A stretch of DNA of 64,000 bases from Ranitomeya imitator (taxonomy: Eukaryota). Positions 1-64,000 of the stretch are shown here, in pieces. The notes beneath the pieces are model-generated. The model did not search any database. It saw nothing but the letters and a program-made list of their open reading frames with translations, and had not been told where the DNA came from. The translations under genes were made by a program, and so were the position numbers. The stretch spans positions 30,752,001 to 30,816,000 of the forward strand of contig NC_091283.1 in the NCBI RefSeq assembly GCF_032444005.1, in the 5' to 3' direction. Numbering within the stretch: the stretch's first letter is position 1; each line of letters begins with the position of its first letter.

Positions 1-469
1 ACATAAATGATGTTACGCAGCAGCTTTCCAGACGTCTTAGGTCTCTTCCTCAGGCATGGGATAACAAAGTAACTGAAGAAACACAAATCTGTCCACAAAA
101 AGAGCAGAGCTATGGCATAATAAATGGGCACTGACATAAACAATGAAACTGAGCTAAGAGAATGATGTATCCGAGGGCGCTGAACTTCGGAGCATGATGT
201 TTCTTAAATTAGGAGGTTGCTTGTAGCAGAGGAGGGTTTGGACATCTTTAGCAGTTTTTTCTGGATGCTGCAGAATGTAAAAATTCTGGTTCCCGAAGGT
301 GGAAAATGAGCAAATTGTAACGTGTGTGCGGAGGGGGGTCTGTGGTAACAAAAGCATTAGATGGCGATAGCCCAGCTGGTCTGTGGTAGTGAAAGCGTTA
401 AATGATGTCATCCCTGGCTATCTGGGGTTCTGAAATGGTTATATGGTGACAGCACTGGTGGCTTGAGTT

Positions 470-1700
470 GCTGAAAACATTTAAAAAACTAATTTTTAGT
501 GGCCTGAGGAGGTGAAAAGGGTTAAATATTGACGTTCCTGCTGGTCTGAGTGATGAATGTGATATCAACAAACCTGGTGATCTGCGGTATTGAAAGGGTT
601 TAATATCAACGTCCCTGGTGGTGAATAGATTAAACATAAACTTCCATGGTTGTCTGGGGTGGTGAATAGATTAAATGTCAACGACCCTGGTGGTCTGGGG
701 TGGTGAAGGAGGTTAAATATTGATGTCCCTCGTGGACTAGGGTAGTGAAAAGGATAAATATCAACGTCCCTGGTGGTTAAATATTCATGTTCCTGGTGGT
801 CTGGGGTGGTGAAAGAGGTTAAATATCAACGTCCCCCTTGATCTGGGGTGGTGAAAGAATTAAATACTGATGTTGCTAGTGGTCTGGAGTGGTGAAAAAA
901 AGGTTAAATATCGACTTCTCTGGTGGTCTGGGGTGGTCAAAGAGGTTCAATATCAATGTAACTTGTGGTCTGGGTTGGTGATAGAAGTTAAAGGTCTTGA
1001 AAAGCTTAAATATCAATGTCCCTGGTGGTCTGAGGTGTAAAAGGTTAAATATCAATGTCCCTGGTGGTCTGGGGTGGTGAATGAGGTTAAATATCAAAGT
1101 CCCTGGTGGTCTGGGGAATTGAAAAAGTTAAATATCCATGTTTCTGGTGGTCTGAGGTATTGCAAAGCTTAAATATTGATGCTCCTGGTGATCTAAGGTG
1201 GTGAAAAGGGTTAAATATTAATGTCCCTGGTGGTCTGGGGAGTTGAAAGCGATTAAATATCAACGTCCCTGGTGGTCTGGGGCCGTGAAAAGGTTAACTA
1301 CTGACATCCCTGGTGGTCTGGGGTAGTGAAATATTGGCTTCTCTGGTGGTCTGGCATGGTGAAAGAAGTTAAATATCTATCCCTGGTGGTCTGAGGTGGT
1401 GAATAGTTTAAATATTGATTGCCCTAGTGGTCTGGGGTGGTGAAAAAGGTTAAATATCAACCTCCTTGGTGGTCTGGGGTCGTAAAATGGGTTATATATT
1501 GATGTACCTAATGCTCTGGGTATGTGTAGGAGGTTAGATATCAACATCCCTAGTGGTCTGGGGTGGTGAATGAGGTTAAATACAGTTGTCCTGGTGATCT
1601 GGGGTGGAGAAAAGGATAAATAACAAGCTCCCTGGTAGTGAAAGAGGTTGAATCCAGCCTTCCCGGGTGGTCTGAGGTGGTGGAGCGGTTATATGGTGAC
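470..1700. repeat. Diverged ~42-bp minisatellite (GGTTAAATATCAAYGTCCCTGGTGGTCTGGGGTGGTGAAAA-like)
   Basis: Motif GGTTAAATATC...CTGGTGGTCTG recurs about every 41-43 nt; boundaries approximate. Confidence 0.85.
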
Positions 1701-1739
1701 TGCCCCTAGGTTACATGTACAGACCTGTCACTACCCGTC

Positions 1740-2145
1740 TGGCATCTCCCGCCCTCAGTTTTCCCTCATCCTCCTCCATTACGACCTCCCGGTGTTTCCC
1801 GCCTTTCCTCATCTCAGCGCTCGCCCTGCAGCATCACGTGGCTGCCTCGCGTTTTCCTCACTGACTAGGTTTGGACATCATTGACTTCCGTAGTTCTCCC
1901 CCCACCGGCGTCTCCGGGTTTCCTAGCAACGCTCTGGATCACTGCCGGTGCCCCATGACTGGGCGGCGACACAGAAGGATCCTGCGCTGCATGAGCTGCC
2001 GCCCGTCACACTGCCTGCCTGCCTGTCTGCCCGCCCGTCTGCCCGTCTGCCTGCCCGCCTGCCCGCCTGCCCGCCTGCCTGCCTGCCTGCCTGCCTGCCA
2101 TGGGGAGTGCGCCGCCTGCTGTCCTGAGGGCCTAGGGGTCAGTAA
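1740..2145 (+). promoter_or_regulatory. Candidate CpG-rich promoter / non-coding first exon (possibly of ZNF gene 1)
   Basis: GC box CTCCCGCCC (1746), E-box CACGTG (1835), ETS-like GACTTCCG (1883), RFX X-box GTTTCCTAGCAAC (1918-1930), a (GCCT)n tract, and a possible donor GG|GTCAGT at 2138. Which gene it drives is inference. Confidence 0.4.
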
Positions 2146-2475
2146 CGTCCTGCAGCTGTTAGCACATTGGACATTCATTATTCATGTCATTCATTGAGTC
2201 GGTGACCGGCGACCAGTGTGACTGCGTCGTGTGACGGGGACTCGTTCTTCCAGATTTTGTATGGCTGAATTCACATCAGGCGCAGTTTTACGCCACGGAG
2301 AAATCTACAAAACCACCGCAAGTCCGCGTCAGATGTGTCACAGTGCGAAATGTCCAGGACGGGGACATTATTACAGAAGGGGCCAGGAAGGGGGACATTA
2401 TTACAGAAAGGGCCAGGAAGGGGGACATTATTACAGGACGGAGACATTATTACAGAAAGGGCCAGGACGGGGACA

Positions 2476-3942
2476 TTATTATTATTATACATTTTATTAT
2501 TATTATACATTTTTATAGCGCCATTTATTCCATGGCGCTTTACATGTGAATACGGGGCAAATATAGACAAATACATTAAACATGAGCAGATAACAAGGCA
2601 CACGAGTACATAAGGAGGGAGGACCCTGCCCACGAGGGCTCACAGTCTGCAGGGGGTGGGTGAGGATACACTAGGAGAGGGAAGAGCTGGCTGTGCGGCT
2701 GTTCAGTAGGTTGAGGATCACTGCAGGCTGTAGGCTTGTCGGAAGAGATGAGTCTTCAGGTTCTTTTTGAAGGTTTCTATGGTAGGCGCAAGTCTGATGT
2801 GTTGGGGGTAGAGAGTTCCAGAGTATGGGGGAAGCACGGGAGAAGTCTTGGATGCGGTTATGGGAAGAAGAGATGAGAGGGGAGTAGAGAAGGAGGTCTT
2901 GGGAGGATCGGAGGTTGCGTGTAGGTAGGTACCGGGAGACCATGTCACAGATGTATGGAGGAGACAGGTTGTGGATGGCTTTGTATGTCAGTGTGAGGGT
3001 TTTGAACTGGAGTCTCTGGGCGATAGGAAGCCAGTGAAGGGCTTGACACAGGGGAGAGGCTGGGGAATAGCGGGGGGACAGGTGGATTAGTCGGGCAGCA
3101 GAGTGTAGGATGGATTGGAGTGGTGCCAGAGTGCTAGAGGGGAGTCCAGAGAGTAGGAGGTTGCAGTAGTCGAGGCGGGAGATGATAAGGGCATGCACTA
3201 GCGTTTTTGCAGTGTTGCGGTCAAGGAAAGCACGGATCCGGGAAATATTTTTGAGTTTGAGACGACAGGAGGAGGCAAGGGCTTGGATATGTGGCTTGAA
3301 AGAGAGGGCAGAGTCGAGGATCACCCCGAGACACCGGGCGTGTGGGACTGGGGATAGTGAGCAGCCATTGACATTGATGGATAGGTCTGGTGGAGGGGTA
3401 GAGTGAGATGGGGGAAAGATGATGAATTCTGTTTTGTCCATGTTCAGTTGTAGAAAGCGAGCAGAAAAGAAGGCTGAAATGGCAGACAGACAGTGCGGGA
3501 TTTTGGTAAGCAAGGAGGAGAGGTCAGGTCCGGAGAGGTAGATCTGCGTGTCGTCAGCGTAGAGATGGTACTGCATACCGTGGGATTCTATGAGCTGTCC
3601 CAGGCCGAAAGTGTAGATGGAGAAGAGTAGGGGTCCTAGAACAGAGCCTTGAGGAACACCGACTGACAAGGGGCGAAGTGAGGAGGTGGTGTGGGGGAGG
3701 GAGACACTGAATGTTCGGTCTGTCAGATATGACGAGATCCAGGAAAGGGCCAAGTCTGTGATGCCAAGGGATGAGAGGATTTGTAGCAAAAGGGAGTGGT
3801 CTACAGTGTCAAAGGCAGAAGACAAGTCCAGGAGAAGGAGGACAGAGTAGTGTCGCTTGCTCCTGGCAGTTAGTAGGTCATTGGTGACTTTAGTTAGGGC
3901 AGTTTCAGTTGAGTGATGGGAACGGAAGCCTGATTGTAACCG
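2476..3942 (-). mobile_element. 5'-truncated L2-clade LINE; RT domain and C-terminus of ORF2 with one frameshift
   Basis: Minus ORF has [37 protein letters not shown] and YADD RT motifs. The usual C-terminus (...[15 protein letters not shown]) continues in another frame (2718-2948). (AAT)n tail at ~2476-2510. Confidence 0.93.
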
Positions 3943-4427
3943 ATTATTACAGGACGGGGACATTATTACAGAAAGGACCAGGAAGGGGAACATTATTACA
4001 GGACGGAGACATTATTACAGATAGGGCCAGGACGGGGACATTATTACAGGACGGGGACATTATTACAGAAAGGACCAGGAAGGGGGACATTATTACAGGA
4101 CGGAGACATTATTACAGAAAGGGCCAGGACGGGGACATTATTACAGGACAGGGACATTATTACAGAAAGGACCAGGAAGGGGGACATTATTACAGGACGG
4201 AGACATTATTACAGAAGGGGCCAGGACAGGGACATTATTACAGAAAGGGCCAGGAAGGGGGACATTATTACAGAAGGGGCCAGGAAGGGGGACATTATTA
4301 CAGGACGGGGACATTATTACAGGAGGGGCCAGGACAGGGACATTATTACAGAAAGGGCCAGGAAGGGGGACATTATTACAGGATGGGGACATTATTACAG
4401 AAAGGGCCAGGACGGGGACATTATTAC

Positions 4428-5510
4428 AGAAAGCATTTCAAAAACTTCGTTTTTCAAGTTTGTATGTTCTAGCGCTGCAGTGTGCTGCCTTATTTACTTA
4501 ACTATATACGAGTTGGCGACTCTAGGTTCAGCACCTGTTCACACTGAGTCTATGTATGGATGTGCCGGTCAGGTTTTTGAAATGTATTCTCTAGCCTTCT
4601 GATCGTGCACTCCGCCTCCTAGCTTCAGGTGTTTAATTACAGCAGGTCCAATACCCCTCCACAGAGAGAGAGAATTTTAGTCTAGGAAGAGGTTTCACAT
4701 GTACCCATTCAGATGGAGACGTTTATTCTCAGCGAGGTAAGGCAAGTGTAGGACCTGGTATAAGAGAGATGCCGTAAAGGGGCTATCAGGTACACATAAA
4801 ATTGGCCATTTTTATGCGCTAAAAGCTCTCATTTTTCATATTTCTAGTGCAGTAATGCAGTTCAAATTTAGTTTTTCAAGTTTGTATGTTCTAGCGCTGC
4901 AGTGTGCTGCCTTATTTACTTAATTATTACAGAAAGGACCAGGAAGGGGGACATTATTACAGGACGGGGACATTATTACAGAAGGGGCCAGGACAGGGAC
5001 ATTATTACAGAAAGCATTTCAAAAACTTCGTTTTTCAAGTTTGTATGTTCTAGCGCTGCAGTGTGCTGCCTTATTTACTTAACTATATACGAGTTGGCGA
5101 CTCTAGGTTCAGCACCTGTTCACACTGAGTCTATGTTTGGATGTGCAGGTCAGGTTTTTGAAATGTATTCTCTAGCCTTCTGATCGTGCACTCCCTGCCT
5201 CCTAGCTTCAGGTGTTTTAATTATAGTAGGTCCAATACCCCTCCACAGAGAGAGAGAATTTTAGTCTAGGAAGAGGTTTCACATGTACCCATTCAGATGG
5301 AGACGTTTATTCTCAGCGAGGTAAGGCAAGTGTAGGACCTGGTATAAGAGAGATGCCGTAAAGGGGCTACCAGGTACACATAAAATTGGCCATTTTTATG
5401 CGCTAAAAGCTCTCATTTTTCATATTTCTAGTGCAGTAATGCAGTTCAAATTTAGTTTTTCAAGTTTGTATGTTCTAGCGCTGCAGTGTGCTGCCTTATT
5501 TACTTAATTA
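4428..5510. repeat. Tandem duplication of a ~584-bp unit; each copy is bounded by a ~52-bp direct repeat
   Basis: AAAGCATTTCAAAAACTTCG... occurs at ~4430 and ~5011. TTTTTCAAGTTTGTATGTTCTAGCGCTGCAGTGTGCTGCCTTATTTACTTAA occurs four times. ORFs starting at 4902 and 5486 are offset by 584. Confidence 0.85.
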
Positions 5511-7769
5511 TTACAGAAAGGACCAGGAAGGGGGACATTATTACAGGACGGGGACATTATTACAGAAGGGGCCAGGACAGGGACATTATTACAGAAAGGG
5601 CCAGGAAGGGGGACATTATTACAGAAGGGGCCAGGAAGGGGGACATTATTACAGGACGGGGACATTATTACAGAAGGGCCAGGAAGGGGGACATTATTAC
5701 AGGACGGGGACATTATTACAGAAGGGGCTAGGACAGGGACATTATTACAGAAAGGGCCAGGAAGGGGGACATTATTACAGGACGGGGACATTATTACAGA
5801 AGGGGCCAGGACAGGGACATTATTACAGAAAGGGCCAGGAAGGGGGACATTATTACAGGATGGGGACATTATTACAGAAAGGGCCAGGACGGGGACATTA
5901 TTACAGAAAGGTCCAGGAAGGGGGACATTATTACAGGATGGGGACATTATTACAGAAGGGGTCAGGACAGGGACATTATTACAGAAAGGGCCAGGGAGGG
6001 GGACATTATTACAGGATGGGGACATTACAGAAAGGGCCAGGACGGGGACATTATTACAGAAGGGGCCAGGAAGGGGGACATTATTACAGAGGGGGCCAGG
6101 ACGGGGGACATTATTACAGGACAGGAACATTATTACAGAAAGGAACCAGGATGGGGGACATTATTACAGGACGGGAACATTATTACAGAAAGGGGCCAGG
6201 ACGGGGGACATTATTACAGGAAACGGCCAGGACAGGGGCATTATTACAGCAAGGGGCCAGGACGGGGACATTATTACAAAAAGGGGCCAGGATGGGGGGA
6301 ACATTTTTACAGAAAGGGGCCAGGACGGGGACATTATTACAGGAAAGAGCCAGGATGGGGACATTATTACAGAAAGGGCCAGGATGGGGACATTATTACA
6401 GAAAGGGCCAGGACGGGGACATTATTACAGAAAGGGACCAGGACGGGGACATTATTACAGAAAGGGACCAGGATGGGGGGGACATTATTACAGAAAGGGA
6501 CCAGGATGGGGGGACATTATTACAGAAAGGGGCCAGGACAGGGACATTATTACATCAAGGAGCCAGGACGGGGACATTATTACAGAAAGGGGCCAGGACG
6601 GGGACATTACTGCAGAAAGGGGCCAGGATGGAAGGAACATTATTACAGAAAGGGGCCAGGACGGGGACATTATTACAGAAAGGGGCCAGGACAGGGACAT
6701 TATTACAGCAAGGGGACATTACTGCAGTAAGGGTCCAGGACGGGGACATTACTGCAGAAAGGGGCCAGGATGGAAGGAACATTATTACAGAAAGGGGCCA
6801 GGATGGGGACATTATTACAGGAAAGGGCCAGGACAGGGACATTATTACAGCAAGGGGCCAGGACGGGAACATTATTACAGAAGGGGCCAGGACAGGGACA
6901 TTATTACATAAGGGGCCAGTATGGGGGGGACATTATTACAGCAAGGGGCCAGGACGGGGACATTACTGCAGAAAGGGGCCAGGATGGAAGGAACATTATT
7001 ACAGAAAGGGGCCAGGACGGGGACATTATTACAGGAAAGGGCCAGGACAGGGGCATTATTACAGCAAGGGGCCAGGACGGGGACATTATTACAGAAGGGG
7101 CCAGGACGGGGACATTATTACAGAAGGGGCCAGGAAGGGGGACATTATTACAGAAGGGGCCAGGAAGGGGACATTATTACAGGAAAGAGCCGGGTTTCCG
7201 TGAGTCTGTAGACTACAATGTGGTGGACCTCGGCAAGGTCCATCTCTGTAAGTAAGTGTGATGGTGTGATGATGGACCTCGTCGACGTCTTGCTGTTTTG
7301 TATGAGCTCTGCAGCCGAGGACTCGCACAGGACTGCCACATTCATTAAGACCAGGAGCATTGTAGCTGACTGTCCTATGAGGGGCCGGTGCCTCCGCCGT
7401 CGGGTCCGCTCATGTAGCGATCTACAGGCTTACCATGTTGTCTTTGTATTTAGTGTACTAGCTGAAGAGCCTGGCGTTGCCTGGGCATAGTAAATATCTG
7501 TGGCTAGTTATAGCACCTCACTTTTCTTATTTTCCCATCACGCCTCTCATTTTCCCAATCACATCTTTCATTTTCCCCCTCACATCTCTCATTTTCTCCC
7601 TCACTCCTCTCATTCCGCGCTAACACTTGTCATTTCGACCTCACATCTGTCATTTTCCGATCACTCCACTATTTTCCCTCACTCCTCTCATTTTGCACTC
7701 ACACCTTTTCATTTTCACCTCACACCTCTCATTTTCACCTCAGTATATACATGTTTGTCATCTCCCTTA

Positions 7770-8273
7770 TATATAGTATACATCTGTATGTCATCTCCTG
7801 TATATAGTATATACCTGTATGTCATCTCCCCTGTATATAGTATATACCTGCTGTGTGTCATCTCCCCTATATATAGTATATACCTGAATGTCATCTCCTT
7901 CTATATATAGTATATACCTGTGTGTCATCTCCCCTGTATATAGTATATATCTGTGTGTAATCTCCTCCTGTATATAGTATATACCTGCATGTCATCTTCT
8001 ATATATAGCATATACCTGTATGTCATCTCCTCCTGTATATGGTATATACCTGTAGGTCATCTGCTCCAGTATATAGTATATACCTGTGTGTCATCTCCTC
8101 CTCTATATAGTATATACCTGTATGTCATCTCCTCCTGTATATATATGTACCTGTATGTCATCTCCTCCTCTATATAGTATATACCTGTGTGTCATCTCTC
8201 CTGTATATAGTATATATCTGTGTGTCATCTCTCCTGTATATAGTATATATCTGTGTGTCATCTCCCCTGTATA
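7770..8273. repeat. ~32-bp minisatellite TCATCTCC(T/C)CTGTATATAGTATATACCTGTG inside the outer Helitron
   Basis: Tandem copies are directly visible and resume in register at 11045. Confidence 0.9.
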
Positions 8274-11044
8274 TCTATAATATAACGCTGGGAGCGTCAC
8301 TCTGTCCGAAGCCTTTATAGACTGCGCAGGCGCAAGCGCCGGCGCAGTCTGGGCCTCACAGAGTGACGCTCCCGGGAGATCGCGGTATTCGTTCACACTG
8401 AACGCTCACCGCGATCTCCAACAGAGAAGAAGGGACCGCCAGGAGGGTGAGTATCGGCCATATTCACCTGTCCCCGTTCCACCGCTGAGAGCCGCCATCT
8501 TCCCGGTCTTCGGCCTGTGACCTTCAGTTCAGAGGGCGCGATGACGCGCTTAATGCGCGCCGGCGCCGCCCTCTGAGTGAACAGTCACAGCCAGGAGACC
8601 GGGAAGATGGCGGCGCCCAGCGGTGGAACGGGACAGACAGGTGAGTATAGGAAGTGCTGGGGGGCCTGAGCTGGCGGCGATACCGGCACCTGACCCCCAC
8701 AGCGCGCCGGTGTCCCCGCCTGCTCAGGCCCCCGGATGGGTGCAGCACATGACAGGATGGGGACGCAGGATGGTTGCAGCACATACCAGGATGGGGACGC
8801 AGGATGATTGCAGCACATACCAGGATGGGGACGCAGGATGGGTGCAGCACATACCAGGATGGGGACGCAGGATGGTTGCAGCACATACCAGGATGGGGAC
8901 GCAGGATGGGTGCAGCACATACCAGGATGGGGACGCAGGATGGGTGCAGCACATACCAGGATGGGGACGCAGGATGATTGCAGCACATACCAGGATGGGG
9001 ACGCAGGATGGGTGCAGCACATACCAGGATGGGGACGCAGGATGGGTGCAGCACATGACAGGATGGGGACGCAGGATGGGGACGCAGGATGGGTGCAGCA
9101 CATACCAGGATGGGGACGCAGGATGGGTGCAGCACATGACAGGATGGGGACGCAGGATGGGTGCAGCCCATGACAGGATGGGGACGCAGGATGGTTGCAG
9201 CACATACCAGGATGGGGACGCAGGATGATTGCAGCACATACCAGGATGGGGACGCAGGATGATTGCAGCACATACCAGGATGGGGACGCAGGATGGGTGC
9301 AGCACATACCAGGATGGGGACGCAGGATGGGTGCAGCACATACCAGGATGGGGACGCAGGATGGGTGCAGCACATACCAGGATGGGGACGCAGGATGATT
9401 GCAGCACATACCAGGATGGGGACGCAGGATGGGGACGCAGGATGGGTGCAGCACATACCAGGATGGGGACGCAGGATGGGTGCAGCACATGACAGGATGG
9501 GGACGCAGGATGGGTGCAGCACATGACAGGATGGGGACGCAGGATGGTTGCAGCACATACCAGGATGGGGACGCAGGATGATTGCAGCACATACCAGGAT
9601 GGGGACGCAGGATGATTGCAGCACATACCAGGATTGGGACGCAGGATGGGTGCAGCACATACCAGGATGGGGACGCAGGATGGGTGCAGCACATAACAGG
9701 ATGGGGACGCAGGATGGGGACGCAGGATGGGTGCAGCACATACCAGGATGGGGACGCAGGATGGGTGCAGCACATGACAGGATGGGGACGCAGGATGGTT
9801 GCAGCACATACCAGGATGGGGACGCAGGATGGTTGCAGCACATACCAGGATGGGGACGCAGGATGATTGCAGCACATACCAGGATGGGGACGCAGGATGG
9901 GTGCAGCACATACCAGGATAGGGACGCAGGATGGGTGCAGCACATGACAGGATGGGGACGCAGGATGGGTGCAGCACATACCAGGATGGGGACGCAGGAT
10001 GGGTGCAGCACATACCAGGATGGGGACGCAGGGTGGGTGCAGCACATGACAGGATGGGGACGCAGGATGGGTGCAGCACATACCAAGATGGGGACGCAGG
10101 ATGGGTGCAGCACATGACAGGATGGGGACGCAGGATGGGTGCAGCACATACCAGAATGGGGACGCAGGATGGGTGCAGCACATGACAGGATGGGGACGCA
10201 GGATGGGGACGCAGGATGGGTGCAGCACATGGCAGGATGGGTGCAGCACCTGACTGGATGGGGCCGCAGGATGAGTGCAGCACATGACAGGATGGGGACG
10301 CAGGATGGGTGCAGCACATACCAGGATGGGGACACAGGATGGGTGCAGCACATGACAGGATGGGGGCGCAGGATGGGTGCAGTACATGACAGGATGGGGA
10401 CGCAGGATGGGTGCAGCACATGACAGGATGGGGACGCAGGATGGGTGCAGCACATGACAGGATGGGGGCGCAGGATGGGTGCAGCACATGACAGGATGGG
10501 GGCGCAGGATGGGTGCAGCACATGACAGGATGGGGGCGCAGGATGGGTGCAGCACATGACAGGATGGGGGCGCAGGATGGGTGCAGCACATGACAGGATG
10601 GGGATGCAGGATGGGGACGCAGGATGGGTGCAGCACATGACAGGATGGGGACGCAGGATGGGTGCAGCACATGATAGGATGGGGGCGCAGGATGGGTGCA
10701 GCACATGACAGGATGGGGACGCAGGATGGGTGCAGTACATGACAGGATGGGGGCGCAGGATGGGTGCAGCACATGACAGGATGGGGGCGCAGGATGGGTG
10801 CAGCACATGACAGGATGGGGACGCAGGATGGGTGCAGCACATGACAGGATGGGGACGCAGGATGGGTGCAGCACATGACAGGATGGGGACGCAGGATGGA
10901 GCAGCACATGACAGGATGGGGACGCAGGATGGGTGCAGCACATGACAGGATGGGGACGCAGGATGGAGCAGCACATACCAGGATGGAGACCATATACCAA
11001 TATAAATGCTCGCCACCCGGGCGTAGAACGGGTTCAATAGCTAG
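8274..11044 (+). mobile_element. Non-autonomous Helitron (inner, nested in opposite orientation)
   Basis: Starts A|TCTATAATATAACG. Ends with hairpin ACCCG-GGCGTAGAA-CGGGT then CTAG|T. Removing it restores the host minisatellite unit CTGTATA|TAGTATATACCTG exactly, with no TSD. Confidence 0.88.
8735..10985. repeat. 34-bp minisatellite GGATGGGTGCAGCACAT(GA/AC)CAGGATGGGGACGCA (~2.2 kb)
   Basis: Homogeneous tandem array inside the inner Helitron; source of the 750-840-aa CCTHPASP ORFs. Confidence 0.97.
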
Positions 11045-11979
11045 TAGTATATACCTGTGTGTCATCTCCTCCTGTATTAGACCTTGTTCACACGTTATTT
11101 GCTCAGTATTTTTACCTCAGTATTTGTAAGCTAAATTGGCAGCCTGATAAATCCCCAGCCAACAGGAAGCCCTCCCCCTGGCAGTATATATTAGCTCACA
11201 CATACACATAATAGACAGGTCATGTGACTGACAGCTGCCGTATTTCCTATATGGTACATTTGTTGTAGTTTGTCTGCTTATTAATCAGATTTTTATTTTT
11301 GAAGGATAATACCAGACTTGTGTGTGTTTTAGGGCGAGTTTCGTTTGTCAAGTTGTGTGTGTTGAGTTGCGTGTGGCGACATGCATGTAGCGACTTTTGT
11401 GAGATGAGTTTTGTGTGGCAACATGCGTGTAGCAACTTTTTGTGTGTCGAGTTGCATGTGACAGGTTAGTGTAGCAAGTTGTGGCAGCAAGTTTTGCGCA
11501 TGGCGAGTTTTGCGCGTGGCGAGTTTTATGTGTGGTGCCTTTTGAGTATGTGCAAGTTTTGTGTGAGGCAACTTTTGCATGTGTTGCAACTTTTGTGCAT
11601 GTGGCAATTTTTCTGCGTGTGCAAGTTTTGCGTGTGGCGAGTTTTCCATGAGGTGAGTTTTGCACTTGTGGCGAGTTTTGCAAGAGCCTGGTTTTTGCAT
11701 GTGGCAAGTTCTGCGCGTGGCGAGTTTTGAGTGGCGACTTTTGTGTTTCGACTTTTATGTGGCGAGGTTGGTGTATTTGTGGTGAAATGTGTGCTGAGGG
11801 TAATATGTGTTCAAGCACGTGGTAGTGTGTGGCGCATTTTGTGTGTGTGTTCATATCCCCGTGTGTGGTGAGTATCTCATGTCGGGGCCCCACCTTAGCA
11901 ACTGTACGGTATATACTCTTTAGCGCCATCGCTCTCACTCTTTAAGTCCCCCTTGTTCACATCTGGCAGCTGTCAATTT

Positions 11980-12310
11980 GCCTCCAACACTTTTCCTTTC
12001 ATTTTTTCCCATTATGTAGATAGGGGCAAAATTGTTTGGTGAATTGGAAAGCGTGGGGTTAAAATTTCACCTCACAACATAGCCTATGACGCTCTCGGGG
12101 TCCAGACGTGTGACTGTGCAAAATTTTGTGGCTGTAGCTGCGACGCCTCCAACACTTTTCCTTTCACTTTTTTCCCCATTATGTAGATAGGGGCAAAATT
12201 GTTTGGTGAATTGGAACGCGCGGGGTTAAAATTTCGCCTCACAACATAGCCTATGACGCTCTCGGGGTCCAGACGTGTGACTGTGCAAAATTTTGTGGCT
12301 GTAGCTGCGA
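11980..12310. repeat. ~165-bp tandem duplication near the 5' end of the outer Helitron
   Basis: GCCTCCAACACTTTTCC...GTAGCTGCGAC appears at 11980 and 12145. Confidence 0.9.
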
Positions 12311-12447
12311 CGGTGCAGATGCCAATCCCGGACATACACACACACATTCAGCTTTATATATTAGATATCAGTATCTGATTCTCTTTTTTTCTCTCCAGGT
12401 TCCTGGGATCTTTCTCCACTTGATCATCTCTTACTGACCAATCGAAG

Positions 12448-15354
12448 ATGGACAAGGACAGAGATAACATGGCCGAGCGGATCTTAGGCCTCACCCTGGA
12501 GATCATCCACCTGCTGACCGGAGAGGTGAGGGTTGGGCATTATATGCCACAAGGGTTCCTTGGCAGGTTGTAGTGACATTTATCCATGCATCTCTCCGCA
12601 CACAGGATTACACGGTAGTGAAAAAAACAGATGAGTCCGTGGCCTCCAGTTCCCAACGGCGAGAATCAGGGGGATGGAGCAAGAGCCAAATCCCCAGGAT
12701 TGTCCCTCCGCCCTCCACCCTAATACACGGGAGGAGCAACGAGCTGCAGATAATGGAGGTCATCAGTAAGATCCTGCAGGTGGTGACCGGAGAGGTGAGC
12801 GCTGCCGGGGACGCCGGGACCTTATGTGTCTGGGTGATGACGGGACCGTTGTGTTGTCAGGTCCCTGTGAGGTGTCAGGACGTCACCGTCTATCTCTCCA
12901 TGGAGGAGTGGGAGTATATGGAAGGACACAAGGACCAGTACAAGGACGTCCTGATGGAGGACCCCCGGCCCCTCACACCACCGGGTAAGAGGAGACTGCC
13001 ATGGGTTGTAAAGAGTAATTAGGGAATTTTCACAAAATAGATTCTGGTCCTGACCGGGGGTCATTTGATGATGAGTTCAGATTAATAATCCTGGGGTCCT
13101 GGTGGGCTTTTGCAGCCACAATAAAGCCAAGATATCTGGCTGCATTATTGTGGAGGAATCTGCCGGATCCTTCTCAGTAGGTGATCTCATCGGGATTCAC
13201 TCTGTGTGTCCGCATCTTACAGGGGGATCCAATAAAAGCCATTCACCCGACCGATGCCGCAGTCCTCATGATGGAAACCAGGACGTGTCAGAGCATCACC
13301 AGGTAGAAGGACGAGAGGAGAATAAAGAGCCACGAGGACACAATGTATTACATGATATCAAACACCTTCATTTCATTTTATAGAACGATGATCTGATTAT
13401 TGTCAAAGTGGAAGACCCCGATCAGGAGGATGATGGGGCTGATTCCCCTGATCCGGAGGAGGAAACTCCCAACGCCATCAGCACCGGTGAGTATAGAAGA
13501 TATACTGGTGAGGCGAATTCATCTTAAAGGAGCCTCCAAATATAAATGTTTTTTTTTTGCTCTAACATCTTCAGGTAAGTGATACTGACGGTAATTTACA
13601 TACCAGGGTCTTTATTCCCAAACAATCAGTCCTGGTTATTTCACACTCTGTCCTCCGAATACTGCAGCGCCGTCCATGTGGCCGGACATCCGTTTCCCCA
13701 GACATCCCTGCGAGACTCAGATCTAGGCCCTTACAGGATTCAGAGTGGCAGACGTCGGCTCATGTGTTACAACCGAAGGACCATAACTGAGCCGATAATT
13801 CAGGAATAAAGCCACCAGTGAAAAAAGCATCATCGGTGTTATTTACCTTCACAACCAGGCCGGAGATACTACGCGTGCTGCATGGAGTAGCGCGGTCTCT
13901 AGACAATCAGCTGGCAGAAGATCGTGAGCCCCATCGGGGACAGCGATGATTGTGTGCAAACTGTAAAGCACTGTGGAATATGTTAGCGCTATATAAAAAT
14001 AATGATTATTATTATCCTGGACAGGAGGCGCTGAGAGGGTTAATAAGACCAATTTACGGGTCCAAGGTTGTTAGGAATGATTAGATGAGAAGAACCAGTC
14101 ATTCCCACCCTCCGATCCAGGAGGAGCAGCTGGTGTAGATCAGCAGCCGAGCTCAGTCCGTGTCTGGGCGTGGAGGTGCAAACACCTTGTATTTGGGTCT
14201 GTGTGTAGAGGTGGAAACATCTGTGGGACCTGGTCTTTGTGGGAGAGACCTGGTCTTTGTGGGAGAGACCGCACCTCTGGTCAGACCGTGCAGTGAGAAT
14301 CTGAACAATATTATGAATGGTGCAAAATAGCCTTGGCACTCGGATGTTGCTGCCTGTCACTTGCACTGTTGCACTGCTTTTACTTGTGCAATCGGTGTTA
14401 CTGAAGAAGGTCCGTGTTAGGATCGAAACGTCTATTTTGGATTGCCTAAATATATATTTACCATTTTCACATCCAAGTGCCAAGTTTACTTTGATAACAA
14501 GACTGTTTATCTGCTTTGTTGGAAAAGATTTATGAACTTTAATAAATCTGCCTGCTTGGACAAAGGAACTGCGTCCCTGTGCGAACGCTGCCTACTACCT
14601 GAGACTGAAATCCTACCAAACATAAAATAATCAGTTTTTCTTTCCAGGAGACGACGGCTCCAGAGACTCGGAGGGACATCTCCTGCCATGTTCAGATCGC
14701 GATGCAGAAAATTACAATATCCCACAAGATCCGTATGGAGACCACCTTGTTATGCCCAGGTTACCTTCCATCCTCGACAGCTTAGATCTCCCATCTGATG
14801 ATCCCGCTCCTCTCACAGAACCTTCGTCAGATCAGTCCCAGGTTCCTAAACCCTTCCCATGGTCTGAATACAGGGAGTATTGCAGAAAAAAATTGAATTT
14901 GTTGTCGCGGAATCACAGGGACGAGAGACAATTTTCATGTCCCGAATGCGAAAAATGTTTTTTGTACAAATCCAACCTATACGACCATCTAAAAATTCAC
15001 ACCGGGGAGAGGCCGTATCTGTGTTCTGATTGTGGGAAATGTTTCACACGCAGATCAGACCTTGTCAGACATCAAAGAACTCACAGCGGGGTGAAGCCGT
15101 ACTCGTGTCCGGACTGCGGCAAGACATTTGCCATGAAATCAGTTCTAGTCGGACATCAGAGAATTCACACCGGGGAGAGGCCGTTCTCATGTCTGGAGTG
15201 TGGGAAACGCTTCAACCGGAAATTCAGTCTTGTGGTCCATCAGAGGATTCACACCGGGGAGAGGCCGTTCTCATGTTCAGAATGTGAGAAATCCTATACA
15301 AACAAGAAACAGCTGGTTCTACATCAGAGAAGGCACACGGAGGGACTGACGTGA
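12448..15354 (+). CDS. ZNF gene 1: KRAB-like C2H2 zinc-finger protein, Xenopus oocyte ZFP (XlCOF/FAX-like) type; 426 aa, 5 fingers. Exons 12448-12525, 12606-12794, 12861-12984, 13223-13302, 13384-13486, 14648-15354
   Basis: All introns are GT-AG and phases are compatible (1281 nt). N-terminus MDKDRDNMAERILGLTLEIIHLLTGE, 124-nt KRAB-A-like exon [19 protein letters not shown], five C2H2 fingers with TGE(R/K)P-type linkers. Confidence 0.9.
13915..14015 (+). mobile_element. 3' fragment of a V-SINE with L2-type tail
   Basis: Matches the 3' part of the SINE at 44561-44816 (GTGAGCCCCA..GGGACAGCGATGAT..GTGCAAACT..GTTAGCGCTATATAAAAATAA). Confidence 0.7.
14395..14440 (+). ncRNA. Minimal type I hammerhead-ribozyme-like motif (Penelope-associated type), probably decayed
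   Basis: CTGAAGA-A-GGTCC-gtgtta-GGATC-GAAAC-GTC: core boxes, a 5-bp stem II and a palindromic ACGT stem III. Stem I pairs weakly. Confidence 0.45.
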
Positions 15355-17953
15355 CCGGAACGTGGGAAATGCTTTACTGGGAAGGCTACGATCCTACTGG
15401 GTGGAAAGGCGCAGATGTTCCTTCTATTCACAGTAACAGGGACCGGTATAGGAGACTTTTGGGAATCTCATGCCCTCAGTGCAGAAAACATCCGCAGCGG
15501 GCACTGATGTGTTTTGCAGATTTGAAATGTAAAGGGTCCGTCCCCTCATCTTATCCACTCGTCTTAAGGGCCCCATACATAATAGACAGTTGTCGGCTGA
15601 ACAATGGCAATCGTGTCCGGTTCTCCCACACATGGGAGCTCGCGCTCTACCAAACATTTCTGTATTCTCGACAAAAGCCGCGCTGTTAGATCCCTCTGGC
15701 GGCAGCTTATCTCGCCAAAAACAAAAAGGATCAGCTGCCCGGAATCAGATACATCAAATCCTCAGATCCCCCGACATCATCTTTTGGTGGAGTCGGGATG
15801 CCTCCATACTCAGTGTTGGCCAAACCTGCAGCACGTTCAGCCGACAGTCTTAATGTGTACGACTCTTAAGATATTAATGACTGATGCAGAGGATTGATCA
15901 TCAGTATCAGATCATTGGGCGTCCCTCACCCGCCACCACCAATGGCCAAAGCTAATAATAATAGCTGATCAGTGGGGGTGCTGGGGGGTCGGCCCCCTAA
16001 AAATATATTGTTGACTTTTCCCACGTATTGGTCAATAATATCTTATCTTTTCTACCAGACGTTTTTACAAAAACTGAAGCTGGAAAAGAAATCATATGTA
16101 GAGCAAAGTGTTTTACAATAAAAAATGATTAGGAAAAGTCTTTCATGCGTTGATTTGCAGCTCCTAAAAGTACCGGTGTGAACGTGGCCTTCAGAAATCG
16201 CACAGGAGCAGAACGACTGTCATGTTTTGGAATCTTAAGTTTATTGGAAAAATCTGAAACTTCTAGAAAAAAAAAAATAATCTTCTTGTTTCCAAGACGT
16301 TTAGGTTTTCTTGCCTGTAATGAATGATTAGTGACTGGAAGAAACAAAAGTGTCTCATACCGTGGGCAGGAGATTCACATGCAGCTTTTGGCAGAGTTTT
16401 GTCGGTATTTATTTCAGGTGTTTAATAATATGGCTGAATGTTGCTGTAAAGGGGTATTTCCTATATCCACAGGAACGCCCGTCTATGTATAGGTGATGCA
16501 GGTCTCACCAGTAGGATCCTCATCGATCTCAGGAATGGGGTCCCAGTGCACAAAACTATCAGCGGAGAGTTGGTCAAAATTTCCATACAAATTAATTAAG
16601 TCCAACATCCTCTGCGCTGACGGCAGGTGTGTCAGAGCGAGGTTCTCGAGAAAAATGAATCTAGTGTGAATTTATGGCATATCCTACGGATAAATGCGTG
16701 AGTTAAAGATTTTGAAAAGTTTACATATAAATAATTTTTGGTTTATTGGGGGCTTCACTGGACAGGAACCGGAACAACATATAGGTCGCCTTCACATAAC
16801 GGAAGCGGATGCCGAATGCACCGCGAGATACTACTGAAACCATTCTGACCTTAACAACGACCTAACCAGGGAATATCGGCACCCGGACACATCAGAGATC
16901 GTCATTATGTCTTTTCAGACAATTTTGGGCTTCCTCCCCAAAGGTGGACTGCACCTTCCAGTCTCTGGGCTATCTTAAGTCCACCTTTAAGCTGACTCCA
17001 TCCTGGCACCCCCATAGTCAGCCTCGCTGACTGCAAAGTCCAGAACCAATAAGTCCTCTTATGTATGATGGGGTGCTGCCACCAAGGAGCTGGTTTCAGG
17101 CGAGTGGTTGGCTTCTCCTCTGCCGGTACTTGTGTTATCTGCAGTTGAGGTCTTTTCATTCATTCACTATATACTTTTCCGCCACCCCTTCAAGACCTGT
17201 TTTCCGATCTCCTCCTTGGCTTCCAGTTTCTCAGGCCATCTCCGATCTAATTCGGTCTATGGTTATCGTACCCATCGCCTCTTTAGAAAGATCCACAGGT
17301 TTTATTAAAAAAAGGATGGTTCACCTGGCCTATCCCGGACCTGAAATGTCTCAGTACTTGAGGATCAAGTCTCTGCAGTTGGTCAAAGCCTCCATAAACC
17401 CGGCAAGTTTCTGGTCATTGATGGACATCCAAGACATTGATCTCCTCAGACCCATCTTTTACCTCTCACCAGAAGACTCTGAGGTCCACCACTCTTGTTA
17501 CACGGATCGGCTGCAGGTCTACATGACATGACGACCTCACAGAAGTTCATGAAGCCATCATGCTCTGGTCAGGAGACTTGCGGCCAGTCCGTGCATTAGC
17601 GATCCGAGACCCTCGGACGTCTGAATGATCCATTACACTTCACACCTTTCCTGAAATTTACAGATACTGCCCAAGTTCTCTTTTAACAGGTGACCCCTCC
17701 GGCACTGAAATCCCATTGTATCCCGGGTACTCGCCGATGTCTGGCCCTATGGTCTACGAACGATAGACCTCTTCATAAAAGGAGGAAATCTGGGAAAGAG
17801 AATGTAGCTGGGACGTCCAGAAGTGTTGATGTCTAACTTTAAACGGGTTGTCCAATAATGGACAACACCTTCACTGTTCAGACGCCCCACATAAAAAAAG
17901 AAAGAGTTTTGTAAACCGGATGGTAACAAACCTTCAGCTGTGAGAAGTATTAA

Positions 17954-19427
17954 CCCTTTAATGACCACCAATACATTTTTTTTTTATATATCCCCCAGAC
18001 GGGTGAAAATGCAGCAGCTGTCAATCACCCCCTACGTGCTGCCGTCCACCGTGATATCGGCATCTAGACGGTTAACAGAGCACGAACGCTCCCTCTTCAA
18101 CCTAATCAGCAACCCGATATCAAGATTGTGTGGTCCTGATGGCAATGGCGACCCAAAGCCGAGTAATGTCCTCCGGGGGTCCCCCAGCTATAGGGGTCTG
18201 CATAGTAACAGCAAGGCCGTAAAAAGACGTTTGTCCTTCCAGTTTAGCCTATATCCCCAGATCTACGTCCTTCTAAAGAGCCTAATAACTGTAAGATACA
18301 ATATTGTTTTGAACAGCTGACATGTGCCCGCAACAGCCGCAGGTGGAATCTCGATCCACCCGCGGCTGTTAACCCGTTAAATGCAAGTGTGCCAGAAATC
18401 CTGCCCATCGGTTACCCCGTCACGTGATCATGGGTCGGCATGACAACCAGAGGTCTCCTGGATACCTCTATGGTTGTCACTGCTGGATTGCTATGAGCGA
18501 CGCCTGGCGGTCGGCACTCATAGCAAATCAGCCATTCTGCTACATAGAGGTGATCTGATCATCGCCTGTATGTAGCAGAGCTGATCGGACAAGTGCAGCT
18601 TCTAGTCTCCCATGGAGGCTATTGAAGCATGGCAAAAGTAAAAAAAAAATGATTTTAAAAATATTAAAAAAATAAAATATATACAAGTTTAAATCCCCAC
18701 CTTTTGCCACATTAAAATTAAAACAATAAAACAAATCAAACATACACATATTTGGTATCGCTGCGCTCAGAATCGCCCGATCTATCAATAAAAAAAAGCA
18801 TTAACCTCATCGCTAAACAGCGTAACGAAAAAAAAAAAAGCAAAACCCCAGAATTCCTTTTTTTTTGTTGCCGTACCATTGCATTAAAATGCAATAATGG
18901 GTGATCAAAAGAACGAATCTGCACAAAAATGATATAATTAAAAACGTCAGCTCGTCACGCAAAAAATAAGTCCTCACCCAACGCGAGAGCCTGAAAAATG
19001 GAGACGCTACGAGTATCGGAAAATGGCACAATTTTTGTTTTTTGTAACAAACTTTGGATTTTTTTTTCACTACTTAAATAAAAAAGAACCTAGACATGTT
19101 TGGTGTCTATGAACTCGTAATGACCTGGAGAATCATAATGGCAGCTCAGTTGTAGCATTTGGTGAACATGGTAAAAAAAAAAAAAATCCCAAAAAAGTTG
19201 TGGAATTGCAATTTTTTTGCAGTTTCACCGCACTTGGAATTTATTTCCCGTTTTTGAGTACATGATATGATAAAACCATTGCTGTAGTTCAAAAGTACAA
19301 CTCGTCCCACAAAAAACAAGCCCTCACGAGGCCATATTGACGGAAAAATAAAAAAGTGACGGCTCTGGGAAGGAGGGGAGCGAAAAACCGAAACGCAGAA
19401 CTGAAAAAGGGCTCCGTCATGAAGGGG
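17954..19427. mobile_element. Non-autonomous TTAA-flanked (piggyBac-like) DNA transposon, ~1.47 kb
   Basis: TTAA|CCCTTTAATGACC ... CCGTCATGAAGGGG|TTAA. Related fragments at ~22730-22960 and ~57470-58090. Confidence 0.7.
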
Positions 19428-19519
19428 TTAATTCTGTGCAGGATCCCCGGGAGCAGGTATCTCGCTATCCGCGCCCAAACATTTATGTAAACGAAGACTT
19501 CAGTGGATCCAGAATCTTT

Positions 19520-19733
19520 TATGAGGACACGATCATGTGACCAATCACATGTGGGTGAGGGGGGAGTGAGGGCTGTGATGTCATTACATGCTTGATCACA
19601 TGATCGTGACATCATCAAAGGTCCTTCATCCACGGTGAGCTGGAGCCTCCTGGGGAGTCGGTGAATGTTTGCAGGGTCCAGCATCGCCCCCCATTGTCAG
19701 CGTCCCCCGGATTCTGTACACGTTCAGGTAATG
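19520..19733 (+). promoter_or_regulatory. Probable promoter and non-coding exon 1 of ZNF gene 2
   Basis: Highly similar to 46095-46311, which lies upstream of gene 3. Inverted CACGATCATGTGA...TCACATGATCGTG motifs; ends in donor CAG|GTAATG (19728). Confidence 0.6.
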
Positions 19734-19769
19734 TCTCCTCCGTGGCTCTTTATTGCATGTGACAATCTC

Positions 19770-20235
19770 CTGTGCTTCATGTGATATCACGCCTGCCTTT
19801 TTAGTAAACACCAGTGATTGCCTTTCCGCTGTCTCTAACATCATGTCCTCCCTCTATCTGAAACTGAACCTGTCAAAAAGTGAACTCCTCGTGTTCTCTC
19901 CCTCTACTAACCTACTTTTGCCTGACATTGCCATCTCCGTGTGTGGTTCCACCATTACTCCAAAGCAACATGCCCGCTGCCTTGGGGTCATCCTTGATTC
20001 CGAGCTTTCCTTCACCCCCCACATGCGATCACTGGCTCGCTCTTCTTATCTGCATCTCAAAAACATTTCTAGAATTCGCCCTTTTCTTACTTTCGACTCT
20101 GCAAAAACTCTGTTTCACTCATTCATTCTCGTCTGGACTATTGTAACTCTCTACTAATCGGCCTCCCTCTTACCAAACTCTCCCCGCTCCAATCTGTCTT
20201 GAATGCTGCAGCCAGGATCATATTCCTCACTAACC
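19770..20235 (+). mobile_element. Internal fragment of an L2 LINE ORF2
   Basis: ORF 19753-20157 contains LKLNLSKSELLVF...[14 protein letters not shown], homologous to the L2 at 2.5-3.9 kb. Confidence 0.85.
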
Positions 20236-20760
20236 TCCTCTTACCTCAGCATTCCTGGTATCTCCAGTATTAGATCAGATAGACATGGTGGACAGCAGTG
20301 TGAGCAGCCTCTTCTTACCTCAGCACCTCTGATATCTCCAGTATTTGATCAGATAGGGTGGACAGCAGTGTGAGCAGCCTCTTCTTACCTCATCATCCTG
20401 ATAACTCCAGTATTAGATAGACGGGGGACAGCAGTGTGAGCAGCCTCTTCTTACCTCAGCATCACTGATATCTCCAGTATTAGATAGACGGGGGACAGCA
20501 GTGTGAGCAGCCTCTTCTTACCTTAGCACCCCTGATACCTCAAGTATTAGATCAGATAGACATGGTGGACAGCAGTGTTAGCAGCCTCTTCTCACCTTAG
20601 CACCCCTGATACCTCAAGTATTAGATCAGATAGACATGGTGGACAGCAGTGTGAACAGCCTCTTCTTACCTCATCATCACTGATATCTCCAGTATTAAAC
20701 AGGGTGGACAGCAGTGTGAGCAGCCTCTACTTACCTCAGCACCCCTGATATGCACAGTAG
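20235..20760. repeat. ~57-65-bp minisatellite (CCTCTTCTTACCTCAGCA..GATATCTCCAGTATTAGAT..GGACAGCAGTGTGAGCAG)
   Basis: About eight tandem copies visible. Confidence 0.88.
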
Positions 20761-21003
20761 TATATCACAATATCCAAATGGAGCAGTCCTCATCTTGGTT
20801 GTGCAGTAAGGAGTATCAGAGGACCCCTCATCTGGTAATTATGGGGATACCTGAAATGCTTCATTGGTCATTAGTTTCAGATATTAGATCTTTTCCTTAA
20901 TATTTCCTCTAAATTAATATATCGCTTGACTTGTCCTCTCTCCAGGTCCCTGCTGTGTGGAACCCTCAGTAAGATAAGGGTCCTACTGACTGACCAATTA
21001 AGG

Positions 21004-23903
21004 ATGGACAGGAGTCATAAAATGGCTGAGCAGATATTAAGCCTCACCCTGGAGATCATCTACCTGCTGACCGGAGAGGTGAGGACTTGTCGTAATTGTC
21101 ATATGATGTGACTCTGGATAAAGATGAGGCGAGAGATGATGAGTGATGTATATCAGTACGTCTCTCTGTACACAGGATTACACAGTCGTGAAGAAATCTG
21201 GTGAACGTGGGACAACCAGCTCCGATCACCAAGCATCAGGAGGATGGAGTGAGATCAGAAGTGCCATCATGGTGCCTCCACCTCCATCACCGATGCATGA
21301 GAGAAGCAACGAGCAGAAGATCGTGGAGATCACCAATAAGATCCTGCAGGTGGTGACCGGAGAGGTGAGCGCTGCCGAGGACGCCGGGACCTTATATAAT
21401 GTGTCTGGGTGATGACGGGACCGTTGTGTTGTCAGGTCCCAATGAGGTATCAGGACGTCACCGTCTATCTCTCCATGGAGGAGTGGGAGTATATGGAAGA
21501 ACACAAGGACCAGTACAAGGACGTCCTGATGGAGGACCCCCAACCCCTAGCAACAACCATTAAAGAGGAGACTGCCCATAAACATAAAGGTGGGCTTGTG
21601 ACTTATTTATTTTATGTTTTTCTCTGTCATCTGCCTCCTTCCGGACTAGTGAGGCAGACTACGCTCTTCTATATTGTATTCTGATGTACGTCAGCCTGAT
21701 GAAGGCCAAAATGAGACTATTTGTCCTCTGTTGAGTTTTCCTGGCACATGTCAGTGTGAATTCAGCTTGATCCGTACATGTTCAGTAACCTTATCCGTGT
21801 TTCTTACAGATGGACCAAGGCACAGTCCCTCACCAGAAAGTTGTCCCTGTCTAGTTTATTGTAAGGAAGGTCCAGGAGAAAATCCAAATGTCCCTCAGGA
21901 TCGACAGGTAGAAGAATCCTTCGACAAGGACATGAAGTGCCACAAGTAGACATCACTGCGTTATACTGTATATCATTTACTGCATCTTTGTTTTAGAACA
22001 ATGACCTGATTATTGTGAAAGTGGAAGAGATGGAGGGAGACGAGGAGTATTACAGAAGTGACGACCTGAAGAGGGAAGAGGAAACTCCGAGTAATGTCAG
22101 CACAGGTGAGTAATAACTGGACAAGAGAGAAGAGCCAACACACAAGCCGACCTGCCTCCCCGTGTAGGGGGGACGCTCAACGCTTCCTGACGGTTGATAT
22201 CAGGGCAGATCGGTATGAAACAGCTTGAAGTTCAATACGTGAGCCTTTTGTTCTCGGGAAAGATCAGCTGACCCCAGATCTGTCTGTCCAAACCTTTCTT
22301 GCCGTCCTCTATCTACTGAGAACCCATGGACCCTCGGCTAAGCCTTTATGAATGACCATATTCATGCTTCCTCATCCCAATTGTTAGCACAGTCTAAATC
22401 TCTGTTCCCAGCAGTGTCGTTCTCTCTTGTACTCGGCTCCGGAGGTCTGATGTCCCCCATTATAAGTTGACGAGATGAATTCTTCCAGACATAGGAGGTT
22501 CTCGCGTGTTCTATATCTTTTGGGTGTACGGAGCGGGATCTGGAAAATCAATTTCTCCATCTTCGGCAGCTACTGACTGTGACATACAGCCAACACCTGC
22601 CCCTAACAGCAATAAACGGAGCTCTGATCTCTGCTATTTAACCATTTTCGTGCCTCTGACAGTAGCATTTCAATGGCCCAGTCATTCCAGCATCCATCAG
22701 CTGAGCCACAGGCCGGGCTTCACTGGAGACCAGTGATTTTTTTTTTTATGCCCTGGAATATTAAAGTATTCCATTATTCCGTACAAGAGATTAAATAATC
22801 ATAAGTTCGAGTCCCATAAGGGCACTACAAAATAACGTAAAACGTAAAAATATATATATAAAAGTTTTAAATCACAAATTGAAAAATAAACATTTGATAG
22901 CATCGCGTCTGTAAAAATCCAATTTATCAAAATACAAAAAATTTAACCCATATGTTTAACTGAACTCCTCCGGGTGGATTTTTAACTGCATCAAAACTTT
23001 CTTGCGGTCACAAATCAGCTTAGAGGAATTTAGTAGAAGCCAGATGTGCGATATAATCACTGCTGTCATAACAATTGTACACGGAAGCTGCAAAAAGATT
23101 GACTTTTTATGAAAATGGCCCATGAATCCAAGATAGGGAGATCTTGGGTTCCCTACTGGGGACATAGACTCCTGATATATGGCATTAGGGTCTTGGTGTC
23201 CATCTACCACCTCTTTTTCTTCCCAGCAGATGTTCCTCTGAGCCTCGGCTGCGGTCCGCTCCCGTCATCTTCAGATTATTCGTCAAACATTAATATCTCA
23301 CCGACTACTTATGGACAGCCGTTTATTACCATAAACTTTCCTTCCCTCATCACCGGCGGCAATCTGCTGTCTGTTCCCACCACGGTCCTACAGCCATCAT
23401 CTGATCAGTCACAGGCTCCACGGCTGCCTCCAAAGGCCAGAGGAGAGAAGAAGCCGAACAACCGCAGAACCGAGGGACGATTTCCTTGTGCGGAATGTGG
23501 AAAAAGTTTTGCGATGAGATCAAACTTCCTGGAACATCTGAAAGTTCACACAGTGGAGAAGCCGCTCTCGTGTACCGTGTGCGGGAAGTGTTTCAAGCGG
23601 AAATCAGATCTCGTCAGACACCAGAAAACTCACACCGGGGAGAAGCCGCACTTGTGCACAGAATGCGGGAAACGTTTCGCCATTAAATCAAACCTCTTTG
23701 CGCATCACAGAATCCACACAGGAGAGCGGCCGTTCCCGTGTTCCGTGTGTGGGAAATGTTTCATCCAGAAGTCAGATCTGGTTGTGCATCAGATCGCTCA
23801 CACAGGGGAGAAGCCGTTCGGTTGTAGAGTGTGCGGGAAATATTTTAACCGGAAAAGAAGTCTTGTCCGACATGAGAGAATCCACATGAGAGATAAGTCA
23901 TAG
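21004..23903 (+). CDS. ZNF gene 2: KRAB-like C2H2 zinc-finger protein, ~433 aa, 5 fingers. Exons 21004-21078, 21176-21364, 21436-21589 (inferred shifted donor), 21810-21907, 21997-22105, 23227-23903
   Basis: Same exon architecture as gene 1. The usual KRAB-exon donor at 21560 is mutated; an in-frame AAG|GTGGGC donor lies 30 nt downstream. NAGNAG acceptor before the finger exon. Confidence 0.82.
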
Positions 23904-24197
23904 TCGAGGGTCCACAATGGGGGAAGCGTCGTACAAAACTTTGTGTCAGCCGGAACCATTGACAATTTTATGTAGGACTCTTTTTTTTAAATAAATAAGC
24001 CACATCTTGTATATTAGAAAATCCACACAAAGAAGAAATTGTTTCATGTGAAGAATGTGGGAAATGTTCTTCTAGGAAGTCAAATCTCATTGAATTATTA
24101 CAGGAAAAATATATATTTTTGTACTGTGTTAATCAGTAGATTAAAAAAACATTAAAGATTGAGAGTCTTCAGTGATTGAAAAGATAATAAATGGTAA

Positions 24198-25050
24198 GAG
24201 ACGACTCGGGTCTCATCAGGCGTAGAATAACACAAAATCTGAAGAGTCTCATATTTATACACAGGAGGACACAGGAGTAATGCAATAGATAAGACAAGTG
24301 ACAGGAAGCAGAAACTATCAGTATGGGAGAAGGGAGAAACAATAATGGCATCAAAGATTGGAGGAGTTCATAGATAAGGAGTGTGAAAGTTTCATTGTCC
24401 TGTGATTGAGGTCTGGTCCGTGTTTGTGATTATTATTTATACATAGCAGCTGGGGGTCTGTATGTGGGGAAGACAGGGCAAAAGCTTAGAACAAGGTTGA
24501 ATTCTCATCACCACACGATAAAAGAAAAAAAGAATGGATCTAACTGCGGCCAAACAGTTTTGTCTCCCTGATCACAACACCATGGACAGGAAATTACTGG
24601 TATTAAAACATAACTCCAAATCTCAGAAAGACAGAAGAGTCTGTGACTATAAGCTGATAACGACCTTTGACACACTCAGTGCAGGAATGAATGTGTCGCA
24701 TGGATTTATGTCTTTCTACATCACCTAAGAAATGTGCTCCTCAGACGATTTGAAAGCATTACAATCATGGACCAGACCTCAATCACAGGACAATAAAACG
24801 TTCACACTCCTTATCTATGAACTGTTCCAATATTTATGGACATAACTGTTTATTACTCTCCCATAATGGTAGTTTTGCTTCACGTCACCTGTCTTATCTA
24901 TAAGATTATTTCTGCGTCCTGTTTTGTATAAATATGTGATTCTTCACATTCTGTGTTATTCTATGCCTGATGAAGAGACCTGAGTTGTCTCAATTTGTTA
25001 CCTTTTAATGACTGACTGTAAAGATGCTATCAACCACTGAGGACTCGCAA
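24198..25050 (+). mobile_element. Penelope-like element remnant with inverted pseudo-LTR
   Basis: Diverged ~230-bp inverted repeats (24198-24428 / 24762-24991). Between them, ORF 24534-24728 (FCLPDHN..KLITTFDTLSAGMNVSHGFM) resembles a Penelope GIY-YIG C-terminus. Decayed hammerhead half CTGATGA-A-GAGAC..GTCTC at 24967. Confidence 0.7.
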
Positions 25051-25057
25051 AAATTGA

Positions 25058-25250
25058 ATTATTATTATTGGCCTGTGACTCGATCTCCAGCCATGGTGAA
25101 TCGATGGATGAACGCTTCGTAGGAAGATCGTTCATATACAAGCCTAGATAGGTCCATCAGGGTCTTCTCCACCTTTATATTGATAGTATCAGGCCATCTG
25201 GTTGATGGTTTTCCTCTTCGCCTTGTTCCTTCCTTATGGAATATCTAAAC
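25058..25250 (-). mobile_element. 3' end of an RTE-clade LINE
   Basis: Minus strand translates GTRRRGKPSTRWPDTI..KTLMDLSRL..FIHRF, followed by an (AAT)n tail. Confidence 0.65.
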
Positions 25251-26133
25251 ATTTTATTCTGAAAAAGTTTATGTGAACCTGTCTCCTGAAGGGGACCCTG
25301 CCCATGTGCCCCTAATTCACATCGATGCTACTTTATCTCTGTATTTCATTTTCCACAGCTTCTCACCGTCATTATCAGCTGGGCCATACTTTAGACCCTG
25401 TTCACATCATCGTTTCCGGCTACATTACAGTGTTGCGGATGACATAATAAGCTTTGGGTTGTCAGTGTATGGCATCCGTTACAGACTCCTGGTAAGAGTT
25501 TACATTGGGAAGCGCCAGTGACCATACAGCCCACATCAGGGTATTTCAGTCACTGTAGCTTCACGGATCCCCTCTCATCGCTTACTAGTGCAGATTCTCC
25601 CCACTGATATGATCTATGGATTGGTACCCCAATAATGGGAGGTACATTGCAACACAGAAAGAAGGACACGACCCTGGCTGGCAGCAGTCTGTGCCCACCA
25701 CCCTCCAGGGTAGCCCACCTCCTCTAATCAATGCTCCCATCTAACACCGTGCAGCCAGGTGTACAATGGTAGCCAGGTTCCTGACAAAGTCCAAGTAACT
25801 GCCAGTGTGCACAACACCCATAAGTGACTCCTTCCAACCCTGTCCCTTCTTCTGCAGATGCCAGGCCAACCCTTGAGGCACCCACCTATCTGGAGACATT
25901 TAAAATCTGCTCCCCAAAATGTGCCCCTCCCTCCAAAGGATGCCTGTAGCCCACTCAAGGTTTTCATAAGCCCTGCTTCCTTATAGCCAAGGAGTCCTGA
26001 GACATTCTGGACAGATATTAACTACGACTATCTTCCCACCAACACAGCACCCTAAACGCCAGTGTGTGGGGAAGGGAACTGTATGAGGACACATCCTACT
26101 GTGGAAGTCACTGCAGAATGGAGGCCTCCTTTA

Positions 26134-26442
26134 AGCTACATTCACATTAGCGTTTTGCGTCGGGCGACGCAACGGCGCCGCATGCGTCATGCGCCCCTAT
26201 ATTTAACATGGGGGACGCATGGACATGCGTTGTGCTGCATTGTGCGACTCGCGTTTTTTTTGCCGCAAGCGTCGGGCGCAGAAAACGCAACAAGTTGCAT
26301 TTTTCTTGCGTCCAAATTTCGGCAAAAAACGACGCATGCGTCGCAAAACGCAGCGTTTTTGCATACGCTTTGGTGCGTTTTTATTTGCGTTGTGCGTTGC
26401 GTCGCCGACGCAGCGGCGCACAACGCAAATGTGAACGTAGCC
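26134..26442. mobile_element. PIF/Harbinger-type palindromic MITE
   Basis: TIR (A/G)GCTAC(A/G)TTCACATT(A/T)GCG, with TTA on both sides. Confidence 0.75.
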
Positions 26443-26713
26443 TTACATTAATGCTGGAAAGCTCATGACGTGCCAACTAGTCAGCTGTCCTGGATTTCCC
26501 CAAACTCCTGGATCGAAAGGGTTAGGGGGTGAGACTCTAAAAGAGCTTCTCCACTCCTCCGTCTCCACACCATTCATGGTCCAGAGCCCCTACTGATCTC
26601 TCAAAATATTTCTCTAATTTGCGCTGCTCAAGAGGCAGAATAGGGCTGTACACATAGTGGCCTCCCACCAATCTGCAGGGCATTTTATCACCCAAGTGTA
26701 GGCACTCTAAACA

Positions 26714-27748
26714 TAGAACGAAGCATGGGTCACAAGGACCCGAAAAAAGACCTCAAAGTCCATACAGAACAATATATATCAATAATCTTTATTAACCATT
26801 AAAACAATGTTTTAGACAGTACAAAACAGGTAAGGTAGGATACCACATGGTGTACACGGACACCGCACCGACGTGTAATATACCACAGGCGCACAGAACC
26901 AGGGAAAGAAAACACCTGCATATATGAACAGCTTATAAAAAGACTAAAGCCTACCCAGACCAAATATCTAAATTGCAACTAGTCTGTACAAATAGCGATG
27001 CCATCTCTAACAGGAGCATAGGTGCACAGTGCTAAATATAATTATCAACCGTAGCTCTGCATACAACATGGCAATAAAGCTGAGTCAAATGTACAAAGAT
27101 AGATTTTGGAATATACGTTACCTCTTAATAGAGTGCAATGTGTAAGCTTCCCCCCGGGTCCGTATGCCCACCCCGACGCGCGTTTCGGTCGCACATCTTC
27201 TTCAGGGGGCATGTACATTTGACTCAGCTTTATTGCCATGTTGTATGCAGAGCTACGGTTGAAGATGTGCGACCGAAACGCGCGTCGGGGTGGGCATACG
27301 GACCCGGGGGAAGCTTACACATTGCACTCTATTAAGAGGTAACGTATATTCCAAAATCTATCTTTGTACATTTGACTCAGCTTTATTGCCATGTTGTATG
27401 CAGAGCTACGGTTGATAATTATATTTAGCACTGTGCACCTATGCTCCTGTTAGAGATGGCATCTCTATTTGCACAGACTATTTGCAATTTAGATTTTTGG
27501 TCTGGGTAGGCTTTAGTCTTTTTATAAGCTGTTCATATATGCAGGTGTTTTCTTTCCCTGGTTCTGTGCGCCTGTGGTATATTACACGTCGGTGCGGTGT
27601 CTGTGTACACCATGTGATATCCTACCTTACCTGTTTTGTACTGTCTAAAACATTGTTTTAATGGTAAATAAAGATTATTGATATATATTGTTCTATATGG
27701 ACTTTGAGGTCGTTTTTTTCGGGTCCTTGTGACCCATGCTTCTTTCTA
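26714..27748. repeat. ~1-kb fold-back (two ~500-bp inverted arms), probably inverted Penelope-like pseudo-LTRs
   Basis: TAGAACGAAGCATGGGTCACAAGG... is mirrored by ...CCTTGTGACCCATGCTTCTTTCTA. The centre carries a hammerhead-like motif CCCC-CTGAAGA..GAAAC-GCGC-GTC-GGGG on the minus strand (27171-27209). Confidence 0.8.
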
Positions 27749-27880
27749 GGTTCACTAGCGACTAGTCCGCTTATTTAGTCCTTTCTTGTGTTCAGCATAT
27801 GATATATGTATGTAGTTCCAGTTATAACTGAATTTACATTTGTTTGTAACAAGCTGAGTCTTGTTGTGCTTTTGGTTAAG

Positions 27881-28625
27881 TGTTATGATCCGGTGACTTT
27901 GGAGCTGCATGAGAACTTTCACTGGAGAAAGTGGCCACTATACTGACCGCAATCCTGAACTTAACACCGCAACTAGAAGTAGCCGACACCGCAACTAGAA
28001 ATAGCTGTGGAGTGTACCTAACACACCTAGACACCTCGTCACAGCCAGAGGACTAAATTCCCCTAAAGATGGAAATAGGAATACTACCTTGCCTCAGAGA
28101 AAATCCCCAAAGGATAGACAGCCCCCCACAAATATTGGCGGTGAGTCGGAGAGGAAAAAACATACACAGGCAGAAAAAACAGGATTTAGCACAGTAGGCC
28201 ACTCTAGCTAGATAGGACAGAGTTCTGTGCGGTCAGTATTAAAACCCTTCAAAAAATCCACAGCAGAATATACAAAAAAACTTCCTACATCCAAGTAAAG
28301 ATGTAGGAGCGTATATCTGCAACTCCAATGAATCCTACAAACAGAGCAGGAGTAAACTGAAACAAGCACACAGCAGTGTGCCACAGATACAAAAAACAAA
28401 ACACTTATCTTTGCTGAAATTGGCAGCTAAGCAGGTGAGGCCAGGCAGAGATCCAATACTTCCAAAGAAACATTGACAACTGGTAAGGGCTAATGAATCC
28501 TGCACACTTAAATATCCCAGTCAGAACAGCAATTAGCAGATACACCTGGCCAGGACTGTGACTCAGAGACAACTGCATTCCCACCTACCACCACTGGAGG
28601 GAACCCAAGAGCAGAATTCACAACA
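27881..28625 (-). mobile_element. Solo LTR (745 bp)
   Basis: TGTT(A/G)TGA...TCACAACA termini, direct repeat GTTAAG on both sides, no internal coding region. Confidence 0.75.
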
Positions 28626-28922
28626 GTTAAGCACTCTAAACATCCCTAGAAATGAGGGCAACTACGTACGGGGGCGTGAAGACTCCACCTCTGAAGGTAA
28701 GCTCTGGGGCTGGGTCTAAACTACATGACCTGCAGGCGAACATGGCTTGTGATTGGCAGTAATTTCATATATAGTTTGCACAGACTGTCTTCACATTTCC
28801 CATTAATAACAGATCGTAGGTTGTCACTTTTCTCGGCAGCACATGTCCTGATTACATAGGGCGACGTGCTACTGAGAACGACCATTTTTAATCATTTGAT
28901 TAGCAGTTTACTCGTTCATTAA

Positions 28923-29334
28923 AGAAGTTGTCCACTTGGACAACTTCTTGTCATATCCCTTGATTGGCCCCTATAAAATAATAAAGCCTATACTCTCCTC
29001 CCATGCTGGCGCCGTTCCGGCGGTGTCTGCCCTTGCTTTCCCCAGGGCTCCCGTGCCGTTGTTGTGACACATGACCCAGGCGCCCAATCAGCGCTTGCGT
29101 CACTGTCCCCGCCTCCTGTCAAATTGAGCAGGAAGAGGAAGTCAGGGATCAGCTGCAGCCCGGACTTCATGTTCAATTTGTCCGAAGGCGGAGACAGTGA
29201 CGCCAGCGCTGATTGATTGCTGGTGTCGCAACAGCACGGGAACCCCGGGGAGGGAGGTGAGTATGGGCTTTATTATTTTATGTAGGCCAAATATTTTGAT
29301 CAAGAAGGGGTTGAGCTAGTAGTGGACAATCCCT
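28923..29334. mobile_element. TTAA-flanked T2/Kolobok-type MITE
   Basis: TTAA|AGAAGTTGTCCACT ... AGTGGACAATCCCT|TTAA. Confidence 0.7.
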
Positions 29335-30788
29335 TTAAGTGATTGTCGGCGTATTTCAGTAGGACGACAGTCGTGAAGCGGGCCTATGAACAATCCTTTC
29401 CCAATAATCGGCCACGATGAGTGAACCTCAAGGCCTGGTTCGCATGTTGGGTATTTGGTGCGGATTTTCCAGCAATCGTAATCTAATCCTTGTGCTACAT
29501 TCTTGTTGGTTTGGAATCCGCTAGGCCCCCGGCCTGTGTCGTGTTTTCTAAGCCCACCACAGGTCAATTTCTGCAGTGAACATGTATCTTTTTACTGCAG
29601 ATTTTACTCATTTCAATTACTTTAAATCCACAGATTAAAACCTTGGTCGGACATTGCTCTGCTCCATCTTTTAAGTCCATTTATGTAAATAAAAACCGAA
29701 AACACATAATGCATGAGTAGTGTATAAGCGGGTGGTTTCGTCAAACTCAATCTGACAGGTGCCCCGCCCCTATCAAAGTGTATCAAAGTGTGTAACCCCT
29801 CCCCTCCCCTTGTTTGACGGCTGGTATCCAGCTGTCCCTCCTTGTTTGATTTCCCCTTTTGATATAGTTTAATATAGTTTAATTTGTTGTAGTTTTGATA
29901 TTATTCCCGTATTTTGTGGAATAACACATGTTTATAATTATAGCCTAGTCGTGTATTTATTTTACACGTGGTTTATAACACCTTTCTCATTTGTTTATAA
30001 TAGATTTTATACGTATCCCCGAGTTTGATTCTGTAAGCTTTTGTTTTATTCACAGTGTATTCATATAGTGGAGAACTTAAAGCTGTTTATATGTGTCTCT
30101 ACTGAACACTATGGTGAACATTAACTAAATGTTTATTTTCCCAAACAGAGAATCTGCTGTGGGTATTTGCAGTGTATTCATATAGTGGAGAACTTAAAGC
30201 TGTCTATTTGTTTTTGTAAATGGTGAACACTAACTAAATGGTGAACATTATCTAAATTAGGTTAACTGCGGTTCAGAGGTTCATAACACCTAGGTCAAGC
30301 AATTGTTGTTGTATTTGCGTACCCCATAAATGTTTATTTCCACAAACAGAAAAGTTATTGTGTCCTGAAGATGGCATCTGAGGTTATTTGTTATCTACTG
30401 AGGCCATTGCAAGCTGTGTTTATTCACATTGTAGCAGGTTTTATCCTTGTGGCTGCCTTATATACACAGAAGAGATATGCACCAATGTCACAACACAAGT
30501 TATAATATGACCCAATGTTACAATACAAGTAAGAAGCGGCGTGTTTTATACGAATAAAAACCAAAGACACGATATTGTAAAAAAAATTTAAAAGATTTAT
30601 TTCTCACGATAAAACAGCATCTCAAAGACATTTCAACACTATAAAAAATTCTTACAGAATATAAAAAGTAAAAACATTACAATACAGTAATATGACAGTA
30701 CAGTAACAGTACAATGATCAATTACACTTCTTACAAAATAATTAATATAGCGTTACAAGGCGTGTACAGCATTTATCCAGTACATTCT

Positions 30789-31559
30789 TTACATCGTGAG
30801 CCACATGGTTTGTAGCAGCGGTAGAGACCTTTTTTTAGGTAGCAAAGTTCCACGTGTGGTACCTAATGACGGGGAATGTAAAGATTGAATTGTACGGGGT
30901 GACGCCGCTAACTTCAGCGGTGTAGATACAGAGCGTGTCTCACTGTTGGTAATTTTTAATTCATCTAAAAGCTTCCTAGTAGCGGGGTTACCCACAACTG
31001 TAGACGGCATATTTAGCTCTGCCATAGCCTGCATAAATGAATCCCAACCCGGCGGTAAATTTCTACTGTTCAGAGCATGACTCTGCGTTGTACTACGTAC
31101 CAAATCCAGTAAGTTAGACCCTGGTATTACGGATCCTTTGAAAATAAATTCAGCATTATTATTCCATGCTGTGACATTTTTATTCTGCAGCAGCCTGTTT
31201 AGTAAAAATTCAGCATTCTTTTTATATCTTTGGTTTATATGGCCGACAATTTCAGCGATCTCATGATTTTTATCAGAGTCGGTATTTGGCAATTGCTGCT
31301 GACCAGGATCAGGAGGGCTAACGAGATTTAAAGCCGTTACTTCTCTTGAGCTGTGCCTCGTATGTACCAAGTAGCGTTGTAGCACAGCGCTATACATTTT
31401 AATTTTCACATCATCGGGAATGTCACGACGCTGTAAAATGTCGCTAATCTCACCATCAAGGCGCCGAATAACACTGTCGCGTATGTTATCTGTAGTACCG
31501 GGTCTTAGTTTGTCTAGCTCCTGTTTGGGGACTAGATACATTTTCGTTGTATGCTCCAT
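30789..31559 (-). CDS. Maverick/Polinton conserved accessory protein, 256 aa (left-arm copy)
   Basis: MEHTTKMYLVP..RLDGEISDILQR..DDVKIKMYSAVLQRYL and WNNNAEFIFKGSVIPGSNLLDLV..PPGWDSF..LNMPSTVVGN match my recollection of a conserved Polinton ORF. Not database-verified. Confidence 0.75.
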   Translation of the reverse strand: MEHTTKMYLVPKQELDKLRPGTTDNIRDSVIRRLDGEISDILQRRDIPDDVKIKMYSAVLQRYLVHTRHSSREVTALNLVSPPDPGQQQLPNTDSDKNHEIAEIVGHINQRYKKNAEFLLNRLLQNKNVTAWNNNAEFIFKGSVIPGSNLLDLVRSTTQSHALNSRNLPPGWDSFMQAMAELNMPSTVVGNPATRKLLDELKITNSETRSVSTPLKLAASPRTIQSLHSPSLGTTRGTLLPKKRSLPLLQTMWLTM

Positions 31560-31693
31560 TATCTTCCGGCGATCAGGCTTGTTATTATTGGGATTGCAAA
31601 AGCTAAAAGAGGACCGATAAACCCGCCGGCCTGTTTTAGTAGGCGCTTCTTTTTCTTTATGGGCTGAGACCTGTCGCCAGTGATTTTTGCACT
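31559..31693 (-). pseudogene. Same truncated small-protein remnant (left arm)
   Basis: Mirror of 41659-41793. Confidence 0.7.
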
Positions 31694-32564
31694 TTATTAA
31701 CATACAACACACAAGAAATAGACATTTAGAACTTATTTATGATTAATATGCGATTATTAGGCATTTAGGACTTATGTTATCATGTTTTTGCACTTTATTA
31801 ATATGCGGTTATTAGTCATTTAGGACTTATGTTATCATGTTTTTGCACTTTATTAATATGCTGACCACATAGGTCAGGGATTTTTTGTACTTTATTAATA
31901 TGCGGGCCACAAACACTTCTGCACCCACGGGCGCTTCTCAACCAACCATGCATCCGGTACTCATCAGGCACTGTGAAATAATGCAAAAATACATCTGTGC
32001 GCGGCTGTCGGCATCAACATTGTGCTATTATAAGTTTATGGTTCTGTAAAGAACACGCAACACATACAGAACTCACACACACACACAAATACACACAGCA
32101 CACAACACGCACACATTTCTCAAAATGCCATACACTTCAGAATATATTTGCAATTCACTACGCATGTAACACATATTTCTTCGCCCCACACGCATTTAAC
32201 AGTCTTTCATATGTATCGCAGAAAGATTTTAGTTCCAACTGCGGGTCAGCGGCTTAAAGAAAAGTTATTGTGGCCTTGATTCTGGGGTAACACATGTTTA
32301 TAAATATAGCCTAGTCGTGTATTTATTTTACACATGGTTTATAACACATTTCATGGCCTTGATTCTGGGGTAACACATGTTTATAAATATAGCCTAGTCG
32401 TGTATTTATTTTACACATGGTTTATAACACATTTCATTTGTTTTTGTTGTTTGATTGTCATGTAAGAAGCGTTGTGTTTTATACGAATATAAAAGTGACA
32501 CATTCCCATATATTATTACAGCTTTCATTAATTCTACATTATTTTAGCACATATTAATTTTACA

Positions 32565-32739
32565 CTATTAATTTTACAGGAGCCTGTGCTGCCTATAATT
32601 TGACTCCTTTTTATACAAAGACATCTAACATATACAGACTTTTAATATTTTTGTGTAAAATCGCGGTCAGACAGGCACAAACACACACACACACACACAC
32701 ACGCACACAACACAGAACCACACACAACAAACACACAGA

Positions 32740-32773
<34 letters not shown>

Positions 32774-33786
32774 GAAATAGACATTTAGGACTTATTTATG
32801 TTATTATCTTTATGCACTTTGAATGTGCTGTCTATAATTTGACTCTATCCTTGTTTTGTTGAAAATAACTGGACATACATAAGAAACCGGGCAATATATC
32901 TTTATAGAAATAACACTTCTGCACTCTTTGTGTATTTCTATCAGTTTTATTCAGGCATTTATAACACAACATGTTTGATATTGGTAATTTGATTCTGGGA
33001 ACACATTTTAAGTTACTGCTGCACATGTATTACTGTTTTTCTTGTTTTTTGTGTAAAATTTCGTTGTTGGTTTACAAAGACATTTCTTTGAGAAATGTGT
33101 AGCATAACCAATTACCCATCACGGCCACTAGATGGCAGAATATCATATTAATTATTCTGGGATAACATTTCTCTTTGTGCCTATTAATTTTACAGGAGCC
33201 TGTGCTGCCTATAATTTGACTCCTTTTTATACAAAGACATCTAACATATACAGACTTTTAATATTTTTGTGTAAAATCGCGGTCAGACAGGCACAAACAC
33301 ACACACACACACACACGCACACAACACAGAACCACACACAACAAACACACAGAACCCACACACACACACACACACACAAGAAATAGACATTTAGGACTTA
33401 TTTATGTTATTATCTTTATGCACTTTGAATGTGCTGTCTATAATTTGACTCTATCCTTGTTTTGTTGAAAATAACTGGACATACATAAGAAACCGGGCAA
33501 TATATCTTTATAGAAATAACACTTCTGCACTCTTTGTGTATTTCTATCAGTTTTATTCAGGCATTTATAACACAACATGTTTGATATTGGTAATTTGATT
33601 CTGGGAACACATTTTAAGTTACTGCTGCACATGTATTACTGTTTTTCTTGTTTTTTGTGTAAAATTTCGTTGTTGGCTTACAAAGACATTTCTTTGAGAA
33701 ATGTGTAGCATAACCAATTACCCATCACGGCCACTAGATGGCAGAATATCATATTAATTATTCTGGGATAACATTTCTCTTTGGGC
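32565..33786. repeat. Tandem duplication (616 + 606 bp) with CA microsatellites, left arm; mirrored at 39566-40787
   Basis: CTATTAATTTTACAGGAGCC at 32565 and 33181; duplicated ORFs offset by 606. Confidence 0.92.
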
Positions 33787-34349
33787 ATTTCTATCAGTTT
33801 TATTTATGCTTTTATAACACAACATGTCTGCTATTGTTAATTTGATTCGGGGATAACACATGTTTATAAAAATAACGCTATAGCAAGCGGTAATGTCAAA
33901 TTCTGAAAATAGCCATTTTATATTGAATTACTAACATTTTTCTATTTTAGCGCTGACACAGCCACATATATTATTCCAGCTTTCTTTAATTCTGCATTAT
34001 TTTATCACATGATGAAAATAGTCATTTTATATTGAATTACTGCAGCTCGCGGCGCGTTACCACTGGTCTCGTTTCTCAATTAATTTCCCAGCTGACGACG
34101 CTATCTATAATTCTGCGTATACCTTAGGCGTGTATTTACATGACAGTGTAATTATTTCTCACAATAAAACAACAGCTCAAATTTTAAGTTAGCTAACAGC
34201 ATAATGATGACAAATGCATCTTTGCGGAATCTGATAACGACACGCTGAACAAAGGACGGAGCCTGACAAATACACACAACACACAACACGCACATATTAT
34301 GAAAAATGACAACCATTGTATGTGATTTAAAAAACTTTAGTTAGATTTA

Positions 34350-36095
34350 TCAGGGGTGATTTAGTTTGAAAGCACGCAGCTCCTCGGTAATGTCATGTGT
34401 TGGACACGCATTTAACAGTCTTTCATATGTATCGCAGAAAGATTTTAGTTCCATCTGTGCGAGTTTGCTTTGAGCGTACTGCGCAGACATGTCAGTAAAC
34501 ATTTTGACATGGTCAGCATCCCACGAAGGACGACCTGTGTAAGGTGTATGTACAGCAACTTTCTGCTTTCTACCTACACGGCGTCGGGATACGGTTCGTT
34601 TCTTTAGAGGTAATACAGGGGCAAAAACGCTAGAAAAGTCTGCAAGAGCAGTATCTGCAGATTGCACAGTCTGGCACACAGGTATATTGAGGGGCTCTGT
34701 GGGTGACCACAGACCCTCGGAGAGCTGCTCAATTTCTCTGTTTTCAGGCGTAACTTGGGGTATGGCGCCTGTGCTATTGGCGGGCCGTGTTATGCGGGGC
34801 CGAGCGTTCGGCGCTGCACGTTTCTCTCTTGAAACGTTCGTATATTTCTGATGTGAAATCTTGGGGCTTGGATTCCCGGGTTGTTTTGGTGCAGCGTAGC
34901 ATTCATCACGATCCACAACACAGATGGGCGAGAGAGATGTTGTTCGCACCGCCGTATTAGCTCTTTGTGGTTGATTCTCTTCAGTGTCGTAATTACGCCA
35001 GTGCAAAACTCGTTGTTGAAGAGGCGACGTATCTAAAAGAAAAGATACAAGTGGCGGTTAGCCGCGAAACGGCGCAAAATTGGAAAAGCTAAACGGCGAC
35101 GCATAGCTATGATCATACGTAATATTTGAAAAGTTAATGGGGACAGGTAGCCATGAAATCATTGTAACAATATTTACATAAACCTGTATAGAGCAGTCCA
35201 GATATATACTTACAAGTATGAAGCGGGAATTGTCCCACATCAGCTCCTGGTTTAACGGGAGGCGCAATGCTCAAACTCGCAGAGGCGGGAATATTCTCTT
35301 TTTCAAGCTGTATTTTCCGGGCAACTAGATTAGCGGGTGTAAGTAAAAATATAACGATTAGCGAACACAGAATTGATTTTCTACACAAAACTGCAGCGGT
35401 GAGAAGAATATATATATATTCAAAAATGAATTTTCTGACAGTTAGCTAGCAGCTGTAAGTAAATATGAGTATTACACAAAAGTGAGAATCGACTGTATTT
35501 CAAGTGAACAGATACCTTTTCTATTCTTGAAACATCGGTGTAACGAGTTGCCGCGTCTTTTAGGCGCATCGGGTTTCGCTGAAGTTGCAGGGTTCTTGAC
35601 ATCTATGATCTCCACGTCTGAACCCAGCGTATCGCGTGGTTCGGGAACACACCAGTTTTCAGCCATAGCGTCAGATGTCTCCGTGTCAGTATCTGTATGA
35701 GAAATTGCGCGTAGTTCGTGTTTACATACAAAGGATTAAAGCAACTGATATAGTATAATATAGTTTTACGGTATAAACATATTTGCGGTGTAAATTAATA
35801 TAGCAAGACTTATGCCGCTATATATTAATAATTCAGTATTATATTGACGGCTACCGCTATTATTTGTTTTATTAATTTAATCATATATTTATTATGCCAT
35901 AATTTGTGTAATACAATAGTTAATAGATGCTATAGTTTTACGCCATAAACAGTATATATTAACATAGATAATATATATATATATATATATATTTAGCTTT
36001 CTTACATGTGATACATGAAAGATAAATATCTTTGTACCGTGTTACAATGACATTTTTCCCTATCTAAAAGCAAAAAGGTGCTCCTAATTACCCAT
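34350..36095 (-). CDS. Mirror copy of the three-exon 287-aa gene. Exons 36092-36095, 35516-35692, 34350-35032
   Basis: Exact reverse complement of the right-arm model. Confidence 0.65.
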
Positions 36096-36309
36096 GATGA
36101 GATGAAGAGCAGGCCCATTATCGGCTATCGGCGCCACGGCTTCAATGCGCGCATAATTCTGCGTTATGAAATTATTGCGCCAATCGGGCGACATACACGG
36201 CTCTTAAATAAGAAAGAATGCATGAATATATAATTAATATAATTTACTTATAATATAATGACACAATCAGAATGAGTCAATACTCTGTACATTATACGCG
36301 TATAATACC

Positions 36310-37042
36310 TAATTGTGTGCTTGCAAGAAGGGGGCTGCATTGCTCGCGAGGGTATTGGGCGTCCATCTTAAATAAATAGGGGATAAGTTTTATCTATAAC
36401 TGCGCCGCCAATAAATACAGTTTAAAACTACGTTACAAAAATATGCTTTACAGGCATTGATAATATTAGACCGCAAATAAAACAGTAAACACCTACTTTT
36501 CAGAGAGTAGCGCAACTGTTCAGAGAGAAATTACCACCCACCGTGAACACACCTACAGGAAACCGCATTATACGCCACCCGTGACTAATTGCGCGCACAT
36601 GTCAGATAACAATGGTTGTTATGACTCAGCCATAAGCCTTTCTATATTAATTATGTCCCACAAATATTGCTTATACAGTAAAAACTATATTATACATCGC
36701 TACTAAATATGCAGTTAGCTGCCAGTATAACACTAACTTATTAAACAAATAACATCCTTAATTATGGTTTAGAGATGCATAGTTAAATATAATTATGCAT
36801 TTGCGAATAATAACACAACTGTCTTATATACTTACATTTAGAATAGCTCTGCTTTTTATCCTAGTCGGACTTCTGGTGGATGTCTGTTGTACTGTAGTGG
36901 GACAGTCAGCTGTATTTATCCTGAGTGTCAGAAAGCAACTCAGGTGTTAACACCCAGAAACACACCCAGTTACGCCACATCACACGCCTTCTGTTAACAC
37001 CCAGAACACAGTCATACATGCAATTAATGCATGTATTAACTC
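36310..37042. other. Unique 733-bp central spacer of the palindrome
   Basis: Not self-complementary; no ORF of 60 aa or more; contains TGTTAACACCCAGAA twice and near-palindrome TTAATGCATGTATTAA (37024-37039). Confidence 0.9.
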
Positions 37043-37256
37043 GGTATTATACGCGTATAATGTACAGAGTATTGACTCATTCTGATTGTGTCATTATATT
37101 ATAAGTAAATTATATTAATTATATATTCATGCATTCTTTCTTATTTAAGAGCCGTGTATGTCGCCCGATTGGCGCAATAATTTCATAACGCAGAATTATG
37201 CGCGCATTGAAGCCGTGGCGCCGATAGCCGATAATGGGCCTGCTCTTCATCTCATC

Positions 37257-39002
37257 ATGGGTAATTAGGAGCACCTTTTTGCTTTTAGATAGGGAAAAAT
37301 GTCATTGTAACACGGTACAAAGATATTTATCTTTCATGTATCACATGTAAGAAAGCTAAATATATATATATATATATATATTATCTATGTTAATATATAC
37401 TGTTTATGGCGTAAAACTATAGCATCTATTAACTATTGTATTACACAAATTATGGCATAATAAATATATGATTAAATTAATAAAACAAATAATAGCGGTA
37501 GCCGTCAATATAATACTGAATTATTAATATATAGCGGCATAAGTCTTGCTATATTAATTTACACCGCAAATATGTTTATACCGTAAAACTATATTATACT
37601 ATATCAGTTGCTTTAATCCTTTGTATGTAAACACGAACTACGCGCAATTTCTCATACAGATACTGACACGGAGACATCTGACGCTATGGCTGAAAACTGG
37701 TGTGTTCCCGAACCACGCGATACGCTGGGTTCAGACGTGGAGATCATAGATGTCAAGAACCCTGCAACTTCAGCGAAACCCGATGCGCCTAAAAGACGCG
37801 GCAACTCGTTACACCGATGTTTCAAGAATAGAAAAGGTATCTGTTCACTTGAAATACAGTCGATTCTCACTTTTGTGTAATACTCATATTTACTTACAGC
37901 TGCTAGCTAACTGTCAGAAAATTCATTTTTGAATATATATATATTCTTCTCACCGCTGCAGTTTTGTGTAGAAAATCAATTCTGTGTTCGCTAATCGTTA
38001 TATTTTTACTTACACCCGCTAATCTAGTTGCCCGGAAAATACAGCTTGAAAAAGAGAATATTCCCGCCTCTGCGAGTTTGAGCATTGCGCCTCCCGTTAA
38101 ACCAGGAGCTGATGTGGGACAATTCCCGCTTCATACTTGTAAGTATATATCTGGACTGCTCTATACAGGTTTATGTAAATATTGTTACAATGATTTCATG
38201 GCTACCTGTCCCCATTAACTTTTCAAATATTACGTATGATCATAGCTATGCGTCGCCGTTTAGCTTTTCCAATTTTGCGCCGTTTCGCGGCTAACCGCCA
38301 CTTGTATCTTTTCTTTTAGATACGTCGCCTCTTCAACAACGAGTTTTGCACTGGCGTAATTACGACACTGAAGAGAATCAACCACAAAGAGCTAATACGG
38401 CGGTGCGAACAACATCTCTCTCGCCCATCTGTGTTGTGGATCGTGATGAATGCTACGCTGCACCAAAACAACCCGGGAATCCAAGCCCCAAGATTTCACA
38501 TCAGAAATATACGAACGTTTCAAGAGAGAAACGTGCAGCGCCGAACGCTCGGCCCCGCATAACACGGCCCGCCAATAGCACAGGCGCCATACCCCAAGTT
38601 ACGCCTGAAAACAGAGAAATTGAGCAGCTCTCCGAGGGTCTGTGGTCACCCACAGAGCCCCTCAATATACCTGTGTGCCAGACTGTGCAATCTGCAGATA
38701 CTGCTCTTGCAGACTTTTCTAGCGTTTTTGCCCCTGTATTACCTCTAAAGAAACGAACCGTATCCCGACGCCGTGTAGGTAGAAAGCAGAAAGTTGCTGT
38801 ACATACACCTTACACAGGTCGTCCTTCGTGGGATGCTGACCATGTCAAAATGTTTACTGACATGTCTGCGCAGTACGCTCAAAGCAAACTCGCACAGATG
38901 GAACTAAAATCTTTCTGCGATACATATGAAAGACTGTTAAATGCGTGTCCAACACATGACATTACCGAGGAGCTGCGTGCTTTCAAACTAAATCACCCCT
39001 GA
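37257..39002 (+). CDS. Predicted three-exon gene of unknown function, 287 aa. Exons 37257-37260, 37660-37836, 38320-39002
   Basis: ATCATGG|GTAATT, CATACAG|AT, AAAG|GTATCT and CTAAC..(Y)n..TTAG|AT. Both introns are phase 1 and join the 64-aa and 218-aa ORFs in frame (864 nt). Exons 2-3 are better supported than the 4-nt first coding exon. Confidence 0.65.
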
Positions 39003-40578
39003 TAAATCTAACTAAAGTTTTTTAAATCACATACAATGGTTGTCATTTTTCATAATATGTGCGTGTTGTGTGTTGTGTGTATTTGTCAGGCTCCGTCCTT
39101 TGTTCAGCGTGTCGTTATCAGATTCCGCAAAGATGCATTTGTCATCATTATGCTGTTAGCTAACTTAAAATTTGAGCTGTTGTTTTATTGTGAGAAATAA
39201 TTACACTGTCATGTAAATACACGCCTAAGGTATACGCAGAATTATAGATAGCGTCGTCAGCTGGGAAATTAATTGAGAAACGAGACCAGTGGTAACGCGC
39301 CGCGAGCTGCAGTAATTCAATATAAAATGACTATTTTCATCATGTGATAAAATAATGCAGAATTAAAGAAAGCTGGAATAATATATGTGGCTGTGTCAGC
39401 GCTAAAATAGAAAAATGTTAGTAATTCAATATAAAATGGCTATTTTCAGAATTTGACATTACCGCTTGCTATAGCGTTATTTTTATAAACATGTGTTATC
39501 CCCGAATCAAATTAACAATAGCAGACATGTTGTGTTATAAAAGCATAAATAAAACTGATAGAAATGCCCAAAGAGAAATGTTATCCCAGAATAATTAATA
39601 TGATATTCTGCCATCTAGTGGCCGTGATGGGTAATTGGTTATGCTACACATTTCTCAAAGAAATGTCTTTGTAAGCCAACAACGAAATTTTACACAAAAA
39701 ACAAGAAAAACAGTAATACATGTGCAGCAGTAACTTAAAATGTGTTCCCAGAATCAAATTACCAATATCAAACATGTTGTGTTATAAATGCCTGAATAAA
39801 ACTGATAGAAATACACAAAGAGTGCAGAAGTGTTATTTCTATAAAGATATATTGCCCGGTTTCTTATGTATGTCCAGTTATTTTCAACAAAACAAGGATA
39901 GAGTCAAATTATAGACAGCACATTCAAAGTGCATAAAGATAATAACATAAATAAGTCCTAAATGTCTATTTCTTGTGTGTGTGTGTGTGTGTGTGGGTTC
40001 TGTGTGTTTGTTGTGTGTGGTTCTGTGTTGTGTGCGTGTGTGTGTGTGTGTGTGTTTGTGCCTGTCTGACCGCGATTTTACACAAAAATATTAAAAGTCT
40101 GTATATGTTAGATGTCTTTGTATAAAAAGGAGTCAAATTATAGGCAGCACAGGCTCCTGTAAAATTAATAGGCACAAAGAGAAATGTTATCCCAGAATAA
40201 TTAATATGATATTCTGCCATCTAGTGGCCGTGATGGGTAATTGGTTATGCTACACATTTCTCAAAGAAATGTCTTTGTAAACCAACAACGAAATTTTACA
40301 CAAAAAACAAGAAAAACAGTAATACATGTGCAGCAGTAACTTAAAATGTGTTCCCAGAATCAAATTACCAATATCAAACATGTTGTGTTATAAATGCCTG
40401 AATAAAACTGATAGAAATACACAAAGAGTGCAGAAGTGTTATTTCTATAAAGATATATTGCCCGGTTTCTTATGTATGTCCAGTTATTTTCAACAAAACA
40501 AGGATAGAGTCAAATTATAGACAGCACATTCAAAGTGCATAAAGATAATAACATAAATAAGTCCTAAATGTCTATTTC

Positions 40579-40612
<34 letters not shown>

Positions 40613-41658
40613 TCTGTGTGTTTGTTGTGTGTGGTTCTGTGTTGTGTGCGTGTGTGTGTGTGTGTGTGTGTTTGTGCCTGTCTGACCGCGATTTTACACA
40701 AAAATATTAAAAGTCTGTATATGTTAGATGTCTTTGTATAAAAAGGAGTCAAATTATAGGCAGCACAGGCTCCTGTAAAATTAATAGTGTAAAATTAATA
40801 TGTGCTAAAATAATGTAGAATTAATGAAAGCTGTAATAATATATGGGAATGTGTCACTTTTATATTCGTATAAAACACAACGCTTCTTACATGACAATCA
40901 AACAACAAAAACAAATGAAATGTGTTATAAACCATGTGTAAAATAAATACACGACTAGGCTATATTTATAAACATGTGTTACCCCAGAATCAAGGCCATG
41001 AAATGTGTTATAAACCATGTGTAAAATAAATACACGACTAGGCTATATTTATAAACATGTGTTACCCCAGAATCAAGGCCACAATAACTTTTCTTTAAGC
41101 CGCTGACCCGCAGTTGGAACTAAAATCTTTCTGCGATACATATGAAAGACTGTTAAATGCGTGTGGGGCGAAGAAATATGTGTTACATGCGTAGTGAATT
41201 GCAAATATATTCTGAAGTGTATGGCATTTTGAGAAATGTGTGCGTGTTGTGTGCTGTGTGTATTTGTGTGTGTGTGTGAGTTCTGTATGTGTTGCGTGTT
41301 CTTTACAGAACCATAAACTTATAATAGCACAATGTTGATGCCGACAGCCGCGCACAGATGTATTTTTGCATTATTTCACAGTGCCTGATGAGTACCGGAT
41401 GCATGGTTGGTTGAGAAGCGCCCGTGGGTGCAGAAGTGTTTGTGGCCCGCATATTAATAAAGTACAAAAAATCCCTGACCTATGTGGTCAGCATATTAAT
41501 AAAGTGCAAAAACATGATAACATAAGTCCTAAATGACTAATAACCGCATATTAATAAAGTGCAAAAACATGATAACATAAGTCCTAAATGCCTAATAATC
41601 GCATATTAATCATAAATAAGTTCTAAATGTCTATTTCTTGTGTGTTGTATGTTAATAA

Positions 41659-41793
41659 AGTGCAAAAATCACTGGCGACAGGTCTCAGCCCATAAAGAAA
41701 AAGAAGCGCCTACTAAAACAGGCCGGCGGGTTTATCGGTCCTCTTTTAGCTTTTGCAATCCCAATAATAACAAGCCTGATCGCCGGAAGATAA
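41659..41793 (+). pseudogene. 5'-truncated remnant of a Maverick small basic protein ending in a GGF-amphipathic helix (right arm)
   Basis: A frame not listed in the ORF track reads SAKITGDRSQPIKKKKRLLKQAGGFIGPLLAFAIPIITSLIAGR*. Its TAA overlaps the next ATG (TAATG). Confidence 0.7.
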
Positions 41794-42563
41794 TGGAGCA
41801 TACAACGAAAATGTATCTAGTCCCCAAACAGGAGCTAGACAAACTAAGACCCGGTACTACAGATAACATACGCGACAGTGTTATTCGGCGCCTTGATGGT
41901 GAGATTAGCGACATTTTACAGCGTCGTGACATTCCCGATGATGTGAAAATTAAAATGTATAGCGCTGTGCTACAACGCTACTTGGTACATACGAGGCACA
42001 GCTCAAGAGAAGTAACGGCTTTAAATCTCGTTAGCCCTCCTGATCCTGGTCAGCAGCAATTGCCAAATACCGACTCTGATAAAAATCATGAGATCGCTGA
42101 AATTGTCGGCCATATAAACCAAAGATATAAAAAGAATGCTGAATTTTTACTAAACAGGCTGCTGCAGAATAAAAATGTCACAGCATGGAATAATAATGCT
42201 GAATTTATTTTCAAAGGATCCGTAATACCAGGGTCTAACTTACTGGATTTGGTACGTAGTACAACGCAGAGTCATGCTCTGAACAGTAGAAATTTACCGC
42301 CGGGTTGGGATTCATTTATGCAGGCTATGGCAGAGCTAAATATGCCGTCTACAGTTGTGGGTAACCCCGCTACTAGGAAGCTTTTAGATGAATTAAAAAT
42401 TACCAACAGTGAGACACGCTCTGTATCTACACCGCTGAAGTTAGCGGCGTCACCCCGTACAATTCAATCTTTACATTCCCCGTCATTAGGTACCACACGT
42501 GGAACTTTGCTACCTAAAAAAAGGTCTCTACCGCTGCTACAAACCATGTGGCTCACGATGTAA
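41793..42563 (+). CDS. Maverick/Polinton conserved accessory protein, 256 aa (right-arm copy)
   Basis: Identical to the left copy. ATG in good Kozak context (ATAATGG); AATAAA downstream at ~42750. Confidence 0.75.
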   Translation: MEHTTKMYLVPKQELDKLRPGTTDNIRDSVIRRLDGEISDILQRRDIPDDVKIKMYSAVLQRYLVHTRHSSREVTALNLVSPPDPGQQQLPNTDSDKNHEIAEIVGHINQRYKKNAEFLLNRLLQNKNVTAWNNNAEFIFKGSVIPGSNLLDLVRSTTQSHALNSRNLPPGWDSFMQAMAELNMPSTVVGNPATRKLLDELKITNSETRSVSTPLKLAASPRTIQSLHSPSLGTTRGTLLPKKRSLPLLQTMWLTM

Positions 42564-43933
42564 AGAATGTACTGGATAAATGCTGTACACGCCTTGTAAC
42601 GCTATATTAATTATTTTGTAAGAAGTGTAATTGATCATTGTACTGTTACTGTACTGTCATATTACTGTATTGTAATGTTTTTACTTTTTATATTCTGTAA
42701 GAATTTTTTATAGTGTTGAAATGTCTTTGAGATGCTGTTTTATCGTGAGAAATAAATCTTTTAAATTTTTTTTACAATATCGTGTCTTTGGTTTTTATTC
42801 GTATAAAACACGCCGCTTCTTACTTGTATTGTAACATTGGGTCATATTATAACTTGTGTTGTGACATTGGTGCATATCTCTTCTGTGTATATAAGGCAGC
42901 CACAAGGATAAAACCTGCTACAATGTGAATAAACACAGCTTGCAATGGCCTCAGTAGATAACAAATAACCTCAGATGCCATCTTCAGGACACAATAACTT
43001 TTCTGTTTGTGGAAATAAACATTTATGGGGTACGCAAATACAACAACAATTGCTTGACCTAGGTGTTATGAACCTCTGAACCGCAGTTAACCTAATTTAG
43101 ATAATGTTCACCATTTAGTTAGTGTTCACCATTTACAAAAACAAATAGACAGCTTTAAGTTCTCCACTATATGAATACACTGCAAATACCCACAGCAGAT
43201 TCTCTGTTTGGGAAAATAAACATTTAGTTAATGTTCACCATAGTGTTCAGTAGAGACACATATAAACAGCTTTAAGTTCTCCACTATATGAATACACTGT
43301 GAATAAAACAAAAGCTTACAGAATCAAACTCGGGGATACGTATAAAATCTATTATAAACAAATGAGAAAGGTGTTATAAACCACGTGTAAAATAAATACA
43401 CGACTAGGCTATAATTATAAACATGTGTTATTCCACAAAATACGGGAATAATATCAAAACTACAACAAATTAAACTATATTAAACTATATCAAAAGGGGA
43501 AATCAAACAAGGAGGGACAGCTGGATACCAGCCGTCAAACAAGGGGAGGGGAGGGGTTACACACTTTGATACACTTTGATAGGGGCGGGGCACCTGTCAG
43601 ATTGAGTTTGACGAAACCACCCGCTTATACACTACTTGCATGAATAGAAGCAGAAAATAAACTCGGATTTTAGATGCAGAAACTTTGCAGACTGCAGTTG
43701 AGAAATCAATGCATGTTCACGTGATGTGTTCCTGATGGGGTTTTGCGCTGACATTTTGCAAAAATTAAGTGAATTCACCTGATTTTACCACGTTTGGGTA
43801 AACATCAAATTCCGCATCAGGAACATATCATGTGAACAATGTCGAAAACTGCATCAAATACACAAATGTCCTGAATGCAGGTTTAGCTTGGAGAGTTCAG
43901 CTCTGAAGCCTGAGGTCATGTTCCAACATAGTA

Positions 43934-44103
43934 GGGCAGCACGGTGGCCCTGCGTTCAAATCCCACTGAGGACAACATCTACGTGGAGTTTGTATGTTCT
44001 CTCCGTGTTTGCGTGGGTTTCCTCCGGGTTCTCCAACGTTTCCTCCCACATTCCAAAGACATACTGATAGGGATTCTAGATTGTGACCCTCGATGGGGAC
44101 AGT
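43934..44103 (+). mobile_element. tRNA-derived V-SINE, partial
   Basis: GGGCAGCACGGTGGC..GTTCAAATCCC..GTTTGTATGTTCTC..GTGGGTTTCCTCCGGG central domain. Confidence 0.75.
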
Positions 44104-44560
44104 TCCATCACTGTGGAATTAATGGCTTTATATAAGTGAGTAAAAATAAATCGTGTAAAAGCTGCATATTTTCCGCAAAGAACCTGCTGCTTGTAACTGT
44201 TCATGAAACTTGAATGTGATTTCCTGAAACCTTATGTCCACTCTGAAGGGATTTTGTGCATTTTTCCCCCCATAAATATCTATGGGGAGACTGAGAAAAG
44301 GAAACCGTGAGAAATCACAATTCCATGTGGAAGAGCCTAATTACATTATGTCCTGCACTGGGAAGATTCCCATTGGAAAACCCTCTCTCAATTCAGCATT
44401 GAAAAAAAAAACTATTAAAAAAAAAGCATTAAAAAACCTATTGTATATTTTGAACTTGGTCTATGGATTATTCATTCCTGGACTATGGTTCATGCATCTT
44501 CCAGTTCCTCATCATATTATTATAGATCCAATAAATTGACAGCAAGCTGAGGTGTTAAAT

Positions 44561-44816
44561 ATAATAATAATCTTTATTTTTATATAGCGCTAACATATTA
44601 GTTTGCACACATTATCATCGCTGTCCCCGTTGGGGCTCACAATCTAATTCCCCATCAGTATGTCTTTGGAATGTGGGAGGAAACCGGAGAACCCGGAGGA
44701 AACCCACGCAAACACGGGGAGAACATACAAACTCCTTGCAGATGTCGTCCTTGGCGGGGTTTGAACCCAGGACTCCAGCGCTGCAAGGCTGCTGTGCTAT
44801 CCACTGCGCCACCGTG
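44561..44816 (-). mobile_element. tRNA-derived V-SINE with L2-type (AAT)n tail
   Basis: Minus strand reads CACGGTGGCGCAGTGG (A box), GGTTCAAACCCC (B box), V-domain, then tail. Confidence 0.85.
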
Positions 44817-44956
44817 GAGAGAAACTCGACTTCACAGCCTTTCTTAGTAAATCACGAGCTCCATACGGTTGCAGTCTAATCAATGTCCTGACCCGGAGAG
44901 ATGGAAACATTCTGGGGTAAAGTGTGAAGGTTCCTCCTGACTGACAGCAAGCAGAG

Positions 44957-45580
44957 ATAATAATAATAATATATAATAATAATTTTATTTATATAGCGCC
45001 AACATATTCCGCAGCGCTTTACAAATTATAGAGGGGACTTGTACAGACAATAGACATTACAGCATAACAGAAATACAGTTCAAAACAGATACCAGGAGGA
45101 GTGAGGGCCCTGCTCGCAAGCTTACAAACTATGGGGAAAAGGGGAGACACGAGAGGTGGATGGTAACAATTGCTTTAGTTATTCGGACCGGCCATAGTGT
45201 AAGGCTCGGGTGTTCATGTAAAGCTGCATGAACCAGTTAACAGCCTAAGTATGTAGCAGTACAGACACAGAGGGCTAATACTGCATAAAGTGAATGAGAA
45301 CATGATGCGAGGAACCTGTTTTTTTTTTTTTTTAATGGGCCACACTGGGATCGTTAGGTTAATACATTGAGGCGGTAGGCCAGTCTGAACAAGTGAGTTT
45401 TTAGGGCACGCTTAAAACTGTGGGGATTGGGGATTAATCGTATTAACCTGGGTAGTGCATTCCAAAGAGTCGGCGCAGCACGTGTAAAGTCTTGGAGACG
45501 GGAGTGGGAGGTTCTGATTATTGAGGATGCTAACCTGAGGTCATTAGCGGAGCGGAGGGCACGGGTATGGGGGTAGACTG
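44957..45580 (-). mobile_element. 3' end of an L2 LINE
   Basis: (AAT)n tail, AGCGCTGCGGAATATGTTGGCGCTATATAAA terminal motif, and C-terminal coding remnant. Confidence 0.7.
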
Positions 45581-46094
45581 AGATCCTGAAAAGGGTTAAA
45601 TATGAAAAATGAAATCATCCTGTTTCGTCTGTGTTCACACGTTGCCTTTTTGCTGTTTTTTTTTTTATCTGCTTTTATGTAAATTTTCAGCTGCGTTTCA
45701 CAGGACCAGCAAACACTGAGATTTCAGAAATCTCCTACACACATTGTTTGTTTTTTCCCCTGATTTGGAAACCTTTGCAGCCTGTCGCTTCTTTCAGCGT
45801 TTTTCACCCATAGAAAGCGATAAGTGCAAAAAGAGAACGCAGGTATCAGGTTTCTCTGCATTTTTGGTGCAAAAACATCAGGGAAATTGTGTCATGTTTT
45901 TTGGGGGGAGTTCCAAACTTTATCAACACGCACAAGAGACAACAACGATGCAGCAAAACGTTTATCTGTATGTAAAAATAAAAAAAAAGCAAAACGACGT
46001 AAAAACCCGACAAAACGTCACAAGAAAGAGCAGAGCGACGCACGTTCTGTCACCGTGACAACAGATCACTCTGTATGTATCAGTGGTGCAGGAC

Positions 46095-46311
46095 CTATGA
46101 CGACATCACGATCATGTGACCAGTGAGGCCTGGGAGGAGCGAAGGCTGCGATGTCAATACGTGCCTGGTCACATGATCGTGACATCATCAAAGGTCCTTC
46201 ATCCACCACGGTGAGCTGGAGCCTCCTGGGGAGTCGGTGAATGTTTCCAGGGGTCCAGCATCGCCCCCCATTGTCAGCATCCGCCCGGATTCTGTACACG
46301 TCCAGGTAATG
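46095..46311 (+). promoter_or_regulatory. Probable promoter and non-coding exon 1 of ZNF gene 3
   Basis: Paralogous to 19520-19733. Inverted repeat TCACGATCATGTGACCAG / CTGGTCACATGATCGTGA; donor CAG|GTAATG at 46306. Confidence 0.6.
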
Positions 46312-46532
46312 ACTCCTCCGTGGTGGATGTGAGAGTGTATGTGTACACTGTACACGGTGTGTATATATATGTAATTACAATGGGGGAAATAAGTATTTGA
46401 TCCCTTGCTGATTTTGTAAGTTTGCCCACTGACAAAGACACGAACAGTCTATAATTTTAAGGATAGGTTAATTTTAACATTGAGAGATAGAATATCAAAA
46501 ATAAAATCCAGAAAATCACATTGTATAAATTA

Positions 46533-47282
<750 letters not shown>

Positions 47283-47763
47283 TTAAGACTTTACGATGTA
47301 ATGTGTTACCAATGGTTTTCTTGGTGACTGTGGCCCCAGCTGCATTGAGATAAGTAACAAGTTCCCCCGTGTAGTTTTAGGCTGATCTCTCACCTTCCTC
47401 ATGATCAAAGATACCCCATGAGGTGAGATTTTGCATGGTGCCCCAGATCGATGTCGATTGACAGTCATTTTGTATTTCTTCCATTTTCTTACTATTGCAC
47501 CAACAGTTGTCTCCTTCTCTCCCAGTGTCTTACTTATGGTTTTGTAGCCCATTACGGCTTTGTGCAGGTCTATGATCTTGTCCCTGACATGCTTATAAAG
47601 CTCTTTGCTCTTGCCCATGTTGTAGAGGTTAGAGTCTGACTGATTAATTGAGTCTGTGGACAGGAGTCTTTTATAAAGGTGACTGTGTAAGACAGCTGTC
47701 TATAATGCAGGTAACGAGTTGATGAGGAGCCTCTAACTGGTCTGTAGGAGCCAGAACTCTTAA

Positions 47764-48961
47764 CCCTCCGTCAGGGGCAATATGTTTCATAACGAGTTTA
47801 GGGGCATTGCGCCTGTCCGGCACAGGCTAGAAAATTGGCTATATTTTCCATTTTTTAAAATTTAATTGCTCTAAAATTGATCAGTTACCTTAATAGGAAT
47901 GTAATAAATGAGAATACACATAATCAGGTGTAAAAAAAAAACATGTTTAATAACCAGAAAAGTAATATGTTTCTATGTCTTGAGCATCCTCCTCACTCTC
48001 TCCATCTTGATCTGTATCAGACACATCTGGACATTCTTCCACATCATCTTCTGAATCAATGTCACTTTCTTCCCCTAAATCTTCTAGCTGTAAGGGGTCT
48101 GTCTCATCATCAAGCAGGATATTTTGCACTTGCTCAACATGAAGGGCATTGGACAAGTCAAATATTCTCCTCGCCATTTCATAAGAAAAGCAGAAGAAAG
48201 AGAGAGAATATGTGTTAGGGCGCAATGTGCCTGAGAAGCACACTCTTATTTCTAACAAAACCTTCTATGACAAATCCACAAATTTAGCACTAGCTATTCA
48301 TAAAACAAGCTAAAAAAAAACAACTGGGATGAATAAAAACAGCAAATTCTAACTGTCAAAGGTGTGACGCATTCAGGGACAATGAGCCTGAGAAGCCAAA
48401 ACACTGATATCTGATCTCCTGCAGCACAAGAGGCTTCTCAGGTTTTCCACAGCCTTTAGGGTATGTGTCCACTTTCAGGATGACCGGCGGTATCGCCGGA
48501 GCGGCTTTGCCGCTCTGCGGTAAGCCCCGCCCCCTTTCTGGGACGCGATGATGCCGGATGTGTTCACAGCACACATCCGGCATCATCGCACCCATCGCAT
48601 AGGGCCCGGTGCTATACCTTGCAGCGACGCTGCGTCGCCGCAAGGTATACGGACATGCTGCGATCTGAAAAGACGCGCAGCATGTCCGGAGTCGCAGGGC
48701 CGCCGCGTGCGTCTTACCACGCATAGTGGAGACGGGATTTCATTAAATCCCCTCCACTATGCTGTAACATCTGGACGCTGCGTGTCTGACGCTGCCGCTC
48801 TATGCAGCGTCAGACACGCAGCGTTTCCTGCACGTGGACACATACCCTTAAAGTTATGAAGGTACTGGGAGGATGGTGTTTCCCAGACAAACCACTGAAA
48901 ATAGAGAAATGACACTAATAAGTGAGCTGCGCCTGTTAGATCAGTTGCCCCTGACGGAGGG
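47764..48961 (-). mobile_element. Internally deleted piggyBac element (1,198 bp)
   Basis: TTAA|CCCTCCGTCAGGGGCAA ... TTGCCCCTGACGGAGGG|TTAA. Retains an acidic transposase-like N-terminus (..ESDIDSEDDVEE..). Confidence 0.85.
48459..48847. mobile_element. Harbinger-type MITE nested in the piggyBac derivative
   Basis: TTA|GGGTATGTGTCCAC ... GTGGACACATACCC|TTA. Confidence 0.85.
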
Positions 48962-49059
48962 TTAATAGTTGTTAGGAGATCAAATATTTATTTCTCAGTG
49001 CAAAATGCAAATAAATTTATATTATAAATACAATTTGATAAAATACTTATTTCCCCCAC

Positions 49060-49112
<53 letters not shown>

Positions 49113-49269
49113 AAATGTAATCGGCCAAGACATTAAAACCATTGACAAGTTACGTGAATGCTGATAATTGGGGAACGTAAAAGAATCGTGGAGGTGAACA
49201 GATGTCTGCCATCAAAATGCATAAGGCAGCAATGGGTGACTGTCATAAGGGTTACATGGTCACACGACT

Positions 49270-49985
49270 GGCTCAAATCTCCAAAATAGCAGGTCTTGTG
49301 TGGTGTTCCTGGGATACGGCTGATCTTGTGTGGTGTTCCCGGTATATGGCAGGTCTTGTGGGATGTTCTCTGTATATGGCAGGTCTTGTGGGATGTTCTC
49401 TGTATATGGCAGGTCTTGTGGGATGTTCTCTGTATACGGCAGGTCTTGTGGGATGTTCTCTGTATACGGCAGGCCTTGTGGGATGTTCTCTGTATACGGC
49501 AGGCCTTGTGGGGTATTCCTAGTATATGACAGGTCTTCTTGGGTGTTCTCTGTATACGGCAGGCCTTGTGGGGTATTCCTAGTATATGACAGGTCTTCTT
49601 GGGTGTTCTCTGTATACGGCAGGTCTTGTGGGGTGTTCCCGGTATACGGCAGGTCTTGTGGGGTGTTCCTGGGATACGGCTGATCTTGTGGGGTGTTCCC
49701 GGTATACGACAGGTCTTGTGGGGTGTTCCCGGTATATGGCAGGTCTTATGGGGTGTTCTCTGTATACGGCAGGCCTTGTGGGGTATTCCTAGTATATGAC
49801 AGGTCTTCTTGGGTGTTCTCTGTATACGGCAGATCTTGTGGGGTGTTGCCGGGATATGGCAGGTCTTGTTCCTGGGATACGACGGGTCTTTTGGGGTGTT
49901 CCCAGTTTACAGAAGGTCTTGTGGGCTGTTCCCAGGATACTGCGGGTCTTGTGGGGTGTTCCCGGGATATGACGGGTCTTGTGGG
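49270..49985. repeat. 30-bp minisatellite GGCAGGTCTTGTGGGATGTTCTCTGTATA(C/T)
   Basis: Tandem copies directly visible. Confidence 0.92.
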
Positions 49986-49999
49986 GTACCTCTGATATA

Positions 50000-50333
50000 C
50001 AGCTCTGGCAAAAATTAAGAGACCACCACATCAAAACCCTGTCATGGGCAGCCCAATCTCCAGACCTGAACCACATTGAAAACCTCTGGATGTATCAAGA
50101 GGATGATGGATAGTCACAAGCCATCTAACAAAGTAGAACTGCTTACATTTTTGCACCAGAAGCAGTATGGAAGACTGATGGAAAGCATGTCAAGATGCAT
50201 GAAAGCTGTGATTAAAAATCATGGTTATTCCACAAAATATTGATTTCTGAACTCTTCCTGAGTTAAAACATTAGAGGAAAAAATCTGAGAAACTGAACAT
50301 TTTGCAGTGGTCTCTTAATTTTAGCCAGAGCTG
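50000..50333 (+). mobile_element. 334-bp Tc1 deletion derivative
   Basis: TA|CAGCTCTGGC(A/T)AAAATTAAGAGACCAC TIRs; internal AQSPDLNHIENLW remnant. Confidence 0.85.
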
Positions 50334-50904
50334 TATATCCCGTTAGGCAGGGCTTAGAGTACCTACCATGTGTCGTCCGAGGAAGGAGAACCAGTGAGCA
50401 GTGTCAGGGTCATCGGTGTAGAAGGATCACTGATCTGTGAGGGGAAGGAAGACTAGCCGGTCTGCTCCGACCCCTCCGAAGAGCAACTGTAGTATAAAAT
50501 ACTGAGCTATTAATGGCTGTGATGGGAAAGTGTGAGAACATGCAGAGCATCACAGCTGTGATATTAGAAGGGAACAGTCGGACCCCCGGTGGTTGATCAC
50601 TTGCTGTTTGTTTTCACAGTTGGTTTCTTAGCTGTACGCACACTCACAACTCTCCACCATCATATTTCCTTGTAGACGTCTTAAGCCGCAGTTCAGACTG
50701 GAATTTCCTCCAGCAGCAAATTTGAGATTCCAGATTTAAAAATTAAATTATTCTTGAATAAAAGTGTTTCTTTTTTCCTTATAATTCCCTATAAGTGACG
50801 AAATCACCGGTCTTGTCCTGTCTCCAGGTTCCCGCACTGTAAGATTTCTGTGTTCACCTTTCCTCTACTCCATAATTGTCCGACTACTGACCGACCACTG
50901 AAGG

Positions 50905-53900
50905 ATGGACACGAGTCCCAAGAGTCCCAACAAGACTGTGCAGATCCTAGACCTGACCCTGGAGATCATCTACCTGCTGACCGGAGAGGTGAGGACCCGT
51001 GAGTCCTAACAATGGAGGCCGCATGATCAGAAATCTTTCAAACTTTCAGAAATGTATATAGTAGAGTTGAGCAGAAACATTGTTCTTCCCCGGTTCTGCG
51101 TCCAGTGCAGCCCTCCGAGGCGGACAGACCTGTGTTGTGTTCTCTCCTGGCATTGACTAGGCCCCGCGATGTCACGATGTGGCGGTGCTAGTAAATGCCC
51201 AGGACGCCGTCTGAGAAGGGAACACTGCCTTGGACTGGACACCGGATGAGATCAGCACCTGCTCATCTCTAGTATTTTCGTCTCAGCTGCAGTTTCATAC
51301 ATCCACCATTTGGGGCGCTATATTATGACCTTTACTAGGCTGAATTATAGTTATTCGGGACAAGTAATATATACAAATTTTCATATGCAAATTGGTAACT
51401 TATTTTCATAAATTATCAACCTAAAAGGGGTTGTGCTGTAAATTGGATGGGATTCGGCCATTCAAGTCTATTAATGCAAGAGAAAAATCGGTTGCCATAC
51501 AGAGCCACAATCTAGCGATCAATTCTTACGGATACATTGCAGTTCTGTAACATAGGGAACTGTAAATGATCTTGTAGGAGATTAATAGCTGCTGCTGTAA
51601 AAATACAGTTTGTACACGGATGACAAGTGAGAAAATAAATCGTCACACTTTTCTGGATGAAGAAAGTTAGAGGCACTCACCAGTGTCCATACCCAGTGTC
51701 TATAAAAAGATTGTTTGTTTGTTTTTTAAATTTCAAATCTTCCTTGAAACCATCTCTGTGGCAGAGGGAGCGGAGTGAGAGCGGCAGAGGGAGCGGAGAG
51801 AGAGCGGCAGAGGGAGTAGAGAGAGCGGCAGAGGGAGCATGGTGAGAGAGCGGCAGAGGGAGCGGAGAGAGAGCGGCAGAGGGAGCGGAGAGAGAGCGGC
51901 AGAGGGAGCGGAGTGAGAGCGGCAGAGGGAGCGGAGTGAGAGTGGCAGAGGGAGCGGAGTGAGAGTGGCAGAGGGAGCATGGTGAGAGTGGCAGAGGGAG
52001 CGGAGTGAGAGTGGCAGAGGGAGCATGGTGAGAGTGGCAGAGGGAGCATGGTGAGAGTGGCAGAGGGAGCGGAGTGAGAGCGCAGAGGGAGCATGGTGAG
52101 AGTGGCAGAGGGAGCTGAGAGAGAGTGGCAGAGGGAGCATGGTGAGAGTGGCAGAGGGAGCATGGTGAGAGTGGCAGAGGGAGCATGGTGAGAGTGGCAG
52201 AGGGAGCATGGTGAGAGCGGCAGAGGGAGCATGGTGAGAGTGGCAGAGGGAGCGGAGTGAGAGCGCAGAGGGAGCGGAGTGAGCGGCAGAGGGAGCGGAG
52301 TGAGAGTGGCAGAGAGAGCAGAGAGAGCGGCAGAGGGAGCATGGTGAGAGTGGCAGAGGGAGCGGAGAGAGAGCAGCAGAGGGAGCATGGTGAGAGTGGC
52401 AGAGGGAGCATGGTGAGTGGCAGAGGGAGCATGGTGAGAGCGGCAGAGGGAGCATGGTGAGAGTGGCAGAGGGAGCATGGTGAGAGTGGCAGAGGGAGCG
52501 GAGAGAGAGCGGCAGAGGGAGCATGGTGAGAGCGGCAGAGGGAGCATGGTGAGAGCGGCAGAGGGAGCATGGTGAGAGTGGCAGAGGGAGCGGAGAGAGA
52601 GCGGCAGAGGGAGCATGGTGAGAGTGGCAGAGGGAGCGGAGTGAGAGTGGCAGAGGGAGCGGAGTGAGAGTGGCAGAGGGAGCATGGTGAGAGTGGCAGA
52701 GGGAGCATGGTGAGAGTGGCAGAGGGAGCATGGTGAGAGTGGCAGAGGGAGCGGAGTGAGAGTGGCAGAGGGAGCGGAGTGAGAGTGGCAGAGGGAGCAT
52801 GGTGAGAGTGGCAGAGGGAGCGGAGTGAGAGTGGCAGAGGGAGCGGAGTGAGAGTGGCAGAGGGAGCATGGTGAGAGTGGCAGAGGGAGCATGGTGAGAG
52901 TGGCAGAGGGAGCATGGTGAGAGTGGCAGAGGGAGCATGGTGAGAGTGGCAGAGGGAGCGGAGTGAGAGTGGCAGAGGGAGCGGAGTGAGAGTGGCAGAG
53001 GGAGCATGGTGAGAGTGGCAGAGGGAGCGGAGTGAGAGCGCAGAGGGAGCGGAGTGAGCGGCAGAGGGAGCGGAGTGAGAGTGGCAGAGAGAGCAGAGAG
53101 AGCGGCAGAGGGAGCATGGTGAGAGTGGCAGAGGGAGCGGAGAGAGAGCAGCAGAGGGAGCATGGCGAGAGTGGCAGAGGGAGCATGGTGAGAGTGGCAG
53201 AGGGAGCATGGTGAGTGGCAGAGGGAGCATGGTGAGAGCGGCAGAGGGAGCATGGTGAGAGTGGCAGAGGGAGCATGGTGAGAGTGGCAGAGGGAGCATG
53301 GTGAGAGTGGCAGAGGGAGCATGGTGAGAGTGGCAGAGGGAGCGGAGTGAGAGTGGCAGAGGGAGCGGAGTGAGAGTGGCAGAGGGAGCGGAGTGAGAGT
53401 GGCAGAGGGAGCGGAGTGAGAGTGGCAGAGGGAGCATGGTGAGAGTGGCAGAGGGAGCATGGTGAGAGTGGCAGAGGGAGCATGGTGAGAGTGGCAGAGG
53501 GAGCATGGTGAGAGTGGCAGAGGGAGCATGGTGAGAGTGGCAGAGGGAGCGGAGTGAGAGTGGCAGAGGGAGCATGGTGAGAGTGGCAGAGGGAGCGGAG
53601 TGGGAGTGGCAGAGGGAGCGGAGTGAGAGTGGCAGAGGGAGCATGGTGAGAGTGGCAGAGGGAGCATGGTGAGAGTGGCAGAGGGAGCATGGTGAGAGTG
53701 GCAGAGGGAGCATGGTGAGAGTGGCAGAGGGAGCGGAGTGAGAGTGGCAGAGGGAGCGGAGTGAGATTGGCAGAGGGAGCGGAGTGAGATTGGCAGAGGG
53801 AGCATGGTGAGAGTGGCAGAGGGAGCATGGTGAGAGTGGCAGAGGGAGCATGGTGAGAGTGGCAGAGGGAGCATGGTGAGAGTGGCAGAGGGAGCGGAGT

Positions 53901-56900
53901 GAGAGTGGCAGAGGGAGCGGAGTGAGAGTGGCAGAGGGAGCGGAGTGAGAGTGGCAGAGGGAGCGGAGTGAGAGTGGCAGAGGGAGCGGAGTGAGAGTGG
54001 CAGAGGGAGCATGGTGAGAGTGGCAGAGGGAGCATGGTGAGAGTGGCAGAGGGAGCATGGTGAGAGTGGCAGAGGGAGCATGGTGAGAGTGGCAGAGGGA
54101 GCATGGTGAGAGTGGCAGAGGGAGCATGGTGAGAGTGGCAGAGGGAGCATGGTGAGAGTGGCAGAGGGAGCATGGTGAGAGTGGCAGAGGGAGCATGGTG
54201 AGAGTGGCAGAGGGAGCGGAGTGAGAGCGCAGAGGGAGCATGGTGAGAGCGGCAGAGGGAGTGGAGTGAGAGCGGCAGAGGGAGTGGAGTGAGAGCGGCA
54301 GAGGGAGCATGGTGAGAGTGGCAGAGGGAGCATGGTGAGAGTGGCAGAGGGAGCATGGTGAGAGTGGCAGAGGGAGCATGGTGAGAGTGGCAGAGGGAGC
54401 ATGGTGAGAGTGGCAGAGGGAGCGGAGTGAGAGCGCAGAGGGAGCATGGTGAGAGCGGCAGAGGGAGTGGAGTGAGAGCGGCAGAGGGAGCGGAGTGAGA
54501 GCGGCAGAGGGAGCATGGTGAGAGCGGCAGAGGGAGCATGGTGAGAGCGGCAGAGGGAGTGGAGTGAGAGCGGCAGAGGGAGCATGGTGAGAGCGGCAGA
54601 GGGAGCATGGTGAGAGTGGCAGAGGGAGCGGAGAGAGAGCGCAGAGGGAGCATGGTGAGAGTGGCAGAGGGAGCATGGTGAGAGTGGCAGAGGGAGCGGA
54701 GTGAGTGGTAGAGGAAGCGGAGTGAGAGTGGCAGAGGGAGCGGAGTGAGAGTGGCAGAGGGAGCATGGTGAGAGTGGCAGAGGGAGCATGGTGAGAGTGG
54801 CAGAGGGAGCGGAGAGAGAGCGGCAGAGGGAGCATGGTGAGAGCGGCAGAGGGAGCATGGTGAGAGTGGCAGAGGGAGCATGGTGAGAGTGGCAGAGGGA
54901 GCATGGTGAGAGTGGCAGAGGGAGCATGGTGAGAGTGGCAGAGGGAGCATGGTGAGAGTGGCAGAGGGAGCGGAGTGAGAGCGCAGAGGGAGCATGGTGA
55001 GAGCGGCAGAGGGAGCGGAGTGAGAGCGGCAGAGGGAGTGGAGTGAGAGCGGCAGAGGGAGCATGGTGAGAGCGGCAGAGGGAGCATGGTGAGAGCGGCA
55101 GAGGGAGCATGGTGAGAGCGGCAGAGGGAGCATGGTGAGAGTGGCAGAGGGAGCATGGTGAGAGTGGCAGAGGGAGCGGAGTGAGAGCGGCAGAGGGAGT
55201 GGAGTGAGAGCGGCAGAGGGAGTGGAGTGAGAGCGGCAGAGGGAGTGGAGTGAGAGCGGCAGAGGGAGCATGGTGAGAGTGGCAGAGGGAGCGGAGAGAG
55301 AGCGCAGAGGGAGCATGGTGAGAGTGGCAGAGGGAGCGGAGTGAGAGCGGCAGAGGGAGCGGAGTGAGAGTGGCAGAGGGAGCGGAGAGAACGGCAGAGG
55401 GAGCATGGTGAGAGTGGCAGAGGGAGCAGAGTGAGAGCGGCAGAGGGAGCGGAGTGAGAGTGGCAGAGGGAGCGGAGAGAGCGGCAGAGGGAGCGGAGTG
55501 AGAGCGGCAGAGGAAGCTGGGCGAGAGCAGCAGAGGAAGCGGAGAGAGAGCGGCAGAGGAAGCTGGGCGAGAGCAGCAGAGGAAGCTGGGCAAGAGCGGC
55601 AGAGGGAGTGGAGAGAGATCGGCAGAGGGAGCATGGTGAGAGCGGCAGGTGCAGCAGAGCAGACGCAGGCCATTTTGTGCTGGACTGCGCTTCAACGGGT
55701 CTCCTCGCTCCCTCTGCCACAGAGATGGTTTGAAAGAAGATTTTAAAGTAAAAAAAACAACTTTTTTTGGACATTTGTGAGTGTCGCTAACTTTTTTCGT
55801 CACTGGACACAGTACACAAGCAGGGATTGTCTAAGAAACCGGCAATGTGTATGCGTTGTGGCTGTCGCCGTGAGACGTGCAGGCACGGAGACTCAAACAT
55901 ATTATTCGAGCACACCGAAGTCACTTGGTTAGCACCCGAGCATGCTCAGATAACACCTTATCCCAGCACGTTTGTTCATCACTAGTAACTTCACATCTAA
56001 AAAAAAAATTGTATTTTTGTGGGGCTGCAGTCAAGTGTGAATAGAATAGTGAGGATGTTGTAGTTTAGTCGTTGGTGGAAGATTTAAGGCAGACTGAAGG
56101 CTCCCATACACATTAGACTAAAGTCCTCAGTGAGATCATCAGACAGCATTGTGTTGGGGCCTCCCGACTGTCGGGGAAGAGAAGGCTTGGGCCAGTTGAA
56201 TTTCAGCGGCCGATCCTTTTGTTCTCCGAGAGGTAAACCACCGCTAGAGGAGTGTGACAGCGGACCTCTCATAGAGAACACAGGCGCGATCGGCTGAATC
56301 TAGCGTTCCTGTGTATGTGGGAGACAGGTGAGATGGCAGATATCTAATGTGTATGGAGGCCTTAAGGACTTGGCCGAGCGTTCCCATGTCACTTATAAGA
56401 CAGCCCCTGTGGCTTGTCACGGCCAGATCCTTTTCTGTCGCTAGGCCCCAATACACATTAGATGGTCGGCCAATCCCAGATAACTTTTATCTAATAGGAA
56501 GGTTTCAATCTACCCTGCCGCAGAGAGAAAACATCATCGATGTTGGCAAATCATCATATCTGCATGAATTCAGACTCATTATGGTAAAGTTCTCCTGGAA
56601 ACTGAGAGAATGTTCATCTCTATGGATGGAGTCAGGGCCAGAGATGATGAGAGTCATGTTCATCTGTGCGTTTCCGTATACACAGGATTATATAATAGTG
56701 AAGAAGTCCGATAAGTGTGAGACATCCAGCTCCGATCACTCAGCATCAAGACAATGGAGCAAGATCAGAAGCGCCATCATGGGTCATGCGCCGATACATG
56801 AGAAGAGCAAGGAGCAGAAGATCATAGAGATCACCAATAAGATCCTGCAGATGTTGACTGAAGAGGTGAGCGCTGGCGGGAACGCGGGGACATAATGCAG

Positions 56901-58843
56901 TAACATTTAGGGCTGATGACTGTATCATCGTGTGTTAGGACGTCGCTGCCCATCGCGCCATGGAGGAGTGGGAGGATATGAAAGGACACAAGGACCAGGG
57001 CAAGGATGTCATGATGGAGGTTCCTCGGCCCCTCACGCCACCGGGTAAGAGGAGATTGTCCAGGAGAAAGCAGTTCTGTGGCTCAGGTAGACTCACAATC
57101 TGTATTTAGTAACTTCGCTTCTTCTTACAGAAGCATCGGGTAATATTCCCTCACCAGAGAGTTGTCCCCGTCCTCTTAACCCTCAGGAAGGTCCAGAAAA
57201 AAATCCCAAAGTCTCCCAGGATCAACAGGTAGAAATATGGCCACGAGCAGACATCGCTCCGTTCTACTGTACTTCATTTAATGCATTTTTGTTTTAGACC
57301 GACAGCCTGATTATTGTGAAAGTGGAAGATACGGAGGGAGACGAGGAGTATTACGGAAGTGACGACCTGAAGAGGGAAGAGGAAACCCCGACTAATGTCA
57401 GCGCAGGTGAGTAATAACTGAGAGAAAAGCCACATTGTCGCCATCTTCTTCTACACCTGCTCTATCGGCACTACCAAAAAAAGGTTAAAAAACCTGTAAA
57501 ATTGGAATCACTCTTTTCACCTTTTAAAAATATTCAGTTTGTTTGTGAGAAGCGTTTGTAAACTTCCGACACACCGAAACCAAAATTATCTAACTCGTAC
57601 GATAAAAGTCGTAACGCAAAAAAACAAATGATTGAAATCCGGAATTCACGTTTTTTTGGTCGCTGCATCTCCGCAAAAAATAAAAACAAAAAGAGATCAC
57701 CGAAATGGTGTAAATCGCAATGCCGCGGTACTTTAAACAAAAAAAAAAAACAACAAGCCTTCAAAATTACGGGTCTGTAAAAGTGGCGAAACAAGGGAAA
57801 TATTTTAATTTTTTTTTTTTTTTTTACAAATTTCAGAATATTTTTTTCATCACTAAAATTAATTTAAAAAAATGGACAAGTTTGGAGTCATGAACGCCGT
57901 AAAAATAAATGGATTTCCCCCCCCCATTTTTCAGCACTACAACATGTCCCACAAAAAAATAAACTTCTAGTACGGCCATGGGAATAGAGAGATAAATAAA
58001 AAGTTATGGCTTTTGGAAGAAAAGGAGGAAGAAAGCAAAAAAAAAAAAAAATGCAAAAATGAAAATTGTCTGTGGCGGGAAGAGGGTTAAGACGTAAGTT
58101 GTGGCCCCTCCACCCCATGCACTTTCTCTGCCGGCCGGACGCTCCTTCCTGACTTGTTGGACCAATGTCTCTTTCTTTTATTCCTAACAGATGCCGCCCC
58201 GAGCCTCGGCTACAGTCCTCATTCTTCAGGTTGTGAAGCGGAGCCTAATGGCACACAAAGTATTAACAAACTGCAAAACATGACCATGAACATCTCCTCC
58301 ATGATCCACAGCGGAGATCCGTTATCCGTCCACAATACCCTCATACAACCTTCATCCGATCCCTCACAGGCTCCACACCTGATTCCAGGAGGTGAGAACC
58401 AGATCAACGATCCCAATAACAAGGGGCCATTTCCCTGCCCGGTATGCGAAAAACTTTTTAACATCAGATCGAACTTATTTCATCACATAAAAATTCACCC
58501 GGTGAAGCCGATCTGCGCCATGTGCGGGAAATGTTTCAAGCGGAAAACGGATCTCATCAGACACCAGAAAACTCACAAAGGGGAGAAGCCGTTGTTGTGT
58601 TCAGAATGCGGGAACCTTTTCACCGTCAAAACAGATCTTTTACCGCTTGTCACAGAGGAGCAACCGTTCCCACGTCCCATATGCGGGAAATGTTTCTTCC
58701 AGAAATCCGATCTTGCTGCACATCAAAATCAGGCGGCTCAAAAAGTGGAGAAGCCGCATAGATGTACGACGTGCGGGAAAGGTTTCATCCACAAAAGAAA
58801 TCTCGTACAACATGAAAAGACCCACACAAAAGAGAAGTCGTAG
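50905..58843 (+). CDS. ZNF gene 3: KRAB-like zinc-finger protein, 409 aa; 3 intact and 2 degenerate fingers. Exons 50905-50988, 56686-56865, 56939-57044, 57131-57228, 57298-57406, 58191-58843
   Basis: GT-AG introns and compatible phases (1230 nt). Exon-by-exon paralogy with gene 2. KRAB exon lacks its first six codons. Confidence 0.82.
51765..55650. repeat. ~3.9-kb purine-rich 23-bp minisatellite GGCAGAGGGAGC(ATGG/GGAG)TGAGAGT in an intron of ZNF gene 3
   Basis: Two interspersed unit variants; source of the 1300-aa LTMLPLPLSP ORFs. Confidence 0.97.
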
Positions 58844-59617
58844 TCCGGTTCCCAAACTATGCGCCGGAGAATTCACGGGGAAAGGAGCAAGTTTCATGTT
58901 TAGAGTCTAGGACTTTTTGTATTATGTCTGAAGAAAGACCATAAAGTTCAAAATGTCTCTTGCTTTCGCGCGGATGGAAGTCGGTCTCTTCAAGCTCCGT
59001 GAGCGCAGCCATTTTTTCCTCTTTTGAACTGTTGGTGCCTAGTGGATTCCTTTGGCATTTCTTGACTTTGTCGCTCTTATCGTTTTGAGAATGCTGTGGA
59101 CACTTTTCTATCTTCTTGTTTTTGTATTAATAAATGAAATGTTGTAAAATAGATGGAAAATGTGGGAAATGTTCTGCTAAAAAAAAAAAAAATCAAATCT
59201 CATTGAAAGTCTAAACTTATTTATCTGTGAATTTAAATGGAACCTGTGGGGGGAGGGGAAATTATTACTGATTAAACTCATTATTAGTGATGGGAGAATC
59301 GATTCGTTGGACTCCGGGCCATCGGCCAGATCAGCAATCTGTGACCACTGCTGGACTTGAGGCCTGCGAATTGCCGCCAGCCTCTCCCTTTAATTACCCG
59401 GGTTGGCGCCACATCACATGTGTATCACACTGCAATGATGACATTGCGCCAGCCCGGCTAATGAAAAGGAGAGATTTGCAGGGCTACCATCAAGCGGTCA
59501 CAGACTACCAACCTGGCAAATGGACTGGAGTCCTGCAGATCTATTTTCTCATCTGTTCTAGTCATACCTGTCTTGTAGTAATACTGCTAAAATCAAGCTA
59601 CAAGTAAAATAACCTCC

Positions 59618-60304
59618 TGTCACGGCACAGTTGCAGGATATCCCAGGACTAAGGGCTCCTTCCCTATCCCTAAAGCTATGGATGCCTTAGCTATCCCTGC
59701 TTCTCATATTACTTTTGATGGTGAAGACTCCAGGGTCCCATGCCTTGTTGAGCTAATGAATCAGCCCTTATCTATCCCCTTCTTTACCCAGGGAAGTGGG
59801 GACTTGTTGTTGTGTATATGAATATACATACCAGACTAACAAGGGAAGACGTACAGGGAAAAATGAAAATGCCAAACTTACAAATATGCACTCACAGAAT
59901 GGAACATCGGGAAGTAAAGGAAGAAAAAAAACAAATAGGAGAGACGCGGATATGCACACAGACATATCACTAAGCAACAGGCTCCTGAACAACACTCGAA
60001 ACACGCTTCCTCTAACAACCAACTCCTACAGTACCAGAATCAGGAGGTATGAAACTAACACTGGCAATCCATTATTGCCAGAGGCGAGTATATATAAGAG
60101 AGAGGAATGGCCAACAATGAACAGCTGAGACCATCAAAGCAGGAAAGCTCCAGAGACTCTAAGCTGAACAGTTTATCCCCTACACTACTAGCAGAAACCT
60201 GTCCTGTTTAATATGATGGTGAAGTGTTTCTAATCAGTGCAGGAGTATGAGAAATCAGACACCATGGTCTTCTGGCTCCTCTCGGTCACAGTAATCCCGT
60301 GACA
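59618..60304. mobile_element. Solo LTR (687 bp)
   Basis: TGTCACGG...CCGTGACA termini with 4-bp TSD CTCC. Confidence 0.82.
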
Positions 60305-61442
60305 CTCCCAAATGTATTGGGGGCACAATCCTGGAGGACCTGTGCCACCTGAATGTGTTACAGGCACCATCTTGTGTTACCAGTAGTGACAAGAACACGA
60401 GAAAAATGTAAAAGTGAAGAAGAATCCGATGGGAAGGAAGAGGAGAAGGGACTTGTCTGTGGTCACCACCTGCACCATCCCTTGTTGGAGAACGTCTTAC
60501 TCTTTACTGGGGAAGCTTTGGCATGCTACAATGAATGTGGCCTCACACTAATGGGGTATTACCCTTACCCTTTCTTAGCCCCCCAAAATGAGTACCTTAA
60601 TGTACGATGTGGACGGCCAGCTTGTAATAAACCCCTGATTTGCGCATCCTCCATGAGTCTGTGACACCTAATCCATCATGCACTTCCTATACCCCAGGAT
60701 GCGGTCTTGCTTCGGAGGTTCGGTGCTGGCACGTTGTACAGAGATGGGGCAGCTGCTATGGACGTGTCCATATAAATCATTCATCTTGTTCTCATACGTG
60801 ATACTGTGCAGAAAATAACGCGACAATATGTGACGAAACTGCAGAGTGTGCACAGACACATTAAGGCATCACTGACCAACACCACAAACAATTGGGCATC
60901 AAAAGGGGGATTTATCAAGTTTAAAATTTCTCTCCCGTCTAAGGGTTATGATGGGATCCCCTATTTGTGGTGTTATAACTTTCCAACCGCTGTGGCCCCC
61001 AGTGTTCCTAGGAACAGGGACGTGAGCGGTGGTTAATTATGTGCACTGCCATATCGTTCACTGAGCAAAGAATAGCTCTGTACTCGGCAGCACGTGTGTG
61101 CTGTTGAGCGATGATTTTTAAGCAAGTTTAAAAATCGTTTCATCCAATGAAAACGTGCTTTGCTCATTTGTTGGCTGATTGGCAGCCTGTTTCGATAGCC
61201 CAAAAAATTGGAAAACAAGTGATCCTAAGAATGCTGGCGAGTGATCACTATCTCCTCGGTATCTCTAACATCTCATAACTGTCTGTCTATGCCTTATCCT
61301 CTGTCTCATACTCTCATATGTGCTGTTCATCAGCCACATTGTCTCCTATGGAATACAAGGATACAAGGGTTTCTCAGCAAATTAGAATATCATCAAAAAG
61401 TTAATTTATTTCAGTTCTTCAATACAAAAAGTGGAACTCCTA

Positions 61443-63403
<1,961 letters not shown>

Positions 63404-64000
63404 TATATTATATAGACTCATTACAGACTATTTCCAGTGTTTATTTCTGTTAATGTTGATAATTATGGCTTACAGCCAATGAAAACCGAAAAGTCATTAT
63501 CTCAGTATAATGCATAGGGAGCATCAATAGTAAAAAGTTGGTCACACTTGCCAAGCACTATGTCTGACAAGTGTGACCAACCTGTTAATCAGTTTTCCAA
63601 GCGATGCTACAGATCGCTTGGAAAACGCTAGCATTCTGCAAGCTAATTACGCTTGTAAAACGCTTGTGCTTGGCGGGAACACGCATGCCAATTCCGTATG
63701 CCTATTTCCCACGGCAGGGAGTTCCGGAAATCTCCACGGCAATTCCGGACGTGTGCACATAGCCTAAAGGTTTTAATCTAAAGAGGGAAACCATGTATCA
63801 CTATTGACTGTTTTCATACACCTGTTGCTTAAGGAATGTATTCATTGATGTAATTGTGTCATGTGACTTGTTCCAACTATTTTGATTGGCATTTTTTTTC
63901 AGTATTTTAGTAAATCCCTTTGTGTAGCCAAGCTGTGATAAAGAATGCAAGTGAGCGTTCGAAACACGTCTTGCTCCGTCTTGTCTATGCAACTGTTGTA

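What the first reader, a model, noticed from the sequence alone, without database searches (positions are those of the whole stretch)
29710..43642. A 13.9-kb Maverick/Polinton derivative that is one giant palindrome and integrated as a unit
Seen: two 6,594-bp inverted arms (29716-36309 and 37043-43636) around a 733-bp spacer, with AGTAGT...ACTACT ends. A direct 6-bp repeat TGCATG flanks both ends; it is not self-complementary, so it is a true TSD and not an extension of the mirror. Established: Mavericks have AG/AGT-repeat termini suited to protein-primed replication, 6-bp TSDs from a retroviral-like integrase, and TIRs usually well under ~1 kb. Here about 95% of the element is TIR and no polB, integrase, ATPase, protease or capsid ORF is present. 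Inference: one end of a Maverick was copied back onto itself, like a snap-back/copy-back defective viral genome. That gave a molecule with two identical origins, which a helper Maverick then replicated and integrated in trans. It would be a satellite or defective-interfering class of endogenous polintovirus; I do not know of a described example.
Basis: partly seen in the sequence, partly recalled or inferred. Interest (0 to 1): 0.95.

Follow-up and report, generated by a model that had tools for sequence, protein, structure and literature searches.

The report
Palindromic gene-carrying Maverick derivative in frog
A 13.9-kb virus-like transposon remnant in a poison-frog genome consists of one end of a Maverick element copied in mirror image; it carries a frog gene instead of replication genes, and its core recurs on several chromosomes, so it probably spread as a unit with outside help.

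Summary
The arms 29716-36309 and 37043-43636 are 6,594 nt long with no mismatch. They lie around a 733-nt unique spacer, end in AGTAGT/ACTACT and are flanked by a direct TGCATG repeat. The outer ~2 kb of each arm is a genuine Maverick end: an intact PZ gene, a truncated PM gene and a terminal motif shared with frog Mavericks that carry polB-ATPase-PM-PZ. No polB, ATPase, integrase, protease or capsid gene is in the window.

It is repeats plus a 5-exon gene of unknown function. Exon 1 lies in the spacer, so only the left copy is complete. That copy encodes exactly a Ranitomeya imitator protein (379 aa).

The R. imitator annotation places this protein at six sites on five chromosomes. Five of those sites have an opposite-strand partner at exactly the window's spacing. 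Close relatives occur without a partner, or with other spacings. This favours spread of the palindrome as a unit. Three points remain inference: a copy-back origin, dependence on a helper, and interference with that helper. I found no described precedent. I rate it a new variant of a known kind.

The parts
29710..29715 (.). Left copy of the 6-bp target-site duplication TGCATG
29716..36309 (.). Left arm, 6,594 nt, exact reverse complement of the right arm. It starts with AGTAGT.
30789..31559 (-). PZ gene, left copy (256 codons plus stop). Intact and transcribed towards the left terminus.
   Evidence: full-length match to the 252-aa PZ of L002 (56% identity)
31562..31678 (-). PM gene remnant, left copy. 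One truncation: only the C-terminal ~39 codons remain.
   Evidence: residues 71-109 of the 109-aa PM of L001/L002
32565..33802 (.). Tandem duplication of ~606-616 bp with a CA microsatellite, left-arm copy
34350..36366 (-). Complete 5-exon cargo gene: exons 36366-36309, 36202-36092, 35692-35516, 35324-35214, 35032-34350. It encodes the 379-aa R. imitator protein P0041 exactly. Exon 1 lies in the spacer.
36291..36306 (.). 16-nt perfect palindrome ATTATACGCGTATAAT, 3 nt from the inner edge of the left arm, in intron 1 of the cargo gene
36310..37042 (.). Unique 733-nt spacer: all but the last base of cargo exon 1 (36310-36366, minus strand; the exon ends at 36309) plus 676 nt upstream of its ATG
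37046..37061 (.). Mirror copy of the 16-nt palindrome, 3 nt from the inner edge of the right arm
37043..43636 (.). Right arm, 6,594 nt. It ends with ACTACT.
37150..39002 (+). Cargo gene, right copy: exons 2-5 only (one truncation, exon 1 missing). Its product corresponds to the annotated 314/324-aa proteins P0052/P0065.
39550..40787 (.). Tandem duplication of ~606-616 bp with a TG microsatellite, right-arm copy
40915..41081 (.). Two 83-bp units related (90-92%) to the subterminal unit 43356-43438. The internal non-coding DNA is partly built from the element's own end.
41674..41790 (+). PM gene remnant, right copy (one truncation)
41793..42563 (+). PZ gene, right copy. Intact and transcribed towards the right terminus.
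42564..43636 (.). Non-coding terminal region. A subterminal motif (43578-43612) and the ACTACT end are shared with the Maverick contig L002.
43637..43642 (.). Right copy of the 6-bp target-site duplication TGCATG

Best explanation
This is a non-autonomous derivative of an anuran Maverick (Polinton) in Ranitomeya imitator, built as a giant palindrome. SHOWN: it keeps two identical Maverick 'PZ-side' ends. Each has an (AGT)2 terminus, ~1 kb of terminal non-coding DNA, an intact PZ gene and a truncated PM gene. It has lost every replication, integration and capsid gene. Inward of the Maverick part, each arm carries repeats and a 5-exon gene of unknown function. The spacer holds that gene's first exon and upstream region, so only the left copy is complete. 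INFERRED, origin: an already gutted, cargo-carrying, non-palindromic relative underwent one inverted-duplication event. Relatives of that kind exist at 7 sites without an annotated partner gene. Synthesis running inward from one end switched strand about 0.7 kb beyond the cargo gene's start and copied the same arm back out to the terminus. The new joint lies next to a 16-nt perfect palindrome. This is the DNA equivalent of a copy-back or snap-back defective genome. The product has two identical protein-priming origins and two integrase-recognised ends. At 13.9 kb it falls back inside the size range of intact vertebrate Mavericks. INFERRED, spread: polB, terminal-protein function, integrase and probably capsid from an autonomous Maverick then replicated and integrated it in trans, giving the 6-bp TSD. 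The same core (379-aa gene and its opposite-strand partner, ATG-to-partner-stop distance 2,636 bp) is annotated at five sites on at least four chromosomes, with identical proteins. A sixth site shows no separate partner gene. This pattern, together with 0 mismatches in 6,594 nt between the arms, indicates recent spread of the palindrome as a unit.
For: Structure and TSD. Maverick identity of the ends: PZ homologues lie on contigs ordered polB (PF03175) - A32-like ATPase - PM - PZ - terminus, or beside an rve+chromo integrase and a weak adenoviral-protease match. Only PM (C-terminal part) and PZ match the window. L002 shares the subterminal motif and the ACTACT end. Published vertebrate Maverick features: (AGT)2//(ACT)2 ends, 6-bp TSD, TIRs 46-1,447 bp, size 12.7-24.6 kb, module ppolb-atp-pm-pz, pointing outward in a toad (PMC8097293). 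Cargo gene: (an exact GT-AG splice model reproduces P0041). Multi-locus core: P0041 lies at 6 places on 5 contigs of GCA_032444005.1. Five of them have a 314/324-aa gene on the other strand at coordinates that reproduce the window's geometry to the base. The arm copies there differ by 0 aa. Non-palindromic close relatives: P0053 at 7 places with no partner. Intron-bearing host-derived cargo in Mavericks has a precedent in nematodes (bioRxiv 10.1101/2022.07.12.499685).
Against: No DNA of the other loci could be fetched. Their outer arms, termini and TSDs are therefore unseen, and the unit-spread argument rests on annotated gene coordinates only. No polB from R. imitator or R. variabilis came back among 26 polB hits, so a resident helper is not shown. 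R. variabilis does have an ATPase-PM-PZ locus. Two related loci have a partner at other distances (1,954 and 2,461 bp). So either palindromes form repeatedly or their centres are remodelled in place, which weakens the 'one event, then spread' reading. Perfect arm identity could also come from gene conversion or from assembly. The progenitor sequence beyond the spacer is unknown, so microhomology at the joint cannot be assessed.
Confidence: 0.6

Rival explanations
1. The mirror formed in the chromosome after an ordinary insertion. A Maverick derivative with short TIRs inserted here and made the TSD. A later break inside it was repaired by the right TIR invading the left TIR and copying the left arm inward, followed by end joining. 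The palindrome was never mobile as such.
For: This locus alone fits equally well: the TSD, the ends and a single odd joint beside a hairpin-prone 16-nt palindrome. Related loci with other spacings show that such centres do get remodelled or form more than once.
Against: The same geometry, to the base, with identical proteins, is annotated at five sites on different chromosomes. Independent repair events would not reproduce one joint.
Confidence: 0.12
2. Gradual TIR growth rather than one copy-back event. In protein-primed linear replicons, panhandle pairing of displaced strands lets one end be corrected against the other, so TIRs can creep inward until they meet a region under selection (the promoter and first exon of the cargo gene).
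For: The mirror stops exactly at the last base of exon 1. This would be expected if the unique part is whatever must stay single-copy. Relatives with other spacer lengths exist.
Against: No intermediate TIR lengths are seen. Close relatives have either no annotated partner at all (7 sites) or a nearly complete one. Published vertebrate TIRs stop at 1.4 kb.
Confidence: 0.12
3. The core spread by segmental duplication or by another transposon's machinery, not by Maverick integration. The Maverick ends at this locus are incidental.
For: For the other sites only gene coordinates within about 2.6 kb of the centre are known.
Against: At the one locus that can be read, the mirror ends exactly at canonical Maverick termini with a 6-bp TSD and unique flanks. 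The neighbours differ between sites (an IPK gene at one, none at others). No nested TIR element lies within the arm.
Confidence: 0.08
4. Assembly artefact: a fold-back chimeric read or a wrong graph path created the mirror.
For: There are zero differences in 6.6 kb, including microsatellites and tandem repeats. Reads cannot be inspected here.
Against: Fold-back artefacts mirror the flank too and have no long unique centre. Here the mirror stops at the element ends, the flanks are unique and carry a TSD, and the centre is a functional-looking promoter plus exon. The same assembly holds non-mirrored relatives.
Confidence: 0.05

Closest known systems
Vertebrate Mavericks / Polintons (Barreat & Katzourakis 2021, PMC8097293)
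   Same: (AGT)2//(ACT)2 ends and a 6-bp TSD. PM and PZ genes lie next to the terminus and point outward, as described for a toad. Total length is within the reported 12.7-24.6 kb.
   Different: TIRs are 6,594 bp, against a published maximum of 1,447 bp. There is no polB, ATPase, integrase, protease or capsid gene. Seventy per cent of each arm is cargo and repeats.
Copy-back / snap-back defective viral genomes (review PMC13506859)
   Same: One genome end is duplicated in reverse complement around a unique loop. Replication genes are lost and two identical origins remain.
   Different: Those are described mainly for RNA viruses and as transient replication products. This one is DNA, integrated in a germline and multi-copy. 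Interference with a helper is untested.
Palindromic derivatives of protein-primed linear DNA replicons: adenovirus defective genomes with large inverted repetitions, and hairpin/palindromic deletion forms of yeast killer plasmids (from my own knowledge; the one cited paper I tried, PMC354034, is not held)
   Same: They share the replication chemistry (protein priming at both ends, strand displacement) and the outcome: one end duplicated in mirror image, dependent on a helper.
   Different: They are extrachromosomal and not integrated with a TSD, and none is known in Mavericks.
Cargo-carrying nematode Mavericks (bioRxiv 10.1101/2022.07.12.499685)
   Same: A region with intron-containing, host-like genes lies next to a TIR, and the cargo family is multi-copy.
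   Different: The nematode elements keep their core genes and ordinary TIRs. Here the core is gone and the cargo is duplicated in mirror image.
Mu killer of maize (PMC3440606)
   Same: A natural inverted duplication of part of a DNA transposon including its TIR, which can give a long hairpin transcript.
   Different: It belongs to a different superfamily and is a single immobile locus. Silencing is shown there and not tested here.
Foldback elements (Drosophila FB; from my own knowledge)
   Same: Most of the element is inverted repeat around a short centre.
   Different: FB arms are built of short tandem repeats, the TSD is 9 bp, and there are no Maverick ends or genes.

Membership tests
Maverick/Polinton (as a derivative) | 6-bp target-site duplication | tested here: met
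   TGCATG lies on both sides and is not self-complementary. The feature is defined in PMC8097293.
Maverick/Polinton (as a derivative) | Terminal inverted repeats with a reiterated end motif, (AGT)2//(ACT)2 | tested here: met
   motif as published
Maverick/Polinton (as a derivative) | Sequence homology of ends or genes to elements that carry protein-primed polB and rve integrase | tested here: met
   PZ and PM match contigs with polB-ATPase-PM-PZ or with rve+chromo integrase. The terminal motif is shared with L002.
Maverick/Polinton (autonomous member) | Own polB, integrase, ATPase, protease and capsid genes | tested here: not met
   tblastn with these proteins from L001, L002 and L005 finds nothing in the 64-kb window. 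No Pfam hit on the element's ORFs.
Maverick/Polinton (autonomous member) | TIR length in the known range (46-1,447 bp) | tested here: not met
   6,594 bp against the range
Copy-back / snap-back defective genome | Reverse-complement duplication of one genome end around a unique loop, with loss of the other end | tested here: met
   Both ends are the PZ side, and no integrase-side sequence is present.
Copy-back / snap-back defective genome | Arises by template switching of the replicating polymerase | not testable with these tools
   Only the product is seen. The joint lies beside a 16-nt palindrome, but the progenitor sequence is unknown.
Copy-back / snap-back defective genome | Depends on, and interferes with, a helper | not testable with these tools
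   Dependence follows from gene content. No Ranitomeya polB was found. Interference has not been examined.
Non-autonomous transposon family | Several dispersed copies with the same structure and different target sites | tested here: inconclusive
   The same core geometry is annotated at five sites, on at least four of the five contigs that carry the protein. No DNA was available, so ends and TSDs are unseen.
Foldback (FB) transposons | Arms made of short tandem repeats; 9-bp TSD | tested here: not met
   The arms are mostly unique sequence with genes, and the TSD is 6 bp.

The most novel reading that the evidence does not exclude
Vertebrate Mavericks generate copy-back defective genomes during protein-primed replication. 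One such genome, having regained a packageable size by mirroring itself, became a heritable, amplifying satellite family that ferries a fast-evolving frog gene. It would be the first germline-fixed defective-interfering-like genome of a DNA virus-like element. It would also be indirect evidence that frog Mavericks have recently replicated as linear genomes.
Probability: 0.4. Interest if true: 0.85.

Novelty: new variant of a known kind. Interest (0 to 1): 0.72.

Why it matters
Nobody has watched a Maverick replicate. Protein priming, strand displacement, a packaging size limit and supply of functions in trans are all inferred from gene content. A mirror-image half-genome with canonical ends and a TSD is what those inferences predict as a by-product. 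It lies within the size window of intact elements and appears copied to several chromosomes, so it offers a purely sequence-based handle on Maverick replication. Four literature searches found no description of a non-autonomous Maverick; the one mention met, in the Anolis study, is of their apparent absence. The element also shows a vertebrate Maverick lineage carrying an intron-bearing cargo gene. That gene family is multi-copy across dendrobatoid frogs (Ranitomeya, Phyllobates, Anomaloglossus) and has no recognisable domain. Finally, a 6.6-kb perfect inverted repeat is a potential source of long hairpin RNA and of chromosome fragility in the host.

Tried and rejected
- Pfam on all element ORFs gave nothing meaningful.
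- The cargo protein family has no Pfam hit and no solved-structure relative. The AlphaFold model is poor (mean pLDDT 42), with only a C-terminal helical hairpin at residues 325-377 confident. I ran no fold search because the matches would be meaningless.
- The weak hits P0014-P0022 to the last exon are translated repeat arrays and are spurious.
- The exact window PZ protein is not on record as a called gene.
- DNA of other R. imitator, R. variabilis and Anomaloglossus loci could not be fetched because the files are too large. One look-up failed in the queue.
- The conserved 18-nt subterminal motif in viral and metagenome contigs gave 1 + 43 hits, all by chance. None has PZ, polB, ATPase or integrase.
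- No paralogous 'empty site' for the flanks exists in the window.
- No other copy of any element-internal sequence exists in the window.
- No nested TIR element lies inside an arm.
- Rfam gave nothing.
- The bacterial promoter/terminator scan of the spacer is irrelevant for a frog gene.
- Literature searches for palindromic, long-TIR or non-autonomous Mavericks found no precedent. The old adenovirus defective-genome paper is not held.


Full report
**1. The observation**

The repeat finder returns one dominant inverted pair, 29716-36314 and 37038-43636. A base-by-base check shows 0 mismatches over 6,594 nt. The only two mismatches are in the innermost five bases.

The spacer is not palindromic, and the window has no N. 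The element begins AGTAGTG and ends CACTACT, and TGCATG lies directly outside both ends. The reverse complement of TGCATG is CATGCA, so this is a direct 6-bp repeat and not a continuation of the mirror. The terminal 31-mer occurs nowhere else in the window. The 1-kb flanks are unique and unrelated to each other. The element is 13,921 bp, and 94.7% of it is inverted repeat.

**2. What the arms contain**

*Maverick part.* The 256-codon ORF at 41793-42563 (mirror 30789-31559) has homologues at 43-56% identity on short assembled contigs, in a turtle, and in Ranitomeya variabilis (91% over the part annotated there). The contigs show the context:
- L002, L005 and L006 read a 383-aa ORF, polB (PF03175, 1,298 aa), an A32-like ATPase, a 109-aa ORF, then the 252-aa ORF.
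- L001 carries the pair next to an rve+chromodomain integrase and a weak adenoviral-protease match.

This matches the published module ppolb-atp-pm-pz of vertebrate Mavericks. The published element of one toad has modules pointing outward towards the ends, as here (PMC8097293). I therefore call the two ORFs PM and PZ. That assignment rests on synteny; no tool returned those names.

In the window, PZ is intact in both arms. PM has one truncation, and only its C-terminal ~39 codons remain. Nothing else of a Maverick core is present anywhere in the 64 kb.

About 0.7 kb beyond PZ, L002 has a subterminal motif and an ACTACT end that align with the window's right end. Its best polB relatives are all anuran, from Anomaloglossus, Eleutherodactylus, Xenopus, Rana and Phyllobates. 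So the outer ~2 kb of each arm is a true end of a frog Maverick.

*Cargo part.* The inner ~4.6 kb of each arm has no Maverick homology. It holds:
- a ~606-bp tandem duplication with a TG microsatellite;
- 55-bp and 83-bp tandem units, the latter related to the element's own subterminal region;
- a second small fragment of the cargo gene's last exon.

It also holds a spliced gene. The 218-codon ORF at 38346-39002 is the last exon of a protein family found only in dendrobatoid frogs: R. imitator, R. variabilis, Phyllobates terribilis and Anomaloglossus baeobatrachus. The family is multi-copy in each species. tblastn places four exons in the right arm.

The missing first exon (19 codons) is in the spacer, on the minus strand at 36310-36366, abutting the left arm. 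One GT-AG splice model of the left copy reproduces the 379-aa R. imitator protein P0041 exactly. Its exons are 36366-36309, 36202-36092, 35692-35516, 35324-35214 and 35032-34350. The window is therefore from R. imitator. The spacer is the gene's first exon plus its upstream region, and the right copy lacks exon 1.

The perfect mirror begins at the last base of exon 1. A 16-nt perfect palindrome lies 3 nt inside each arm and occurs nowhere else in the window.

The protein has no Pfam or PDB relative. It is predicted disordered except for a C-terminal helical hairpin. Intron-bearing host-like cargo next to a TIR has a precedent in nematode Mavericks.

**3. Evidence from other loci**

No DNA could be fetched for other frog loci, but the annotation gives gene coordinates.

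- **P0041.** It is encoded at six places on five contigs of GCA_032444005.1. At five of them, a 314- or 324-aa gene lies on the opposite strand. The distance from the ATG of the 379-aa gene to the stop of the partner is 2,636 bp, and the gene spans are 2,017 and 1,317 bp. These are the window's own numbers (36366 to 39002; 34350-36366; 37686-39002). The partner proteins P0052 and P0065 differ from P0041 by 0 residues over the shared part. At the sixth place the partner is probably absorbed into a P450 gene model.
- **P0053.** This close relative (5 residues different) occurs at seven places, often inside introns of unrelated host genes. It has no partner within 10 kb.
- **P0054.** It occurs at three places. 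Two have partners at other distances, 1,954 and 2,461 bp.
- **P0068.** This more diverged copy has no partner.

So the cargo gene rides on a dispersed family that includes mirrored and apparently unmirrored members. The window's exact mirror is present several times.

**4. Mechanism**

*Shown:* a mirror duplication of the PZ-side end, canonical ends, a TSD, loss of all enzymatic and structural genes, and several annotated sites with the identical core.

*Inferred:* the mirror arose once from an unmirrored, already defective relative. The cause was a strand switch during displacement synthesis, or hairpin-primed repair, next to the 16-nt palindrome. The product carries two identical origins and integrase ends and was propagated in trans.

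Its 13.9 kb lies within the 12.7-24.6 kb of intact vertebrate Mavericks, whereas one arm plus the spacer (7.3 kb) would not. Regaining a packageable size is a plausible selective reason. It parallels undersized adenoviral genomes, a point I take from my own knowledge.

With no difference in 2 x 6,594 nt, the mirror is either very young or kept uniform by gene conversion.

**5. Rivals**

- *Formation in place by TIR-primed repair* explains this locus but not five identical cores.
- *Gradual TIR growth* would explain why the mirror stops exactly at exon 1, but no graded series is seen.
- *Segmental duplication* is not excluded for the unseen loci.
- *An assembly artefact* is unlikely, given the unique flanks, the TSD and a long, meaningful centre.

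The loci with other spacings are the main unexplained point. They suggest either repeated palindrome formation or remodelling of palindrome centres.

**6. What is not shown**

No Ranitomeya polB came back among the 26 polB hits. R. variabilis has an ATPase-PM-PZ locus. A present-day helper in R. imitator is therefore unproven.

**7. Novelty**

Searches of the held literature found TIRs of up to 1.4 kb in vertebrate Mavericks, 744 bp in C. elegans and 584 bp in Anolis. They found no palindromic or copy-back Maverick. The only remark on non-autonomous copies is that they are apparently absent from Anolis. I rate the element a new variant of a known kind.

**8. Possible slip**

An earlier count gave an approximate coordinate at which Maverick homology ends inside the arm. 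That point is also the truncated edge of PM. I treated it as a segment bound, flag it here, and have not repeated it in this report. The only joining was of the predicted exons of the cargo gene, as they stand, to test the splice model.

Noticed in passing
window 36291-36306 and 37046-37061: A 16-nt perfect palindrome (ATTATACGCGTATAAT) sits 3 nt inside each arm's inner edge, just after the splice donor of cargo intron 1. It occurs nowhere else in the window. It may be the strand-switch or stalling site.
   Followed up: partly
window 36309/36310: The perfect mirror starts at the very last base of cargo exon 1. The coincidence of the duplication boundary with an exon-intron boundary is unexplained.
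   Followed up: partly
R. imitator GCA_032444005.1, loci of P0054 (no DNA): Two related mirrored loci have ATG-to-partner-stop distances of 1,954 and 2,461 bp instead of 2,636 bp. Their centres are about 680 and 175 bp shorter, through either independent palindrome formation or centre deletions.
   Followed up: partly
Anomaloglossus baeobatrachus GCA_048569485.1, P0027 (no DNA): An identical 387-aa homologue of the cargo protein lies on four contigs, three times with the same 5,488-bp gene span. The family is also mobile or recently duplicated in a distant dendrobatoid.
   Followed up: no
window 41111-41164 and 38895-38948: A 54-nt fragment of the cargo gene's last exon is repeated 2,216 bp further out in the arm (98% identical). 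This hints at an older internal duplication.
   Followed up: no
window 51758-55648: A satellite of ~170 copies of a 23-bp unit, strongly G- and A-skewed and open in three frames. A similar array of 34/102-bp units lies at 8734-10990, and minisatellites lie at 3943-4433 and 5507-7191.
   Followed up: no
window 14752-15354, 23109-23903, 58154-58843: C2H2 zinc-finger ORFs: the element sits in a zinc-finger gene cluster.
   Followed up: no
window 61661-62734 (-) and 46530-47240 (-): A Tc1/mariner transposase ORF of 357 aa with HTH and DDE domains that looks intact, and a second partial DDE_3 ORF.
   Followed up: no
window 2671-3993 (-): A reverse-transcriptase (RVT_1) ORF of 440 aa, a retroelement fragment.
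   Followed up: no
P0007 / P0055 (R. imitator, 206-Mb contig): Gene models fuse cytochrome P450 exons to the cargo gene's last exons. This is probably an annotation read-through into an arm of another copy.
   Followed up: no

Follow-up and report, generated by a model that had tools for sequence, protein, structure and literature searches.

How did a 13.9-kb palindrome come to lie in the genome of the frog Ranitomeya imitator, and what part, if any, did a 16-bp palindrome at the inner edges of its arms play in building it? The locus lies in a 64-kb stretch of DNA, analysed as a whole and referred to here as the window. The first-pass annotation, made from the letters of this stretch, proposed that a giant palindrome of Maverick type had arisen by fold-back or template switching at the short palindrome and, more speculatively, that the short palindrome was a hairpin-resolution site resembling the telRL site of phage N15. 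The first of these ideas, a giant palindrome of Maverick type, was supported by the ends, the target duplication and the mirrored arms of the element, which are laid out as follows:

29716-43636, no strand: palindromic Maverick/Polinton-derived element, 13,921 bp, with AGTAGT...ACTACT ends
29710-29715, plus strand: target-site duplication TGCATG, left copy (6 bp)
43637-43642, plus strand: target-site duplication TGCATG, right copy (6 bp), direct and not mirrored
29716-36309, plus strand: left arm, 6,594 bp, mirrored in the right arm without mismatch
36310-37042, no strand: spacer (loop), 733 bp, nearly all of exon 1 of a spliced gene plus the region upstream of that gene
37043-43636, minus strand: right arm, exact reverse complement of the left arm, starting at the G/GT of the intron-1 donor

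The element starts with AGTAGTGT and ends with ACACTACT, so that 5'-(AGT)2...(ACT)2-3' termini lie within its inverted repeats, and TGCATG is duplicated in direct orientation on both flanks. An (AGT)2//(ACT)2 end motif and a 6-bp target duplication are the features that excerpts of PMC8097293 give for vertebrate Mavericks. When the arms were compared base by base, 29716-36309 and 43636-37043 had 0 mismatches, after which mismatches appeared at 36310, 36312 and 36315 and continued onward; if the imperfect five-base extension is included, the arms measure 6,599 bp and the spacer 723 bp. Arms that are 100% identical, microsatellites included, could also reflect a fold-back artefact of long-read sequencing or assembly, and the right joint, which lacks read confirmation (the read reference ended at 37045), fits that explanation too. 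However, symmetry stops exactly at the AGTAGT ends, and the 6-bp duplication outside them is direct. Because a direct, unmirrored duplication cannot arise from a fold-back read, we consider an artefact extremely unlikely.

The identity of the two arms differs from what was seen across the family. In run X1, 1289 contigs were placed on 3.2 kb, with 351 at 99% identity or above, 351 at 95-99%, 440 at 90-95% and 147 below, and 938 of the 1289 were thus less than 99% alike. This spread points to a large, diverged family whose members differ by 1-10%, whereas both arms of the present element are identical.

C2H2 zinc-finger exons lie on either side of the element, at 14752-15354 (recognised by an 84-bp period) and at 23109-23903 and 58154-58843 (both detected with Pfam), and the element appears to have inserted into a cluster of zinc-finger genes. 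Other repeats also occur in the window. A 975-bp, MITE-like fold-back element lies at 26743-27717 (415-bp arms at 98%, 145-bp spacer), and a Tc1-type transposon lies at 61441-63405, with 213-bp inverted ends, a transposase frame at 61661-62734 and an interruption by a 336-bp near-perfect palindrome at 62737-63072. Long, G-rich tandem arrays at 51758-55648 (23-bp unit, about 170 copies) and 8734-10990 (34/102-bp unit) give rise to spurious frames of 800-1,365 aa.

Only two frames longer than 110 aa were found in each arm, neither with a Pfam family at threshold, and the intact pPolB, integrase, ATPase, protease and capsid genes of an autonomous Maverick were absent among the arm ORFs. The frame nearest the terminus is the following:

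30789-31562, minus strand: PZ-like Maverick gene of 257 aa that follows a truncated PM-like piece reaching to about 31700; mirrored at 41790-42563 (plus strand)

This 257-aa ORF is named in no database and matched no Pfam or NCBIfam family at threshold, and it had 1703 relatives at E<=0.001. It has a PM-like piece alongside, as does its closest named relative, a fused Ranitomeya variabilis model (P0004), the front of which we take to be ATPase-like followed by PM-like. If these parts of P0004 are read that way, the ORF would be PZ. This assignment follows from the order atp-pm-pz given for Maverick genes in excerpts of PMC8097293. A PZ query gave 9 pattern hits in viral_contigs and 116 hits in metagenome_contigs, none of which was confirmed as a related locus. 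For the predicted PZ model (pLDDT 82), no fold matched at E<=0.001 and nothing resolvase-like stood out among the matches, a result still compatible with family membership. The weak fold matches of the model, all below significance (E of at least 0.58, TM up to 0.33), were to adenovirus capsid chains (PDB) and to proteins named IIIa (BFVD).

Between PM and the spliced gene, nested repeats at 31700-34050 take the place of core genes. They include a 97% duplication of about 620 bp (32565-33192 / 33181-33802) and an 83-bp tandem pair. A 54-bp copy of the 3' part of the spliced gene (32188-32241 = 34404-34457) was also present and recurred among loose ends in runs X1 and X3. Rfam gave 0 matches within 29500-37300, and a bacterial promoter scan remained at chance level.

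The spliced gene spans the border between left arm and spacer, and it is the feature that allows the two junctions to be told apart. Its parts, with the two copies of the 16-bp palindrome, are:

36309-36366, minus strand: exon 1 of the spliced 379-aa gene, whose last codons, S-T-Q-L, supply the telRL-like flank at 36311-36321
36203-36308, minus strand: intron 1, 106 nt, GT-AG, with its joint 36202/36309 in run X5
36202-36092, 35692-35516, 35324-35214 and 35032-34350, minus strand: exons 2-5, mirrored at 37150-39002 (plus strand) without exon 1
36291-36306, no strand: 16-bp perfect palindrome ATTATACGCGTATAAT, native copy, at +3 to +18 of intron 1 as read on the minus strand
37046-37061, no strand: mirror copy of the 16-mer ATTATACGCGTATAAT, carried in the right arm

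The protein P0005 maps to the minus strand as five exons (34350-36366) separated by four introns, all GT-AG, and the translation equals P0005 exactly. P0005 is identical to a R. imitator protein with a 23-member cluster and had no Pfam, NCBIfam or Atlas match. At least 30 near-copies of the gene are annotated in R. imitator (23 + 7 cluster members), and relatives occur in R. variabilis. Contigs were compared from 4 of the 24 listed runs (X1, X3, X5 and X18). Run X5, which we guess to be RNA, contained four minus-strand intron joints at the P0005 introns, 36202/36309 included, with one acceptor 9 nt further upstream. The left junction was crossed by contigs from X1 (records 4 and 5), X3 (record 24, 36006-36750) and X5 (record 30). 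The start of X1 record 5 exactly at 36291 was set aside as evidence, as a variant at 36321 would explain it. Of 33 homologues from two species, 13 allowed the peptide across exon 1 and exon 2 to be read, as STQL in 10 and STPL in 3.

The donor GT of intron 1 occupies 36308-36307, and the 16-mer follows directly. Because exon 1 lies in the spacer while the donor and the 16-mer lie across the border, the left "junction" is the native border between exon 1 and intron 1, which leaves the right joint (37042/37043) as the sole new one. Since the right arm begins at the G/GT of the donor, the mirrored gene is without exon 1. No spliced joint from the spacer plus strand into exon 2 was listed in the 4 runs, in which depth at that position is low. 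RefSeq-type models without exon 1 (314-357 aa) could be mirror arms or isoforms and were left out of the counts. An annotated 499-aa model, P0021, joins the N-terminal part of a cytochrome P450 (PF00067) to exons 3-5 of the Maverick-borne gene, and is possibly a chimeric transcript from an insertion into a P450 gene.

The 16-mer was confirmed at both positions given by the first-pass annotation, each copy ending 3 bp inside its arm, and these were the only 2 matches at up to 3 mismatches in the 64 kb. The description of palindromes at both junctions is accurate as to their number, but the copies are mirror images of one site. With each copy carried by one of the perfectly mirrored 6,594-bp arms, the pair amounts to a single observation and not to independent support. 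Apart from AT-microsatellite palindromes, the 16-mer is the only perfect palindrome of at least 16 bp in the window. A role as the fold-back or template-switch point was not supported. The 16-mer is native intron-1 sequence, its hairpin energy is -0.6 kcal/mol (-1.0 for the left junction, z +1.0, and -20.4 for telRL), and folding on itself would produce a 4-nt loop centred at 36298/36299 with no spacer, whereas the observed loop is 733 nt. The 4 runs listed no joint centred on the 16-mer, a result without weight because short-word contigs are unable to reveal the centre of a perfect palindrome. The best reading is that the 16-mer is a native intronic passenger at the rejoin point, doubled only by lying inside the mirrored arms, where it could have supplied a few bases of pairing.

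The passenger reading leaves one point unexplained, namely that a perfect palindrome of at least 16 bp should be centred within 25 bp of a chosen point (p about 0.003), here 3 bp from the symmetry break. This proximity would be accounted for if the 16-mer region had served as a fold-back seed, in a parent with a second copy (or the donor plus the outer half) about 730 bp downstream that annealed as short inverted repeats do in Tetrahymena rDNA. The dyad around the right 16-mer is marginally extended by the four bases before the right donor (-4.2 kcal/mol, p 0.02-0.08), which fits such a seed, as do other diverged inverted repeats shared by arm and spacer nearby (83% over 65 bp, and 12/13 at the spacer end). 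Excerpts of PMC3734650 provide a precedent in a 42-bp inverted repeat beside a break. Against a seed, no third copy of the 16-mer was found in the window at up to 3 mismatches, and a contig from run X18, described below, turns back without the 16-mer. Moreover, annealing of this kind needs no self-palindromy, and self-folding would leave no spacer. We consider a seed in the 16-mer region unlikely.

A different function for the 16-mer, compatible with the origin favoured below, would be the binding of a protein dimer with a regulatory or replication-accessory role. The 16-mer would then be the most symmetric of a few related motifs clustered around the 5' end of the gene, and selection for arms that retain it would explain its place at the arm edge. 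A loose pattern does recur at 35764, 35936, 36292 and 36671, within 920 bp, compared to 2 matches in 50 kb outside the element, and the blocks at 35754 and 35926 are alike. However, this count is circular because the pattern was drawn from those same sites, and neither P0005 nor PZ has a Pfam or NCBIfam family at threshold, so no candidate protein emerges. A protein site is quite improbable in our judgement.

The spacer and its right end hold the following signals:

37014-37036, no strand: hairpin of -8.4 kcal/mol with a 9-bp perfect stem and a 5-nt loop, its end 6 nt short of the new joint; candidate break signal
37029-37041, plus strand: spacer end, inverted 12/13 match to left arm 35918-35930, with 0.09 matches expected in shuffles
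36631-36695, plus strand: spacer block, diverged inverted copy (83%, 65 bp, E 3e-11) of arm 35753-35814

The second near-palindrome that had been described beside the right junction, TTAATGCATGTATTAA at 37024-37039, is present with 7/8 pairs, and the 9-bp stem at 37014-37036 is its better register. The segment 37005-37045 folds at -8.4 kcal/mol (z -5.0; 0/200 shuffles). Across 3644 windows in arm and spacer, the hairpin is the third strongest locus, exceeded only by two GC-rich loci in exon 5, and its placement at the spacer end has a p of 0.001-0.006. As this hairpin was also chosen after the fact, it is no rarer than the 16-mer.

Comparison with the joints of sibling copies had been suggested in the first-pass annotation, and one contig bears on it. 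This X18 contig (about 92% alike; 54 letters, depth 5.6) runs through the spacer as far as 37038, where it switches strand and resumes at 35863, at a distance from the 16-mer, so that its break is nearly the same as that of the present element and its rejoin point different. Run X18 has poly-T and adaptor-like loose ends, and we take the library to be cDNA. An artefact of reverse transcription could account for the X18 joint, as could a 450-bp deletion at a later time or an additional copy of the 35753-35814 block. Ahead of the right donor the sequence is AA-CTC-G, compared to CAA-TTA-G in the native exon; as CTC and TTA are both leucine codons, the joint may originally lie at 37038.

The pairing between 37029-37041 and 35918-35930 is possibly an older fold-back seed, and this 12/13 match and the 83% block appear to be further signs of repeated inversion nearby. 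Spacer variants with a local go-back duplication were seen at 36632-36683 in runs X3 and X1, within the block that resembles arm 35753-35814. The axes of symmetry, expressed as coordinate sums, are about equally spaced, at about 72447 for the old inverted block, 72901 for the X18 joint and 73352 for the present palindrome. A 452-bp periodicity between these axes was rejected because the two units showed no particular likeness (score of 44, against a null mean of 33.6 and a null maximum of 56).

Fold-back or template switching was upheld as the likeliest origin of the palindrome, with the turning point elsewhere than first proposed. We think it probable that the element is a copy-back Maverick satellite, with the 16-mer as a passenger. 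Copying that began at the left end probably halted where the spacer ends (37038-37042), next to the 37014-37036 hairpin, and probably resumed by priming on the nascent strand itself at the border of exon 1 and intron 1. The arms, the two left ends, the target duplication, the gene structure, one native junction and one new joint were all demonstrated, and together they place both ends in a single parental end, with one native junction and one new break/rejoin joint, as expected of copy-back. The geometry suggests that the polymerase would have switched to the nascent strand, and we counted the stem-plus-loop arrangement in favour of copy-back because it matches that of copy-back genomes in excerpts of PMC13506859.

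Such an element could form in a few steps. That Mavericks replicate by protein priming and strand displacement is a view derived mostly by analogy with adenovirus. The polymerase of a helper Maverick would copy in this manner from the left end through the spacer, and the 3' end would be released at the spacer end, where the break was likely set, perhaps with the help of the 9-bp hairpin. Re-annealing at 36309-36314 through a few paired bases would then allow 6.6 kb to be copied back to the terminus, giving two left ends. A helper integrase would insert the product, generating the 6-bp duplication, and re-copying of one arm from the other would keep the arms identical while family members differ. 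Several points weigh against copy-back: the closeness of the 16-mer to the symmetry break is unexplained, the spacer-end hairpin was chosen after the fact, the X18 joint is a single contig of depth 5.6 from a run with poly-T and adaptor-like loose ends, and the dyad at the right 16-mer is extended as described above.

The likeness to telRL raises the alternative that the junction serves in the resolution of hairpin telomeres, as a relative or analogue of N15 telRL that a protelomerase-like enzyme would cut in trans. The telRL sequence given in the first-pass annotation agrees with record AF064539, and our best alignment was to the reverse strand of that record, with a score of 38. The core is, as claimed, that of telRL less one CG. 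The flank, described as the same 10-mer at 5-nt spacing, aligns as an 11-nt match after 4 mismatches. The likeness was correctly placed on one side only, with 20/27 identities on the spacer side (central two bases dropped) compared to 13/27 on the arm side.

Controls did not often match this well, in answer to the call for a chance estimate. A score of 38 was reached by 0 of 100,000 random 60-mers and by 0 of 100,000 whose centre was a random 16-bp palindrome (2 of these scored 36), which favours a telRL-like site, while 357 of 100,000 random 60-mers reached it when the present 16-mer was held fixed. These tests were made after the fact against one fixed target. As telRL was picked post hoc from an uncounted set of known motifs, in a scan of very many windows, p values of this size would be expected now and then. 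By blastn, the junction matched N15 telRL at 34 bits (E 4 in 2.3 Gb; 3 of 25 records), a further point for the site. However, it matched giant phages better (37 bits, in the rows where bits differ), and telRL itself matched giant-phage sequence at the same 34 bits (24 of 36 records, nearly all under hypothetical-protein genes), compared to 58-102 bits against its true relatives.

Two features of the phage sites are missing in the frog. The central TACGCGCGTA, common to N15 and PY54 in excerpts of PMC3540006, was present in 7/7 telRL-family sites (AF064539, AY374448 and five others), whereas the frog centre is ATACGCGTAT. Two-fold symmetry over about 50 bp was 23-25/25 in 7/7 phage sites, and 12/25 (left) and 14/25 (right) in the frog. 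The matching flank also encodes the exon-1 codons S-T-Q, which vary among homologues. The statement that no resolvase is encoded here held in a tblastn search with TelN, which gave no match below E 9 in the 64-kb window. The 16-mer was found in 4 IMG/VR contigs, none with extended symmetry (7-12/30) or with a TelN match below E 3.7 within 2.5 kb, and the pattern of 16-mer plus flank had 0 matches in genome_contigs.

A hairpin-resolution site of telRL type is thus not supported, given the missing extended symmetry and invariant core, the coding flank and the resolvase search, and its probability is extremely low in our view. The likeness is real and probably coincidental, as palindromy together with AT richness imposes half of it and the flank consists of codons. 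The first-pass annotation was right to caution that the match might be coincidence. A genuine site of resolution or flipping, converged on the telRL design within a Maverick lineage, is also a very unlikely role for the 16-mer, although the reading can be stated in full. A helper enzyme would nick it or resolve it into hairpin ends, and the palindromes would be integrated replication intermediates of a hairpin-ended satellite. Jointly with this, and no more probable, a hairpin opened off centre would have left behind the four bases that precede the right donor. The extension of the dyad at the right 16-mer is the sole positive hint for this reading.

Because a spliced gene crosses one of the two junctions, native and new junctions could be told apart and break and rejoin coordinates obtained. 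With a high-copy family in which such points can be mapped, the mode of Maverick replication becomes testable from genome data, including whether the spacer-end hairpin fixes the break. The telRL lead is closed as most likely coincidence. No description of giant palindromic Maverick derivatives was found in the searched literature, with subscription papers largely outside it, and no paper linking a protelomerase with a Polinton was found in literature that had Repbase entries and subscription papers outside it.

Compared to known systems, the frog site shares with an N15 telRL/phiKO2-type protelomerase target (AF064539, AY374448) the core ATTATACG...CGTATAAT and the one-sided 11-nt flank match, and differs in a core 2 bp shorter, without extended two-fold symmetry, with a coding flank and with no resolvase found. 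The element resembles vertebrate Mavericks, as excerpts of PMC8097293 describe them, in its end motif, its 6-bp duplication, its size towards the lower limit of the 12.7-24.6 kb range, and an outward-pointing PZ-like gene beside the terminus, as expected if modules point apart as in cane toad elements. Unlike them, it has inverted repeats of 6,594 bp rather than 46-1,447 bp, two left ends, and no polymerase, integrase, ATPase, protease or capsid frame among its arm ORFs, and it carries a five-exon gene, whereas Maverick core ORFs are described there as intronless. With the Tetrahymena rDNA palindrome (via excerpts of PMC3734650) it has in common a large palindrome, a central spacer and, by our reading, fold-back-primed synthesis. 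The Tetrahymena seed is a 42-bp inverted repeat pair beside a programmed break, whereas the 16-mer here is self-complementary, with no such pair shown. Copy-back or snap-back defective viral genomes, in excerpts of PMC13506859, likewise combine an unpaired loop with a stem that arises when one end is copied back along the nascent strand, and they share what would be a dependence on a helper. Those genomes are described mainly for negative-strand RNA viruses, whereas here the product is a 13.9-kb DNA element in a vertebrate genome, 95% of it stem.

Follow-up and report, generated by a model that had tools for sequence, protein, structure and literature searches.

A spliced gene of five exons, encoding a protein of 379 aa, lies in the arm and spacer DNA of a palindromic element in the poison frog Ranitomeya imitator; it was detected within a window of 64,000 nt, the whole stretch of DNA analysed, to which all positions refer. 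Judged by its termini and its remaining genes, the element is Maverick-derived and non-autonomous, and not an intact Maverick; an intron-bearing cargo gene is carried on this vertebrate Maverick derivative. Our reading of the whole, held with moderate confidence, is that the five-exon gene rides on a palindrome, non-autonomous and derived from a single end of a poison-frog Maverick, and that its product is a disordered nuclear accessory regulator.

Gene structure and splicing

The NCBI R. imitator protein P0001 (379 aa, annotated as uncharacterized) maps onto five exons in the window (Table 1), with 100% identity at exons 1, 2 and 5 by tblastn and with exon-3 and exon-4 residues equal to the window translations. 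A preliminary description of this DNA had proposed a hidden gene of three exons and 287 aa starting at ATG 37257. The gene is not hidden, its protein being annotated already, and the three-exon model needs correction: ATG 37257 is Met56 of a longer frame, whose exon begins upstream of it and is preceded by a 58-nt coding exon on the minus strand, and the 287-aa form equals P0001 56-379 minus a 37-aa exon.

Table 1. Positions of the element, its repeats and the mapped coding features in the window
Feature	Position	Strand	Remarks
Whole element	29716..43636		13,921 nt; AGTAGT...ACTACT termini
Target-site duplication TGCATG, left	29710..29715		read in sequence
Target-site duplication TGCATG, right	43637..43642		read in sequence
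Left arm	29716..36309	-	6594 nt, identical to right arm
Right arm	37043..43636	+	6594 nt, perfect inverted repeat
Central spacer, unique DNA	36310..37042		733 nt; holds exon 1 on minus strand
Exon 1, coding	36309..36366	-	58 nt; P0001 residues 1-19; tblastn 19/19; 36315/37148 joint
Left-arm exon 2	36092..36202	-	P0001 tblastn mapping
Left-arm exon 3	35516..35692	-	P0001 mapping
Left-arm exon 4	35214..35324	-	P0001 mapping
Left-arm exon 5, to stop	34350..35032	-	P0001 tblastn mapping
Right-arm exon 2	37150..37260	+	111 nt; joint to 37660 in X1, X5, X9
Right-arm exon 3	37660..37836	+	177 nt
Right-arm exon 4	38028..38138	+	111 nt; joints 37836/38028, 38138/38320
Right-arm exon 5	38320..39002	+	last exon, 100% to P0001
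NLS-like basic stretch	38748-38792	+	residues 296-310
Helix-turn-helix	about 38835-38993	+	residues 325-377; predicted structure
Short duplicate of exon-5 codons 345-362	41111..41164	+	17/18 identical
Maverick pm 3' remnant	41665..41793	+	5' part absent; mirror 31559-31687
Maverick pz ORF	41793..42563	+	intact, 256 aa; mirror 30789-31559

Contigs from four (X1, X5, X9 and X11) of 16 listed public runs, presumed to derive from RNA, were compared with positions 36315-43700; they sample a multi-copy family, so that close copies or either arm could be their source, and 15 of the 35 joints were listed. The joint 37260/37660, predicted in the preliminary description, was detected in three of the four runs (X1, X5 and X9) and was absent in X11. 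The joint 38138/38320 (181 nt) was found in the same three, and 37836/38028 (191 nt) in X1, while X5 has loose ends at the two borders of the latter intron. The joint 36315/37148, seen on the opposite strand in X1 and X5, corresponds to exon 1 spliced into the left arm. All four introns are thereby represented in contigs, three as GT..AG skips and one as the opposite-strand joint, while the X11 contigs contain no joints and run through the introns. Three independent GT..AG joints in contigs of three studies, together with the 100% identity to an annotated protein, lie beyond chance, and an intact spliced gene, as had been claimed, is confirmed.

The splice signals first described were read in the sequence: ATG G|GTAATT at 37257-37260 and the acceptor CATACAG|37660 across a 399-nt intron, and the donor AAG|GTATCT at 37836 with CTAAC at 38291-38295, a pyrimidine tract and TTTTAG|38320 at a spacing of 483 nt. 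Their phases are compatible (4+177+683 = 864 nt, 287 codons and a stop), and every signal is mirrored in the left arm. The joint 37836/38320 itself was absent among the 15 of 35 joints listed, and exon 4 lies inside the supposed 483-nt intron.

Exon 2 contains two in-frame ATGs, 37158 in weak and 37257 in strong context. Each of exons 2-4 has a length divisible by three and is in phase 1, and exon skipping therefore keeps the frame. Among the 22 R. imitator models listed, six start in a recognisable exon 1, three at Met23, four at Met56, seven at Met66 and two elsewhere. Models P0011, P0043 and P0054, from three genera, end in nearly the same short tail, which follows a donor lying within the gene and suggests a shared downstream exon or repeat; no such exon for the P0011/P0043 tail was seen in the window among the matches listed.

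The palindromic element and its Maverick gene content

The ends of the element agree with those of vertebrate Mavericks, for which (AGT)2//(ACT)2 or (AG)3//(CT)3 termini and a 6-bp duplication are described (PMC8097293): it carries (AGT)2//(ACT)2 termini, TGCATG on both flanks and terminal inverted repeats. The repeats are the complete arms, without a single difference over 6594 nt.

The spacer includes, at 36586-36744, a diverged copy (66-83%) of the intron between exons 2 and 3 in right-arm orientation (66-73% to 37435-37599), perhaps the remnant of an older paralogue; a profile search of the spacer plus strand detected no second copy of the gene's exons. An Rfam scan of 36250-43700 gave no matches. 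Between the gene and the pm remnant, a direct duplication of ~630 nt, 97% identical, occupies 39570-40790, and an 83-nt tandem pair occupies 40915-41081; together with the short exon-5 fragment (Table 1) they are a rearranged deletion junction. One X11 contig (1173 nt) fits 36745-37042, while its other 872 letters are absent from the listed pieces (627 more were unlisted); exactly at the arm boundary 37042, therefore, a related element may have a different continuation.

Relatives of the 256-aa ORF were detected in eight metagenome loci, among them L006, which encodes a type B polymerase, an A32-like ATPase, an integrase and an adenain. The ORF shares 35.5% identity over 211 aa with the L006 ORF placed after polB-ATPase-pm, and the pm remnant shares 55% over 42 aa with the last 42 aa of the L006 pm product. 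Because its counterpart follows ATPase and PM in L006, and the Maverick gene order is atp-pm-pz (PMC8097293), the ORF is assigned to PZ; PW was considered and rejected on the same order. The R. variabilis model P0038 has an N-terminal part resembling ATPase and then PM, in a by-eye comparison with L006, followed by the same pz ORF. For PZ, no related locus was found in viral contigs (0 of 78).

Only PM and PZ, two of the ten L006 ORFs compared, match the window, in agreement with the earlier view of a Maverick that has lost its replication and virion genes. From the eight-core-gene set (polB, atp, pm, pz, int, mcp, pw, Mcp, pro), pz is kept and pm survives as its 3' end, the others being absent. 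Each arm is thus a single Maverick end without the polymerase, the ATPase and the whole second module. The element is unable to copy itself using genes of its own.

Asymmetry of the two arms

The centre had been proposed to act as a symmetric bidirectional promoter for both gene copies. This is unsupported, because the spacer is unique DNA, exon 1 is present on the left side only, where it feeds the left arm, and the mirrored donor of the right arm is preceded, two codons upstream, by an in-frame stop. The perfect identity of the arms starts with the final base of exon 1, and the donor G|GTATTA is thus found in both arms; among the 15 of 35 joints listed, none uses the mirrored right-arm donor. 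The left arm would make the full protein from a spacer promoter, while the right arm could give only N-terminally shortened forms (357, 324 or 314 aa), started from the spacer or from host exons. The 314-aa protein P0013 matches P0001 66-379 without a difference. The chance of a break falling within 3 nt of any of eight junctions is roughly estimated at 0.003-0.009. Selection for a working right donor or a splice-linked origin may account for the break at the exon-1 donor.

Properties of the protein

Residues 1-319 of P0001 are predicted to be unstructured (pLDDT under 50), and the C-terminal 61 aa form two predicted helices (pLDDT 86.8) with 13 invariant columns in 11 aligned rows. A bipartite basic pattern was detected in 44 of 48 proteins. 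The basic NLS-like stretch and the likely helical C-terminus given in the preliminary description are supported, the latter by prediction.

The best-kept short block is in exon 4, [RK][KN][ILV]x[FL]xKENxP, present in 43 of 48 proteins (counts inflated by near-copies) and reading RKIQL-E-KEN-I-P in the window, with KEN at 38051-38059. KEN occurs in 43 of 50 proteins from all three genera, and the seven without it are without that part of exon 4. In comparison with three distant relatives, residues 116-128 are identical at 18/39 positions and the rest of exon 4 at 13/67 (Fisher p 0.007, rows non-independent). The conserved KEN is located, as in degrons, in a region of predicted disorder (pLDDT under 50); when one protein was shuffled, a KEN by itself turned up in 6-13% of the shuffles. 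It is flanked by P at +2 and by E, A or S at -1. The RKxxF block next to KEN resembles a cyclin or PP1 docking motif; the strict RVxF form was found in 8 of 50 proteins and is lost in the window copy.

No family had been recognised for this protein earlier, and the searches agree. Pfam gave no families for P0001, P0004 and P0007 and none for all 12 members of alignment A3, and the A3 profile search of PDB sequences gave no matches. The ESM Atlas, queried with P0001 310-379 and P0042, returned no usable match, a result uninformative on absence or novelty. The fold search of the C-terminal model retrieved generic helical hairpins (best Z 6.0, rmsd 2.4 over 57 residues) and no viral fold match at E 0.001. 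The 379-aa product is likely a disordered nuclear regulatory protein belonging to the accessory gene set of the element. That it is a nuclear, motif-driven regulator timed by APC/C is suggested more tentatively, from the motifs.

Relatives, copies and their distribution

An HMM scan of 1.84 billion representatives gave nine matches and a profile search gave 16. All relatives come from four dendrobatoid species, R. imitator, R. variabilis, Anomaloglossus baeobatrachus and Phyllobates terribilis; neither search detected any outside the dendrobatoids. The clusters comprise 23 and 7 members from R. imitator, 8 from A. baeobatrachus and 4 from P. terribilis. The conservation anticipated among amphibian relatives was borne out in part, the frame and some splice points being kept in other frogs. 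The gene was found in none of 158 candidate metagenome loci and in none of the eight Maverick loci fetched. The X11 contigs differ from the window by 9/553 and 14/823 letters.

A tree of 16 of the 50 proteins shows two lineages with 100/100 support, with a long-branch warning: one unites Ranitomeya and an Anomaloglossus group, the other Phyllobates and a different Anomaloglossus protein. Such a topology would suit a gene riding several element lineages and also old host paralogues, and the two lineages in Anomaloglossus fit old paralogy as well as horizontal transfer.

Origin of the element and alternative explanations

The gene is upstream of pm-pz on the same strand, polB is absent, and PM-PZ points outward. 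In Rhinella marina the core modules likewise point outward, and accessory regions seem to be missing there, according to the vertebrate survey (PMC8097293); adintovirus Oncoid accessory genes are typically upstream of PolB (PMC8502044). We propose that the parent Maverick had this gene upstream of a polB-ATPase-PM-PZ module, with modules pointing outward as in Rhinella, and that polB and ATPase were lost by deletion. Copy-back or fold-back would then have duplicated this end as a mirror image, breaking at the exon-1 donor, and the resulting satellite, its two ends identical, would rely on intact Mavericks. In adenovirus, terminal repeats are known to be copied by fold-back. The 0/6594 differences between arms, against the 1-3% found between copies, would be explained if one arm is rewritten from the other at every transposition or fold-back. 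The basic stretch would carry the protein into the nucleus, and RKxxF and KEN-x-P would dock it on cell-cycle regulators, as an APC/C substrate or decoy; the C-terminal helices would bind a partner, and expression or copying of the element would be helped in dividing cells.

In the main rival reading, the gene is instead a young dendrobatoid orphan gene of the host, captured with its introns by a Maverick and amplified as passive cargo. We regard this as somewhat unlikely. Its four spliceosomal introns, where intact vertebrate Maverick genes have none, and the restriction of all matches to dendrobatoids fit a captured orphan, for which the nematode wasp and krma genes are a precedent (bioRxiv 2022.07.12.499685). 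Against it, each of the four species has the gene in multiple copies, Anomaloglossus contains both lineages, and the matches include no named or clearly single-copy host form. CpG is also undepleted in the gene body (o/e 1.20, where 57 overlapping host windows reach at most 0.95), which argues weakly away from long-resident host DNA; this is not a general Maverick mark, since the fetched Maverick loci have values of 0.43-1.02.

An extended version of the Maverick reading is bolder, and we hold it unlikely to be right in full: poison-frog Mavericks would have evolved a spliced, E1A-like cell-cycle regulator, a giant palindromic satellite would keep and amplify it, and the break at the exon-1 donor would have left one full and one decapitated copy and created an orientation-independent gene trap that caught a CYP2D-like gene, one of a class implicated in alkaloid metabolism.

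It is quite improbable that the protein no longer matters and that the palindrome spreads by its ends, the frames being intact because the copies are young. Near-identical copies are frequent (seven other models of 379 or 314 aa were compared with P0001, and six share 97-100% identity with it and one 89%), many models are truncated or chimeric, and the 16 listed exon variants (10 non-synonymous and 6 synonymous, a biased subset) give no clear selection signal. However, the motif and the C-terminus are conserved across genera at an overall identity of ~30-40%, the same C-terminus is reached by 20 of the 22 R. imitator models listed, and the gene and PZ were kept while the rest was lost.

The model first proposed, in which a symmetric bidirectional promoter drives one and the same three-exon, 287-aa product in the two arms, is very improbable and largely refuted as the main form: ATG 37257, with its strong context, is indeed the start of 4 of the 22 R. 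imitator models listed, and exon 4 is skipped, in frame, in four other models (P0007, P0010, P0041 and P0051), but exon 4 is present in all 22 R. imitator models listed (of 30 members in two clusters) and in contigs of three of four runs, and exon 1 exists on one side only. An assembly artefact, in which a one-armed defective Maverick was rendered as a palindrome with 0 differences over 6594 nt, is scarcely credible, as the flanks differ, the 6-bp duplication is present on both sides, the junction of spacer and right arm is crossed by an X9 contig (36784-37117), and on the other side contigs of X1 and X5 link spacer and arm.

Comparison with known systems

The Maverick-derived element shares with vertebrate Mavericks its ends, the 6-bp duplication, pm followed by pz and an outward module as in Rhinella marina, and its size of 13.9 kb is inside their range of 12.7-24.6 kb (PMC8097293). 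It differs in its inverted repeats (6594 nt versus 46-1447 nt), in the absence of six of eight core genes with pm truncated, and in a gene with four introns, where intact vertebrate Maverick genes are reported to be intronless (PMC8097293). Vertebrate Mavericks have thus been described as compact, intronless and short-repeat, and surveys relied on polymerase and integrase, both of which are absent here. The accessible text of an Anolis survey reports no non-autonomous Maverick copies (PMC3014272), and that of a review on Polintons mentions no such form (PMC6431247). Titles and abstract starts in the literature, with few subscription papers or repeat databases among the sources, gave no description of the gene or of a palindromic vertebrate Maverick.

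What is already known is the protein, as an uncharacterized annotation, and spliced Maverick cargo in nematodes, where wasp and krma are likewise spliced, lineage-restricted genes between Maverick ends (bioRxiv 2022.07.12.499685). Here, in contrast, the host is a vertebrate, the carrier is a non-autonomous palindrome, and the disordered protein has no enzyme or ubiquitin-like domain.

Adintovirus Oncoid genes are likewise of a motif-rich regulator type upstream of the polymerase module (PMC8502044), a position proposed here from the gene order that is left. Membership among the Oncoids, which are defined by LxCxE, CR1 and CxxC (PMC8502044), was rejected on motifs: LxCxE occurs in 0, CR1 in 1 and CxxC in 1 of 50 proteins, and none in six representatives. 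PxDLS was found in none of 48 proteins. The E1A protein of adenovirus is spliced and disordered, with a C-terminal NLS; it is an analogy only, with no sequence similarity to P0001. KEN-box substrates or decoys of APC/C such as Acm1 share the KEN in a disordered region and a downstream proline (PMC3690534), whereas the frog protein has no homology to them, lacks the D/N at -1 of the consensus and has its P at +2, where the consensus allows +3 or +2 (PMC3690534), a partial fit.

A vertebrate Maverick derivative would thus spread without polymerase and integrase and with a spliced gene, its splicing being read from close copies. The finding accounts for a block of uncharacterized multi-copy frog annotations and provides a candidate, open to testing, for the way in which Mavericks act on the cell cycle of the host. 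In a repeat-rich genome, the element may also give rise to truncated host transcripts, including at one CYP2D-like locus.

Host transcripts and genomic neighbourhood

P0016 (XP_069593147.1) and P0039 (XP_069593149.1) are NCBI models of one R. imitator locus in which a P450 is joined to the gene at the exon-3 or exon-4 acceptor. Their ~173 N-terminal residues are cytochrome P450 (PF00067, E 1e-29), with CYP2D6 as the best solved match (E 2e-46, versus 8e-31 for the next subfamily), and in the NCBI models the locus reads as a gene-trapped CYP2D-like gene. A CYP2D6-like gene, not necessarily the trapped one, has been linked to pumiliotoxin metabolism (PMC8916643). The exon-3 acceptor is used by foreign exons in P0016 and in the Anomaloglossus model P0049, which has a foreign start there. 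In an X5 contig, the 102 letters before the exon-3 acceptor (37658) have no match in 36315-43700, which is how a foreign exon would look. Host transcripts that run into the element, from whichever side, would encounter sense acceptors in its far arm, and intronic copies in either orientation would trap host transcripts.

Three C2H2 zinc-finger genes are located on the plus strand (12468-15354, 21021-23903 and 50940-58843), and the element sits between the coding exons of the second and the third. ORFs at 46530-47282 and 61661-62821 are presumably Tc1/mariner transposases, by the way they read. A 23-bp satellite (51758-55648) is contained in the third zinc-finger gene.
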